A DNA stretch of 64,000 nt from Hormiphora californensis (GCA_020137815.1 CM035350.1:2666001-2730000), one strand, 5' to 3'. Counted from the stretch's first letter, positions 1 through 64,000 are shown. Numbers and translations: made by a program. Notes: generated by a model not told the origin, from the letters alone.

Positions 1-2372
1 ACACATTATAAGGTTGGAATAGTATAGCAAAAGTAGCCCAAAAGTTAACGATTTCTTTGACCTCTAGTCCTCTAATGATACCCTTATTAAATCCATCTTG
101 AGACAAATCTAGAATGTAAACTCAGGATCATATGAATTATGAGGCTCGTCTATTGATACAATCCTCATGTGAGAGTATAATAAGGGCATAACAATGCAGA
201 GATATTCATTTCATATCTTACTCTCAGTCTAGGCAGTATGAAATATGAAACGACAGTATTTTCATTGAAAAGGATGATCGTACTACGATTCGTAGCTATG
301 GCACTGTATGAGAAGTGGAGAAGCGATTGATTCAATCAGAGATATCAAGATGCTACGGGACAGAGAGCGTGGGAGAGATAGAGAGAGAGAGATAGAGAGA
401 AGATGGGAAGTTTAAGTAACGTGTTGTAGAAGAGCTATGTCCTGCAGGCCTCCACGGCAGATTTGATCAAAATCATCATCGACCAATGTAGATTGTACAC
501 AGGAGAGAGGAGAGAGGAGAGAGATAGGGGGATATGGAGAAAAAATAAATTCCAAATAAGTAATTCATTATTTGTCACTCTGACGTAACTTCTGACATCA
601 TTATTGTCGGGCCCAACCACCCCTAAAAATTTTGGTGCTACAAAATTTTTACATTTTTAGGGGGCCTTGTTTCCGCCCAGATTTTCCTTTTTTCTACCCA
701 CTCCTCGTCTTGGAAACAACCCACTCATTATTTCTATTCTAATATTTTAAATAAAAATCATTTTTAAAAAAATTGATCCCGGGGGTTTTACAATTAACAT
801 ATTTGGAACTGACACATGGGGGCCCGGGGGGGTGCGCCATTTTCCTATGTTACCAAGCACAATACCGTGTTTGGGGTTTTAGCCACAGTGTGGGGTGCAA
901 GTCACCGGGCAAGGGGCCCTTGCTTGTCACACCCAATAGTCATTGCCACATGGGTCGAGAAATAGCCCCGTGCGACAAAAAAAAATTACATATTCCCCAT
1001 AGGAGGGATTGTGGAATCATGGGGGCAGGCCAAAGAGGGGTAAAATTTTTTTGCCAAAAATGCTGAAAACTTTGAATTTTTTTCCGGGCGGATTCAAGAG
1101 GGTCAGAATTATTCATTTTGCCCCAATTACAAAAGCACTACGACGAAAAAGGGGAAAAAATTAAAAAACCAAATAAAAAAGGGGCAATTTATGTAGGTAC
1201 GAGAGTCGAGAATGTAACAAATTTGGATGAAGAGTGGGCTGTGAAATGGATATATTTTAAAGGAGACACCCGGGAATGATTACTCAGACTACAGAAGGGT
1301 ATCCATAATTTCTAAACAAACAGTGTTCGGGGATTAGCAAAGGGGGACCCCCTTTGTGGCCGTCGGGGCGTTATGTATTTCCGTAACACGCATTGTCTTC
1401 CTAGATCGTAGAGAGAACAATGAACTTGTAACAATCATATTTATAATATTCAAGGATGTGCGTCACAAAGTTTAAGCTATAGCTCTGTAAGCCAATATCG
1501 TGAGTTACTCATCACACGAAACGAATGTCTAACGTCAATCTGATTCTAGAATTCAAAATCAGAAATTATATATGTAAGATCTGACAGGATAATTGAAGCT
1601 GGATACTTTCCAACAAGCCGCCGCATAACAAATCAAATTTAGACATTTTTACGGAATTCATGTGAATGCCTCATCAGGAGTGTACATTGTACAAATGGTA
1701 GTACAAATGCTCATATTATTATACTGAAACATGACAAAAAAGGAATAATGCATACATCTTGGCAGGCAGCTACAAGCTATTGTTGAACGGTGTATCGTCA
1801 AATTAGGAGCTTTCTCTCTCCCACCCTATAACAGTTACCTACCTACTACTAGTACTACAGAATACATTAGTTGTTATAATAGCAGCAGTAAAATTTAAAT
1901 TCCATGCTGCTTGTAGTGGGAATACGGTGTCTGAATAATACGGTGACAACGAGACTGAAATTTGAGAAAATTCTTGCATTTTCCGGTTCATTCCTGGGAA
2001 GTTAAAATATTGGAAAGACCTAGAAATGAACCGAAAAATCCAGGAGGAATTTTATTGACGTCCACACTCGTTCATTTTAGTGGCATGAGAGCAAAAGTAT
2101 AGAGGTCGGCAAGGAATATCAAATTTCAGGTTGGCTAATTTTCAGGGCGGTACCTACATATGTATCATTTTTCGCCATCCTGCGACTAACAAAGTAGTTT
2201 CGCATTAACAAGCTCATAAACAGGTCTCCCTGGCAGAAGAATTCAGAACAAAGTGACAATTTTCTTGATGAAGGAGTAATAAGGTCGAACATACACTCTC
2301 GCTTTATCTGCACACTGTGCTTCACCCGTCATCAGATTTCGAAGAAGCAGTGCATCACGCGCCAACACGGCG

Positions 2373-2590
<218 letters not shown>

Positions 2591-5008
2591 CGAAAAGATG
2601 GAAAAAGGAGGGAAGAAAAGGAAAATGGGTCATTGTCTCTAAGCGTACTTTGGTGGTGAGTTAACAGCTGGCACATAATATTAACTTTCAGAGCTTCCTA
2701 GCAGGGTAGTAGCGGGGTTGTTGGTCTTGGTATGTAGTACTAAGTAGGGCAAGAAAAGGTGGTCGTGTCACCAAAAAATTACTAATTATTATAGTAGATT
2801 GACCATATAGCAAAATAACGAATAAGCCAATTAATTATTTATTCAACCCCAAAAGGTTAGAACGTTAATAATACAAAGCCCTTTTAAAATGAGTATTTGT
2901 GTCTAAACAGGGCGTGAAACTTATGGAGCCGGTGCTACTACAATTTCACTTTACATAACAGTGCGCGACAAATTGACTACACCGGTGTTGCTCCGCCTCA
3001 AAAAGGTCGTTTCCTTTTACAATTTTGCACGCATCCACTTGAAAAAGATTTGATCCGGTTTTCGCAAAACTCAAATGTCTAATAAGGAAAATACCGAGAA
3101 GCTTTGTGGCAAAAGGAATGGGTCAAAGCATGAGCACACCATCATCTTCGGATTTTGCAAATACGCCATTGATTTAAAAATATTGGAGGATTTGGAAATC
3201 AAATTTGCATTCAGTTTAACGGGGTATTCAGTCTTCCCAACCAAGATTCACCTTCTCTGATACCCCAATTATCCCTTTCAAAGGGCTGAAGTGGTGCAAA
3301 AATCGGGAAACAGATCATAGATTGATAGGCACTTGACACCCTTAGGTGCAGACAAATTTGGGGTATTTTCAGTAAACTAGACCCTTTGTGTTTCGACAAA
3401 AGATTCAATCGGGTTAGGACACGGAATTGCTTGAAGAACGCCCTTTTTTTGGGGGGTGGAACTTGTGCGGCTCTAGTCGCGAGCGCTGTCTCACATCTAG
3501 GTGTCAATGTACCCAATTACACTACCGCAGAAACGGTTTAATAAATTGTGACACTTCTTGTATTATAGGTGGAGACACTCAATTGTTTCTCTCTCAGTCA
3601 ATAGAGGCACAGTAATTTCCTTCCTCATTCAATATCTCATTCTCACTAGCTTGTAACAATATATTGCCAACTCATTCTCTGATTCTCTCTAATTCTCAAC
3701 CTCACAAGCTAAACTCAAGGCCCAAGCTCAGGGAGAGGGAGCTACTTGAGCGTCGTAAAGGCAGTCGAGCAACACACACGTGGATATTTTGACGTGCATT
3801 TTGTTTTTGTAAAACACCTCAAGTTCTCACTAGTGAGATTTCGAAAAGAAATAGCTTACAGAACAGAAGTGGTATCTCGGGATTTTTTAAGCATCTCAGT
3901 AACCATTGAATTCTCCACCTGATATCCCCTGTTGGTAGTTCATTAATTAGGGCCAGGGCATCCTAGCTACAAACAGCAGGACGGGGTGTTTAAATTATTA
4001 CGACAGCATATTAATTAGGACACATCATCATCACTAAACTGAGAAAACTATAATGAGAGGAGATATCAGAGAATCTGTGACACAGTGTTTGTATCACCCA
4101 CAGACTATAGTTTACACACATAACTTGCCACTAGTAGTAGTAGTACTAACAGGCTTCTTCTTCTCCTCCTGGGAGGAGTCCTTTTTCTCCCGCAGCTTCT
4201 CACTTTTTTATTTTACAACTTCCCAACACTCTCCCTGAACTTAAAAAGCTTTCTCTTAGTCTTACCCCTTACTCAACAAGTCTTACCAAACTCTACTACA
4301 TAACTGGTGACATAACTACATGGCTGATACCAATCAACCCCCCCCCCCCCAATTAATCAACTCCCTATTTACAGGTACTACAGCTGGATACTCAGAAGGA
4401 TAAAAAGAATGCAAGATAAAGACACAGCCTACAGCTTCGTAGCTTGTAAATCAAAATGTGCGATGATGCAGATGATGACATTGACTAAAAGTAAAAATGT
4501 GATTTGATTGAAAAATGGCAAGCTGCTTAAGATTCAGAATGCCAGCGTTTCATTTGCAAAGTAATGAAACACACACGACACATTATAGAAACGCATATTT
4601 ACATAATATTTTACTTGTTTCTTTCAAAATCAGATCATTTACTTCAAGGTATTTGCTAAGTTTTTGAACATTCTTTGTTTCTGTAAATAATTGGTTTTCC
4701 TATGCCCTACTCTCAGAACAATATTATTTCAAGTGGCTAGTTTTCAAAAGTTCATGCGCGTAATTTATTTGCGCGTTTTGAACGCGCGCACTTCAGCGCG
4801 TTATGAAATATTTTCAGAATCTCGAGCTTTTTGGGATCCATTTTTTTGAGCCCACTTTTTTGTTTTTTAAATGACTATATGGAATATGAATTGAAAATAA
4901 CACGTTAACATGACACTGTGATAAACACGCAAAACAATTCCGTGCACGACTTTGGGGGTGAACAGTTAAAAAAGGCGTATTAAAATATCTAGATATCTTG
5001 TGTGGCGC

Positions 5009-5594
5009 CAGGGACGGCGCTGGGCCTTCGTCCCAGCAATTCCCTGGGTGTCCGGGGCCAGGGGCGGTAGCCTCGGTCAGGGGGTGTGGGGGGTGAAACC
5101 CCCCACAAGCAGGGTCCAGGGGCGCAGCCCCGGCGGGGGTGTAGGGGGCAGAGGCCAGAGCCCCCGCAGGCAGGGTCCAGGGGCTGCAAGCCCCGGTGGG
5201 GGTTGAGGGGGCGAAGCCCCCCGAAAATTTCGGACATTTTGAGGCGTTTTTAAACGATTTTAAGCATTTCTGAACTCCTTTTGTGAAAAATGGAAAAAAA
5301 GATGAAAGTTTTCTGTTCACAAGAAAAAAACTCATCCGCGCGCACCCAACTTTCTGGGTGAACCGGACACCCTGGTCACGTCAAAATGCACTGTGGCGCG
5401 CGGAAGAACCCTCTTTATGCTCTGCCGTGCGTTACAGGGTGGGTAACCCGGCTGCGCGCAAATCCAAAATTTCGCAGTTTTCACCGATTTTTTTCAAATT
5501 CTTTTTGTTTTTTTCCATTTTTTCTTCTTTTCTCTTTCCGTCTTTTCGGTCTGGGTGTCCGCGGACACCCGGACACCCACGAGCGCCGTCCCTG
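5009..5594. mobile_element. Non-autonomous hAT-like DNA transposon (MITE), 586 bp
   Basis: 13-bp perfect TIRs CAGGGACGGCGCT (5009-5021) and AGCGCCGTCCCTG (5582-5594), flanked by an 8-bp direct repeat TGTGGCGC (5001-5008 and 5595-5602). 8-bp TSDs and CAG-starting TIRs are typical of hAT. Confidence 0.85.
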
Positions 5595-5602
5595 TGTGGC
5601 GC

Positions 5603-6636
5603 CCAGTACATGGTCATATACCCCGAGTAAGTGTGGGGTCTGCTCGGAATATTACTGTGTCGAAAAGGACACTGTACCCGTTTTCACCTGTTGGATGTGT
5701 TTTCAGGGAAGCCACGACTGTGAAGGAGTGGCCAAAATCTTCTCCACCCTGTACACCATCACTCAGCCACTGACGGGATTTAACTGGACCTGCCACTCCT
5801 GTACCGAGAAGGGTAGTCTCGATCTAATGTCGAGGATACCTGTTATCCCGGGGAAAGATGATCCCGTGGTAGTGCCAGTTGAAATTATCACCCCAGACGT
5901 TACTGAAGAAGCTGTATCTGGCGAGGGCTCAAGCAGGGAATCATCTAAGGTCCCTTGTGCATTCCTGGCAGAAGGCTACTGCAGACACGGGATATCCGGT
6001 AAAAAGGAAGTGAATGGGGAAACCTGCCGTTTTCTCCACCGTAAAGTTTGCAGGAAATTTAGACTGTACGGATCTCATTCCCGCCATGGCTGTAAGTCGG
6101 GTTCAAAGTGCTCTAAACTCCACCCAAAACTATGTGAGGGCTCACAGCGGAGAATGAAGGAACGACAGTGCTTAAACCCTGATTGCCCGCATCTCCACCT
6201 AAAGGGTACACGAAGGAAAGAGGAAAACCCTGAGAGGAAAGAACGTCAGGAAGTTGTTAGGACAACACGGCAACCTAACACTCACACCACTGACCAGAGA
6301 GAGAGAGTGCAGGATGAACAACTCCCTCTTAGCGGCTCACCATTGCGACCAGTTTCGCAGCAAAACCCTGGACATCTACAATCGGGTTTTCTGAGCATTG
6401 TCTTGAAGGAGGTCAGGAATGCAAGAGAAGAGTCACTGAGGCAAGCGGACAGAATGGAAGAAATTCTCTCCCAGCTTGGCCCCACCCACAGCGAATCAAT
6501 GCTGCACAACCAGCTGGCCCACCACTTACAAGCACACCCGCCGGTGCAGTACACTCTACCTACAGGTACCCTCACTCAAGGAGTACATCGTCAACTCCCG
6601 ACCCAAATACTGCCCTCTCAAAGATTATCCTACTAA
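5603..6636 (+). CDS. LINE ORF1 (PHD-like finger plus CCCH-type zinc fingers), N-terminus missing
   Basis: CGVC...CWMCFQGSHDC...WTCHSC (PHD-like), then CAFLAEGYCRHG, CRFLH, CSKLHP, CPHLH. The first ~70 codons of ORF-track 5386..6636 come from the MITE. Confidence 0.75.
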
Positions 6637-6704
6637 ATGGGAGAAGTATTTCGCCGGCTGCAGGGGGGAACACTCGGTGGAAACTCCCTTTCATCGAGGC
6701 TGTT

Positions 6705-9626
6705 TTGTTAAACAACCCAAACTCCCCGCCGACAGTTGCCCTTGCAATAACGGAGTCATGGTTGAAAAACTACATTGCAGATGCCCAAATCAAAATGCAA
6801 GGATACAGCACCTTCCGTTCTGACCGTCCTGACCGGAAAGGAGGAGGTTGTGTTTTGTACATTCGTGAGGACATCCCAATCAGCTTTGCATACTCGTTCA
6901 GTGACCGAGAATGCAGTCTGGTATTGGCTTTTAGTAAAGCTAAAAACATGTTGTTTTCCTGTGTTTACCGTCCCCCCGACTCATCTGACCAGTCCTTCAT
7001 CACAGTTATGAATGATCTCCAAGATAAAATCGATCTCCTGTCCAATGAAAGGAGCCCTGAAATGTTTATCATGGGCGATCTAAACTTGCCGTTGTTCAAC
7101 TGGAAAGAAGAATCCCTGCCGTCAGCTGCTGCCAACATAGCGGCTTATCAACGCACTGTGAACTTCATTGAGGAAAATTTCCTAACTCAGGTCGTAGACA
7201 AACCAACCAGAGGAAGTAATACTCTGGATGTTATAATGACCAACTCACCCCAATACGTATCAACTGTGACAACCGAAGAGACAAAGATTTCTGACCACAG
7301 GATAGTTAACTGTACTCTGGTGATAAACCCCCTTATGGAAACAGCAGACACCATCAAAAAGTGGGACCACATGAGTTTCCGAGGGTTGGACATTCAGAAA
7401 GCCAACTTTGAAGATATGAATGTAGACATTGCTTCTGTTGATTGGGACGAACTGCAGACATTATGTGAGGAATCTGGAGACCCTGTTGGTGACAAATTCA
7501 AAGAACTTTTCATTCTAACTGTTTTGAAAATCACCATCAAACACACACCTCAGAAGGTTCAGCGGAGGAAATTCAGCCCCCTGGAACCACTGAAGAGGAG
7601 AAGGCGGAAACTAAAAGCAAGACTGGGAGCAATCTCTTCTGTCAATGTTAACATCTCCAAAATCGAAGCACTCGAAAACGAGCTCACAATACTTGAGGAG
7701 AAGATACAACACTCTGTGGATGAATCAATCGAGAAGAAGGAACACAGTGCCATTAAGACGATCAAGGTCAACCCACGATATTTCTTTTCCTACGCAAAAC
7801 GACTATCAAAAGTTAAATCGAACATTGCCCCTCTCAAACGTGATGATGGAACACTCACCACAGACAACACTGAAAAAGCGGAACTCCTGCAAAAACAGTA
7901 CTGCCGTGCTTTCAGTGATCCAGACGGTGGAGACTTGCTGAAAAGTCTTTCTTGGGTTGAGGATAGCAGTGCGATTTTGGAGGATTTCACATTTACGTCT
8001 GAGGACATTAAAGGAGCCCTCTCAGAACTTGATCCTGCTTCTGCCGGACCAGATGGTGACATCCCTGCTAAAATTCTCAGTGCTTGTAAAGCCACTCTTG
8101 CTGTACCACTCTTTCTTCTTTGGGAACGGTCCTTCGAAGAAGGAATAACACCCCCAAACCTGAAAAAACAGTACATCACACCAATCTTCAAGCGTGGTGA
8201 CAAAACTCTTGCTGTTAACTACCGCCCTGTTTCACTGACTTCTAACTTGCTAAAAACATTTGAACGAGTTGTACGAAACAAGTTGGTGGATCACCTTGAA
8301 AGTAACAATCTTCTACCAGATAGCCAACACGGGTTTAGGAAGCAACGAAGCTGCCTCACACAGTTACTTGATCACATGGACGGAATCTTTCGAGAGCTAA
8401 ACAGCGGGAACGAAGTCGATGTAATCTATTTGGACTATTCCAAAGCCTTTGACCGTGTCAACCATGCTATTCTTCTTGCCAAGCTGGAAAAGCTAGGCAT
8501 CAAAGGGAAAGTACTAAATTGGATAAAAGACTTCCTTTCTGGTCGGTACCAAACAGTTACTGTTGACGGTGAAAAATCGAACTTCGAGCTGGTCAAGAGT
8601 GGAGTCCCTCAAGGGACCGTACTCGGACCAATCCTCTTTATCATCTACGTAGCTGATCTCCAAAGCCAAGTAATCCACAGCAAAATCAGAACCTTTGCGG
8701 ATGATACCAAGCTCCAAAAGAGTGTCGACTCGGAAGAATCAGGAGCAGAAATGCAAGAGGATCTCCAGCGTGTGGTGGAGTGGTCTGCAGCAAACTGTAT
8801 GACACTTCATGAGGACAAGTTTGAGGTTATTCACTATACTCTGAACAGAACATCCCTTCTCAGAGAACTGCCTTTCACCCATGACCTTAGCTCATATGTG
8901 ACTCCAGGTGGAAATGAAATACAGCCAACGGATAAAGTGAAAGACCTTGGCATCACTCTATCAAACAATGGCTCTTGGACAGACCATGTAATGAGGATCT
9001 CATCAGAAGCACGAAGGATGGCCGCCTGGGCACTGAGAGCTTTTAAAGATAGGTCAGTAACCACTATGCTGACACTCTACAAGTCACTAATAAGGTGCAA
9101 AGTAGAATACTGCTCACCTTTATGGTCGCCCTACAAGATTGGTGACATCCAGGCGCTGGAGAGTATCCAGAGACAGTTTACCCGAAGGATCGAAGACATG
9201 GCACAACTTGACTATTGGGAACGGCTGAAAAAGCTTAGACTGATGTCATTACAACGACGGAGGGAGCGATACTCGATAATACAAATGTGGAAGATCCATA
9301 ACGGTGCAGCCCCTAACAGCACGAATACCCGGTTTTACCATCATCAACGGCTCGGCATCCGAGCCGAAGTACCTACTCTTTACAGTGGAGCACAGAAGTC
9401 ATTCTCAACAAAATACTTCCACTCTTTTACTGTAAGGGCCGCTCGGCTATGGAACACATTGCCGAAAGAGGTTAATACAGCAGTGACCTTAGATACGTTC
9501 AAGATCCTGCTGGGCCGTTGGCTGGACCACTTCCCTGACAATCCACCTGTGAAGGGTTATTCTACCCGGAACAACAATTCTATCATGGACTGGGTTTTGG
9601 AGGTTCGAGCTAAAGGGGGATGCTGA
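6705..9626 (+). CDS. LINE ORF2: apurinic endonuclease plus reverse transcriptase
   Basis: AITESWL, DRKGGGC, VYRPP, MGDLN, TLDVI, SDH (APE); NYRPVSLTS, QHGFR, LDYSKAFD, GVPQGTVLGP, FADDTK (RT); C-terminal SLQRRRER and RLWNTLP as in CR1-like elements. The frame stays open upstream of 6705 (KIILLNGRS at about 6621). Confidence 0.95.
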   Translation: MLNNPNSPPTVALAITESWLKNYIADAQIKMQGYSTFRSDRPDRKGGGCVLYIREDIPISFAYSFSDRECSLVLAFSKAKNMLFSCVYRPPDSSDQSFITVMNDLQDKIDLLSNERSPEMFIMGDLNLPLFNWKEESLPSAAANIAAYQRTVNFIEENFLTQVVDKPTRGSNTLDVIMTNSPQYVSTVTTEETKISDHRIVNCTLVINPLMETADTIKKWDHMSFRGLDIQKANFEDMNVDIASVDWDELQTLCEESGDPVGDKFKELFILTVLKITIKHTPQKVQRRKFSPLEPLKRRRRKLKARLGAISSVNVNISKIEALENELTILEEKIQHSVDESIEKKEHSAIKTIKVNPRYFFSYAKRLSKVKSNIAPLKRDDGTLTTDNTEKAELLQKQYCRAFSDPDGGDLLKSLSWVEDSSAILEDFTFTSEDIKGALSELDPASAGPDGDIPAKILSACKATLAVPLFLLWERSFEEGITPPNLKKQYITPIFKRGDKTLAVNYRPVSLTSNLLKTFERVVRNKLVDHLESNNLLPDSQHGFRKQRSCLTQLLDHMDGIFRELNSGNEVDVIYLDYSKAFDRVNHAILLAKLEKLGIKGKVLNWIKDFLSGRYQTVTVDGEKSNFELVKSGVPQGTVLGPILFIIYVADLQSQVIHSKIRTFADDTKLQKSVDSEESGAEMQEDLQRVVEWSAANCMTLHEDKFEVIHYTLNRTSLLRELPFTHDLSSYVTPGGNEIQPTDKVKDLGITLSNNGSWTDHVMRISSEARRMAAWALRAFKDRSVTTMLTLYKSLIRCKVEYCSPLWSPYKIGDIQALESIQRQFTRRIEDMAQLDYWERLKKLRLMSLQRRRERYSIIQMWKIHNGAAPNSTNTRFYHHQRLGIRAEVPTLYSGAQKSFSTKYFHSFTVRAARLWNTLPKEVNTAVTLDTFKILLGRWLDHFPDNPPVKGYSTRNNNSIMDWVLEVRAKGGC

Positions 9627-10264
9627 AAAGACTGACACCGGTTACGATTCTGTAATAAAGTTTATTTATCAAGTTTATTTATCAAGTTTATCAAGGAGCC
9701 GAATCCTATAAACCAAAAACATTTCAGATTTGTAGTCTAATTATTCAGTTCACATCACATTGAAAAGCCAGATAAATTCGATGTGAGTGTCGTTCTTCCG
9801 CTGGCTTGTGCCCAGTGGGCACTGGGCACTGCCCACGCATGTAGGGGAAGGGGGGGGGGTAGGGTACTCCATGGCCCCAGGACTTTTCAGGAAATGGCCC
9901 CAGTACTTTTCATAATTAGACAAAAACTATGACTTTTTGGCCTAAAAACCGTTTTTGGCCTAAAATTTTTCTCGGGCTCCGCTGTCGCTTCGCCCAATCG
10001 ATTCAAATTTTCAATAGAAAAGTCGATGTATGTCATATCACGTGACAAAAAAAAATTGGCCCCACCACTTTCAAAACTCATTGTGCTCAAGAGAGTACGG
10101 TACCGTTGTTATTACATGTCACAATCTTGCTATATTCTAACCCTCCTTTACAGGGATGCCGCAAGAGAGAGTCAATGCAACCACATTCCCATTCCATTCT
10201 CTGATTAGGAATACAGACGTGCTTATTTAACACACTACTGCTATTATACTAGGAATACAGTTGA

Positions 10265-10486
10265 ATGGCCGATAACCAGAGAGGATTTATTCGGTTTCTC
10301 TGGCGCCACAAATGGGTCTGGCCTGGGATCGCAATAGGAATGATTGGTTACCATCTAGCGTGTGTAAAGGTTGCTCTACGGGCGGGTGATGCTCACGAAT
10401 CTGAATTGGCTCTGAAAGGAACTGTTGATGGAGATGCTGCGAAGTTTGCTAGTGCATACGCAGTTCGAAATAAGGAAGACAGTTAA
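10265..10486 (+). CDS. Small 73-aa protein with one hydrophobic segment, unknown function
   Basis: ATG 4 nt after an AG acceptor (10259-10260); VWPGIAIGMIGYHLACV is TM-like; AT-rich 3' UTR follows. Confidence 0.5.
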   Translation: MADNQRGFIRFLWRHKWVWPGIAIGMIGYHLACVKVALRAGDAHESELALKGTVDGDAAKFASAYAVRNKEDS

Positions 10487-10821
10487 TTATTAAAGATACC
10501 ATAACAGTAGCTGTATAGTAGATAAACTCACCAATTCTGTTTGTTGACTGAAAATGTTTTTGGTTAAAGAACTAAAAGTTCAATTTTTAGCTTTGTTTAA
10601 ATGAAGATTGGGTTCAGATTTCGTGACCCCGTATTTATATGTATCACCATATCCTGGCTGTGTTTTTACAGTTAGTGTTTGACAAACACTGTTTGTATTC
10701 CTCACCCTGTCCTATTCTCCTATTATCTCCATTTCCAGGATTAAAAGTTGGCACATACATGATCCATACAAAGTATTTTATTCTTGTTTTATTCCCTAAA
10801 CTTCCCGCCTATATTCTTAGA

Positions 10822-12820
10822 ATGGTATTTCTATGGCTGAACAGTATAAGTTATGCACACTTCGCAACTAAGAACAAGTACTACTGGCGCCTCGGCACTG
10901 ATAGGACGTGGAAAAATTTGGCGTTATTAGCATTTATATTTTTTATGTACGCCTGGATTTGCACCAGGTAGGAAGAAATGTTTTACTGTGTGTAGAGCAT
11001 TTTTAGCGCCATTTCACAAGAGCACGAACATTTCAGTACAGGATGAGAGTTCTCATCATCTAGGACTTAGTGCTCTCCTCTTTATGTTACAGTTACTAAC
11101 TGTCACCCCACTAGTTCCCCCTCCCTCCCCCAGATGGCAAGGCTGGTATGGAACTGATTTAGAACCGAGATGTGTGGTGCCCCCTGAAGAGATAGAGGAC
11201 ATGAGGGATCTGGGGAGAAAAACACGGAGTGTCCTCGATAAACATGGTACACACACATTGAGAGTTTTTTAAATTAGTTTCGTAATATTTGAAGTCCTGA
11301 TATGTACTTTCTTACCGGTTTCAAAAGTTTTGAAACATACTTTATTCCCCCAGGTCTAACGTATGTGTTGGGTTTTGGGTCCCTTTGGGGAGCCCTCCGA
11401 ATAGGGGATATACTTCCATGGGATATAGACATAGACTTATGTGAGTAGATTCACTATCATCTATACTTCTAGTATCTTGTGATGAATATTACAGGAGATT
11501 CACAAAATTAACACCCAATTTCTCTTGTCGGGGTACGGTATTTGAAAACATTGTCTCCACTGTAACACCCTTCCCTTGTCTGCAGTGGTGATGGTAGATA
11601 GAGGTGCTAATATGGATCAACTTGTGGGAGAATTACAAAAGGATCTACTGGATCAGGGACTAGAGGTTCACTATAGAGATTGGATTGGGATCATTCAGTG
11701 CTATTCTACTAAATATCACTCTCAGGTACTTGTTGTTGTTATGTTCTAACCCTCCTTTACATTTGTTTCCCGTGCGGGGTGTAGTGAAACAGGGTCGAGC
11801 AAGGCAAACTTGTTCCATTTTACCCTCCTTTTCTTGCTAATGATCCCTCTCTTTTTCTAGTTGGATATTTCAATTTGGTGTGACTATTACGGGACGGGAA
11901 CGATGCACCGCTGCACAGGAATGGAGCCCTGGGTATTGTGGTTACATCACCGAAAGAAGTACGCCTTCCCAGCTCGACTTGTAGCTCCACCCCTCCCTAC
12001 ACTACCCTTCATCAATGGGTATGTGACATGTTCTAACCCTCCCTTTACATTTGTGCTTGGTAACGCAATTACCCCTACATTGCGGGCACGCTAAAACGTG
12101 CCTTACTATCGCAATGCCCTATGTAGTGGGTAATTTCGTTACCAACATTTGTGCGGGGCTCGCGAAAGGCAGTCTAGCTTGGCAAGTATGTGACATGTGT
12201 AATGTATACCACCGATAACGACATTGGACATAACCCGCTATCGTCTTGTTATGTTTTAACCCTCCTTTACATTTTTATATTTGCACGTTAGAACATCCAT
12301 TAATTTGTCTACGTTCTTCTACCTCCACCCCGCTATAATAAGGAAGAAAGGAATGAAGGACCCCCAGTCTCAAAATCACCTGTGATCTAACGAGTCATTA
12401 AATCTCTTTGTACGTGCACGTCTATTACTTATAAGGCACCAGTTAGAGATTCCCAGGCATCAGTTCCCAAGCTCGGCAGTTCCCAAGCTCGGGAAGCAAG
12501 TGAGTGCTGACGGTGCGCGTGAGTACTACTTTCCATTCAGTTTACGTGACGCGCAGCAATGTCACATGGTTCACACAGAACCATCTGCGTGCCCGGGCAT
12601 CATGATGGCCGGGCATGCAGGAACGCGCCGTGCCCTGATGCCTGGGAGCGTCCCCCGGATATCAGGGTAGCAATCTGTAACTTGTGCGTATCATGTTTCA
12701 ATTTGTTCTCCTCACGTTCTCTGTTTTAGGTCGTGGCCGGTGCCACACGGAGGTATAGAGTTACAGAAGGTACACTACCCAGACGATTGGTGGAAAGTTT
12801 CAAAGCCCCGTGGTTGTTGA
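10822..12820 (+). CDS. LicD-family nucleotidyltransferase (fukutin/FKRP-like), type II membrane protein, 6 exons
   Basis: Exons 10822-10967, 11134-11246, 11354-11440, 11586-11725, 11861-12018, 12730-12820 join in frame with GT-AG. They give an N-terminal TM (LALLAFIFFMYAWIC), the LicD motif GSLWGALRIGDILPWDIDIDL, LDISIW, and C-terminal WPVPHGGIELQKVHYPDDW. Confidence 0.9.
12057..12145. mobile_element. 89-bp MITE with TTGGTAACG TIRs and 9-bp TSD
   Basis: TTGGTAACGCAATTACCCCTACAT ... ATGTAGTGGGTAATTTCGTTACCAA flanked by CATTTGTGC (12048-12056 and 12146-12154); lies in LicD intron 5. Confidence 0.75.
12437..12688. mobile_element. Probable MITE with imperfect TIRs in LicD intron 5
   Basis: GCACCAGTTAGAGATT pairs imperfectly with AATCTGTAACTTGTGC; internal TCCCAGGCATCAG pairs with CTGATGCCTGGGA. 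Confidence 0.45.
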
Positions 12821-13039
12821 TTTGTATATTTGATTTGATTTAATTTTTACCCGGTAGTAAAAGAGATATATATTTTGTAGCTTAACGATTTTCTTCTTAT
12901 TTATGTAACGTTTTCATTTTTGTTTGGTTTAACAGCACGAGATTGGGAATTTCCTTCGTTAATCGTTCAATTGAAACATGATGTCTGAATCTTGAAAATA
13001 ACCCGGTTGAGGAAGTTTCATGGGAATCAAGGACAACGT

Positions 13040-13260
13040 TGTAACGCGCAACGCTACGACACTGGACAACTTGGCGCGAAACATTGACACGCGCAAACTC
13101 ACTTTTGACTTTCCAGTCGCGCGCAAGGGAATTGAAAGCGCGCGGCGTTCAGATCCCGGCCCGGCTGGACACGTAAAAATTTTTGAAAGTGATTTTCTGA
13201 TTTCTTTGAAAAGCGCTGCCTTATCCCGCGCTGCGCGTGGCGGGGGCCAGCAACGTTTGC
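13040..13260. promoter_or_regulatory. CGCG-dense island, candidate promoter for the downstream + strand gene run
   Basis: Cluster of CGCG/GCGCGC motifs in AT-rich context about 150-380 bp upstream of the GPKOW ATG; similar islands occur at 38820-38890 and 53190-53255. Confidence 0.35.
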
Positions 13261-13416
13261 CAACTGATTTCTCCAGTTTCTCCAACCTCGTAACTGCTGC
13301 TTCATGTTTAGGGCCTAGAACACTAACACAGAACAACACAAGTTTGTTTCACTGCTATCTAATTCCCTCAAAAATTCGAATTTTCTTCTCAGGTGGATCT
13401 GAGCCGAGAAGGAATC

Positions 13417-14627
13417 ATGTCCGAACCAGTCAAATTCTCTTTCAAACGGAAATCAGAGCAACCCCGAAACTTGAACATTGTTCCAGAGGAAAAGGATGAT
13501 GCCCAGTACATCACTAACACTCAAGAAATCACAGAGGTGCGCCCCAAGAAGCGAAAACAACTTGTTATACCTCATAAAAAGAATCTTTGGCAACCCGGTG
13601 TTGGGGTTGTCGACGATCTGACCGCTCAGGCAATCCAAGAACTACAATCTGATCCGAACAGCCGGAAAGAGGAATCCAACAGAGAGATTGCTATGTCTGA
13701 GAGTGAGAACAACAAGAGTTCCCTGAAGTTTCCTGGTGTGACACCTCAAATCGAATCTACTCTTGAGGAGTATGACGATGTCCCTATTACAGATTTTGGT
13801 GCTGCTCTTCTTCGTGGTATGGGCTGGGAGAAAGGAAAGGGTGTTGGCAGAAGTCGGAAGGTTTGTGATGTGATTGATTTCACGGTAAAGAAAAGGACTC
13901 TGGGTGTGACAATCCACGAGGAAGAGAATGCTGAGGCTCAGAAAATGATGGCTGAGTTCAGGTTAGGTGACTATATTGAGATTATGAGTGGCCCAGAGAA
14001 GGGTAAATCAGGTAAAATCCTTTCATTGTCCTTGGAGACATCACGCTGCATCGTCCGGTTACCGAGTGAAGAAATGGCTGATCTCGCTGTTTTGTGTATT
14101 GGTAAGGGTAATAAAGAGGAGTACTTGCGACAGAGGGACAGCTACGTCGATGATGCTCCAGATGTTTTTGCTGTACCGAAACCTAGCACGAAGAAAGAGC
14201 CTAAACGGGATCCCAAATCCAACGGGGAATCTACTAACAACAGTTCAGTTGGGAACAGTAAGAAGAAGGCCTGGCTACATAGAGATTTAAAAGTCAGGGT
14301 TGTTAGTCAGGAGTTTAGGAAGGGAAGATATTACTGCAAGAAAGTTGATATTGTCGATATTGTCGATCCTACAACCTGTACCTGCCGGAGCGAGAGCGGG
14401 AAACTACTAGAAAACGTGCCCCAGGACATTTTAGAAACGGTAATTCCCGAGAAATCCAGGTTCACTTGTCATGTTGCTTGACAAGGAACATCGTTGGCAA
14501 GGTTGCCGAGCTTGCAGATAAGGACTCTAAAAAGGAATGTATAGTTGCTGTAACTTTAATTGAGAAGGAGGCAGTGACTGTTTCATTTAGTGAGGCTTGC
14601 CAGTACGTTGGTGATGCAATGAGATAG
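13417..14627 (+). CDS. GPKOW: G-patch and KOW domain protein (Spp2/MOS2 splicing factor), intronless, two apparent indels near the C-terminus
   Basis: YDDVPITDFGAALLRGMGWEKGKGVG (G-patch), KOW motif, WLHRDLKVRVV, LETVIP. After shifts at about 14453 and 14494 it continues GSLVMLLDKEHR / GKVAELADKD...VSFSEACQYVG to a stop at 14627. Confidence 0.9.
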
Positions 14628-14732
14628 CAATGTGTGTGTTTTGATGTTATTGTATTGCTTACAAAGATGATCCCTCATTATATACTGCTCTTGTTTTATC
14701 TCGCTCGTCTGTTTCTCTCGATCCCTAAACCC

Positions 14733-15270
14733 TGTCCCAAGACCCAACTCCCAATCCCTGTCCCAACCTCTCCCCCTGTTCTGTCCCAAGACCCAACTCC
14801 CAATTTCTGTCCCAATCTCTCCACCTGTACTGTCACAAGACCCAACTCCCAATCCCTGTCCCAATCTCTCCCCCTGTGCTGTCCCAAGACCCAACTCCCA
14901 ATTTCTGTCCCAATCTCTCCCCCTGTGCTGTCCCAAGACCCAACTCCCAATTTCTGTCCCAATCTCTCCCCCTGTACTGTCCCAAGACCCAACTCCCAAT
15001 TTCTGTCCCAATCTTTCCCCCTGTACTGTCACAAGACCCAACTCCCAATTTCTGTCCCAATCTCTCCCCCTGTGCTGTCCCAAGACCCAACTCCCAATTT
15101 CTGTCCCAATCTCTCCCCCTGTACTGTCCCAAGACCCAACTCCCAATTTCTGTCCCAATCTCTCCCCCTGTGCTGTCCCAAGACCCAACTCCCAATTTCT
15201 GTCCCAATCTCTCCCCCTGTGCTGTCCCTAGACCCAACTCCCAATCCCTGTCCCAATCTCTGCCCATATC
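14733..15270. repeat. 49-bp minisatellite, about 11 copies
   Basis: Unit TGTCCCAAGACCCAACTCCCAATTTCTGTCCCAATCTCTCCCCCTGTGC (e.g. copies at 14880 and 14929). Confidence 0.95.
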
Positions 15271-15312
15271 CCTGCCCCGATCTATGACACAACTGCCCTC
15301 CCTTTTAGGAAG

Positions 15313-18300
15313 ATGAACCAGCAACAGCAGTTTGGTATGTATGGCATTCAGCCTCCCGCTCAACTCACACCAGAGCAAATGGCGGCCATGCAGAAGCAAC
15401 AGCAACTGTTCCTTAAGCAACAACAACAGTACATGGCCCAACAGCAACAACTACAGAAACAGATGCAGCGGGAGGAACAGAGGAACAGGTTGCGGAACAT
15501 GAATGTTAGGAGTATGGGAACACCGACATATAACCAAGCTACACCGGGACCGAGAGTTCAAGGTGTTGGTGGTTACCATGGTTACCCGCAACCAGGTTCA
15601 TTACCACAGCAACAACCGTCACCTTTTGTGCAGCAGCAGCAGCAGCAGTTTGTACAGCAGGGAGGAGGGTTCGTGCAGCAACAACCAGCACCATCAACCC
15701 CGTATCAGCCGTACCAGGCGGGGTTTCCACCACAACAACAGGGCTTCCCACCTCGGCAGCAGGGTTTTAATAACAGCACCTTTTCACCCTCACAGCCGCA
15801 ATTCACTTCCCCAACTGCTTCCTATCCTCCCAACAACATGCAGCCTACATCTCAACCGAACCAAACCTCGTTCTCACATTCAAAGCAACCACCTTTCTCC
15901 CAATCTAGCCAAACTCCATTTTCACAACCAAATCAGCCCTCATTTCCCCCAAGAACGCCTCTAACCAACTCTCATCAACCTGGAACATTCACCCAACAAC
16001 AGAGTTTCCAACCCCCTCCATTTCCCCAGCCATCATCCCAGCCATTTTTCAATTCCGGCAGCACAGTTTCGCAACCCAACTCGACACCTCTTTCCCGACC
16101 CCAAATATCGCAACCTGGTTCATTTTCAAGCACCCTTCTAACACCCTCCCAGCCAAATCAAATGCCATCTCCATCCCAACCTCTTAATAACTCAACTCAA
16201 ATTACATTCCCGAACGGCTCCTTGATAACGCCATCCCCTCAACATCCCTTCCCTCCCATCTCATCACAACCGCTTGCACCAATTTCATCACAACCTCTTG
16301 CACCAATTTCATCACAACCTCTTGCACCAATTTCATCACAACCTCTTGCACCAATTTCATCACAACCACTCACCCCTGTAAAACCTGTAAAATGTGAAGC
16401 AACAAGTGATCTTATCAGTGGTTTTGTAGCATCAGCAGCATCTGAACCATCTTCCACAGGTGGTGGAGTCACATCCCTTTTTGCACCCCAGCCTCCTAAT
16501 CTTGGGGAGGAGGATGATTTTGGTGATTTTGCAGCTCCTGTACCATCTGGAATTAACGGTGTGACACCAAACAACCACTTGCCCACTTCCAACAATTCTC
16601 TCATCGGTGGTGGGTTCTCAACAGAACCATTTTCCGCATTCAACAACACTCAATCATCGCTTCCCGATATTACCGCTCCCAAGAAGCAGCCTACATTTAC
16701 ATCTCCTTCGGTTCATCCTCCCGTTATCGAAGATGAGGATGATTTCGGTGACTTTGCTGGACCAGCTACAGGAACACCTTTCCCCCTGCTGACAAGTCCC
16801 CCTACTGCCCCTAGTCCCTCCCCTTCTCTGCAGTCCAGCTCAGGGACCGAATACATCCCAGGAACTTTAGTGGATGAAAACGCGGATGTGATCCACAGTG
16901 TGGAAATGTTTGCTAAACCCATCACCACTCAGAACAGCCAGACCAAATCTGAGTTTGACAAACTTATTGAGAAATCGTTGAGTGGTAAAGCGACTAAATC
17001 AGATCCAAAAGAGCTGTTCAGACCGGTTTCTAAACCAGCAATTCCATCCATGAAGTCAGATGTAAAAGTATCTGCAAACGCGGCAAATTGGGCCTCCTTG
17101 GATCTTGGAGGAGTTTTCGGAACTGAGGAAAAAACTGAGGAAGATGATTTTGGAGATTTCCTTGCATCGGAAACGAAAGGTCCAATGGCATCTCTTCCTT
17201 CAAACTCAGATTCAAATTCAAATGACATTTTCTCAATATTTGGTTCAACTGAACCACCCAAGACCACAGTCGCTCCAGCGTTTTCTTTCCTTGATGAACC
17301 TACCACCAAACCTCAACCAGCCGTTGCCCCGATCTTGGACATCTTTTCGTCAAACCACGCTCCTCCGAAGACTCCCGATCTATTGGACGGACTATTTTCA
17401 GCTGGAGCACCGAAACCGAAAACTATTTCCGAGTCATCCGACCAGGCGTGGTCGGATTTCACCTCAACAGCCCCAGTTCAGCCCATCGCATCACACCCTG
17501 CTATGCCACTACCACTGATCACTCCGGCTGTCCCTGGCAAGATCCCCGATTTGTACCAGCAGATAGTACAGTTTTGTGACACTCCCAGTGGTATTATTGA
17601 TGTTAGTAAAGTGTACGAAGTTATGCTGACGGATTCCTTCCAGGTCATCGCTCTGCAACCCCTGATGGGTCAATGTAATATGTCTGAGCGACCACGAGCT
17701 GCCGATCTGATCGATTTGATTGGTTTGGTAGCGTTGAAACAGAAGGGGTTCCCTGCCCCCGTCAAAGCCGATATTAATTATCAGAAACTTATCCTACCAT
17801 CGGTTAATAGCAAGGTCCTAAAATCGGTAAAACTGAAGAGTGATAAACCGACTTTACTTTCGTTTGTGGAACCCGAGAAAAAAGAACCGAAGTTCAAACC
17901 TGTCTTTGATTTTGGTACGTCTGGTACGATTGACTTTGCAAATGCCCCCTTCGCGGGGGAAGAGAAAAAGTCTGCAGCTGATGCAGAAGATGACGAATGG
18001 GGTGATTTTGGAACTGTCGATGATGTCACTAAGAAGACCGGGTTTGATACACTTTTCGGGGAATCCGAACCAGTTGATCTGTTTTCCTCAGCCCCAATAA
18101 TACCACCCTTCTCTTCGTCAGCATCAATAGCCCCCAAAATCGGAGGACCAATGGTGGCTGCCCCAAAAAGCCGCAAGCCACCCCCGGTAAACTGGGACGA
18201 GCCGCCGCCACTTTCTGAGGAGGAGGATGACGATTGGGCTGATTTCGCTCACCCTGGCCAGAAGTGGGGGATAGACCATGATGAACTGGACCAGGCTGCC

Positions 18301-19743
18301 GTGAACAACATTGCTACTAAAAACAGGTGGGGAGATGTGAGAAGAGATCAGGCAGGAGCTGCTGGAGACAGGGACTGTATTGATGTGGAGGATGATGATG
18401 ATGGTACTTGTTCCCGGTTCTTCAAAGATGATGATGATGATGTTCCTGTTGTTATGGCAACATCAGCCAGTAATGTTCCTGTTGTTATGGCAACATCAGC
18501 CAGTAATGTTCCTGTTGCTACGGAGACTCCTAATGTAGAGAAGGCACGGAAGGACTTTGATAGCGTTTTGACCCTCGATGAACCTCCCTCTGGAAACCTG
18601 TTCACACCTGGTGAGATGGAGATGAAGGCTAATTTCAGCACAATAACCACTGGGTCATCACCTTTTAAAACAGATTTCGCTGTTCCACCTCCGCCCCTTA
18701 AATCGGAGTCAAAACCTAAAAGGGATCTGGATAGGTTGGCATCACTGGATACAGAGGAAAATAATTTTGATCCTTTTAGTAGTTCTGTTAAAACCTCCGC
18801 TGCCTTTGATCCTTTTGAAGATCCCTCAAATGATTTGGATAGACTCGCCTCTACTGACGATCATACTGAAGAAGTCGGAGAATCTTTCAATCCCTTCGCT
18901 GACTTCCAGGAAACTGCTGATGACATCACTGAGCCTGATAATGAGGAGGCGGCTGGGGAAGATGATGATTTTGGAGATTTCTCAGAATTTCAAGGATCCG
19001 AGGAAATGTCAGAAGCTACAGAGGCCTCCAAAACGGATTCTTTGGCGCTGAAGAATCTACCCAGCAAAGACTTGGATGGGTTTTGGAACGATATGGTTGA
19101 TTCTCTCGGTCCCAAGGTTGAAAAACAGGTAGAACCAGAGCCAGCATTTGACTTTGCCTCATTTTCAGAAGATCCCCAAACTCCAGTCCCTGAACAACAG
19201 GTCAGCTATGACGCGTTTAAAGACAACCCTGCCCCGGCTGCGGATGAGGACAGGCTCGGTGCCTGGAGCAAGTGTCTATCTCTCGTGTTGGCCACCCTCA
19301 TAACATGTCAATCCAGCCTCTCCAACCCCTCCCAAGAAGTTCTGAGAGAAGTTGTCGAGAGCGAGAAGGGTCAGACATACCTGACAGCAGTTACAGAAGT
19401 GTTCAAAGTAGCGTGTAGGGTCAGTCAGTCAGGATCTCACGAGGACGGGGTGGTGGAGATCTTCAAGGAGATAAAGCATACCTGGACCCTGGTGAGTGAG
19501 GCGCTGGATGGCATTATAGATCTGCCCACTCCGAGGGAGTTTAACATCCCCGGTGGAAGCAATGAGGTGGAGTGGGATAGGAACTGTGGGATATGTCTGT
19601 TGGATACCAAGGGAGATGGAGAGAAGAGTGTCCTTCAGTATAACCGTATTATGTACCATGTCACTTGTGCTAACTTCTGGCTCAACTCAATAGACGATAT
19701 GCTACCCAATCTGAATAGAAAACTTGATCAGCCACTCTTGTAA
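15313..19743 (+). CDS. SYNRG: Synergin gamma-like AP-1/clathrin adaptor accessory protein, single exon, 1476 aa
   Basis: Q/P-rich N-terminus; many DDFGDF/DEWGDF/DDWADF gamma-adaptin-ear motifs and DPF/NPF motifs; synergin-type C-terminus CGICLLD...YHVTCANFWLN. Confidence 0.85.
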   Translation: MNQQQQFGMYGIQPPAQLTPEQMAAMQKQQQLFLKQQQQYMAQQQQLQKQMQREEQRNRLRNMNVRSMGTPTYNQATPGPRVQGVGGYHGYPQPGSLPQQQPSPFVQQQQQQFVQQGGGFVQQQPAPSTPYQPYQAGFPPQQQGFPPRQQGFNNSTFSPSQPQFTSPTASYPPNNMQPTSQPNQTSFSHSKQPPFSQSSQTPFSQPNQPSFPPRTPLTNSHQPGTFTQQQSFQPPPFPQPSSQPFFNSGSTVSQPNSTPLSRPQISQPGSFSSTLLTPSQPNQMPSPSQPLNNSTQITFPNGSLITPSPQHPFPPISSQPLAPISSQPLAPISSQPLAPISSQPLAPISSQPLTPVKPVKCEATSDLISGFVASAASEPSSTGGGVTSLFAPQPPNLGEEDDFGDFAAPVPSGINGVTPNNHLPTSNNSLIGGGFSTEPFSAFNNTQSSLPDITAPKKQPTFTSPSVHPPVIEDEDDFGDFAGPATGTPFPLLTSPPTAPSPSPSLQSSSGTEYIPGTLVDENADVIHSVEMFAKPITTQNSQTKSEFDKLIEKSLSGKATKSDPKELFRPVSKPAIPSMKSDVKVSANAANWASLDLGGVFGTEEKTEEDDFGDFLASETKGPMASLPSNSDSNSNDIFSIFGSTEPPKTTVAPAFSFLDEPTTKPQPAVAPILDIFSSNHAPPKTPDLLDGLFSAGAPKPKTISESSDQAWSDFTSTAPVQPIASHPAMPLPLITPAVPGKIPDLYQQIVQFCDTPSGIIDVSKVYEVMLTDSFQVIALQPLMGQCNMSERPRAADLIDLIGLVALKQKGFPAPVKADINYQKLILPSVNSKVLKSVKLKSDKPTLLSFVEPEKKEPKFKPVFDFGTSGTIDFANAPFAGEEKKSAADAEDDEWGDFGTVDDVTKKTGFDTLFGESEPVDLFSSAPIIPPFSSSASIAPKIGGPMVAAPKSRKPPPVNWDEPPPLSEEEDDDWADFAHPGQKWGIDHDELDQAAVNNIATKNRWGDVRRDQAGAAGDRDCIDVEDDDDGTCSRFFKDDDDDVPVVMATSASNVPVVMATSASNVPVATETPNVEKARKDFDSVLTLDEPPSGNLFTPGEMEMKANFSTITTGSSPFKTDFAVPPPPLKSESKPKRDLDRLASLDTEENNFDPFSSSVKTSAAFDPFEDPSNDLDRLASTDDHTEEVGESFNPFADFQETADDITEPDNEEAAGEDDDFGDFSEFQGSEEMSEATEASKTDSLALKNLPSKDLDGFWNDMVDSLGPKVEKQVEPEPAFDFASFSEDPQTPVPEQQVSYDAFKDNPAPAADEDRLGAWSKCLSLVLATLITCQSSLSNPSQEVLREVVESEKGQTYLTAVTEVFKVACRVSQSGSHEDGVVEIFKEIKHTWTLVSEALDGIIDLPTPREFNIPGGSNEVEWDRNCGICLLDTKGDGEKSVLQYNRIMYHVTCANFWLNSIDDMLPNLNRKLDQPLL

Positions 19744-20183
19744 CGAATGTATTTAGGTTTTGTTCCTTCGCGTGAAGTCTCTTGATGTTCTCGCCATTTT
19801 TTTTTTCTAAGACCTATTCTTCAAATAATCTGGTTTTGATAAAGTTTTTTTCGTGTGTGGGTTTATTTTCTTTTTCTTCGGTTGACGAATTATGGTTTTC
19901 AACCAATATGTTTATGCTACAGTAGAGAAATAATAGATAGTTGAATTTTGTTGATTTTAACCACAACCTTTAATTTAGGTGTACTGTGTACGTGTGTACG
20001 TGTGTGTTTGGTGTATAAAGCGTTTTTTTGTCGATTCACTGATCCAAATTTTAGTGTGATTCTGTTCACAGTTCACCAAATCTGTCTTTTTACCTTAAAA
20101 AGTGTTTCATTCTAACTCCCTCCTACATCAGCCCCTAAAAACACCTTCCCATTTTAATCCTCGCTATCTCCCTCTCTCTAGGC

Positions 20184-22507
20184 ATGGCCTATATCCCCCT
20201 CTATCCTCTGCAGGGAATGTACTGGAGTTACTGGACCCAGAGAGCGAGTTTCCTGACAGATACTTTTACTTCCAACCCTCCTATCACATCAACAATATCA
20301 CCATGAAGGATCTACAAGCCATGGTTCAGTATTCATCTGATGCTGATGCTTCCTGTGGATTTGTAACCCTTGACAATTATGAAGAGGATGAACTAATGGC
20401 GGCACCTCCTCACCACCCGGCAACCCTACCAACACCCCTGTTACCAACCCCTGGATCCCGGAAAACCCTCCTACCAACACCACTCCTTAGTCAAAATAGC
20501 TCAAAATACAACCCTACAAATAAGGACTACGCTGTTCGCCTACTCCAACTTGCCCATGGCTATATTACGGATAGTGGGCACATCTCACCCGACGACCTGA
20601 CTATGGAGGACCTGTTGGAGAAAATGGATCAATATCTGGCAATACCATTGGCCCAGCGATCAGGGGAGTTGTCGTGGTACCAAGCTGGCAAGTTTACCGA
20701 GTACCGGGGCCGGCTGAAGATGAAAATAGAGTTCCGGGAAATGAACATTGATACCTCGAAACAGAGCTACCAGGAGTGCGTGAGGAAGAAGAAGATTATG
20801 GAGGAGTTGGGGGTGAACAAGTTTAATTACGTGAACGAGAAGGTAGTTGATGAGATATATGAGAGGAGGAATAGGATGAGAGAGTTCAAGAACAACCTGA
20901 AAAAATCACTGGATGTTACTAAAGTTGACTCCAGCAAGTTGACTGCACATCAGCGGATTCTCCTTTTCAAACGGCACATCAAGTCAAAACAGGACAAAAT
21001 TGATAACACCAAACCGCTAAAACAACCAACTGCAGCTGGGGAATTCAATTATGCAATACGGAAACGAAAGAATCCCTTTGTTTATTCTACAACTGCTGCA
21101 CCCGTTGCTGACTGTAGGTTCTATCTAGCCACTGGAAAGTGCAAGTTTGGAACTAAATGTATCAGGAAACACGATCCATCTAAACTGCCGGCCAAGCTGA
21201 AACAGCAATACGCTAGGAGAATGCCTAAGAGCGCCTTTAAAGTTAACAACAACAAAAACAACAACTCCGTTCCGTCAACATCCTCTGCTGCTGTACCATC
21301 TACATCTGGTGTGGAGAAACAGCAGGTAGTGAAGCAGCAACCCACCAGAGCTGCAGACTTCAGGTTTATCAGCAACTCAACCCTCGGTCCAAAGAAGGTT
21401 GCTCGCAACAAGAAAGCCGTGGATCGGGCTCTAAAATGGAAGAGAAGGACAGTTCAACAAAAGCAGAAGGTTGATTGTATGTTTTACATCAGACGGGGTA
21501 CCTGCCTGTTTGGCGAGGAGTGCAGGAAGAAACATGACCCTGAGAAGGTTGCCTTGTGCCGGCGGTACATCTTTTACGGGAAGTGCCCCATTGTTGGCTG
21601 CCTCTTCCAACACAGGGTAGGTAGATATATCGCTCCGTCATTATTATAAACTTGATTCGAGACTCTCGACCACCTTGTCATTAGTTTACCGTTACACACA
21701 CTATAGTCTCACTTGTTATTTACCCACTCCCTCCCGCCACAGTGTGTCCCAGAGAAGATGCCCCTGTGCCTCTACTTCTACTGTGGGAAGTGCACCAAGG
21801 AGGACTGCCAGTTTCTACATGTCAAACTTAGTACCGATGTCCAAGTTTGTGATCGATTCCTCGCGGTACGTGACGTGTGCGTGTTTGCTTTTGGCTACTT
21901 TCGTCTTTCATCTAGATTTCTCAATTTTACCCTTACCCCCCTTTTTCTCACATTTTATGTAACGCCAGCCCTCTAGTATTATAACAACCGGCCCAATCTA
22001 CCTTGTACCTTTTAGGGGCACTGTGATCGAGGTAGCAAGTGTACCAGGAGGCACACCCGGGATTGTGAGATATACTTTGAAACGGGATTCTGCCCCCAGA
22101 GACTTGAGTGTCGTCTGGCACACGATCGTGAACTCAAGAAAAGAGGTACAAGAACTAAGTAGTAAATGATGACAGTTGTTGACCCAAACACTGAACAAGC
22201 TAATGTAGTTCTGTGTGTTTCAGAAGTAGAAGTGTTGGATCAACCTTACTTTGAGGGGGACGACTTTATTCCTGTTGGTGGAGAGCAGGTGAGATATGTT
22301 ATCCAATTCATTACCTAGCGGACCCTTGTTCTCGTACTTTTCATCTCTGCTCTGCTCTCTCGCATGATATTTCTTGTGAGGGAGGGTCAAACAAGTCAAG
22401 ACCCTTCTTCATTTCATATTTTTCACACTATCACGGTCGCAGTCGATCTTTCCTTAATCATACCTATATTATAACGAGATCTTGCTAACCAGTTACCATT
22501 CTCTCTT

Positions 22508-22606
<99 letters not shown>

Positions 22607-22978
22607 TCTCTCTCGCTCACACACACATACACTCTCTTCCAATAATATACGTACATTTACCGATCTGTGTACACTCTGCAGGAAATAACGAACGATGATA
22701 GCTGGATGGCTCTATCAGGTTTTAATCAGCCACCCCGGGACAGTGACCAAATCTCCATGATCTCCATGTCTATAGACCAGGAGGAGAGGGAGAGAATGGG
22801 AATATCACCCTTTGTAAACAGGAAGCGTCCCCTCCTGGATGATGATGATAGACCTGGTCCCTCTAATCGTACCACTGAGCCAGGTCCATCTGGGGTCCAG
22901 GGGGATATGTTAGTTGTGAAGGAGGAACCAATGGAGGATGTTACTATCCTAGACTCCTTCGAGGCACGGCCATATTAG
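20184..22978 (+). CDS. ZC3H3: CCCH zinc-finger protein, ZC3H3-like, 5 exons
   Basis: Exons ~20184-21616, 21743-21865, 22016-22145, 22224-22288, 22682-22978. Five tandem fingers CMFYIRRGTC..HDPEKVALC..EKMPLCLYF..HVKLSTDVQVCDRFLAGHC..DCEIYFETGFC resemble the ZC3H3 array. Start is uncertain (ATG 20184 with a 1-nt slip, or ATG 20303). Confidence 0.8.
22500..22630. repeat. (CT)n microsatellite in the last ZC3H3 intron
   Basis: Perfect CT run. Confidence 0.95.
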
Positions 22979-23349
22979 GATGTCCACAGGTAAGGTTTTT
23001 AAACGTTTTCCAAGTTTCCAATATTTGTTTGATATTTGTTTTCACTGTCATAATTACACAACAACGAAATGTGGAAACTCCGTCCAAAATCTGAATATTT
23101 ATTATAACAGAGAAGATGTTTAAAACAAGAAATATATATGCTGTTATAGTACTGAGCAAGCTCAGGAGAGAGAAAGAGACATTCAAAATAAGGGGGATTA
23201 TGCAACTGGGATACTAAGATTAAAAGAAACTTTCAAACAAAACCCATGTGTTTGCTTTTGTCGTGGCGTGTGTGTAATTTTGCAGTGGTCAGTGGTGATA
23301 CCAATACACTACAAGTTACTGCTTGTACAATTACACTGTACAGTGTACA

Positions 23350-23470
<121 letters not shown>

Positions 23471-23519
23471 TCTCTCCCTATCTTCCTATCACTCACTCTC
23501 GCTCCCCATTATAGCATGT

Positions 23520-26500
23520 ATGGGTAAAGCAACAAACACAACGACATCCAGACGTTCTACACGACTTGCTAAGGTAAACATAATTTTACATTAACCCCCC
23601 CCCTCTGACCCTTCATTTCACTGTCATCCCATTTCAGAGGGCCTCCTCTTCAGCTAAGTCTAGTGATGAGGATGGAGATGGACCACCTAAACCACCTCCC
23701 CTTATCCCCATCGACTCCTCGTAAGTTGTAACCACATTCGGCTGCGGAAAACCACCCGGGCGGCTGTCATGCTGCGGTGCTGATTCGGTAGACTGGGTCA
23801 GAGTGGCGCGCATTAGTGAAAAGTGCACCATTTCAGCACTTACTGCGGCAGGCCCCGCGCGCACGCCCTTCTCACACACATCTCAGCTGTGAATATCAAT
23901 TGGATTACACCAATCTGCAGTGTATGTCTCATGTCGGGGCAGTACAGCTGTGACGTAATAATGACGTCATCAATTCACAGGTCAGATGATGAAGGCACCA
24001 GGACCGAGCGATATAACTGGAGCTGATGAATCTAACAAAGGTAAAACACACACTACTAATGGATTGGTAATTAAAACATCAATAAATAATATCACTAATA
24101 CTCTACCCCCAGATCGTGACTGTTCAATATGTCTGATGGACGCTGTTCAGCCTGTCCGAACACCCTGTCGCCACATTTTCTGTTATCTCTGTATCAAGGT
24201 CAGTAGAGACGGGTCAAGTAAGACAAGTCAATAGCTGGGATGTGTACGTGCCATGCGTGGTAAAGGTCAAGTAAATTACCTTCGATCAGTAAGACCCCCC
24301 TCTGACCCTCCTCCACAATTCTTGTTTTAACAGATCCAACTCCCTGGTCTCTCCCAACACTCCTGTGTTCTCCTGTGCCCTCCTGGCTAGATATGGTAGG
24401 ACGGCCTCCACAGGGCCCCACGCCACCGCTTTGAACACCCTGTACCCCCGGGCACCAAGCTGGAATGTAGTCGGATCACACAGTCCATACAGCTGGCCAA
24501 AATGAACTGCTCCCTTGTCCAAACCCTGAACTCGAAGTGCCTCGATCAGTATCCGTACAGTTTCCTCGTTGTGACTCCCTGCCAACAGGGAGCAGTGTCC
24601 CTCCTTAACTAATGGTAGTAGAACCTCTGTTAGGGTAGTGTTGTATGCCATGTCTGTGTCTGGTTTCGTCTCCTGAACCGGGTCAGGATACCCCATCTCC
24701 TCTGCCCGGGCCCGCTCTTGCACCATGTACGCACCCCTGACCAACTTTACACCCAGTATATAACCATGTGTAACGGCATCACCCGTGTGTTGGAGCACCG
24801 TCCCTGGGGTGCGTTTTAGATAGCACTGGTAGGTGTTCGAGATTAGTGCATCTGTCTTGTTGTACCTTCTCATGAGGTGGAGTGTATAATAATCTATAGC
24901 GGGTTGGAGGTATGTCTGCTCCGCGTCTATCATTATCCGAACATCCAACTCCCGGGTTTTGTCTCCAATCTGGGAGAGTCTGTCCATCAGCCGTTTACCT
25001 GCTGCTTTTATCTCGGGTGTTATCTCTGGCACTGTAGACAGTTGTACCCGACCCTCCATAACGGCATCCTGTAGGGAGATAAGATCTTTTTTCCCTGCCA
25101 TTTCTATTTCATGTATTTCTATTTCATGTATTTGTCCACTCTCATGTAGCTGCCTCACTCTCTCTAAAATCACCGTGACTTGATTTAAAAACTGTGGTGT
25201 CGTGAGTCCTGTGATTTTGAAGGACGAATAAGGTCTGGTATCTGTCACTTCTTTTGAGGATTCCAGCACCTCAAGAATTGTGGTCAGGTTACCATGGCAA
25301 CCCTCCTCGGTACCTTCATCTGATCCCTCTAGATCCGCTTCTGCAGAGTAATTCAGTAAAGATTGGACTCCGTGAGATGAGAGCCTCTCCACACACGGTC
25401 TCAGCTCACTCACAGTCTCTCCCCCGGCAAACTGTCCGTAGAAGCTACCCTTCATCACCATTGTGAATATCTTCCGACCCAGAACTCGCCGGCTAATCCT
25501 CATGAGTCGCTCTGAGTTTTCCACAAACACGTTGTATGTGCAGAGTTTGAGTAGGACAAGGGACCGGACCAAACCGAGATTTGACACCGAGGCATACGTT
25601 GTTTTGGTATCCCGGAAATCTAAGGTGTCTGCAGGGTAGTTTGGAAGGGCAGTGGTTGTTGTCATGGGTTTGTTGCTACGTGGCGGGGTTACCATGGCAA
25701 TGGACGGTTTCTGGACAACAGACCTTACCATAGTTGGGGGTCGCCCACGTACCATTCGCTTCATAGCTCTCTGCAAGAATGTTAATCATCTGAACCTTGC
25801 TAATGCAATACATCATGATATTACATGATACATCATGATATACAATACATCATGATATTACATGATACATCATGATATTACAGGGTTTACTAACATGATA
25901 TTGTTACAGGGTGTACTGCAAAGTACAGGTACGGGTACGTGTGCACTGTGTAGGGCAGCAATACCACGGGATTTCCTGACTCGACCGGAAATGGTAGATT
26001 TGAGTAACAGTTCACAATCTGACGGCGAGGATGAGTGGACTTGGTTTTATGAAGGTAATCACTTAATTAGCAAGTAATTACTAATTATTAGATCTAATTA
26101 GCTCTCTTTTCCCATGCTCTGTTTTGCGGGCAAGCGGTTCGCTCAATAAAAATGATATCAGCATTTGGATACACGTTCAGACCCCGTAGAATACTAGAAT
26201 CTAAAAACCCTAGTAACACGGAGCATCAGAGCGTTTCACCTTAGCTGCAAACCCTTAAAAATATAAATAGTTATAATATCTATAATCCAGTTTAAATGTC
26301 CAGTGCCGCAAGTGCTCTGATGCTCATAAATCTGATCACAAAACCTAGCAACTAATGTATCATCAGTCCCACAGACTCAAATCACCACCTCCACCACCTA
26401 ACCGTATTATTACTAGGTCGAAGTGGTGGGTGGTGGCAGTATGATGCAAGGACATCAGCGGATATTGAGAAAGCATTCCAAGATGACGCGGACAAGGAAA

Positions 26501-26959
26501 TAGAGCTACTGATAGCAGGCTTCATCTACATTATAGATCTAGCCGCTATGGTGAGAGAGAGAGATACAATGATTGGTACCATAATCATATTACGACAGTT
26601 TGATAAACAGAAGGAAGTGCCATGCTTTGTTTACACGGACGGGTCATGATAACCAGTTTTTATAACCGGTTATTTTGACCTGTTGTACGTGCATTAGCTT
26701 GTTTAGATTGGCATATCCAGGGCCATATATCCATGATAGCATTAAATTTTATAAGATATAATATCCTCTACCTCCCATCCTGCAGGTCCAACAACGAAAG
26801 TGTGCGCCCCACATTCAGCGTCGTATCAAGCGAGACAAGAATATTCCTGACAAGAAGGGAGTCGCTGGGATAACCAAAAAACACAGAAACAGACAAACAA
26901 ACAAACCTCCAGCTGCCACTAATAATGCCAACGACTCAGGGGACGGGACCCCAGTGTGA
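23520..26959 (+). CDS. RNF146: RING-WWE poly(ADP-ribose)-dependent E3 ligase RNF146/Iduna, 7 exons
   Basis: Exons 23520-23573, 23638-23720, 23981-24040 (1-nt slip), 24113-24198, 25910-26054, 26417-26550, 26786-26959. RING CSICL..PVRTPCRHIFCYLCIK|GV..CALCR; WWE WFYEG|RSGGWWQYD..ELLIAGFIYIIDL..M|VQ..RRIKRD..KKGVAG. Confidence 0.9.
24286..25764 (-). CDS. PRODH: Mitochondrial proline dehydrogenase, intronless, nested antisense in RNF146 intron 4
   Basis: SFYGQFAGGET, IMIDAEQTYLQPAID, NTYQCYLK, GVKLVRGAYM, GSHNEETV, FGQLYGL, LPYLARRAQEN; basic N-terminal presequence; ATG 25764 lies 6 nt after a TTCTTGCAG acceptor. Confidence 0.95.
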   Translation of the reverse strand: MKRMVRGRPPTMVRSVVQKPSIAMVTPPRSNKPMTTTTALPNYPADTLDFRDTKTTYASVSNLGLVRSLVLLKLCTYNVFVENSERLMRISRRVLGRKIFTMVMKGSFYGQFAGGETVSELRPCVERLSSHGVQSLLNYSAEADLEGSDEGTEEGCHGNLTTILEVLESSKEVTDTRPYSSFKITGLTTPQFLNQVTVILERVRQLHESGQIHEIEIHEIEMAGKKDLISLQDAVMEGRVQLSTVPEITPEIKAAGKRLMDRLSQIGDKTRELDVRIMIDAEQTYLQPAIDYYTLHLMRRYNKTDALISNTYQCYLKRTPGTVLQHTGDAVTHGYILGVKLVRGAYMVQERARAEEMGYPDPVQETKPDTDMAYNTTLTEVLLPLVKEGHCSLLAGSHNEETVRILIEALRVQGLDKGAVHFGQLYGLCDPTTFQLGARGYRVFKAVAWGPVEAVLPYLARRAQENTGVLGETRELDLLKQELWRRVRGGSY

Positions 26960-27017
26960 AGAGATGTAGTCTGGGTAGCTGCCATCAGAAATAATAACTG
27001 GATAAATTTGTAAAGGG

Positions 27018-27190
27018 AGTGTAAACTCTGTATGTAGTGAGCATGTAGTGAGTGTAAACTCTGGGTGCTGAGTGTTATAGTGAGTGTAAACTCTGTATGC
27101 TGAGTGTAGTGAGTGTAAACTCTGGGTGCTGAGTGTTATAGTGAATGTAAACTCTGTATGCCGAGTGTAGTGTGAGTGTATTGAGTGTTC
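27018..27190. repeat. Short degenerate tandem repeat (GAGTGTAAACTCTG core) in the RNF146 3' region
   Basis: About 5 copies of AGTGAGTGTAAACTCTG(T/G)(A/G)TG(C/T)TGAG. Confidence 0.7.
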
Positions 27191-27556
27191 TCTGTTGTCG
27201 TGTGGGCGTGTTTGGAACCCTATGTTTGCTAACTTATTACCTGCACATCAATTGTTTTAGAATCTTTTTACTTCCATAATATAAAGAAAACGGTCCAATG
27301 AAAAGAGGGCTGCCTGAAAATCAGATGTTTGTTTTTATCTTCAAATTGTAATTGTGTATATATTTAGCCCCCATTTAGCCTGACATGTTATTATTATATG
27401 TTATCCATTCACTACGTGATGATGTTAATATTCTAGCCGGGCCGTAGCCCTTCCCACATCTAGCCCCTCTCCCGTAGCCCTTCCCACATCTTGAACCTCT
27501 CCCCCACTCTCTCTGTGTATACTACCCTAATCACACCGCCAATTCTCTTTAGCAGT

Positions 27557-28893
27557 ATGACAAGTGTCCAAGACCCTGTTGTTTCGGAAACCATCGTCCC
27601 TGTCAATGAAACCATCGTCCCTGTCAATGAAACCATCGTCCCTGTCAATGGAATCGTCCCTGGGAATGAAACCATCGTCCCTGTTGATAAGACTGCAGAG
27701 GAGGCGGGTTCCAATGATGTTCTACTGACAACACAATTAGACACGGCCCCTGGTGATGAAACATCAACGAATCAGGAAGATATACGTACGGAGCCGTCCA
27801 ACACTGTGGATACAGAAGTAGTGGAGAAACCACAGCAACCGTCTGAAGAATCTGCTCCTTCATCAAAACAATTATCTGATAACACTGCTCCTATCCAATC
27901 AGAGACGAACAACAAGCGTCCCCTTGACAACGAACAGTCTCAGGACAAAGAGGAATCGTCTCCCTCCAGAAAGCGGCCCCTGGTTCGTCCCCCGGAAGTG
28001 GCCCCTCCCAGCTGCTACCCTGCTGGACTGGCCAGGATGCGGGAGATCATAGAGAAATATGCCATTACCACCTCCCCAACGGGTGCCCGGGCAGACCTCA
28101 CCAAGCCTCTCTGTAACATATTCCTCCGAGGATGGCGTCTCTCCGCTCAGTTTCCCAAGGTATGCAGCAGTCAGGGTAAAGCTACCATTCTGGAGGTCCT
28201 CCGGAGGGTAGTGGAGGGGTTGTGGGACGAGCGGTTACTCCAAGTTCCCGGTCTCAGGGGTGATATTAACGTGGTGGAGATGGTAGTGGAAGAGATCAGG
28301 AGGGACAACACCCGACTATTCTCCCAAACCCCACCCACTCTAACTGTACTACTGACGGAGAAGCTGTTTGATTGGTACTACCGTGCCGCTCGGCTATCCC
28401 ACAAGCCAGGTAAACCTGGGTAGTTCGACTCAACAGTGGGAGAAACTAAAGACTGAACTGGGGGTGAACACTAACAGCGAGCTGGCATCACTCCTTATCC
28501 ACTGCTACAAATCGTGGGAGAGTGTGGGGTGTGGTCGGTGTAGGAGGCACATGCAGGTCGGTATGGAGGGTGTCACCGGTCGGGCTCTCCAGAACTCAAT
28601 CTGTATCGTATCGTGTAGCTGTGGGAAGGACACGAGTGGTGGGTTCATGATAGCATGTGATAATTGTACCAAGTGGCAGCACGGAGTGTGTGTTAATGTC
28701 ACCCCCGATACCGTTCCCCTCCAGTATTACTGTCCGAGGTGTACTGCTGCTAAGAAGAGGTCTGAAGTGGCCCGCGTGAAGGATGGGGATGGTGGGTCGG
28801 AGAGTGGAGATAGTGTGACGAGTTGCGGGAACAATGAGCTTGTATTCTACCGACGACAGTGAGCCAGAGGTGATCAACATTGATAGTGATTAG
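27557..28893 (+). CDS. PHD-finger protein (ORFs 27491..28423 and 28368..28862 joined across indels)
   Basis: ETIVPVN repeats and acidic N-terminus; VNLGSSTQQWEKLKTELGVNTNSELASLLIHCY motif; PHD CSCGKDTSGGFMIACDNCTKWQHGVCV..YYCPRC. A second slip near 28843 gives an acidic tail ending at 28893. Confidence 0.65.
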
Positions 28894-29358
28894 GGGGACG
28901 TCATGCGAGCCACATCATGGTATGTGTATTGTAGACTTTTAAAGGGGGAGGGGAACCAGATTACTGACCCAGAGATATCAGCATTTTTATCATCGCACTG
29001 CACTGTTCAGAATTCTGGCGTATCAGCTAAAGGAGTACTAGGTCTGTTTGGGTGATCAAATATTATACACGTGATATTTTACTTTACTTTTACTTTTATT
29101 TATTTATTTTACAAACGATAAATCCAGGTTTTTACAATAATTATCGAAATACCAAAATATAATACATAATTGGGGACATAATTACTAGGTACATTTCAAG
29201 ATCGCCCAATCATGGCTACTCGAAACGCTCTCTCCCTCGGCCCTCTCTATCTCTCTCTATACTACATAAACTCATAATTTCATTCGGATTATGGTTCAGA
29301 TGCATACCACTAAAGTCATTATTGAGGGTTTAGTTATGGTGTTTAGATCTGGATATTA

Positions 29359-32300
29359 TCAGATTTCAGAATATTTTGGCGGCTCACGGCCATTTATCCT
29401 AAACTTGGATCGCATTGGAGGGGTCTCAGAGTCCCGCTCAGTCTGACCCCCTCTGTCGATAGCTTCATTTGAAATCCCATGTTGTTCACCTTCTTCCTTT
29501 TCACAGCAGCAACACTCACAACAACTCTTACATCTCCTAAACTGTCTTCTAATACATTTCAAGGTTGCCAGAATCTTGCTGATCACAAAGAACACTACTG
29601 ACCCAATAACGAGGTAGAATATGATTGAGATGGCCATGATGGTAGTTTTTGCCGAGTTCTTACTTCCTGTAAACCAACTGGCGGGATTCATATACTTTTT
29701 CCAGGTTCTAATACTTGTCAGAGAGGGGGCAAAGCCCTCCTCAAATTCAACCTCTTTAGTGTCATCTATATTGATGTCTTCCACCCTAGAGAATTAGAAT
29801 GGTGAGGGAGAGAGGAGTTACTGGTTTAGTGTCTTAATGGTATCTTAACGACCTATCCTATTTAATTGATGGCAGCTGTGTTTATTACACATGATTTTAC
29901 AAATTTGTAAAGGAGGGTTAGAATACATAACACATATAACAAGCTGGTGTATAACACTCACTTTTCTTCCTCTATCACGGTACACGTCACATCAACACAC
30001 TGTCGTTCCTGGTTGTCATTCCAAAGGACAGACAAACACACAGACAGGGTTTCCGTTTCAGCACAGTCTGTTGTCAGTGGTTGCAGATGTCGATAAGGTT
30101 CTGTTTGGTCCGGTGGTATTACCAGGGTAAAGGTTTCGTTCCCCACCTCCCCAAGTAACTTCCCAACTCCTCCGAATATCAAAATGGCTATGTACCTGGA
30201 GTTTGGTTTGAAATTGAAAGATAAAAATGAAACCAGGGCCTTTGTCTGTCTGTCTGTAACTTTGTAATTCAACTCACTTGTTCGAACTAGAATCGTGTGT
30301 GTACTCCCCGGTGAAAGAATCAAACTTAGAGATTTCCCTCACAAATGTCAAATCATAGCTACCATCGGGCAGTTTAACAGTAACCCCCAGTTTCAGTTTG
30401 GTACTACGTTTACGAATCACAACTTGCTCTTCCGTAGGGTATCGCTTTGCCTCCAGTATGCTTTCCCTGTGCTTTTCTGCGAGTGTCTTGGCGCTGCATT
30501 GGAAAAATGTTGGACTGAGTTCAAAGTAAACAAACTAACCGGTTTCTCAACATCAAGAAGGTATACCTTCTCCCCTATAAAAATCGAGCAAAGGAATCTG
30601 TCAGGCCTATGCTCTCATAGAGAGGTATAGTCATTCTGATTCACATACATCTCACTTACCCCCGGGGGTATATCCCTTCAAAATCGTTGAACCTAATGGC
30701 TTCCCTAACCTTCATAGTACCAGAATCACAGCTCAGAACAGTGATATCAATGGCATCCTTTACTTCCTGTTCCTTCCAGTCCAACCCCTTCTCAGTGTAC
30801 TTCATCCAGCCTGGAAGAGGGACAATTGTAATCAGGAACAGACCGACACAAGTAAACATTAAACAACCAATCAGAACTCGTTATTTAGGTGACGTGACTG
30901 GTTATTAGCCAATCAGGGACCAGTAGGACTTGTAATACAAACTGACAGCATAATGTGCAGTATACTGTGCAGCTGTACAGCATACTGTGCTGCTTAGATT
31001 GAATGGCCAATCAAAATGGAGGATTTGGTAAGACTCTCACAAGACATTAAAGAGTCTTTAATAAAGACGTTACCAAGGCGATCGACGCTATATGAGAATC
31101 TATCATTGACATCCACATCTGTCATTATGTCCTCTGCATCTGGACCATCCAGACCAAAGAACCAATCCCCAAAGGATGAAGACTGGGATCCCTTGCTTTT
31201 ATCCGTTAGTATCAACTTAGGAAACTTGCCATGGTTTTTTAGTGCTCTGAAATGCGAACTTGAAGTAACAACCCGGTAAAAATTTGGGTAAATTTAACGT
31301 AATTATCGAGGTTTTGCAATCCTACCCATTGCTGAAAGCCAGGTAGGTTTGGTTCAGTAGTTTGTTGGATGTACGATCGTATTCCTCTATGCTGACATTC
31401 AACAATCTATCAGGATTTGTGTCTTCAATCTTGAAAGCTTCGTATATTCTCTCGGTAAACTTCGATCCTAAAAACATGTTATGACATTAACCGCAGAATA
31501 TTGATCATGGTTATCGAGGTAGTCATGAATTGGATTATCAAATCTGCCAGAGCATTGTCACAACCGGGACCCCTATCTAAGAAACTTTTCCACTTTGACC
31601 CACCTTATCTCTAAGAAACTTTCCCACTTTGACCCTCCTTATCTATAAGAAACTTTCCCACTTTGACCCTCCTTATCTTTAAGAAACTTTCCGACTTTGA
31701 CCCTCTTTATCTCTAAGAAACTTTCCCACTTTGACCCTCCTTATCTCTAAGAAACTTTCCCACTTTGACCCTCCTTATCTCTAAGAAACTTTCCCACTTT
31801 GACCCTCCTTATCTCTAAGAAACTTTCCCACTTTGACCCTCCTTATCTCTAAGAAACTTTCCCACTTTGACCCTCCTTATCTCTAAGAAACTTTCCCACT
31901 TTGACCCTCCTTATCTCTAAGAAACTTTCCCACTTTGACCCTCCTTATCTCTAAGAAACTTTCCCACTTTGACCCTCCTTATCTCTACGAAACTTTCCCA
32001 CTTTGACCCTCCTTATCTCTAAGAAACTTTCCCACTTTGACCCTCTTAATCTCTAAGAAACTTTCCCACTTTGACCCTCTTAATCTCTAAGAAACTTTCC
32101 CACTTTGAACCTCCTTATCTCTAAGAAACTTTCCCACTTTGACCCTCCTTATCTCTAAGAAACTTTCCCACTTTGACCCTCCTTATCTCTAAGAAACTTC
32201 CCCACTTTGACCCTCCTTATCTCTAAGAAACTTTCCCACTTTGACCCTCCGTATCTCTAAGAAACTAACCCACTTTGACCCTCTCAATCTCTAAGAAACT

Positions 32301-35300
32301 TTCCCACTTTGACCCTCCTTATCTCTAAGAAACTTTCCCACTTTGACCCTCCTTATCTCTAAGAAACTTTCCCACTTTGACCCTCCTTATCTCTAAGAAA
32401 CTTTCCCACTTTGACCCTCCTTATCTCTAAGAAACTTTCCCACTTTGACCCTCCTTATCTCTAAGAAACTTTCCCACTTTGACCCTCCTTATCTCTATGA
32501 AACTTTCCCACTTTGACCCTCCTTATCTCTAAGAAACTTTCCCACTTTGACCCTCCTTATCTCTAAGAAACTTTCCCACATTGACCCTCCTTATCTCTAA
32601 GAAACTTTCCCACTTTGACCCTCCTTATCTCTAAGAAACCTTCCCACTTTGACCCTCCTTATCTCTAAGAAACTTTCCCACTTTGACCCTATCTCTACGA
32701 AACTTTCCCACTTTGACCCTCCTTATCTCTAAGAAACCTTCCCACTTTGACCCTCCTTATCTCTAAGAAACTTTCCCACTTTGACCCTCCTTATCTCTAA
32801 GAAACTTTCCCACTTTGACCCTCCTTATCTCTAAGAAACTTTCCCACTTTGACCCTCCTTATCTCTACGAAACTTTCCCACTTTGACCCTCCTTATCTCT
32901 AAGAAACTTTCCCACTTTGACCCTCCTTATCTCTAAGAAACTTTCCCACTTTTACCCTCCTTATCTCTAAGAAACTTTCCCACTTTGACCCTCCTTATCT
33001 CTACGAAACTTTCCCACTTTGACCCTCCTTATCTCTAAGAAACTTTCCCACTTTGACCCTCTTAATCTCTAAGAAACTTTCCCACTTTGACCCTCCTTAT
33101 CTCTAAGAAACTTTCCCACTTTGAACCTCCTTATCTCTAAGAAACTTTCCCACTTTGACCCTCCTTATCTCTAAGAAACTTTCCCACTTTTACCCTCCTT
33201 ATCTCTAAGAAACTTTCCCACTTTGACCCTCCTTATCTCTACGAAACTTTCCCACTTTGACCCTCCTTATCTCTAAGAAACTTTCCCACTTTGACCCTCT
33301 TAATCTCTAAGAAACTTTCCCACTTTGACCCTCCTTATCTCTAAGAAACTTTCCCACTTTGACCCTCCTTATCTCTAAGAAACTTTCCCACTTTTACCCT
33401 CCTTATCTCTAAGAAACTTTCCCACTTTGACCCTCCTTATCTCTACGAAACTTTCCCACTTTGACCCTCCTTATCTCTAAGAAACTTTCCCACTTTGACC
33501 CTCCTTATCTCTAAGAAACTAACCCACTTTGACCCTCTTAATCTCTAAGAAACTTTCCCACTTTGAACCTCCTTATCTCTAAGAAACTTTCCCACTTTGA
33601 CCCTCCTTATCTCTAAGAAACTTTCCCACTTTTACCCTCCTTATCTCTAAGAAACTTTCCCACTTTGACCCTCCTTATCTCTACGAAACTTTCCCACTTT
33701 GACCCTCCTTATCTCTAAGAAACTTTCCCACTTTGACCCTCTTAATCTCTAAGAAACTTTCCCACTTTGACCCTCCTTATCTCTAAGAAACTTTCCCACT
33801 TTGAACCTCCTTATCTCTAAGAAACTTTCCCACTTTGACCCTCCTTATCTCTAAGAAACTTCCCCACTTTGACCCTCCTTATCTCTAAGAAACTTTCCCA
33901 CTTTGACCCTCCGTATCTCTAAGAAACTAACCCACTTTGACCCTCTCAATCTCTAAGAAACTTTCCCACTTTGACCCTCCTTATCTCTAAGAAACTAACC
34001 CACTTTGACCCTCTTAATCTCTAAGAAACTTTCCCACTTTGACCCTCCTTATCTCTAAGAAACTTTCACAGTTTGACCCTCCTAATCTTTAAGAAACTTT
34101 CCCACTTTGACCCTCCTTATCTCTAAGAAACTTTCACAGTTTGACCCTCCTAATCTTTAAGAAACTTTCCCACTTTGACCCTCCTTATCTCTAAGAAACT
34201 TTCCCACTGCACTTTGACCCTCCTTATCTCTAAGAAACTTTCCCACTTTGAACCTCCTTATCTCTAAGAAACTTTCCCACTTTGACCCTCCTTATCTCTA
34301 AGAAACTTTCCCACTTTGACCCTCCTTATCTCTAAGAAACTTTCCCACTTTGAACCTCCTTATCTTTAAGAAACTTTCCCACTTTGACCCTCCTTATCTC
34401 TAAGAAACTTTCCCACCTTGACCCTTCTTATCTCTAAGAAACTTTCCCACTTTGACCCTCCTTATCTCTAATAAACTTTCCCACTGTGAACCTCCTTATC
34501 TCTAAGAAACTTTCCCACTTTGACCCTCCTTATCTTTAAGAAACTTTCCCACATCGACCCTCCTTATCTCTAAGAAACTTTCCCACTTTGAACCTCCTTA
34601 TCTCTAAGAAACTTTCCCACTGTGAACCTCCTTATCTCTAAGAAACTTTCCCACTTTGACCCTCCTTATCTTTAAGAAACTTTCCCACATTGACCCTCCT
34701 TATCTCTAAGAAACTTTCCCACCTTGACCCTTCTTATCTCTAAGAAACTTTCCCACTTTGACCCTCCTTATCTCTAAGAAACTTTCCCACTTTGAAACTC
34801 CTTATCTCTAAGAAACTTTCCCACTTTGAACCTCCTTATCTCTAAGAAACTTTCCCACTTTGAACCTCCTTATCTCTAAGAAACTTTCCCACATTGACCG
34901 TCCTTATCTCTAATTTGGTAATGAAATTCCCCCTCTGCGCTAGCTCACGGAGGGGTAATAATATCGCTTGTACGGCGGGAAAAAAATTCCTGTGTCCAAA
35001 CTACAAAACAGAAAGTTCTAATTTTTTGAACATACCGAGGAAATTGTCTGAGCTACCATTACATACCGGAATTTTTCGATATTTTGGCCATTAACACTGT
35101 TTTTGTTTTTGGAAAACTATGAAGATGCTGGAATTTGGCTACAAAAAGCTTCAGAAATGTGCAAAATGCCATTCCAAAGGTATTAGAGGTGGATTCATTG
35201 ATAACTAAGCTATAGTCGAGTCAGAATAAATTCCACAAGATTGGAATTTTATGCCCATATAAGGAGTTATGCGACACACCTCTGTTGTTAAACATGTGGT

Positions 35301-38300
35301 GGAATCGCTACCGGTCGTTACTTTCTGTAGAATTCAGGTCCTGGTTACTATACAAACTAGTACCATACGTTTTAGATAGGTTTTAGACAAGTTTTCGATA
35401 ACTTTTCATGAGAAGGTCCTGTAAATTTTCATTTTTAGGTAGGCGGTATTGTCACCCCTATATGCAATAATAGGGGTGACTTCGTAACCAAATCTCTAAT
35501 AAACTTTCCCACTTTGAACCTCCTTATCTCTAAGAAACTTTCCCACTTTGACCCTTCTTATCTCTAAGAAACTTTCCCACTGCACTTTGACCCTCCTTAT
35601 CTCTAAGAAACTTTCTTACTTTGACCCTCCTTATCTCTAAGAAACTTTCCCACTTTTACCCTCCTTATCTTTAAAGGTTGACAAGATACCTAAAACTTTT
35701 CGTATATCGTCTTATTTTGATTTATCATTAATTTTCAGCATTTTTTCAGAATTTTTTGTCGGCTAGAAATATGTGCAAAATAGGGGGTCTAGTGACAAAT
35801 GAGTGTGCCTTTTTTAAAATTGATAACGTAATATCTCCGGTTCCTGATGAGATACAGAAACCGTTTTGGTAGCGTTGGAAAGGTCTTATTGAGACCAATC
35901 CAACGCAACCAAGATCAAGTCTTTATCTTTTGAGGAACCGGAAACGTGAATTTCAATTTGCGAGACGCAGTGAGTGTGCCCAGTAAAACCAGTGCTGACA
36001 ATATCGGTAGACCCCCTATTTCGAATTTTTTTCTAGCCGACAAAAAATTCCGAAAAAATGCTGAAAATTAATGATAAATCAAAATAAGACGATAGGGTAG
36101 CCACTGGCTATTTGAAACAGTTTTTCACTTTTTTCCCTTGCCTGCCCACAAATCAAGTCGAACCCAAATTTTTTTGACCTTGTGTTACCGAGACAGTCCC
36201 TGTGTAGTTTTTTGGGTGGTTGGAGATGTCTCATTTTGTCTTCCGGGGCCAGGGTCACGTGATATCTATCCAAATTTGGTGTTTCAGATAGCCCGCCTCG
36301 GTCTGCTAATTTGAAACACCCGTATCTCCCTCAATTTCTCCACGAAACCGAAATTTTTGACATGGAATAGTTAGAAAAGGGTTGTGCAGAGCCATTCCAT
36401 GTCTGAAATCTGAATTTGTTTGCATGTGCTTGGTGCAGTGAATGTTTCCAAAAATTGTTTCAAATAGCCAGGAAAACAGTTTTTGCCCCAAATTCGGCCA
36501 ATTTTTGGCGGAAATGGCTAAACTCATAATTCATATCCTCCCTATGCCCAAAATGAACATCAAAAATTTCCGACAGCGGATTTGGAGAAAAGTGTTTCAA
36601 ATAGCCCTCCGCAGTGTTTCAAGTTACCAGACTCGCTTGCCCTGCAGCTCATAACATAGCGAAAACCACTGAACCCGACTAATTTCGATACGCTGAATCA
36701 CGTAAGCAACTTTTCCAATCCGTATGAGGTCGATAAAGTGCCCTAATTGAGTATAATTGGGTCTAATTGACCTTAATTGCTCAATTAAGGCATTTTCCCG
36801 ACCTCTGAGGGATTGGAAAGGTTGCTTACGTGATTCAGCGTATCAAAATTAGTCGGAAAAGTGCCCTCACATAAGTATAAATCATTTCCAGATGAAAAGT
36901 TGTAAATGGGGTAAATAAGACCCAATTATGCTTAATTAGAACACTTTTCCGATCTGAGAAGTGAGACGGAGCCCAGAGGTTTAAAAAAGCTATTTATAAT
37001 TATATTTAAGTTTCTCAATTTTCATTTTTTGAAATAAAGAGGAAATCTTTGAATTTTTTGTTTAAACACAAGGATTGTTTCTATTCCAGAATTTAAAACA
37101 ACGGCATGAGTACCTACTGTTTGCTATGCATCTCCCAAGACAAGCTACTACATACGCGGCACTACGTTTCAAATAGCCAGACCATGCGTTTCAAATAGTC
37201 AGACACTGTTTCACATTGGCAGGCGTTTCAAATAGCCAGTGGCTACCCTATACGAAAAGTTTTAGGGGGGGGGGGCGTCACCTTTTTTTGCCCATTGCTC
37301 ATAATCCCAGCGAATTTTGGTTTTGCCCATATGGTCAAAAATGGGTAAAAGTGGGCAAAAATGGGCAAAATGAGATTTTTAGTGTTTTTTTGTTGTTTTT
37401 TAAACTCTATAACTCGATTTTAATTCTTTAAAGTGAGAGAGAACAGCCCTGATGATGAGGTTTTAGGCTTTTCTGGGTTTATTTTGTTTTAGAACGTTTC
37501 TGAAACCCATGAGAGAAACGAGAATGGGTCAGGCCAATGCTCTGACAGTCACACAGCGGTGTAACAGTGTGATACCTAATATCGAGCAGCACACTAGCCC
37601 GGTGTGACTGAGTACGGTAAAACATTTATCCTTTGTTCCTGGTCCCTTGACAGGTCGAGATAGTTCAGTGCAGAGACCCTCTCCCGATGGGCATGTATCC
37701 GTATCGGCATTACACTCTAGCTCTGCACCTCCGGAGACAACACTAGGACAGTGGCACGAGCATCGCTTCGTTAACTTTGGCACGACAAACCTAAAGGGAG
37801 GAGATACGATAAACCCAAGATGAGGGGCGCGACGTGCCCAACCAAGATGAAGAAAGATGCGGGATTTACATGTAAAACAACTTGCGAAATCGAAAATGCA
37901 CATACTTGTACTTGTCTTTGATGCGATAGGTGATCTTCTCATCTAGCAATGTGATCTTGAATAGTGATCCTTGGGGAAATTATATTCTTATTAGTTTCTG
38001 GGAACTGGGAGAAAGTAAAGTGGCCTTTTCATATATAATCTGTCAGAGCAATATACCCATGTCTAGTCTTGGTCTAGTGAGATGTACCTGTAATGGGATC
38101 AGTTGCTATGTCATCCTCCGATTCCTCTTTGATGACGATGAAACAGAGAGATGTCCCTATGTTGAGGGTCACGTCCATGGCCACTGACGATTGGTCAACG
38201 AACCTGCCCTCGCTATCCCGAACTAGAATTGAACTCACTCCAAATTTATGTGTTGTTACTATAAAGTGAATGGAAGGTTAGAGCTAGATCCTTGTCTCAT

Positions 38301-38670
38301 CAATCCTCAATGTCACTTACACGGCCGCTTGTAGTGGGGAAACGGTATCAAAACACCGTGCACAGACGCACCGTTTACGTAGCGTGCGGGTAATAAATCA
38401 CACTTTTTCAGCTAGATCAGGATGAACATGTGTTTATTACCCACGCTACGTAAAGTGTGTGTCTGTGCACGGTGTCTGGACTCTGGACACCGTTTCTCCA
38501 CTACAAGCGACACTGTAAGAGTCTAACTCTATAAACATTGCTAATGCTCTTGGTTCTTCCTATTTAGGCCAGAGGTTATTGTTGAGTATCTAAACGAGGA
38601 GGTTCTTACCTTGATCACCACAGAAAGACGCCAATGACTGTCGAATAAGTAGAACAAAAAGTAAGATCAT
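29359..38670 (-). CDS. EFF-1/AFF-1-like cell-cell fusion protein (fusexin, class II fusogen fold), multi-exon, several indels
   Basis: Exons 38670-38610, 38222-38088, 37997-37906, 37790-37576, 31467-31074, 30810-29962, 29785-29359 with phase-compatible GT-AG sites. Signal peptide MILLFVLLIRQSLAS; collinear FF-like motifs MDVTLNIGTSLCF, LFKITLLDEKITYRIKDKYKFVVPKLTKRCSCHCP, CFTVLSHTGLVCC, VNDRFSYSVDRLGWMKY, VKDAIDITVLSCDSGTMK; TM segment; Cys-rich tail. Confidence 0.75.
30833..30925. mobile_element. Short interspersed CAGGAACCGACCGAA-type element (Pleurobrachia-like repeat), copy 1
   Basis: CAGGAACAGACCGACACAAG..CAACCAATCAGAACTCGTTATTTAGGTGACGTGACTGGTTATTAGCCAATCAGGGACCAGTA; related copies at 51353 and 62876. 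Confidence 0.75.
31575..35672. repeat. 34-bp satellite array (about 100 copies) in a fusexin intron, interrupted at 34915-35491
   Basis: Unit CTCTAAGAAACTTTCCCACTTTGACCCTCCTTAT. Confidence 0.97.
34915..35491. mobile_element. 577-bp non-autonomous element with TTGGT(A/T)A TIRs and 9-bp TSD, inserted in the satellite
   Basis: Left end TTGGTAATGAAATTCCCCCT; right end reverse-complements to TTGGTTACGAAGTCACCCCT; TSD ATCTCTAAT at 34906-34914 and 35492-35500. Confidence 0.75.
35689..37266. mobile_element. MITE with long TIRs whose right TIR is interrupted by a second element
   Basis: CCTAAAACTTTTCGTATATCGTCTTATTTTGATTTATC..GGCTAGAAA is mirrored by 36029-36094 plus 37249-37266. Confidence 0.7.
36095..37248. 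mobile_element. 1.15-kb non-autonomous DNA transposon with 24-bp TIRs and TA TSD
   Basis: GGGTAGCCACTGGCTATTTGAAAC / GTTTCAAATAGCCAGTGGCTACCC flanked by TA; internal inverted repeat at about 36677-36856. Confidence 0.8.
38320..38515. mobile_element. MITE (CACGG(C/T)CGCTTGTAGTGG family) in fusexin intron 1
   Basis: Imperfect TIRs CACGGCCGCTTGTAGTGGGGAAACGGT / ACCGTTTCTCCACTACAAGCGACACTG, flanked by TA; relatives at 54006-54186 and about 1908. Confidence 0.7.
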
Positions 38671-39106
38671 ATTTATTTAATACACGCACGTTGGTTTTGT
38701 CAAGTAAGAAAATAATAAAGCAACATTGTAATTGCGCCAGGCTCAGCAGTTTACCAGGAAATAGTCATCATGCCCTTCGCTCGTACTCATAAGGACTTGG
38801 TTTAAAGTTAATGGGGGGGAGCGCAAACGATACAAGCCTCTCTCGCGTCGGCGCGCGCTGCAGCGCTCGCTCGCGCGCGCGATCGCGCCGTCTCTATCTC
38901 TCTACTCGCTCTCTTCTTTCTTTCTCTCTCTTTACTCTATCCTATCTCTACTCTACTCTCCGCTCACACTCTCTCTACTTCATCGAGCTATCTCTGCTCC
39001 TTCCTCTTCTATTATCTCTCTCTCTATGCTTCTCTCTTCTTTCTCTCTTTCTTTCTATTCTTTCTCACAATGTTCCTTCAAATTGAATCATAAAAAGGCA
39101 GATCGC

Positions 39107-40986
39107 TCAGGCAGAGTAGAGTTGGTCCCAGGTGGCTGATCCAGTACCGTCCTCCGCGATATCGTATCCCACCCCCAGATTGAGCATCATTCGAGTGAAC
39201 TGGAGAAACAAATTATTTAAGCAAAGGTTATACATTTTATTGAGTTACTGACCCACAACGAACAGTTCAATGCCATTCTAATGCCAAAAAAAATAAAAAA
39301 TGCAAATGTTTCTTTTTGTAAGTTGGTCCTGCTAATGTACACAGTATATTTATACCTCTCTGTAGTCGATGAATCCATCCCGTTTGGTCCGCCACACACA
39401 ACAGATCGGTGACCTCCTCCTGGGTGAGTTTGTCTCCCACAGTCGTCACCTGGTGTCTCAGCTCATCCGCACTAATGTACCCATTCTTGTCTCTATCAAA
39501 CACCCTGCATGTTCGAGATGTATTAGAATATGTTTCATAACACTTGCTCTCAGAGAATCAAAGAACTGGCAAGTGCCACGGGCCCAAAAGGGGGGTGATG
39601 CGCCAAATTGCCCCACCTAGAATTTTGAAACCACATATATCCAGATTTTACAACGTCTTGAAATTACCTGAATGCCTCATTAATCTCCTTGGCCATGTGT
39701 TCCCAGGTCATTTTCTTGGCCATTATCTTGAGAAACTCGCTAAAGTCAAGAAGTCCATTCTTGTCGGAATCCACCTCGTTGATCATCTCTGCTAATTCAG
39801 ACTCGTTTGGGTTTTGGCCCAATGACCTGTTTGGCAAGGGGTTTATAGGCCAGTCATTTTTTGTCATTTTGGGGCCGTTTGGTGAACTGAGACATAACAA
39901 AGGTTTTCCACTTGTATTGTACTCCTATGGGGTACTAGAAACACCAAAAAAATTTTTCACTCCAACCGAGGTGAAGAAAGTGCCCAAAATGGCCACGCCC
40001 TTTTTGCCTGTATTTTCAGCCTTGACCAAAAATAGCAACTTTGCTTTGGATTGGAGTAGAAACGTAAATGAGGGCACTAAAATGTGTAGAATGAGCAGCA
40101 GAATCGATTGGTACCAAGCAGAAGTCGCTATCTCATCAGGTTCGAGAGATAATTGGATAATTAGGTATGAGGGTAAAATGAAGGAAAATGACCAAATTTC
40201 GACTTTTTACACCCATTTTTCGATCTTTAAAGTTGAATAACTCATTGACCTTATGCGATAAAAACTTCATATTTGTTACCCCCACTAATTTTTATATGCT
40301 GAACAAGCTCCTGTGAAGCAAAATTTCTGAAACCGCTCCTGAGCGGCTATAGCCATATGGCTCAAAAACGGTTATGCGCATACCTAATTATCCAATTATC
40401 TCTCGAACCTGATGAGATAGCGACTTCTGCTTGGTACCAATCGATTCTGCTGCTCATTCTACACATTTTAGTGCCCTCATTTACGTTTCTACTCCAATCC
40501 AAAGCAAAGTTGCTATTTTTGGTCAAGGCTGAAAATACAGGCAAAAAGGGCGTGGCCATTTTGGGCACTTTCTTCACCTCGGTTGGAGTGAAAAATTTTT
40601 TTGGTGTTTCTAGGACCCCATAGGAGTACAATACAAGTGGAAAACCTTTGTTATGTCTCAGTTCACCAATTAAGCAAAAAGTGATCAAATATATTATAGA
40701 CCATAAACCTGTTGTAGCTCATCTCAAGTTTAAACGATCGAAGGACTTACATTAGTCTTTAGCTGAACCTAAATCTATAATCTACCCTAAATAGTAAATA
40801 TAAGTACCCCTTTTTCAATGCTTCAACCCAGACTACCCTGCAGTGATCGAGGGGGTGAGTAGCAATATACCTGATTAAAGGTCCAAGATCCTTGGTGGTA
40901 ATAAACCCATTGTCATTAGTATCATACATCTTGAACGCCTCCTGATAGTGCTCCAATTCCTCCCGGGTAAAATGCTGACGCTCCAT
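39107..40986 (-). CDS. Calmodulin-like four-EF-hand protein with a C-terminal extension, 4 exons
   Basis: Exons 40986-40871, 39826-39668, 39504-39356, 39199-39107: [21 protein letters not shown]|[36 protein letters not shown]|[26 protein letters not shown]; EF4 disrupted by indels; tail [30 protein letters not shown]. Confidence 0.85.
39879..40669. mobile_element. Foldback/MITE with near-perfect ~290-bp inverted repeats in calmodulin-like intron 1
   Basis: 39879-40169 is the reverse complement of 40378-40669; this produces the mirrored ORFs 39689+ and 40362-. Confidence 0.85.
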
Positions 40987-41478
40987 TCGTAACTGCAGGG
41001 TATTGTAGTTTAGTTTGGTTTGGTTTGCGTATCTACATAGGACTATTATAAACAGCCATACAACCAAGCTTCTCCCCGGATCATCCTTTCGGAATCACCA
41101 CCAGATCGTCTAGTCTGGGACAATCCAGTCTATCGTAGCTAACAGTCTAGAAGAAGATCTAAGCGAATCTACTAACAGTTTAGATGTATCTACCAATAGT
41201 TTAGACGTATAGATGGGATCCCAAGGTCTAGCAGATCTATTCAGACTAAAACAAAATTATAGATCATACTTTATGACACCGCTCTGCATACCACCGCCAC
41301 CCCACCCCCCCCCCCCCCCCCCCGCCCCAAAGCAACAGCAAAGAATATTATATGGGAGCTGAGTCACACAATGCAACTATCGCTGATTGGTGACACCCAG
41401 GGCCACACTGAATCATTGTCAAGCTATACAATAAGAAAGGAACCTCCTCTTGATCGACGAAACATACAATAGCTCCAC

Positions 41479-41481
<3 letters not shown>

Positions 41482-41566
<85 letters not shown>
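41482..41566. repeat. (CT)n microsatellite
   Basis: Perfect CT run. Confidence 0.95.
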
Positions 41567-41572
<6 letters not shown>

Positions 41573-42469
41573 CTGGGTGTGATGCAATTGCATTCTTCTC
41601 ATGATCACTATAATAATCACTCTCCCATCATTTTATGCCCATATTATCCTACCACTAACCCATTCTTGAGCGGTCTATCTAAACCTAGAGCCTAGAGGTC
41701 CTTACCCTAATTGCATAAAACGTTCTTCTTTCTTGGAAAGAGTAGCTATAGCCTATATACACAACAAGGCAACAGAATGACTATGAGTGATGATATAGAA
41801 AGGAGTAGTGCGATGAATAATTTCTTGGAAATGTTGGATATTGTTTCACTGATGATCAGGGTAATGAGTCATTATTAATGACCCCAGCTCATAGCTTACT
41901 GGGTAACATATATTGCATTTTAAAAGACATCATTGATATTAATTCCTTATCTGACGGCGCCCAGACTCCTAATTTGATCCTTAAAACGGACAGTGCGTTC
42001 AGATCGGTTAGGTGTCGCCAAACAGAACTGAGAACGAATAGAAACGGAATTGGACAATATATATATATAGGTAGTATAGACAACTGCAGCTTTCCGAGTA
42101 TTTTGTCTTTTTCCCGCAGAGATTTTTTTGATATGACGGGCTAACTGCAATCTCTATAGTTTTGGTTGAATATGAATCTCACTCCATGAAATTAGATAGG
42201 GCGAGAGTATCAATGAGCTATGCTTTAATTGGTTTCAATTATCGAATCTCATTACATGTGGACATTGCCACACACATCACAGTTGTCAGGCAGTACAACT
42301 TGTACAATTATCATTATGATGTACTACATGATCTGGATCAGATATCCCGGCCCAACCTTCTAACACATACATTACAACACTATCTAGTACGACTGACAGT
42401 TCATAGGGACCAACTTACAAAAAGTGCCCGGGTAGTGTTGAACCGATCGATGACCCCCTGTTTATTCCT

Positions 42470-44915
42470 CGCCTCCCGCAACCTTTCTCATCTAGAGTCT
42501 ATAGACCCCTCACCTCCCGCATCCTACCTCATCTAGAGTCTATAGACCCCTCACCTCCCGCAACCTACCTCATCTAGAGTCTATATAGACCCCTCACCTC
42601 CCGCAACCTACCTCATCTAGAGTCTATAGACCCCTCACCTCCCGCAACCTACCTCATCTAGAGTCTATAGACCCCTCACCTCCCGCATCCTACCTCATCT
42701 AGAGTCTATAGACCCCTCACCTCCCGCAACATACCTCATCTAGAGTCTATAGACCCCTCACCTCCCGCAACCTACCTCATCTAGAGTCTATAGACCCCTC
42801 ACCTCCCGCAACCTACCTCATCTAGAGTCTATAGACCCCTCACCTCCCGCAACCTACTTCATCTAGAGTCTATAGACCCCTCACCTCCCGCAACCTACCT
42901 CATCTAGAGTCTATAGACCCCTCACCTCCCGCAACCTACCTCATCTAGAGTCTATAGACCCCTCACCTCCCGCAACCTACTTCATCTAGAGTCTATAGAC
43001 CCCTCACCTCCCGCAACCTACCTCATCTAGAGTCTATAGACCCCTCACCTCCCGCAACCTACCTCATCTAGAGTCTATAGACCCCTCACCTCCCGCAACC
43101 TACCTCATCTAGAGTCTATAGACCCCTCACCTCCCGCATCCTACCTCATCTAGAGTCTATAGACCCCTCACCTCCCGCATCCTACCTCATCTAGAGTCTA
43201 TAGACCCATCACCTCCCGCATCCTACCTCATCTAGAGTCTATAGACCCCTCACCTCCCGCAACCTACCTCATCTAGAGTCTATAGACCCCTCACCTCCCG
43301 CAACCTACCTCATCTAGAGTCTATAGACCCCTCACCTCCCGCAACCTACCTCATCTAGAGTCTATAGACCCCTCACCTCCCGCAACCTACTTCATCTAGA
43401 GTCTATAGACCCCTCACCTCCCGCAACCTACCTCATCTAGAGTCTATAGACCCCTCACCTCCCACTACATACCTCATCTAGAGTCTATAGACCCCTCACC
43501 TCCCGCAACCTACCTCATCTAGAGTCTATAGACCCCTCACCTCCCGCAACCTACCTCATCTAGAGTCTATAGACCCCTCACCTCCCGCAACCTACTTCAT
43601 CTAGAGTCTATAGACCCCTCACCTCCCGCAACCTACCTCATCTAGAGTCTATAGACCCCTCACCTCCCGCATCCTACCTCATCTAGAGTCTATAGACCCC
43701 TCACCTCCCGCAACATACCTCATCTAGAGTCTATAGACCCCTCACCTCCCGCAACCTTTCTCATCTAGAGTCTATAGACCCCTCACCTCCCGCATCCTAC
43801 CTCATCTAGAGTCTATAGACCCCTCACCTCCCGCAACCTACCTCATCTAGAGTCTATAGACCCCTCACCTCCCGCAACCTACTTCATCTAGAGTCTATAG
43901 ACCCCTCACCTCCCGCAACCTACCTCATCTAGAGTCTATAGACCCCTCACCTCCCGCAACATACCTCATCTAGAGTCTATAGACCCCTCACCTCCCGCAA
44001 CCTACCTCATCTAGAGTCTATAGACCCCTCACCTCCCGCAACCTACCTCATCTAGAGTCTATAGACCCCTCACCTCCCGCAACCTACCTCATCTAGAGTC
44101 TATAGACCCCTCACCTCCCGCAACCTACCTCATCTAGAGTCTATAGACCCCTCACCTCCCGCAACCTACCTCATCTAGAGTCTATAGACCCCTCACCTCC
44201 CGCAACCTACCTCATCTAGAGTCTATATAGACCCCTCACCTCCCGCAACCTACTTCATCTAGAGTCTATAGACCCCTCACCTCCCGCAACCTACCTCATC
44301 TAGAGTCTATAGACCCCTCACCTCCCGCAACCTACCTCATCTAGAGTCTATAGACCCCTCACCTCCCGCAACCTACCTCCTCTAGAGTCTATAGACCCCT
44401 CACCTCCCGCAACCTTTCTCATCTAGAGTCTATAGACCCCTCACCTCCCGCAACCTACCTCATCTAGAGTCTATAGACCCCTCACCTCCCGCAACCTACC
44501 TCGTCTAGAGTCTATAGACCCCTCACCTCCCGCAACCTTTCTCATCTAGAGTCTATAGACCCCTCACCTCCCGCAACCTACCTCATCTAGAGTCTATAGA
44601 CCCCTCACCTCCCGCAACCTACCTCATCTAGAGTCTATAGACCCCTCACCTCCCACTACATACCTCGTCTAGAGTCTATAGACCCCTCACCTCCCGCAAC
44701 CTACCTCATCTAGAGTCTATAGACCCCTCACCTCCCACAACCTACCTCATCTAGAGTCTATAGACCCCTCACCTCCCACAACCTACCTCGTCTAGAGTCT
44801 ATAGACCCCTCACCTCCCGCAACCTACCTCATCTAGAGTCTATAGACCCCTCACCTCCCACTACATACCTCGTCTAGAGTCTATAGACCCCTCACCTCCC
44901 ACAACCTACCTCATC
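42470..44915. repeat. 41-bp satellite array (about 59 copies)
   Basis: Unit TCATCTAGAGTCTATAGACCCCTCACCTCCCGCAACCTACC, containing the palindromes TCTAGA and GTCTATAGAC. Confidence 0.97.
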
Positions 44916-45469
44916 AAGAAGAGAGGTACCAGCCGCCCCATTCAAAAACCTCCATACGTTGAAGAAACTCATGGTATATCAGACAGACACACAGTTGCAG
45001 CTGTGTTGTTGTGCGTTGATCAATAAAACACACTTGTAAAATAAAATGACTGCGTGATACGTTCTACACGGAAGTGAATATATATATCACAAATATAATT
45101 GAAAGCTTCACAACAAACTTCAATGCAAAATATTGACTGATATCCGGTAGTATAAGTACAAAGGAATTGTTTGGTCGATGTTTGGTCGACACACGGAATC
45201 TCTACTGACACACACAATGGCAGTCGTGTCACCGGGTGGTACAGATCAAGCTGGTCATTCCCAAGCAGGAGGGGGAGAATATAATAGTATGATCTGGAGC
45301 CGTTACTACCATTAACGGTAGGACAATGAAGGGGAGGGATATTACTCTCAAGAAGGGACAATTCACTCTCTGACACTCGATAGTTGTTGAGTAAGGGGTG
45401 GACAACAACTCAATAGTGCATTAGCATACACCGCGGCCCCTAATTTGATGGGAATTTTGTTGATCTACA

Positions 45470-45683
45470 GAACCCTCACACAACCAAGGATCACATTGTT
45501 GCTATAACTAATCAGGAGTGATCAGAGGGTAAATAAGTGTGGAACCCTCACACAACCAAGCTGACATTGTTGCTATAACTAATCAGGAGTGATCAGAGGG
45601 TAAATATGTGCGGAACCCTCACACAACCAAGCTGACATTGTTGCTATAACTAATCAGGAGTGATCGGAGGGTAAATAGGTGCG
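45470..45683. repeat. 71-bp tandem repeat, 3 copies
   Basis: GAACCCTCACACAACCAAG..CATTGTTGCTATAACTAATCAGGAGTGATC.GAGGGTAAATA at about 45471, 45542 and 45613. Confidence 0.85.
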
Positions 45684-45855
45684 GTTAAAGGAGACAGATA
45701 AAAGAATAATTTGCACTAAGTTATCACACAATGCACATATAATGCCCACATAAATATCTGATCTCTCTGTCACTTAAAGTCTCTCTCCCTCTTCCACTCT
45801 CTCTGTTTCTCTCTACCTATCTCTCTCTCTCTCTCTCTATCTATATCTCTCTCTC

Positions 45856-45886
<31 letters not shown>

Positions 45887-47111
45887 TCTTCACCGTGCTT
45901 AGTGGAGAGCATGAGCCATCGACCATCGTCCGCCGAACTATTACCAGGCGGAGAGACAGAGAGAGAGGGAGTAAAGGGAGATTCAGACAAATTATTAAAA
46001 CAAGATGTTGCCAGACTGAAAACGAGAGAAAGAGATCAGAGACAGCCTCCTAGAGAGTGAGAGAGAGAGAAAATAATATTCATAAAGATTATAATGCCAA
46101 TGAGGGTACCGGTAAAAAAAATGAAAATTGGTAATAGACAGAAAAATTGTGTCTTAGATAAAATTTAACTAGGCGTATTTGATAAATACCGCCTTTTCAG
46201 AACTATTTTATAAAATTTCAGTTTCACAGTATGTGTCGAAAACCACAAAGCAAACGGCAAAACTGCCGTAATTGTTTCTATCTAGATAACACTTTTTGAG
46301 TAACTGAACATTGTATGATAAAACCGCGAAAGGAAAGCTGGTTTATTGGGTGGTGGCATTTAGACTTTGTAAACTTTGATAATATGCACTATGCAGCCTC
46401 CTCCACATGGACGTCTACTGCACTACACATGTGGTCAACTATTTAAGGATCCCACACTTCATAAACACTCATGGTGTTATAGGGGTATCATGGGTGCATT
46501 TCACATATATTCAGAACAGAAGCAATCAGATATATTGTCTCAAGCTCAGCTCCGGCAGCTCTCCTATATACCTAACGAGCCGAGAGAGAGGAATGTTAAA
46601 CCCAGGTGATAATATGACAAGGCCTCTCCAGGCAATATATTACCAGCAGCACAAGGTTGTACAAAAATACATATTGTATCTGGAGTAGGAGCTGAGGTGC
46701 AGTGTGAAGCTGTCTCCATCTTAGCTTCACAGTAATTACTGGCTGTGTGTATGTATACTGGCAGGGCCGGGATATCATATGCTGGATAATAGAGACATAT
46801 TGGGGAAATATTCAGAAAGCTGCTTTCAGCTGCTCACACCTTCACTTATATATTATGTTGCATATATATATCTCTCTCTCGAGTGAATAGGCTCAAGTGA
46901 CTAGGCTAGGAGAAAAGAGCTGGACAATTTAGCTCAGAGACTGAGTCAGACTTGAATAGTGAAGCAATGACAACAAGTTGATTTAATTTTAGTTATCACA
47001 TTTATAACATGTAAACCAAATAGAGAACTTTTATAGAAAACCAACCACATAATAAAATTAAAATGATCATCAGAGATTGTAATGGCCAAATGTTTATGAG
47101 CCGCATGAAGA

Positions 47112-47219
47112 TTAGTAGATATAGTAGAGAATACCGGCGACCTCTAGTGTTGAACATACGTGTAAACACGGTGTTGTTCAACACTAGAGGCCGCTGGTAT
47201 TCTCTACTATATCTACTAA
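47112..47219. mobile_element. Small hairpin MITE with ~45-bp arms
   Basis: TTAGTAGATATAGTAGAGAATACCGGCGACCTCTAGTGTTGAACA mirrored by TGTTCAACACTAGAGGCCGCTGGTATTCTCTACTATATCTACTAA. Confidence 0.7.
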
Positions 47220-47403
47220 AATGATCATCTCACAATTAACAATCACCAATGATTCACCATGCCTGTCTGATTAGATATTGCAATATACCATTGAAAAGTG
47301 ACCTCCTTATATGGATCGATACTATAATACAGAACGGGTACAAGTGATCCTATACAATTGTAGAAATAATATCATTATCATAGCATTATTATGATTGGAA
47401 AAA

Positions 47404-47440
<37 letters not shown>

Positions 47441-48383
47441 TAGCATGTGTCATCTGTGTGCGATTTTTATGGCAGAGATCAGGCCTCGTGGGGGTGTTAT
47501 AAATATAATGACAATGTCCATCAACGATCGATAATCATATTATTATTACACTGCGATATTATACAAAATATAATGCCTTATAATGGGCATCGTTCTGATG
47601 TATCTGGTATCGTTGGGCGTGGTGAACTTAGCAGTACAGGGGATCTGGGATTTTCCATCCTGTACTTATCGCTTGTTGGTCAAACAATCGATAACAGGAT
47701 GGAAATCCCGCGATTGAAGATCCCGCGATTCCCAGTCAGGAAAAAATAGCTATATCTACATCCAAATCATAAAGTTTCACAAATACCCTGCTCAGTATTA
47801 TACTATCTCTAAGTTCCCTCTCCCGAACCTAGTCTCCCACTCCCAGATCCCTCCCCTTCACAATTCCCCTTCCCTTCTTCCCCTGTTCTCGGCGCTCTTA
47901 TTTGAGCCAATATGCTGGTCTGACAGTCCTCCCCGAATTAGAATCCCAGTTCCTCCCTTCCAGATACTCCCCTTCAACTTTCACCCAGTCCTAGCCACAG
48001 CTCCCCCCCACAGCCCCCCCCCCCTTTACCCAGTCCTATAGCCCCCTCCAGTTTAACCTCCTGACCTGTTTTAGCGATGGGAGAGTGGCTACGGCACCCT
48101 TGCGGCCCCGCGACTGGAGGGCAGAACGGCGGGCAGCCTCCTCCAAAGATGAGGTCGAGGAAGACATAATATCAGAGTACACACACTGTGCAGCTCAGTG
48201 ACCACCACCAGCACGGATAGCAGAGCGGATAGATCAAATATGCGATTAGCAGACAGAGACTCAGAGAGAGTGAGAGAGCTATCTGTCGATCAGATCTATG
48301 ATCAAAGAGCAAAGGACGCACGCCACAGCACTTCGAAATAATGCCGATACGGGTAATGACCGCTCTTAAACTCACAGACACAC

Positions 48384-48385
<2 letters not shown>

Positions 48386-48464
<79 letters not shown>
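48386..48464. repeat. (CT)n microsatellite
   Basis: Perfect CT run. Confidence 0.95.
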
Positions 48465-48467
<3 letters not shown>

Positions 48468-49714
48468 CTACTTACCCTATGTAGATGCTGATTTCCTCTT
48501 TTCAGCAAATCGTTATCTCCGCTGATCGGTGCTCTGCCAATGACCTGTCATTATACAAAGAGGATAATTGGAGTTGCAACTGTACCAATGGATTTGAGGA
48601 AAAGAGGATGAAGGTATAAACTATAACTACACAGCTTAGAACAAATACAATTGAGAATACAAACCCACAGACCCTGGACCCTTATAATTATACAATCTAT
48701 GCTAGACAATAGACATTGTTCAATCGCTACTGAGAGAACTGAGACGAGTGAAAGATAGAGGGGGGGGGTTCAACTATATGAATTTCCATCAATAACCACT
48801 GTTTTGGTAAATAGAAATTGGGAATTTTTGGAAATTTTTAGAATTGGGGAGAATTCTATTAAAAATCTTAAACAGTACTGGACCCCGATTGTCGGCCTCT
48901 AGAAGTAGAAACGGTGACTTACTATGTTTGCAAAGATATTACCACATTTTTCGGTGCATTGCTCGACCCTTGAACAAAACAAGTTACACTCAGCTCAGTA
49001 AATCGATCGAGAACTTGTGTTATCCAATCAGTTGGCATACGAGATATTATAATATAGTAAGATAAGTAAAGCAATCAAATATTCATGGAGAAATTAGAAA
49101 ACGACACAAAAATCACGCCGTTTGTTTAAGTATCCACCTAGATCTCTAATCGGTATTAATTCACCGACACGAAAATCAAATCATTCATGCCACAGCTGCC
49201 GAGGAGGGGAAATACCAAGCTTCATTATACTAAACAGATGATCATTAGTCAAAAGAGAGAGAGGGAGAGAGAGAGAGAGAAAGAGATAGAGAGGGGGGAT
49301 GCTCTATGCTCTAAAGAATATTGAATGCCGTCAACAAGAATTATTCACAAATGACTGGTTTTGCACTGGGGTGTGGTGGTGTTGGTTAAGATGTAATTCC
49401 CCGCGTGTTTTTCCTCCTACTGCGGTAGTAGTAAATCTATCAGAATGGTTCTGTATTCGGCCAATTAGTGGTAGTAACTAGCCGCGTACGTGTGCCATGA
49501 TCACCAACTATACCAATTGGCCGCAGCAGCAACATATTCCAAAACAGGTCGAAAAGTAGATCTGGGTTTGATATAAACGATATCAGAATGTCATGTTGAC
49601 TACACCCCTTGAATTGTTCATACGCGGAGCACGGACACAGGCGACTCAATAACCCCCACCCCCCAATTTACAGTTGTAACTATGAAGTTGGCACAGAACC
49701 AACAGCTCTCATTC

Positions 49715-50623
49715 GACACTAATATTGAGATGGGTGACACTAATGAGACACTAATACTGAGATGGGTGACACTAATGAGACACTAATATATTGAGATGGG
49801 TGACACTAATGAGACACTAATATTGAGATGGGTGACACTAATGAGACACTAATATTGAGATGAGTGACACTAATGAGACACTAATATTGAGATGGGTGAC
49901 ACTAATGAGACACTAATATTGAGATGGGTGACACTACTGAGACACTAATATTGAGATGGGTGACACTAATGAGACACTAATATTGAGATGGGTGACACTA
50001 CTGAGACACTAATATTGAGATGGGTGACACTACTGAGACACTAATATTGAGATGGGTGACACTAATGAGACACTAATATTGAGATGGGTGACACTAATAG
50101 TAATGAGACACTAATATTGAGATGGGTGACACTAATAGTAATGAGACACTAATATTGAGATGGGTGACACTACTGAGACACTAATATTGAGATGGGTGAC
50201 ACTAATGAGACACTAATATTGAGATGGGTGACACTACTGAGACACTAATATTGAGACGGGTGACACTACTGAGACACTAATATTGAGATGGGTGACACTA
50301 ATGAGACACTAATATTGAGATGGGTGACACTACTGAGACACTAATATTGAGATGGGTGACACTACTGAGACACTAATATTGAGATGGGTGACACTAATGA
50401 GACACTAATATTGAGATGGGTGACACTACTGAGACACTAATATTGAGATGGGTGACACTAATAGTAATGAGACACTAATATTGAGATGGGTGACACTAAT
50501 GAGACACTAATATTGAGATGGGTGACACTACTGAGACACTAATATTGAGATGGGTGACACTAATGAGACACTAATATTGAGATGGGTGACACTAATGAGA
50601 CACTAATATTGAGATGAGTGACA
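49715..50623. repeat. 32-bp satellite (about 28 copies)
   Basis: Unit GACACTAATATTGAGATGGGTGACACTA(A/C)TGA. Confidence 0.95.
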
Positions 50624-51352
50624 GAGTTTTTTAGAAACAATTCAGGACCAAGTTTAGCAATTAGATGTCCGATTTACAAGGATTATCGTGTACTCTGTTT
50701 TTCCGTTCGTTTAGCTCATAATTTTATATACTGCACTGATTAAAATATGTATCTTTCCCTCATTAAAATATATGTCTTTTCATCTAATTATACGCTCATT
50801 TTTCCTAGTCTTTTTTCCTAATGGTAATTATTAGAATAAGTGGGTGGTAATTTAGGAAGGATGCGCCTTTTAATTATTCCAAATCGATCTTTTCATATCT
50901 CAGTCCATAGCATTGGTTAAGTCAGGAAGCTAATTACTGTGATGAAATCACAGTTTAATTGCTGGCCAAAAGAAAATGGCGAGGTATCAACACACATGGC
51001 CTGGTATGGTATGAGTTTTAGGATCTATTCCTGATCTCAAATGAGGTTTTATTATTATCTCGACCAGACGCGGAGTCATCCGACCCAAAACCGGCTTGAA
51101 TTTGGCCACCCGTTAGTCCCATGACATGCAAATTATATGTCAAAGAACTAGGAGTAGGAAATTCTCTCCAAGTTCGAGCCTCACGACGCGAAACGAACTT
51201 TGGAAGTGAACGTCAAACCATTGTTGAAAACATTCATGAAACATATCAAGTTTTTTAGAAAATGAAATCGATTTGCCCTCTCAAACCTGGCGGCGGGGGA
51301 GTAGGTCTATGAATTTATATTACCTCATCACATCACGGTGTACTAAAATGGA

Positions 51353-51447
51353 CAGGAACCGACCGAATCAGTAAATACTGGTCCCTGATTGGCTGATAAC
51401 CAGTCACGTGACCTAAATAACTAGTTCTGATTGGTTGTCTACTTGTG
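51353..51447. mobile_element. CAGGAACCGACCGAA-type short element, copy 2
   Basis: CAGGAACCGACCGAATCAG..TACTGGTCCCTGATTGGCTGATAACCAGTCACGTGACCTAAATAACTAGTTCTGATTGGTTG. Confidence 0.75.
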
Positions 51448-52257
51448 AGGTGTACTATAACACATGGATCATGTGCCATGTTGAGGGGGTGATCCAGAAG
51501 ATCATGTGCTACATAAAACCCTAATAATATAGGACTTTGGAATAGGAGCCAAACTCACAAGTTAAACTACAAGGCTACCACGTGCATGTGACGTTTTACC
51601 ATTCACAGACATGGCTCTTTAGTTAGCTCAGCTATGCTATCAAACAACTCTACTGTGCCAACCCCCTTGATACCATTGCCACCTATTCTCGCTTCGCGAG
51701 TAATTGTTGTGAGATCGATCTCAGTCGCTATGTCTAACTCTATGTCACCAACTAACCCCCGCTCTTTTCTATTAGGAGTTATCGTTATCCGTATCGAATG
51801 TGGGGCAGCAACAGACACTACGATCATAGACGAAAGTAGTAGTAACTTATCTTACATTCCTACACACATGCATGTGATGACATGATGCATCAGATGACAT
51901 GTTTTACAGGTACCTAGTACATCTATAATACCTATAGTTTATTACTAGTATTACTACTAGGAACGGCATCACACCCCCAAACCCCGATACTAGATAGGTT
52001 CACAATTGCTGGAATTGTTCGATATCTTCTGTTTCAGCTTCAAACCCTTTTTTTGCAGGTCCTGCGCTTGTCATCTGAGTCAGATGGAAACCTCAGTCCG
52101 TTGTCGACCACACTCAAGGAGAGGTATATGTATCCTTGTAGCGCCTACCAACTTACAAAAAAAGAACCCGTGCTGACGGCTCGGCTCACCCAGCAGTCAG
52201 CACCCTACATGAAGGTCAAATTCGAAATGACGAAATGTACTATCAAGATGAGCATAT

Positions 52258-52897
52258 GGGTCACCACACACCAAAGTTAAAATTAAAATTAAAATTTTGA
52301 TTTTGAACCCGCACACACCGGCGGCCGTTAACCCTTTGAGACCGATAGGGTCACCAGTGACCCCACGCTAATTATGCATCTAGCGTCTGTCCGAACTAAA
52401 TCTAAGAAGTTTAAATGGTTTTCCGGGTTAGAATAGACACTTTTTGGCTGTTTTTGGGGTCATTTTAAGCTTTGAACATCTTAGTTTACTAGAAATGCCA
52501 ACTCTAAGCCATAAAAGTTGAAATTTTGGTGTAAAGTTGGCCATATCTCTAAAACGGTATAAGTAAGCCAATAATGGACCTACAAATCAAAAGAAAACCA
52601 TAGGTTTTACCCCGGTATGAAGTTTCGTGATGATTTGATCAAATTTACAACGCTCAGAGGGCAAATAATGCCGGGGTCACCAGTGACCCTATCGTCCCCT
52701 AACGCTAATATAGAAATTTGGATTTTACGTGCATTTCTAAAGGATTGCGTTGGATGACAAAATTTTAACACGCCGTTAAAATCGTGCGCGAGATTGTTAC
52801 TTTTAGAATGGGGGAGAGAGATTTTAACGGCCGCTGGTGTGTGCGGGTTTAAAATCAAAATTTTAATTTTAATTTTAACTTTGGTGTGTGGTGACCC
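52258..52897. mobile_element. MITE with ~74-bp TIRs and 3-bp TSD (TAT), possibly PIF/Harbinger-like
   Basis: GGGTCACCACACACCAAAGTTAAAATTAAAATT..GGCGGCCGTTAA mirrored at 52824-52897; TAT on both sides. Confidence 0.8.
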
Positions 52898-53444
52898 TAT
52901 TAGATTTGGACTTATTACTTGTATGTTGCTTGTTGTACTTATTCATATTGTAAATGTATAAGTATTACCATTGGATTTCCGTTTGCATTGAATTGAATTT
53001 GAATTTGAAATCGGAATTTGAAATCGGAATTTCAATTATTCAGTCGTCAAAGCCATTGCGGATTCAAATAAGACTGTTATTTCTAGTGGAATTGGAAAGC
53101 TTTCATATCCATTGGAGATTGTGCATGTCCCATGGGCATGACAGTGTGGACTTGAATAAAGGTCCCTTTATTCGAGAGATAGATGTTGTAAGGCGCGAGT
53201 AATTGCTGTTTGATAATGCGCGTCGCAAGCTCTCATCAAGCGCGCGCGCCGAGTGTATGTTTTGATCTGAAGAAAAATATTTTGTCCCAAAAAAATATTT
53301 CAGTTTCCAATTTCACTTTTCTGGTTTTGTTTTAAACGGTGTTTCCGGCTGTCCCAGAGGCCATATATCTATAAACTGTCATTTATTTGACATATTACCA
53401 GAATTTAAAGGGAAAGTCTCGTTTTATGGTGAAACTGCTGGGCA

Positions 53445-54489
53445 ATGCCGTCTGCCAAAATCGTCATGATGGGTGCAAGTGATGTTGGGAAGACTTCAAT
53501 AGGCCTTATATATACGAAAGGAAAGCCACCATCACATACAATGCCAACACTGGAAGATGTTTACACAAAAACAATTGATACAAATTCAAGTGCCTACTCC
53601 AAAACCAAATCGGTTCATCTCCAGTTTTGGGATACCTCAGGGTTGATCTGCTCGCCTGACCACGAAGCAGAGAAAAGGGGAGAGCGAACTCGATACTATG
53701 GTGTGAGTATTAATTTAAGCATCTTGTCTTCTATCTTCGTAAAATAAAAACTCGCGAAAAGTAATATTTTCTTCATTATTTTCATAACAATTTCCCCGGT
53801 TCAGTTTGCCGATGCTATCCTGTTGGTATATCGTCTAGATAAACCTGATACATACAAAGCCGTTTCTATGGTTAAGAATGAAATTTTCAACGAAAGTGGA
53901 AAGAAACCTCCAATATTCGTCGTGCAAAGCTCCCACAATTTTTATACATCGAGAAATGTAAGTGTTTGTTTTGAAATGTTTTAAAAGATAGTGTTTGAAA
54001 AGTAACACGGTCGCTTGTAGTGGGAAAACGGTAATGGAAAACGAAGATACAGTAAGACGACGCGCAACCGCGGCCAATCAGTACACTAGTACGTGCTGAC
54101 ACATGAACTTTTTGCTGCGTGTTATGCAACGTGTGTGTCTCATTACTGTATTTCGCGATACCGTATTTTGACTGCAAGCAGCACTGTAAGCAATAAGCAT
54201 AGTGTTTACTTTGTAATGTTTTAAAAGGCAGTGTTCCGAATGTAACTCTTAGTGTCAGTTCCATAGAATTCACAATTATCCTCCATTACAGGGAGGTGGC
54301 CCGCCCTCAGATCCTGCTTGTCTACATGACCATGCTCTCCCCTCCTTGACTAAGGATCACATCGATCAAATGATGGGCACTCTACTGACTTTCCTGCAGC
54401 TCACCCCTAACACATCCACAGCCATGAAGAGGGCAACCAGCAAGACAAGTGTTCACAGCTTACCTAACAGCTTCAAAAAGAATCATTAG
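53445..54489 (+). CDS. Atypical Ras-family small GTPase, kappaB-Ras (NKIRAS)-like, 3 exons
   Basis: Exons 53445-53702, 53805-53957, 54292-54489. G1 GASDVGKT, switch I PTLEDVY, G3 WDTSGL, YYG|FADAILLVY..VKNEI; G4 NKxD replaced by QSSH; no CAAX box. Confidence 0.75.
54006..54186. mobile_element. MITE of the same family as 38320-38515, in GTPase intron 2
   Basis: CACGGTCGCTTGTAGTGGGAAAACGGTA ... TACCGTATTTTGACTGCAAGCAGCACTG. Confidence 0.65.
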
Positions 54490-54649
54490 AGTATGGAGTG
54501 TGTCTTATAATGCTATTTTGATGTTTAATTTATGACCAACTTTTTTATTTTTGACTTATTTAATTTTCATTTGATGCAGTGTTTTAATGTATGTATTGAC
54601 CCCCGTATTACCTTAGCCTAACATCTCTCATTTGCATTTTGTAGGTGGA

Positions 54650-56252
54650 ATGACTCACCGGCGTTCCCGGCGTCTCGCACAGCAAGATACGAAGCCAGCT
54701 GAGGAAGTATCTCACTCGGAGGACAAAGAAAACGTTATGCCAAACAAGGCAATGAATAAACCGACAAAGACAAGAAAAAGAAGCACTCGAAAAGTAATAC
54801 CTCACGAGGAAGAGGAGGATTTTGTGCCAGTTAAGAAACGCCGGCTGACAGTCATACCGGAGGAAGTGAAGCCTGAACTTGGGGAATCAGATGATGACGA
54901 TGATGACGAGTTTCTAGCAGTTTCTGAGGGTGAAGAGGAGATGGAATGTGAAGATGTTGTAGAGGAGGAGGATCAAGAAGAGAAGAAGGAAGAAGTAGAG
55001 ACATGCTTACCTGGTAAAAAATCCTCTGTTATGGAGATGTTAATGGCCTGTGAAACCGCTGATATTACGAAGGATCCCTCTGTTGTAGACATAAAGGAAG
55101 AGGTTTCTTCATCCCGGAAGAGGGCTTGTAGGAAAGAACCAGCCAAGAAAACCAAGGCAACTGTTCCAAAACAGCGGAAACAAAGTGACTCCGATCAGGA
55201 TTTTGTTCCAGTAAAAACCCCGGTAACTAAGCGGAAGTTAAAAGTGAAAAAGGAATCACCACCTTCTGATGAGTCTGGTGAGGATGAAGTAGAACCAGCT
55301 AAGAATAAAGGAAAAAAGAAGGTGCTAGAGCTGACTGAGGAGGAGAAGGAAGTGAGGAGGTTTACTAATCGGTGTGTCAAGGAAAGAGATAGTTGCATTG
55401 AGCAGTGTACACTTACACTCGGTATTGCTAGAATGCGGCATGCTATGAGCAAACTTCAATCTCCCCTCATTCAATCTCTCATTATGTCAGTCCTCCCCGA
55501 ATTACCCCAGTCACAAGACTTGGAGACCACTCTAAATCGTGTTGTAGCTTGGTTTCACAACACTTACACCCTAGATGATAAGGGGTTTGCGAGCACTGAG
55601 AAACAACTGTTTTCCGTTTCACTGGTAAATCTCCAATCCACCCACACTACCCCGTATCTCAACACCTACGTTTCCCTGTTCTGTAGTGCGCTTCTAACTC
55701 TGGGTTACGATGCCAGACTAGTTCAATCCATGATAGTGCCAAGTCTGGAGAAGGTGGAGAAAAAGAGGGTAACCACTCCCGTCAAGCACCTCCGTGTCCC
55801 CGAGTGGTGGGTGGAGGTCCGGCACAATGATCTCCTGTACGCGGTGGATGTGGTCAACGAGGTGGTTTCTGTGGATTATTTCCGGGAGAAGATCTTCCTA
55901 AACCACCCCGGGTATATCGTTTCCATGACAACCGAATTTGTTGTCCTGGATTCCACGGCAAAGTACGTGCTGAAGTGGGCGGAGATTCACCGGAAGGCAC
56001 GGACTCTCCACTGGGAGTGGTGGGATGAGCAGATTATTGGTAAGCAGCAGGATGTCGTGGTGGTGAAGGAACATGAGAAGTTAATGAAAGAGATCATGCT
56101 GGAAAGAGGCTTCCCATCCAGTTTGGGCGGCTTCAAAAACAATCTTAGTCTACGCCCTGGAACGGGATTTATTGAAAGTGGAAGCCTTGTACCCGTCCCA
56201 ACCGAAGGTCCTGGGAACATTCAAAAACCACCCTGTATATCCCAGAGAGTGT
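54650..56252 (+). CDS. XPC: XPC/Rad4 nucleotide-excision-repair protein, 5' part
   Basis: Acidic/basic N-terminus; transglutaminase-like LFCSALLTLGYDARLV, WWVEV, DSTAKY, WW; then GFPSSLGGFKNN / YALERDLLKVEALYP..LGTFKNHPVYPREC (BHD1) after a slip near 56145. Homology stops abruptly at about 56252. Confidence 0.85.
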
Positions 56253-56469
56253 CAACAGACAGACGACAACAGACCAGACAGACAGACAGAACTTTAACTT
56301 ATCTCCGAAGTTCCCCCCTCAACAAGTTCAAGTTACTAATCTCCCTTCATGAGCTCGGACTCATCGCGTATCAATAAACAATGTTCCCAAAAAGTAGATT
56401 ACCGAGTTCCGGGAGGGTATCATGGTTACAGACAAGCTCCACATTTCACAATGGGACCGCTTTTTAGGC

Positions 56470-57600
56470 CGTTGGTATGGACACTTTCACCCTGTAAAAG
56501 TATCACTCTCTAATAACACATTGCTGCGTAATCGGGCTGAATTAGAGACTAGAGCAAAAGATTCAGTTTGCTGATTAGTCACCATGTATTACCTGTTGTT
56601 GGGTTTGTTGGTAACGGTGAGGGAAGGATCACAGACAAGCAGTTCAGAAAGTGCCACTTGAGACACGACACGGCCAATAATTTGCAACGGCAGGCACGAG
56701 GTTTGTTGGAGCTGGCCTGGGTATGACACTTTCACCGTTAAAAAGTTCCTCTCTAATAACGTGAGGTCTCGTAATCGGGCCTAATTAGAGCCTAGAGCCA
56801 AAGATTCAGTGTAGTAGTGCCCTGTCAGGCCCAAGCTCGACCACGTTCAGCATGAGACTATGGGTCAGGCCAATGCTACTGAACAGAGTAGTCCCCATGT
56901 ATTACCTGTTTTTGGGTTTTTTTTCGGTGGGGGGAAGATCAACAGACAGCGTCAGTTTCAGACGTTTGCACTTTGAGACACGACAAGACCAGTGCAAACG
57001 GTAGCAGAGGTTTTTGTGAGCGTGCCGGGTATGACACTTTCACCCTGGTAAAAAGTTAACTCTCTAATTAACATGATTCGTCATCGGCTATATAGAGCTA
57101 CAGCAAAGAGTTTCAAGTTGCTAGTATTCACCATGTATTTACGCTGTTGTTGGTTTTTGTAGGTGGGAGTGGAAGATCACAGACTGGCATGTTTGCAGAT
57201 TCACTTTGAACACGACCAGGACCAATGCCCCAACGGTAGGCAGAGGTTTTGTTGGAGCTGGCCAGTTTGACACTTTCACCTGTACAAAGTTAACTCTCTA
57301 ATAAAACAGTGATGGTCGTATCGGGCTCTTAGGCTCAGAGCCAAAGATTTCGTTGCTGCTAAGTACACCATGTATTACCTGTTGTGTTGGGTTGTTGGTA
57401 AGTGGGGGGAAGGATACACAGACGGCAGTTTCTCAGAAGTTTCACTTTTGCCGAGCACCCGACAAGGACCAATTGCAAAGGTAGCCGCGAGTGTTTGTTG
57501 GAGTGGCCCGGGTATTATTTGACATCTTTCCCCTGTAAAACAGTCTAACTCTCTATAACCAGTTGATGGTCGTAATCGGGCTTAAATTAGCGTCCCTTCA
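56470..57600. repeat. Degenerate ~240-310-bp tandem repeat, about 5 copies, each differently indel-damaged
   Basis: Shared GACACTTTCACC..AAAAG..CTCTCTAAT..ATCGGGC..CAAAGATT..CCATGTATTACCTGTT..ACAGAC at about 56474, 56721, 57028, 57265 and 57511. Confidence 0.75.
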
Positions 57601-58759
57601 GTTGCTAGATAGTCAATCATATGACGTGTTACCTGGTATCGCAGTGATGATATGAGCGTAAGTCCCCAGAGAAGTTGTTTACGTGGGTTCTGCAACTTGT
57701 GCACTCTTCCGGATATAAACATCGTAGAGACGTGGTCACCACAGTCGAAAAGTGTGGCCTCCTCTGCCCTCAAACACTCGGCGGTCAAAATACCTATCCT
57801 TCAAGCCCATCCCTGACAAGAAGTGTGGAACCCCCCTCTCCCTCCGTCAAATACTAGGCAAGGCGTGGTTAAACTGGTTTTAACTCGATCGTTATGCCTA
57901 TTCTTAGTCTAGGAAAACTGGCATGCCAGAATATTTCGCATTAGGAAATTGCCGCATACAATGGCATCCCCATCTTGGTAGCAAAGAATCATTTCTTCAA
58001 TGGTCAATCTCTCATTCAGCTCATGTTGTTGTACCTACCCTGTAAGAAGATGCTCCATGCATTGATGGTTCCCCGTTAATAGTGGGTTTGAGAGTGAACA
58101 TTGGCAAGAGCCCAACGGATTGCACTTTCCGGGGTTTAAAAAACAGTACCTTTACATGACTGAAAAGAACTCCGAAAGCTCCGTCTCGTGATACGGTGAT
58201 TGCCGGAACGGTGTGTCAGAGCATTGGTCCCACCCAACCAGGCAGATCGGAAAAGATTTCGGAAATGGTTGGTGTTGTTACAAAGCAGAGTGGTCGAGTA
58301 TTGCTGACAAGGCATGTTTACGTTCGGGAACTGAGTTATCAATGGCAATACTTCCTGAGATTTGGCGGGCTAAAAGGAGTAGTATCACGTGATCACTCTC
58401 GCAGCTTCACGCTTCTCGCCTTTGATCTGACAGCCGGGAGAAATTCAAATTTGGACCAATGAGAGAGTGGCGCCAGCTACCACGTGATACTTAATAGGAA
58501 TAAATGATAGTACTAATACCTTTGCAGCTGCATCTCAGCACCACGTCTTTATAATTTTAATAGGCTCTCGAATGCGGGCGGGAGAAATTCAAATTTCAAC
58601 CAATAAGAGAGCGGCGCTAGCTTCAACGTGATAGTCGATAGGAACAAAGATACAATTAGGCTCTGTGTCAACTGTATGTAAGTGGCAGGTGCCTTTAATA
58701 TTAACGCCCTTGCGAATGCGTGTCAAGTAAAACTTTTATTAATGAGAGAGTGGCGCCAG

Positions 58760-58770
58760 ATCTCTCTCCC

Positions 58771-58852
<82 letters not shown>

Positions 58853-59062
58853 CTCCGCTTCCTCTCTCTCGCTCTCTCTCTCTCTCTTCTCTCTCTCTCA
58901 TCTCCTCCTCTCTTCCTCTCTCTCGCTCTCTCTCTTTCTTCTCTTTGCTCCTCATCTCTTCTCCTCTCTCAGCTCTCCCCCCTCTCCCCTTCGTCTCTCT
59001 CTCCTCTCTCTCTCTCCATCGTCTCTTCTTCTCTCTTTGTCCTCCCCTCTCTCTCTCTCTCT
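58760..59062. repeat. CT-rich microsatellite/low-complexity tract
   Basis: (CT)n followed by degenerate pyrimidine tract. Confidence 0.9.
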
Positions 59063-59093
59063 GTAAATTGGGTTTTATATTATAATAATTATA

Positions 59094-60906
59094 ATTTTCT
59101 GATGTGAAATACGACCTAAGATATGGCTACAATACGAAAATTTTAAATTTGACGTCATTGTGACGTCATAGGGTGACGTCATGATGTGATAACGTCAGGC
59201 TAGTGATAAATTATAATCAGGCTCATCTAGATAAAGATGGTGACTAAGTTTGAGATCGATTTGACAAGACTTGCGGTCGCTATGGCGAAAAATGCACTAT
59301 CGTCATATCTATTTTCATACAGTCTTAACACTTGAGAGACGCGATTTAAGACCCTTGGAAATAGAGTCTCAAAATTTTGCGATCTACGTTCTGAAAGTTT
59401 AGACGATTATCTTTCATAAGTGCGGTCCCCGTTTTTCAATCAGAAGCCGTCTTCAGGGTGTAAATTGAGCTCAAAGAAATTTGGTTGATTTGAAAAATGT
59501 CGTAACTTTATGACATTTTGTCAAGACGTTCTGGTTGGATGTCGAATATTAAAACTATTCGTCTACACAATTTGAACGACTATCTATCGAAATGCAACAA
59601 ACGAGAAGTGTCTATCTAATGTAGTTTTATCTCAAAAGTGATTATAAATTTAGTAAAACAGCGTCTATCCATAGATAGATACATAGATACATTGATACAT
59701 AGATACATAGATAGATCCGGGACATTTATTGCTTTTTTTACGATACCATATCTCTTAATCTAAAAGAGATAGAGAGTTGCCCTTTCAAACTACAGTAGAT
59801 GTAGTCTATGTTACACTGTATACCAAATTTCAGACCAATTGGTGCAGTGGGGGCCTCGTTATAGGCGTCGCAAAATGGCATTTTTGGCTAAAAACTGAGA
59901 AAAGTTATTACTGCTTTCTGGCATGCGCGTTGGGGGGGAGGGAATGGCCACCTTTGCGCTTGCCAGCGCAGTGATGTTATTTGATACTCGAGTATAAAAT
60001 ACTCTCGCATTTGCCTCATTCTCTCGCTCATCCCTCGATCACTGCGCTGGCAAGCGCAAAGGTGACCATCCCCCCCCCCAGCCGCCGCGTGCCAGAGTGC
60101 ATAATAACTTTTTTCAGTTTTTAGCCAAAATGCATTTGTCGACGCCATAGGGAGGCCCCCACTGCACCGATCGGTTCTGAATTTGGTATACAGTTGTCAC
60201 ATAGTCTAGATCTCCTGTAGTTTAAAAGGGCAAGTCTCTATCTCTTTAGTTTTAGAGATACGCATCGTGCCAAAAGCAATAATGTCCCGGGTCTATCTAT
60301 CTACTATGTATCTATGGATAGACGCTGTTTTTACCAAATTTATAATCATTTTTGAGAGAAAACGACATAAATAACCACTTCTCGTTTGTTGCATTCGAAA
60401 GATAATCGTTCAAATTGTGTAGACGAATAGTTTTTCATGTTCTAGGTCCAACCAGAACGTCTTAACAAACTGTCATAAAGATAAGAGTTTTTCAAATCCA
60501 AATTTCTTTGAGCTCAATTTACACCTTGAAGACGGCTTCTGATTGAAAAACGGAGATCGCACTTACGAAAGATAACGTCTATACTTTCAGACACTATACG
60601 CAAATTTGTGAAACTCTATTTTAAGGTCTCAAATCGCGTCTGAAGTGTTAAGACTGTATGAAAATAGATATGACGATAATGCGTTTTGCAGCAGAGCGAC
60701 CTCAAATCTTGTCCAATCGATCTCAAACTTGGTCAGCATCTTATCTAGATGAGCTGATAATAATACATCCCTATCTTACGTTATAACGTCGTGACGTCAC
60801 GCTATGACGTCATAATGACGTCAAATTGAAATTTTCGTATTTTAGCGATTCCTGACGGTCTTTAAACGTCCAGACATGTCTTACATTGTATTTCACATCA
60901 GAAAAT
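59094..60906. mobile_element. 1.8-kb foldback element (~880-bp inverted arms, ~60-bp spacer)
   Basis: 59094-59975 is mirrored by 60038-60906, from ATTTTCTGATGTGAAATAC at the outer ends to GCGCTTGCCAGCGCAGTGAT at the inner ends. Confidence 0.85.
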
Positions 60907-60924
60907 ACCAAAAATATACCCCAA

Positions 60925-61134
60925 ATGCCAAAACTAACAGAAATTAGTTGGCTGGAAAGGTGACCATTTGTTGTCAAACTGACACCTTTGCCCGGCCCGG
61001 GTTACGGATATGATCAAGAGAGAGATAGAAATCAGAGAGGGAAAGATAATTATGAAACCCGGAGAGGGTAAAGGTGTCAGTTTGACAACAAATGTCACCT
61101 TTCCAGCCAACTAATTTCTGTTAGTTTTTGGCAT
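60925..61134. mobile_element. MITE with ~65-bp TIRs
   Basis: ATGCCAAAACTAACAGAAATTAGTTGGCTGGAAAGGTGAC..TGACACCTTT mirrored at about 61070-61134; a diverged left-arm relative occurs at about 63038. Confidence 0.75.
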
Positions 61135-61976
61135 AATTATTAAACAAACACACAGAAGTCACAACTCTCTGAACAAATCGATAAGTTTTCTGTGGTTTTC
61201 TGAAAACCCTGGGTGGCGCCCAGCTTACTACCAGTCAATAACTCATTTCTGCAGATCATACACACAGACAGTGAGACATACATGCGAACCATTGCTACAG
61301 ACATACGAATCATTGACTACAGATATACAAGTTATAACCTGACAGCCTGATAATATAGCTATCGTTGGACAGGGGAAATAAACTTCTCATCTTCACATTG
61401 TGATCACCACATACCTGAAGAATAAAGTTCTTCTTTACTAGCAGGAGAAGTTGGTAAAAGAGTGATTTACCCATATTAGGGTATGGCCAGTTCCCTGTCC
61501 ACCCTCACACGTGGGAGAGCTGTGGTGGAGCGTGGTCTTGTCACACCAAAAAGACTTAGATCAAGCTCATGCTATAGTGAAATGGAAAGAGGGTTAGTCA
61601 TTTATCATTTTATTTTTATGAGCTTAAGAAATTGCGAAAAAGGATTTGAAGTTTTACTAAGCTATTATGTAATGTAGTTAGATGGTTGCTGGGAGGGGGG
61701 CAATTGAAGATAAGAAAGAAAACGCAGAACCATTGAAAACATAAATTGTTGTATAATAAATTAAAATTGGGTCACGATATATTATAACAGTTTTAAACAA
61801 TTTACTATAATAAACGGTAAGAAAATAAGAAATGATAAAAACAATAGTCCGATGTTGACAACTAGATAAGCGAGCGGTGTTTAAATGGTTACGTCAGTTC
61901 TCTGACAACCATTTAATAACCACTCCCTTCACTTCAATATTACTAAATTAGTTCCCTCAACTCATGTCGCTTCCCT

Positions 61977-62145
61977 CTACTAGGAATGAACCCTCTCACA
62001 GCCCCACCCTTTCTTCTACTAGGAATGAACCCTCTCACAGCCCCACCCTCTACTAGGAATGAACCCTCTCACAGCCCCACCCTCTACTAGGAATGAACCC
62101 TCTCACAGCCCCACCCTCTACTAGGAATGAACCCTCTCACAGCTC
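61977..62145. repeat. 34-bp tandem repeat, about 5 copies
   Basis: Unit CTACTAGGAATGAACCCTCTCACAGCCCCACCCT. Confidence 0.9.
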
Positions 62146-62876
62146 CTCCTCACAGCTCTCAACAGGAACGACAAGACCACAGGAACACTTTTGTACCATC
62201 TGCCCGGTGACTTTGTCCTTTCTCCGGGATCTAGCAGGAAACACATGGACATGACCTGATCCGCCTTTCTTCTTTCCCTTGCCCTTCTTCCCTTCTCTCC
62301 TCCCTCCTCCCCTCCCATGTCGTATCTCGCAATGATCCTCTCTTTGATCAACAGCCCCTTAATCAACATTTTCCAGTTATCCCAGATCCGCTTCTGCCTC
62401 TTTTCCTCTACCTTGCAGCCTGGTTCTGACTATGTTCCTGCCACGCAGCCCGAAGGGTCTCCCCGTGTTCCTCTCCAACCACGACCACCCCGCTCGTAAC
62501 AGGGACAGCCCTACACCTGGGAAACTCGAAGCCAATAACAGCGTGTGCGGCGTCCATACCAAGCCTGCGGGCCAGGGCGTAACTACCAGGTAGGTCAACA
62601 TGAACCGTGCCGATTGGTAACATCCAGGGCTGGTAGAGATCAACATTTCCATACTCATTCCTGGGGACCTTACCATCAACGGCGGTGGGAGGTTGGAACC
62701 ATTGGGTCTGCCACTCCCCATAAAGTGGTAAATCCTTCCACTGTGTCCCTGGGTACCTGTACAAAGGATCATGCTTACAACTTATAGGGTATCATAATGC
62801 TTTCAACTGCGACCTCCTTGAGATTAGGGATCTGTTCAGAGTTGCACACACTCTTGGATAACAGGGTGGTTTTTGA
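62121..62876 (-). CDS. XPC: XPC/Rad4, 3' part (BHD2-BHD3 and C-terminal helix), on the opposite strand to the 5' part
   Basis: LPLYGEWQTQWFQPPTAVDGKVPRNEYGNVDLYQPWMLPIGTVHV..ARRLGMD..AVIGFEF..PVTSGVVV, then (after a slip) RIWDNWKMLIKGLLIKERI; these are hallmark XPC C-terminal motifs. The true stop position is uncertain. Confidence 0.9.
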
Positions 62877-62934
62877 TCACGTGACTGGTTATCAGCCAAT
62901 CAGGGATAAATATTCCTGATTCGGTCGGTTCCTG
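62876..62934. mobile_element. Half copy of the CAGGAACCGACCGAA-type element at the XPC breakpoint
   Basis: TCACGTGACTGGTTATCAGCCAATCAGGGATAAATATTCCTGATTCGGTCGGTTCCTG. Confidence 0.75.
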
Positions 62935-63159
62935 CTACCAGGCATAAGGACTGAGAGGTAGGGGGACCAGGTGCAACGTTACTAATGACATGAAAAATCC
63001 TGAGAAAACCTAGATCATTGGATAATTATGCAATTATTATACCAAAAACTAATAAAATTAGTCGGTCGAAAGGTGGCCATTATTCAGATTGTCACCTTTG
63101 CAAGCACATCCGGGTAACGATAACAAGTTTTCGCTCATATAGTATCTTTTGTATCTCAC

Positions 63160-63830
63160 GATTTTATTGTGACTGTATATCTATATCTCTAAGAACATGT
63201 CACTATTCGTCTGGTCTATATATTCTGGTCTACCTATCCGCTCGTGATATCTCTCTCTCTCTCAGTCCGAGAGAGCAGGAGAGAGCGAGAGTTAGAGAGA
63301 GAGAAAGCTCATCGATGCGATGAAAGCTAGAGTGCAACGAGCGTTCCATATAGAAGAGCGAGAGAGCGATGCAGATAGAAAGATATTATATATAGATAGA
63401 TATATCTCATCTAGATGATCGAAAAGCTATTATCCTCTTTAATCTTTCTCGCACGCTATTATCTCTCGAACGTTCTCTATCCTCTGTCTCGCACGCATCT
63501 GCTCTCTATATATTGCTCTATCTATCGCCTATATATCTATATATATCTCTATATATCTCTTTCTCGCAAGATATATCTTTCTAGAAGATATGTATCTTCG
63601 CACGATATCTCTTTCTATCTCTCTCTATCATTTCGAGAACGCGCTATCTCTTTATTCGAACGGCTATCTCATCTCTCTACTCTCCTCTCTCTCTTCTTTA
63701 TCTCTTGATGTTCTATTTAGTCTGTCTATCGATATCTCTCTATAGTCTATTTCTCGCAACGCTCTCTCTTCTCGCACGCGATATCGGCTCTCCTCTCTCT
63801 ATCTATCGTCTCTCTATCTCGCTCTCTAAC
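63160..63830. repeat. Degenerate CT/TA low-complexity sequence (probably low-quality consensus)
   Basis: Scrambled TCTC/TATA/GAGA tracts without a stable period. Confidence 0.6.
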
Positions 63831-64000
63831 CTCCTCCCTAAACAACGAGTTCACCTGCCTGGTAGCCGGTGGGTGCTCGTTAATAAACCCAACCGGTGTT
63901 TACTAATTCCACACTTTCCAACTCAGCCACTTTATAGTTAGGGGGGTTGGCCGATATTGGCCTTGAATATAAATAGTGGTAAACACACTGACATGGAGGG

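What the first reader, a model, noticed from the sequence alone, without database searches (positions are those of the whole stretch)
29359..38670. EFF-1/AFF-1-like fusexin (cell-cell fusogen) gene in a probable ctenophore, fragmented in the ORF track
Seen: at least seven minus-strand exons with phase-compatible GT-AG junctions, split by a 6-kb satellite/MITE intron. They join into signal peptide, Cys-rich ectodomain, TM segment and cytoplasmic tail. By eye the ectodomain is collinear with nematode EFF-1 as I remember it: MDVTLNIGTSLCF vs MQFSIGLHTAVCF; LFKITLLDEKITYRIKDKYKFVVPKLTKRCSCHC vs LHTIRLEKLEHHHPITQRYTFGIPEVHASCICEC; C..LVCC vs C..KLCC; VNDRFSYSVDRLGWMKY vs LNEITDNNFDRLGWYR; VKDAIDITVLSCDSGT vs MDDIHKAKVKNCKEQT. 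Established: FF proteins share the class II viral/HAP2 fusogen fold, are patchily distributed outside nematodes (I recall a Pleurobrachia homolog being noted but not characterised), and fuse somatic cells and neurites in C. elegans. Ctenophores have a syncytial subepithelial nerve net and multinucleate muscle fibres, with no fusogen identified to my knowledge. Inference: this intron-containing host gene is a candidate ctenophore somatic or neurite fusogen.
Basis: partly seen in the sequence, partly recalled or inferred. Interest (0 to 1): 0.92.

Follow-up and report, generated by a model that had tools for sequence, protein, structure and literature searches.

The report
Comb-jelly relative of worm cell-fusion proteins
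An intact ten-exon gene, in what is likely a comb jelly, encodes a membrane protein that resembles the worm cell-fusing protein EFF-1 at several points along its length and likely fuses cells too, which makes it a testable candidate for how comb jellies build their fused muscle fibres and nerve nets, although relatives of this kind had already been noted in comb jellies.

Summary
Ten minus-strand exons (38670-29359) with nine GT-AG introns give an unbroken 617-aa type I membrane protein with no frameshift. An RNA contig spans intron 9. A predicted homolog (P0148) runs across junctions 4/5 and 5/6.

EFF/AFF (FF) homology rests on collinear signals. Exon 8 hits Pfam EFF-AFF (E 0.001) and exon 4 barely (E 1). 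P0148, 40% identical over 157 aa, passes Pfam's cut-off (E 4.9e-9). Exon 10's best PDB hit is EFF-1A (E 0.014). No exon reaches the cut-off alone, and the fold could not be tested (pLDDT 32 and 43). A neighbouring gene groups 100/100 with Bolinopsis, so a ctenophore host is likely.

Two reviews already mention ctenophore FF homologs, so this is a new member of a known kind. Fusogenic activity and tissue are untested. The open twist is a possibly hydrophobic domain II tip, unlike the acidic tip of EFF-1. Earlier scan notes hold no report of this gene, only fusexin-like genes in Rozella and Naegleria.

The parts
38610..38670 (-). exon 1: start codon and predicted signal peptide (residues 1-21)
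   Evidence: hydrophobic core seen by inspection, no signal-peptide predictor available
38088..38258 (-). exon 2 (residues 21-78); includes Cys59 and an acidic patch at 65-70
   Evidence: supported by frame only, no Pfam or PDB hit
37906..37969 (-). exon 3 (residues 78-99)
   Evidence: supported by frame only
37576..37790 (-). exon 4 (residues 99-171): nine-cysteine segment, predicted tip of domain II
   Evidence: Pfam EFF-AFF positions 48-109, E 1 alone and E 0.0068 with flanking ORF; 55% identical to P0145 over exactly residues 99-171
31468..37575 (-). intron 4, 6,108 nt, GT-AG
   Evidence: the junction is matched without a gap by homolog P0148
31576..34913 (.). 34-bp satellite, 98 copies (5 more at 35492-35674), inside intron 4
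36092..37251 (.). MITE-like element with perfect 27-nt terminal inverted repeats, inserted at a TA into one arm of another inverted-repeat element (35705-36094)
31326..31467 (-). exon 5 (residues 171-218)
   Evidence: 49% identical to P0148 over 45 aa
31074..31246 (-). exon 6 (residues 218-276)
   Evidence: 43% identical to P0148 over 30 aa; the P0148 match ends at the exon 6 border
30660..30810 (-). exon 7 (residues 276-326), Cys303
   Evidence: supported by frame only
30278..30493 (-). exon 8 (residues 326-398)
   Evidence: Pfam EFF-AFF positions 297-346, E 0.001, 18.2 bits
29962..30195 (-). exon 9 (residues 398-476), four Cys, likely most of domain III
   Evidence: spliced to exon 10 in an RNA contig; domain label inferred from position; fold model uninformative
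29359..29785 (-). exon 10 (residues 476-617): stem, TM, Cys-rich tail ending in overlapping PPxY (611-614) and YxxI (614-617) motifs, stop
   Evidence: best PDB hit EFF-1A 535-583, E 0.014; hydropathy; motifs; RNA-type contigs
29095..29358 (-). likely 3' UTR with AATAAA at 29108 and 29100
   Evidence: contig X1/1 covers 29205-29635 with no difference (X1 is only guessed to be RNA)

Best explanation
This is an intact, spliced host gene, likely of a ctenophore, encoding a 617-residue single-pass membrane protein that resembles EFF-1 at collinear points and likely acts as a somatic cell-cell fusogen. Inferred mechanism, by analogy with EFF-1 and AFF-1: the ectodomain folds as three class II domains and stands on the cell surface as a monomer. 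It meets copies on the facing membrane, forms a trimer, and folds domain III and the conserved stem back toward the domain II tip, pulling the membrane anchors together until the bilayers merge. The tail's PPxY and YxxI motifs would keep surface levels low through ubiquitination and endocytosis, and its cysteine cluster may be acylated. The tissue I consider most likely is fusing muscle progenitors, where fusion is documented in a ctenophore. The nerve net and wound or chimera fusion come next. Shown: gene structure, open frame, splicing of intron 9, topology, sequence similarity, conserved intron positions. Inferred: fold, trimer, fusion activity, bilateral mode, tissue.
For: Open ten-exon frame with 9 of 9 GT-AG introns. 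An oligo-dT RNA contig skips exactly intron 9. Pfam EFF-AFF hits exon 4 (model 48-109) and exon 8 (297-346), and homolog P0148 (68-221; 35.7 bits against a cut-off of 25, E 4.9e-9), at steady offsets of 48-60 residues. P0148 matches the spliced protein at 40% over 157 aa, E 1.5e-35. Exon 10 ranks EFF-1A first among 177,635 PDB sequences, with a shared N-P-A-x-W stem motif and bias 0.1. Size and layout fit EFF-1A (658 aa, stem 510-561, TM and tail 562-658; PMC9259645). Homolog matches start or stop at this gene's exon borders 99, 171 and 276, which indicates an old resident gene. The neighbouring PRODH sits in a 100/100 clade with Bolinopsis microptera. EFF-1/AFF-1 are bilateral fusogens regulated by endocytosis (PMC6504885). 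Ctenophore tentacle muscle progenitors fuse (PMC3502136).
Against: No exon reaches Pfam's cut-off: 2 of 9 pieces hit the family at E <= 10, and exon 4 alone scores only E 1. 1 of 6 exon pieces hit EFF-1 in the PDB, and that match includes a hydrophobic TM. P0148 and profile A2 did not find EFF-1 in the PDB. No fold evidence was obtained. RNA support is one low-depth contig (depth 2.2, 4 differences in 246 nt) from a metatranscriptome. No full-length homolog was found. The host assignment rests on one neighbouring gene, and the tree had no named sponge, placozoan or cnidarian. Residues 156-159, just after Cys155, are hydrophobic here, whereas the EFF-1 tip is acidic (EDD 157-159; PMC4050280), so the bilateral mode may not carry over.
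Confidence: 0.65

Rival explanations
1. FF-family protein that serves as a gamete fusogen or a one-sided fusogen. It would insert a hydrophobic domain II tip into the partner membrane, as HAP2 and viral class II proteins do, rather than pairing bilaterally in somatic tissue.
For: The positions +1, +3 and +4 after the Cys155-equivalent are hydrophobic in 5 of 5 aligned sequences, of which 3 are independent clusters. EFF-1 has acidic EDD at 157-159 (PMC4050280). An acidic patch at 65-70 mirrors EFF-1's DDE 69-71, which suggests the numbering is roughly in register.
Against: The register is inferred from residue numbers and from my recall of EFF-1's cysteine spacing, not from an alignment or structure. 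The adjacent loop C125-C132 is acidic and conserved and could be the functional tip. Hydrophobic loops do not imply unilateral action (PMC6504885). There is no expression data for gametes.
Confidence: 0.15
2. FF-family homolog that has lost or never had fusogenic activity in ctenophores and works in adhesion, neurite or tube shaping, or membrane repair. Ctenophore syncytia would then arise by incomplete division or through another fusogen.
For: How the nerve-net syncytium forms is explicitly open (division with retained bridges versus neurite fusion; PMC7617566). Muscle progenitors are joined by cytoplasmic bridges before the multinucleate stage (PMC3502136). Similarity to EFF-1 is low.
Against: The stem motif, TM and domain II cysteines needed for fold-back appear retained. 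The gene is intact and its intron positions are conserved in other lineages.
Confidence: 0.15
3. A domesticated viral or retroelement envelope gene (phlebovirus-Gc-like, Belpao type), or an unrelated Cys-rich receptor whose EFF-1 hits are chance.
For: The individual hits are weak. Somatic fusexins are thought to be of viral origin (PMC9259645).
Against: Nine spliceosomal introns with conserved positions. The flanks are an EF-hand gene and a PHD-finger gene, and the only reverse-transcriptase frame among the 12 long frames scanned is a LINE about 20 kb away. No viral glycoprotein or HAP2 family appeared in 9 exon pieces at E <= 10 or for P0148. No relative in viral contigs (0 of 38 candidate stretches). 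Three separate regions point to the same family in the right order.
Confidence: 0.05

Closest known systems
C. elegans EFF-1A / AFF-1 (Pfam EFF-AFF PF14884; PDB 4CYL)
   Same: Type I topology, similar length (617 vs 658 aa), collinear profile matches in exons 4, 4-6 (via P0148) and 8, and a stem motif plus TM matching EFF-1A 535-583.
   Different: Very divergent, with no exon above the cut-off. The stretch numbered like EFF-1's acidic EDD tip is hydrophobic here (register inferred). The tail carries 8 Cys and terminal PPxY/YxxI motifs. Function untested.
Previously noted ctenophore FF homolog (cited in PMC4723337 and PMC6504885 from Avinoam et al. 2011, which I could not read; 'Pleurobrachia' is recalled)
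   Same: Same family in the same phylum. P0145, P0147-P0149 are unnamed partial relatives at 40-55% identity.
   Different: This is a complete ten-exon model from a lineage branching outside the Bolinopsis group in one gene tree. The databases searched returned only fragments.
HAP2/GCS1 gamete fusogens (PF10699) and viral class II fusion proteins (phlebovirus Gc, Atlas Gc)
   Same: Same fusexin superfamily by inference through EFF-1; possibly a hydrophobic tip; Cys-rich tail (HAP2 parallel recalled).
   Different: No profile match to either; an intron-rich chromosomal gene with no viral context.

Membership tests
EFF/AFF (FF) somatic fusexins | Type I membrane glycoprotein: signal peptide, large Cys-rich ectodomain, one TM, cytoplasmic tail | tested here: met
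   (hydropathy, 15-16 ectodomain Cys, 3 N-glycosylation sequons); signal peptide by inspection
EFF/AFF (FF) somatic fusexins | Match to Pfam PF14884 above the gathering score (25 bits) | tested here: inconclusive
   Only single exons could be scanned: 18.2 and 8.3 bits. The 40%-identical homolog P0148 passes at 35.7 bits.
EFF/AFF (FF) somatic fusexins | Collinear sequence similarity to EFF-1 from domain II to the stem and TM | tested here: met
   Offsets 48-60 to the Pfam model in three regions and 32/32 to EFF-1A in exon 10
EFF/AFF (FF) somatic fusexins | Class II three-domain fold and post-fusion trimer | tested here: inconclusive
   Fragment models had pLDDT 31.8 and 43.4; Foldseek gave no match at E <= 0.001, which is uninformative
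EFF/AFF (FF) somatic fusexins | Acidic rather than hydrophobic tip of domain II (described for EFF-1) | tested here: inconclusive
   An acidic loop at 125-132 and a hydrophobic patch at 156-159 are both conserved; which one is the tip was not established
EFF/AFF (FF) somatic fusexins | Fuses cells, bilaterally | not testable with these tools
   needs a cell-fusion assay
HAP2/GCS1 | HAP2-GCS1 Pfam signature (PF10699) | tested here: not met
   no hit in 9 of 9 exon pieces at E <= 10; short pieces limit sensitivity
Endogenous viral / Belpao envelope | Intronless env within an LTR-gag-pol element, or phlebovirus Gc similarity | tested here: not met
   nine introns, host-gene flanks, no viral glycoprotein hit

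The most novel reading that the evidence does not exclude
This gene family is the ctenophore fusogen that builds the syncytial nerve net, and also fuses muscle progenitors and injured animals. It keeps a hydrophobic, virus- or HAP2-like domain II tip that nematode EFF-1 lost, so the same fusexin family shapes neurites in both ctenophores and nematodes.
Probability: 0.2. Interest if true: 0.9.

Novelty: new member of a known kind. Interest (0 to 1): 0.58.

Why it matters
The ctenophore subepithelial nerve net is a syncytium, and whether it forms by neurite fusion or by incomplete division is stated as open (PMC7617566). Muscle progenitors fuse (PMC3502136), and injured animals can fuse into chimeras (PMC13482580). 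In the passages read, none of these papers names a fusogen. An intact, spliced, conserved FF gene gives one concrete target for expression mapping and knockdown. It also bears on the patchy spread of somatic fusexins: conserved intron positions indicate long residence in this lineage rather than a recent viral capture. The family's presence in ctenophores is not new, which caps the surprise.

Tried and rejected
Searches for a full-length relative failed. Exon 8 against longer proteins gave 0 of 168 candidates, and P0148 against longer proteins 0 of 358. JGI metagenomes gave 0 of 186 and 0 of 192 stretches, and viral contigs 0 of 38. The HMMER library search with exon 4 gave 3 hits. I dropped P0146, a repetitive Giardia protein matching 15 residues, as spurious.

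The ESM Atlas gave no usable hit for exon 4 or P0148. PDB sequence searches with exons 2, 4, 6, 8, 9, P0148 and profile A2 did not find EFF-1. One search was a rerun of exon 10 without the tail, done after seeing the hit. Single-sequence folds of P0148 and exon 9 were unusable, as were their Foldseek searches. Alignment A1 misplaced the fragments and was discarded. No whole genome is held, so paralogs could not be counted; tblastn shows no second copy in the window. Exons 5-8 had no RNA contig cover in the three runs, which is no evidence either way. The deep pile-up at 30860-30925 is an intronic repeat, not expression. No complex prediction was sent, because only fragments could be submitted.

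Rejected readings: pseudogene or frameshifted gene (the frame is open), HAP2, and retroelement env.

Literature: ten searches found no paper testing a ctenophore FF protein or linking it to the nerve net. The library lacks most subscription papers, and Avinoam 2011 and Perez-Vargas 2014 were not held; their supplements may contain the ctenophore alignment. I saw term-matched passages of PMC12407032, PMC10730927, PMC7617566, PMC5350521, PMC4723337, PMC5332557, PMC9259645, PMC13482580, PMC3502136, PMC12700828, PMC4050280, PMC9094657, PMC9816575 and PMC8987731. Of PMC6504885 I saw passages plus section 19. I opened no supplements.

Full report
Gene structure. Reading the minus strand and testing the borders in a script gives ten exons from the ATG at 38670 to the TGA ending at 29359. 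All nine introns are GT..AG (351, 118, 115, 6108, 79, 263, 166, 82, 176 nt) and phase-compatible. The coding sequence is 1854 nt: 617 residues and one stop, with no frameshift. Of 20,000 random GT/AG chains near the borders, 0 stayed open; since I chose the borders by eye, this shows rarity rather than uniqueness. Intron 4 holds a 34-bp satellite (98 + 5 copies) and nested inverted-repeat elements.

Independent support for splicing. Laying three public runs on 29100-31560, one oligo-dT metatranscriptome contig (X2/5, depth 2.2, 4 differences in 246 nt) skips exactly intron 9. That is 1 of the 5 introns in that stretch. Other contigs cover exon 10 and the 3' UTR. No read data were obtained for exons 1-4. 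A predicted protein from elsewhere, P0148, aligns to residues 120-276 at 40% identity (E 1.5e-35) across junctions 4/5 and 5/6. Homolog matches begin or end at this gene's exon borders: P0145 covers 99-171, exactly exon 4; P0147 ends at 171; P0148 ends at 276. Intron positions are therefore shared with at least two other lineages. Exons 1, 2, 3 and 7 rest on frame alone.

Protein anatomy. The protein has a hydrophobic N-terminus (signal peptide by inspection), 15 ectodomain cysteines (16 if Cys17 is in the mature chain) with nine of them in exon 4, and three N-glycosylation sequons. It has one TM near residues 525-545, an amphipathic stretch at about 499-512, and a tail of about 70 residues with eight Cys. 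The tail ends in overlapping PPxY (611-614) and YxxI (614-617) motifs; reading these as ubiquitin-ligase and endocytic signals is inference from general knowledge.

Family. Only single exons could be submitted. In Pfam at E <= 10, 2 of 9 exon pieces hit EFF-AFF (exon 8, E 0.001, 18.2 bits; exon 4, E 1, 8.3 bits), and no HAP2 or viral glycoprotein family appeared. With flanking ORF sequence the values were 0.00068 and 0.0068. P0148 passes the curated cut-off (35.7 vs 25 bits, E 4.9e-9) and P0145 scores E 0.0044, while P0147 and P0149 do not hit. Of six exon pieces searched against the PDB, one hit EFF-1: exon 10 ranks EFF-1A first of 177,635 sequences (E 0.014; 0.0083 without the tail), over residues 503-551 vs 535-583, sharing an N-P-A-x-W stem motif. 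The offsets are steady (48-60 to the Pfam model, 32 to EFF-1A). I put FF membership at about 0.93. Against it: no piece passes the cut-off alone, P0148 and profile A2 miss EFF-1 in the PDB, and the fold test failed for lack of a full-length submit-able sequence (pLDDT 31.8 and 43.4).

Host and context. The intronless proline dehydrogenase about 3.6 kb away is 48-53% identical to eight clusters. The only named member among the ten clusters looked up is Bolinopsis microptera, a ctenophore, and most named bilaterian hits are 31-36% identical. In a 26-row tree the window's protein falls in a 100/100 clade of nine rows with Bolinopsis, as its deepest branch. No named sponge, placozoan or cnidarian was in the tree, and this is one gene, so 'ctenophore' is likely (about 0.9), not proven. 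The flanks are an EF-hand (calmodulin-like) gene and a convergent PHD-finger gene. Other genes in the window are ordinary host genes, plus one LINE about 20 kb away. Nothing suggests a provirus.

How it most likely works. By analogy with EFF-1 and AFF-1, which are bilateral, monomeric before fusion, trimeric after it, and restrained by endocytosis (PMC4050280; PMC6504885), the protein would pair across two membranes, trimerise and fold back to merge them. All of this is inferred. Fusion is documented for ctenophore tentacle muscle progenitors (PMC3502136). For the nerve net, fusion versus incomplete division is open (PMC7617566), and chimera formation 'possibly by fusion' is discussed in PMC13482580. 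I therefore rank muscle first and nerve net second, with no expression data for either. One possible difference from EFF-1: its domain II tip is acidic (EDD 157-159), whereas here residues 156-159 follow Cys155 with a hydrophobic pattern kept in 5 of 5 aligned sequences from three clusters. The register rests on residue numbering (an acidic patch at 65-70 matches EFF-1's DDE 69-71) and on my recall of EFF-1's cysteine spacing. A neighbouring acidic loop (125-132) is equally conserved, so this is a lead only.

Novelty. Two papers state that FF sequence relatives exist in a ctenophore (PMC4723337; PMC6504885). Ten literature searches found no functional study and no proposal linking them to ctenophore syncytia, within a library that lacks most subscription papers, including the two primary FF papers. 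The scan's earlier notes hold no report of this gene. Verdict: real, intact, a new member of a known kind, and valuable as a concrete handle on an open question; interest 0.58.

Noticed in passing
window 5362-9626 (+): Apparently intact LINE: a 424-aa ORF1-like frame followed by a 1097-aa endonuclease plus reverse transcriptase frame
   Followed up: partly
window 36092-37251: 1.16-kb MITE-like element with perfect 27-nt terminal inverted repeats inserted at a TA into one arm of another inverted-repeat element (35705-36094); the other arm shows the empty site
   Followed up: yes
window 30860-30925: Short intronic repeat in intron 6 that is very abundant in all three runs laid (depth about 5,900 in X2), probably a dispersed repeat or SINE-like piece carried in many transcripts
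   Followed up: no
window 39107-41094 (-): Calmodulin-like EF-hand gene directly upstream on the same strand; its intronic DNA contains a duplicated stretch (about 39900-40240 and 40300-40720)
   Followed up: no
window 24286-25785 (-): Intronless proline dehydrogenase on a long branch at the base of the Bolinopsis-containing clade, useful as a lineage marker
   Followed up: yes
window 15232-19743 (+): 1503-aa single-frame low-complexity protein with many DDFGDF-like motifs, resembling clathrin-adaptor accessory proteins such as synergin (recalled); no Pfam hit
   Followed up: no
window 29435-29437: An RNA contig (X2/4) shows a 1-nt and a 2-nt insertion two bases apart in the tail-coding region, net in frame: a length variant in a close relative or allele
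   Followed up: no
window 42467-44919 and 49715-50623: Further satellites (41-bp x 60; 32-bp x 28)
   Followed up: no
window 54617-62791: Frames resembling the DNA-repair gene XPC/Rad4 (BHD_3 hit at 62411-62791 on the minus strand; a 586-aa frame at 54617-56377 on the plus strand without a hit); the opposite strands are unexplained
   Followed up: no
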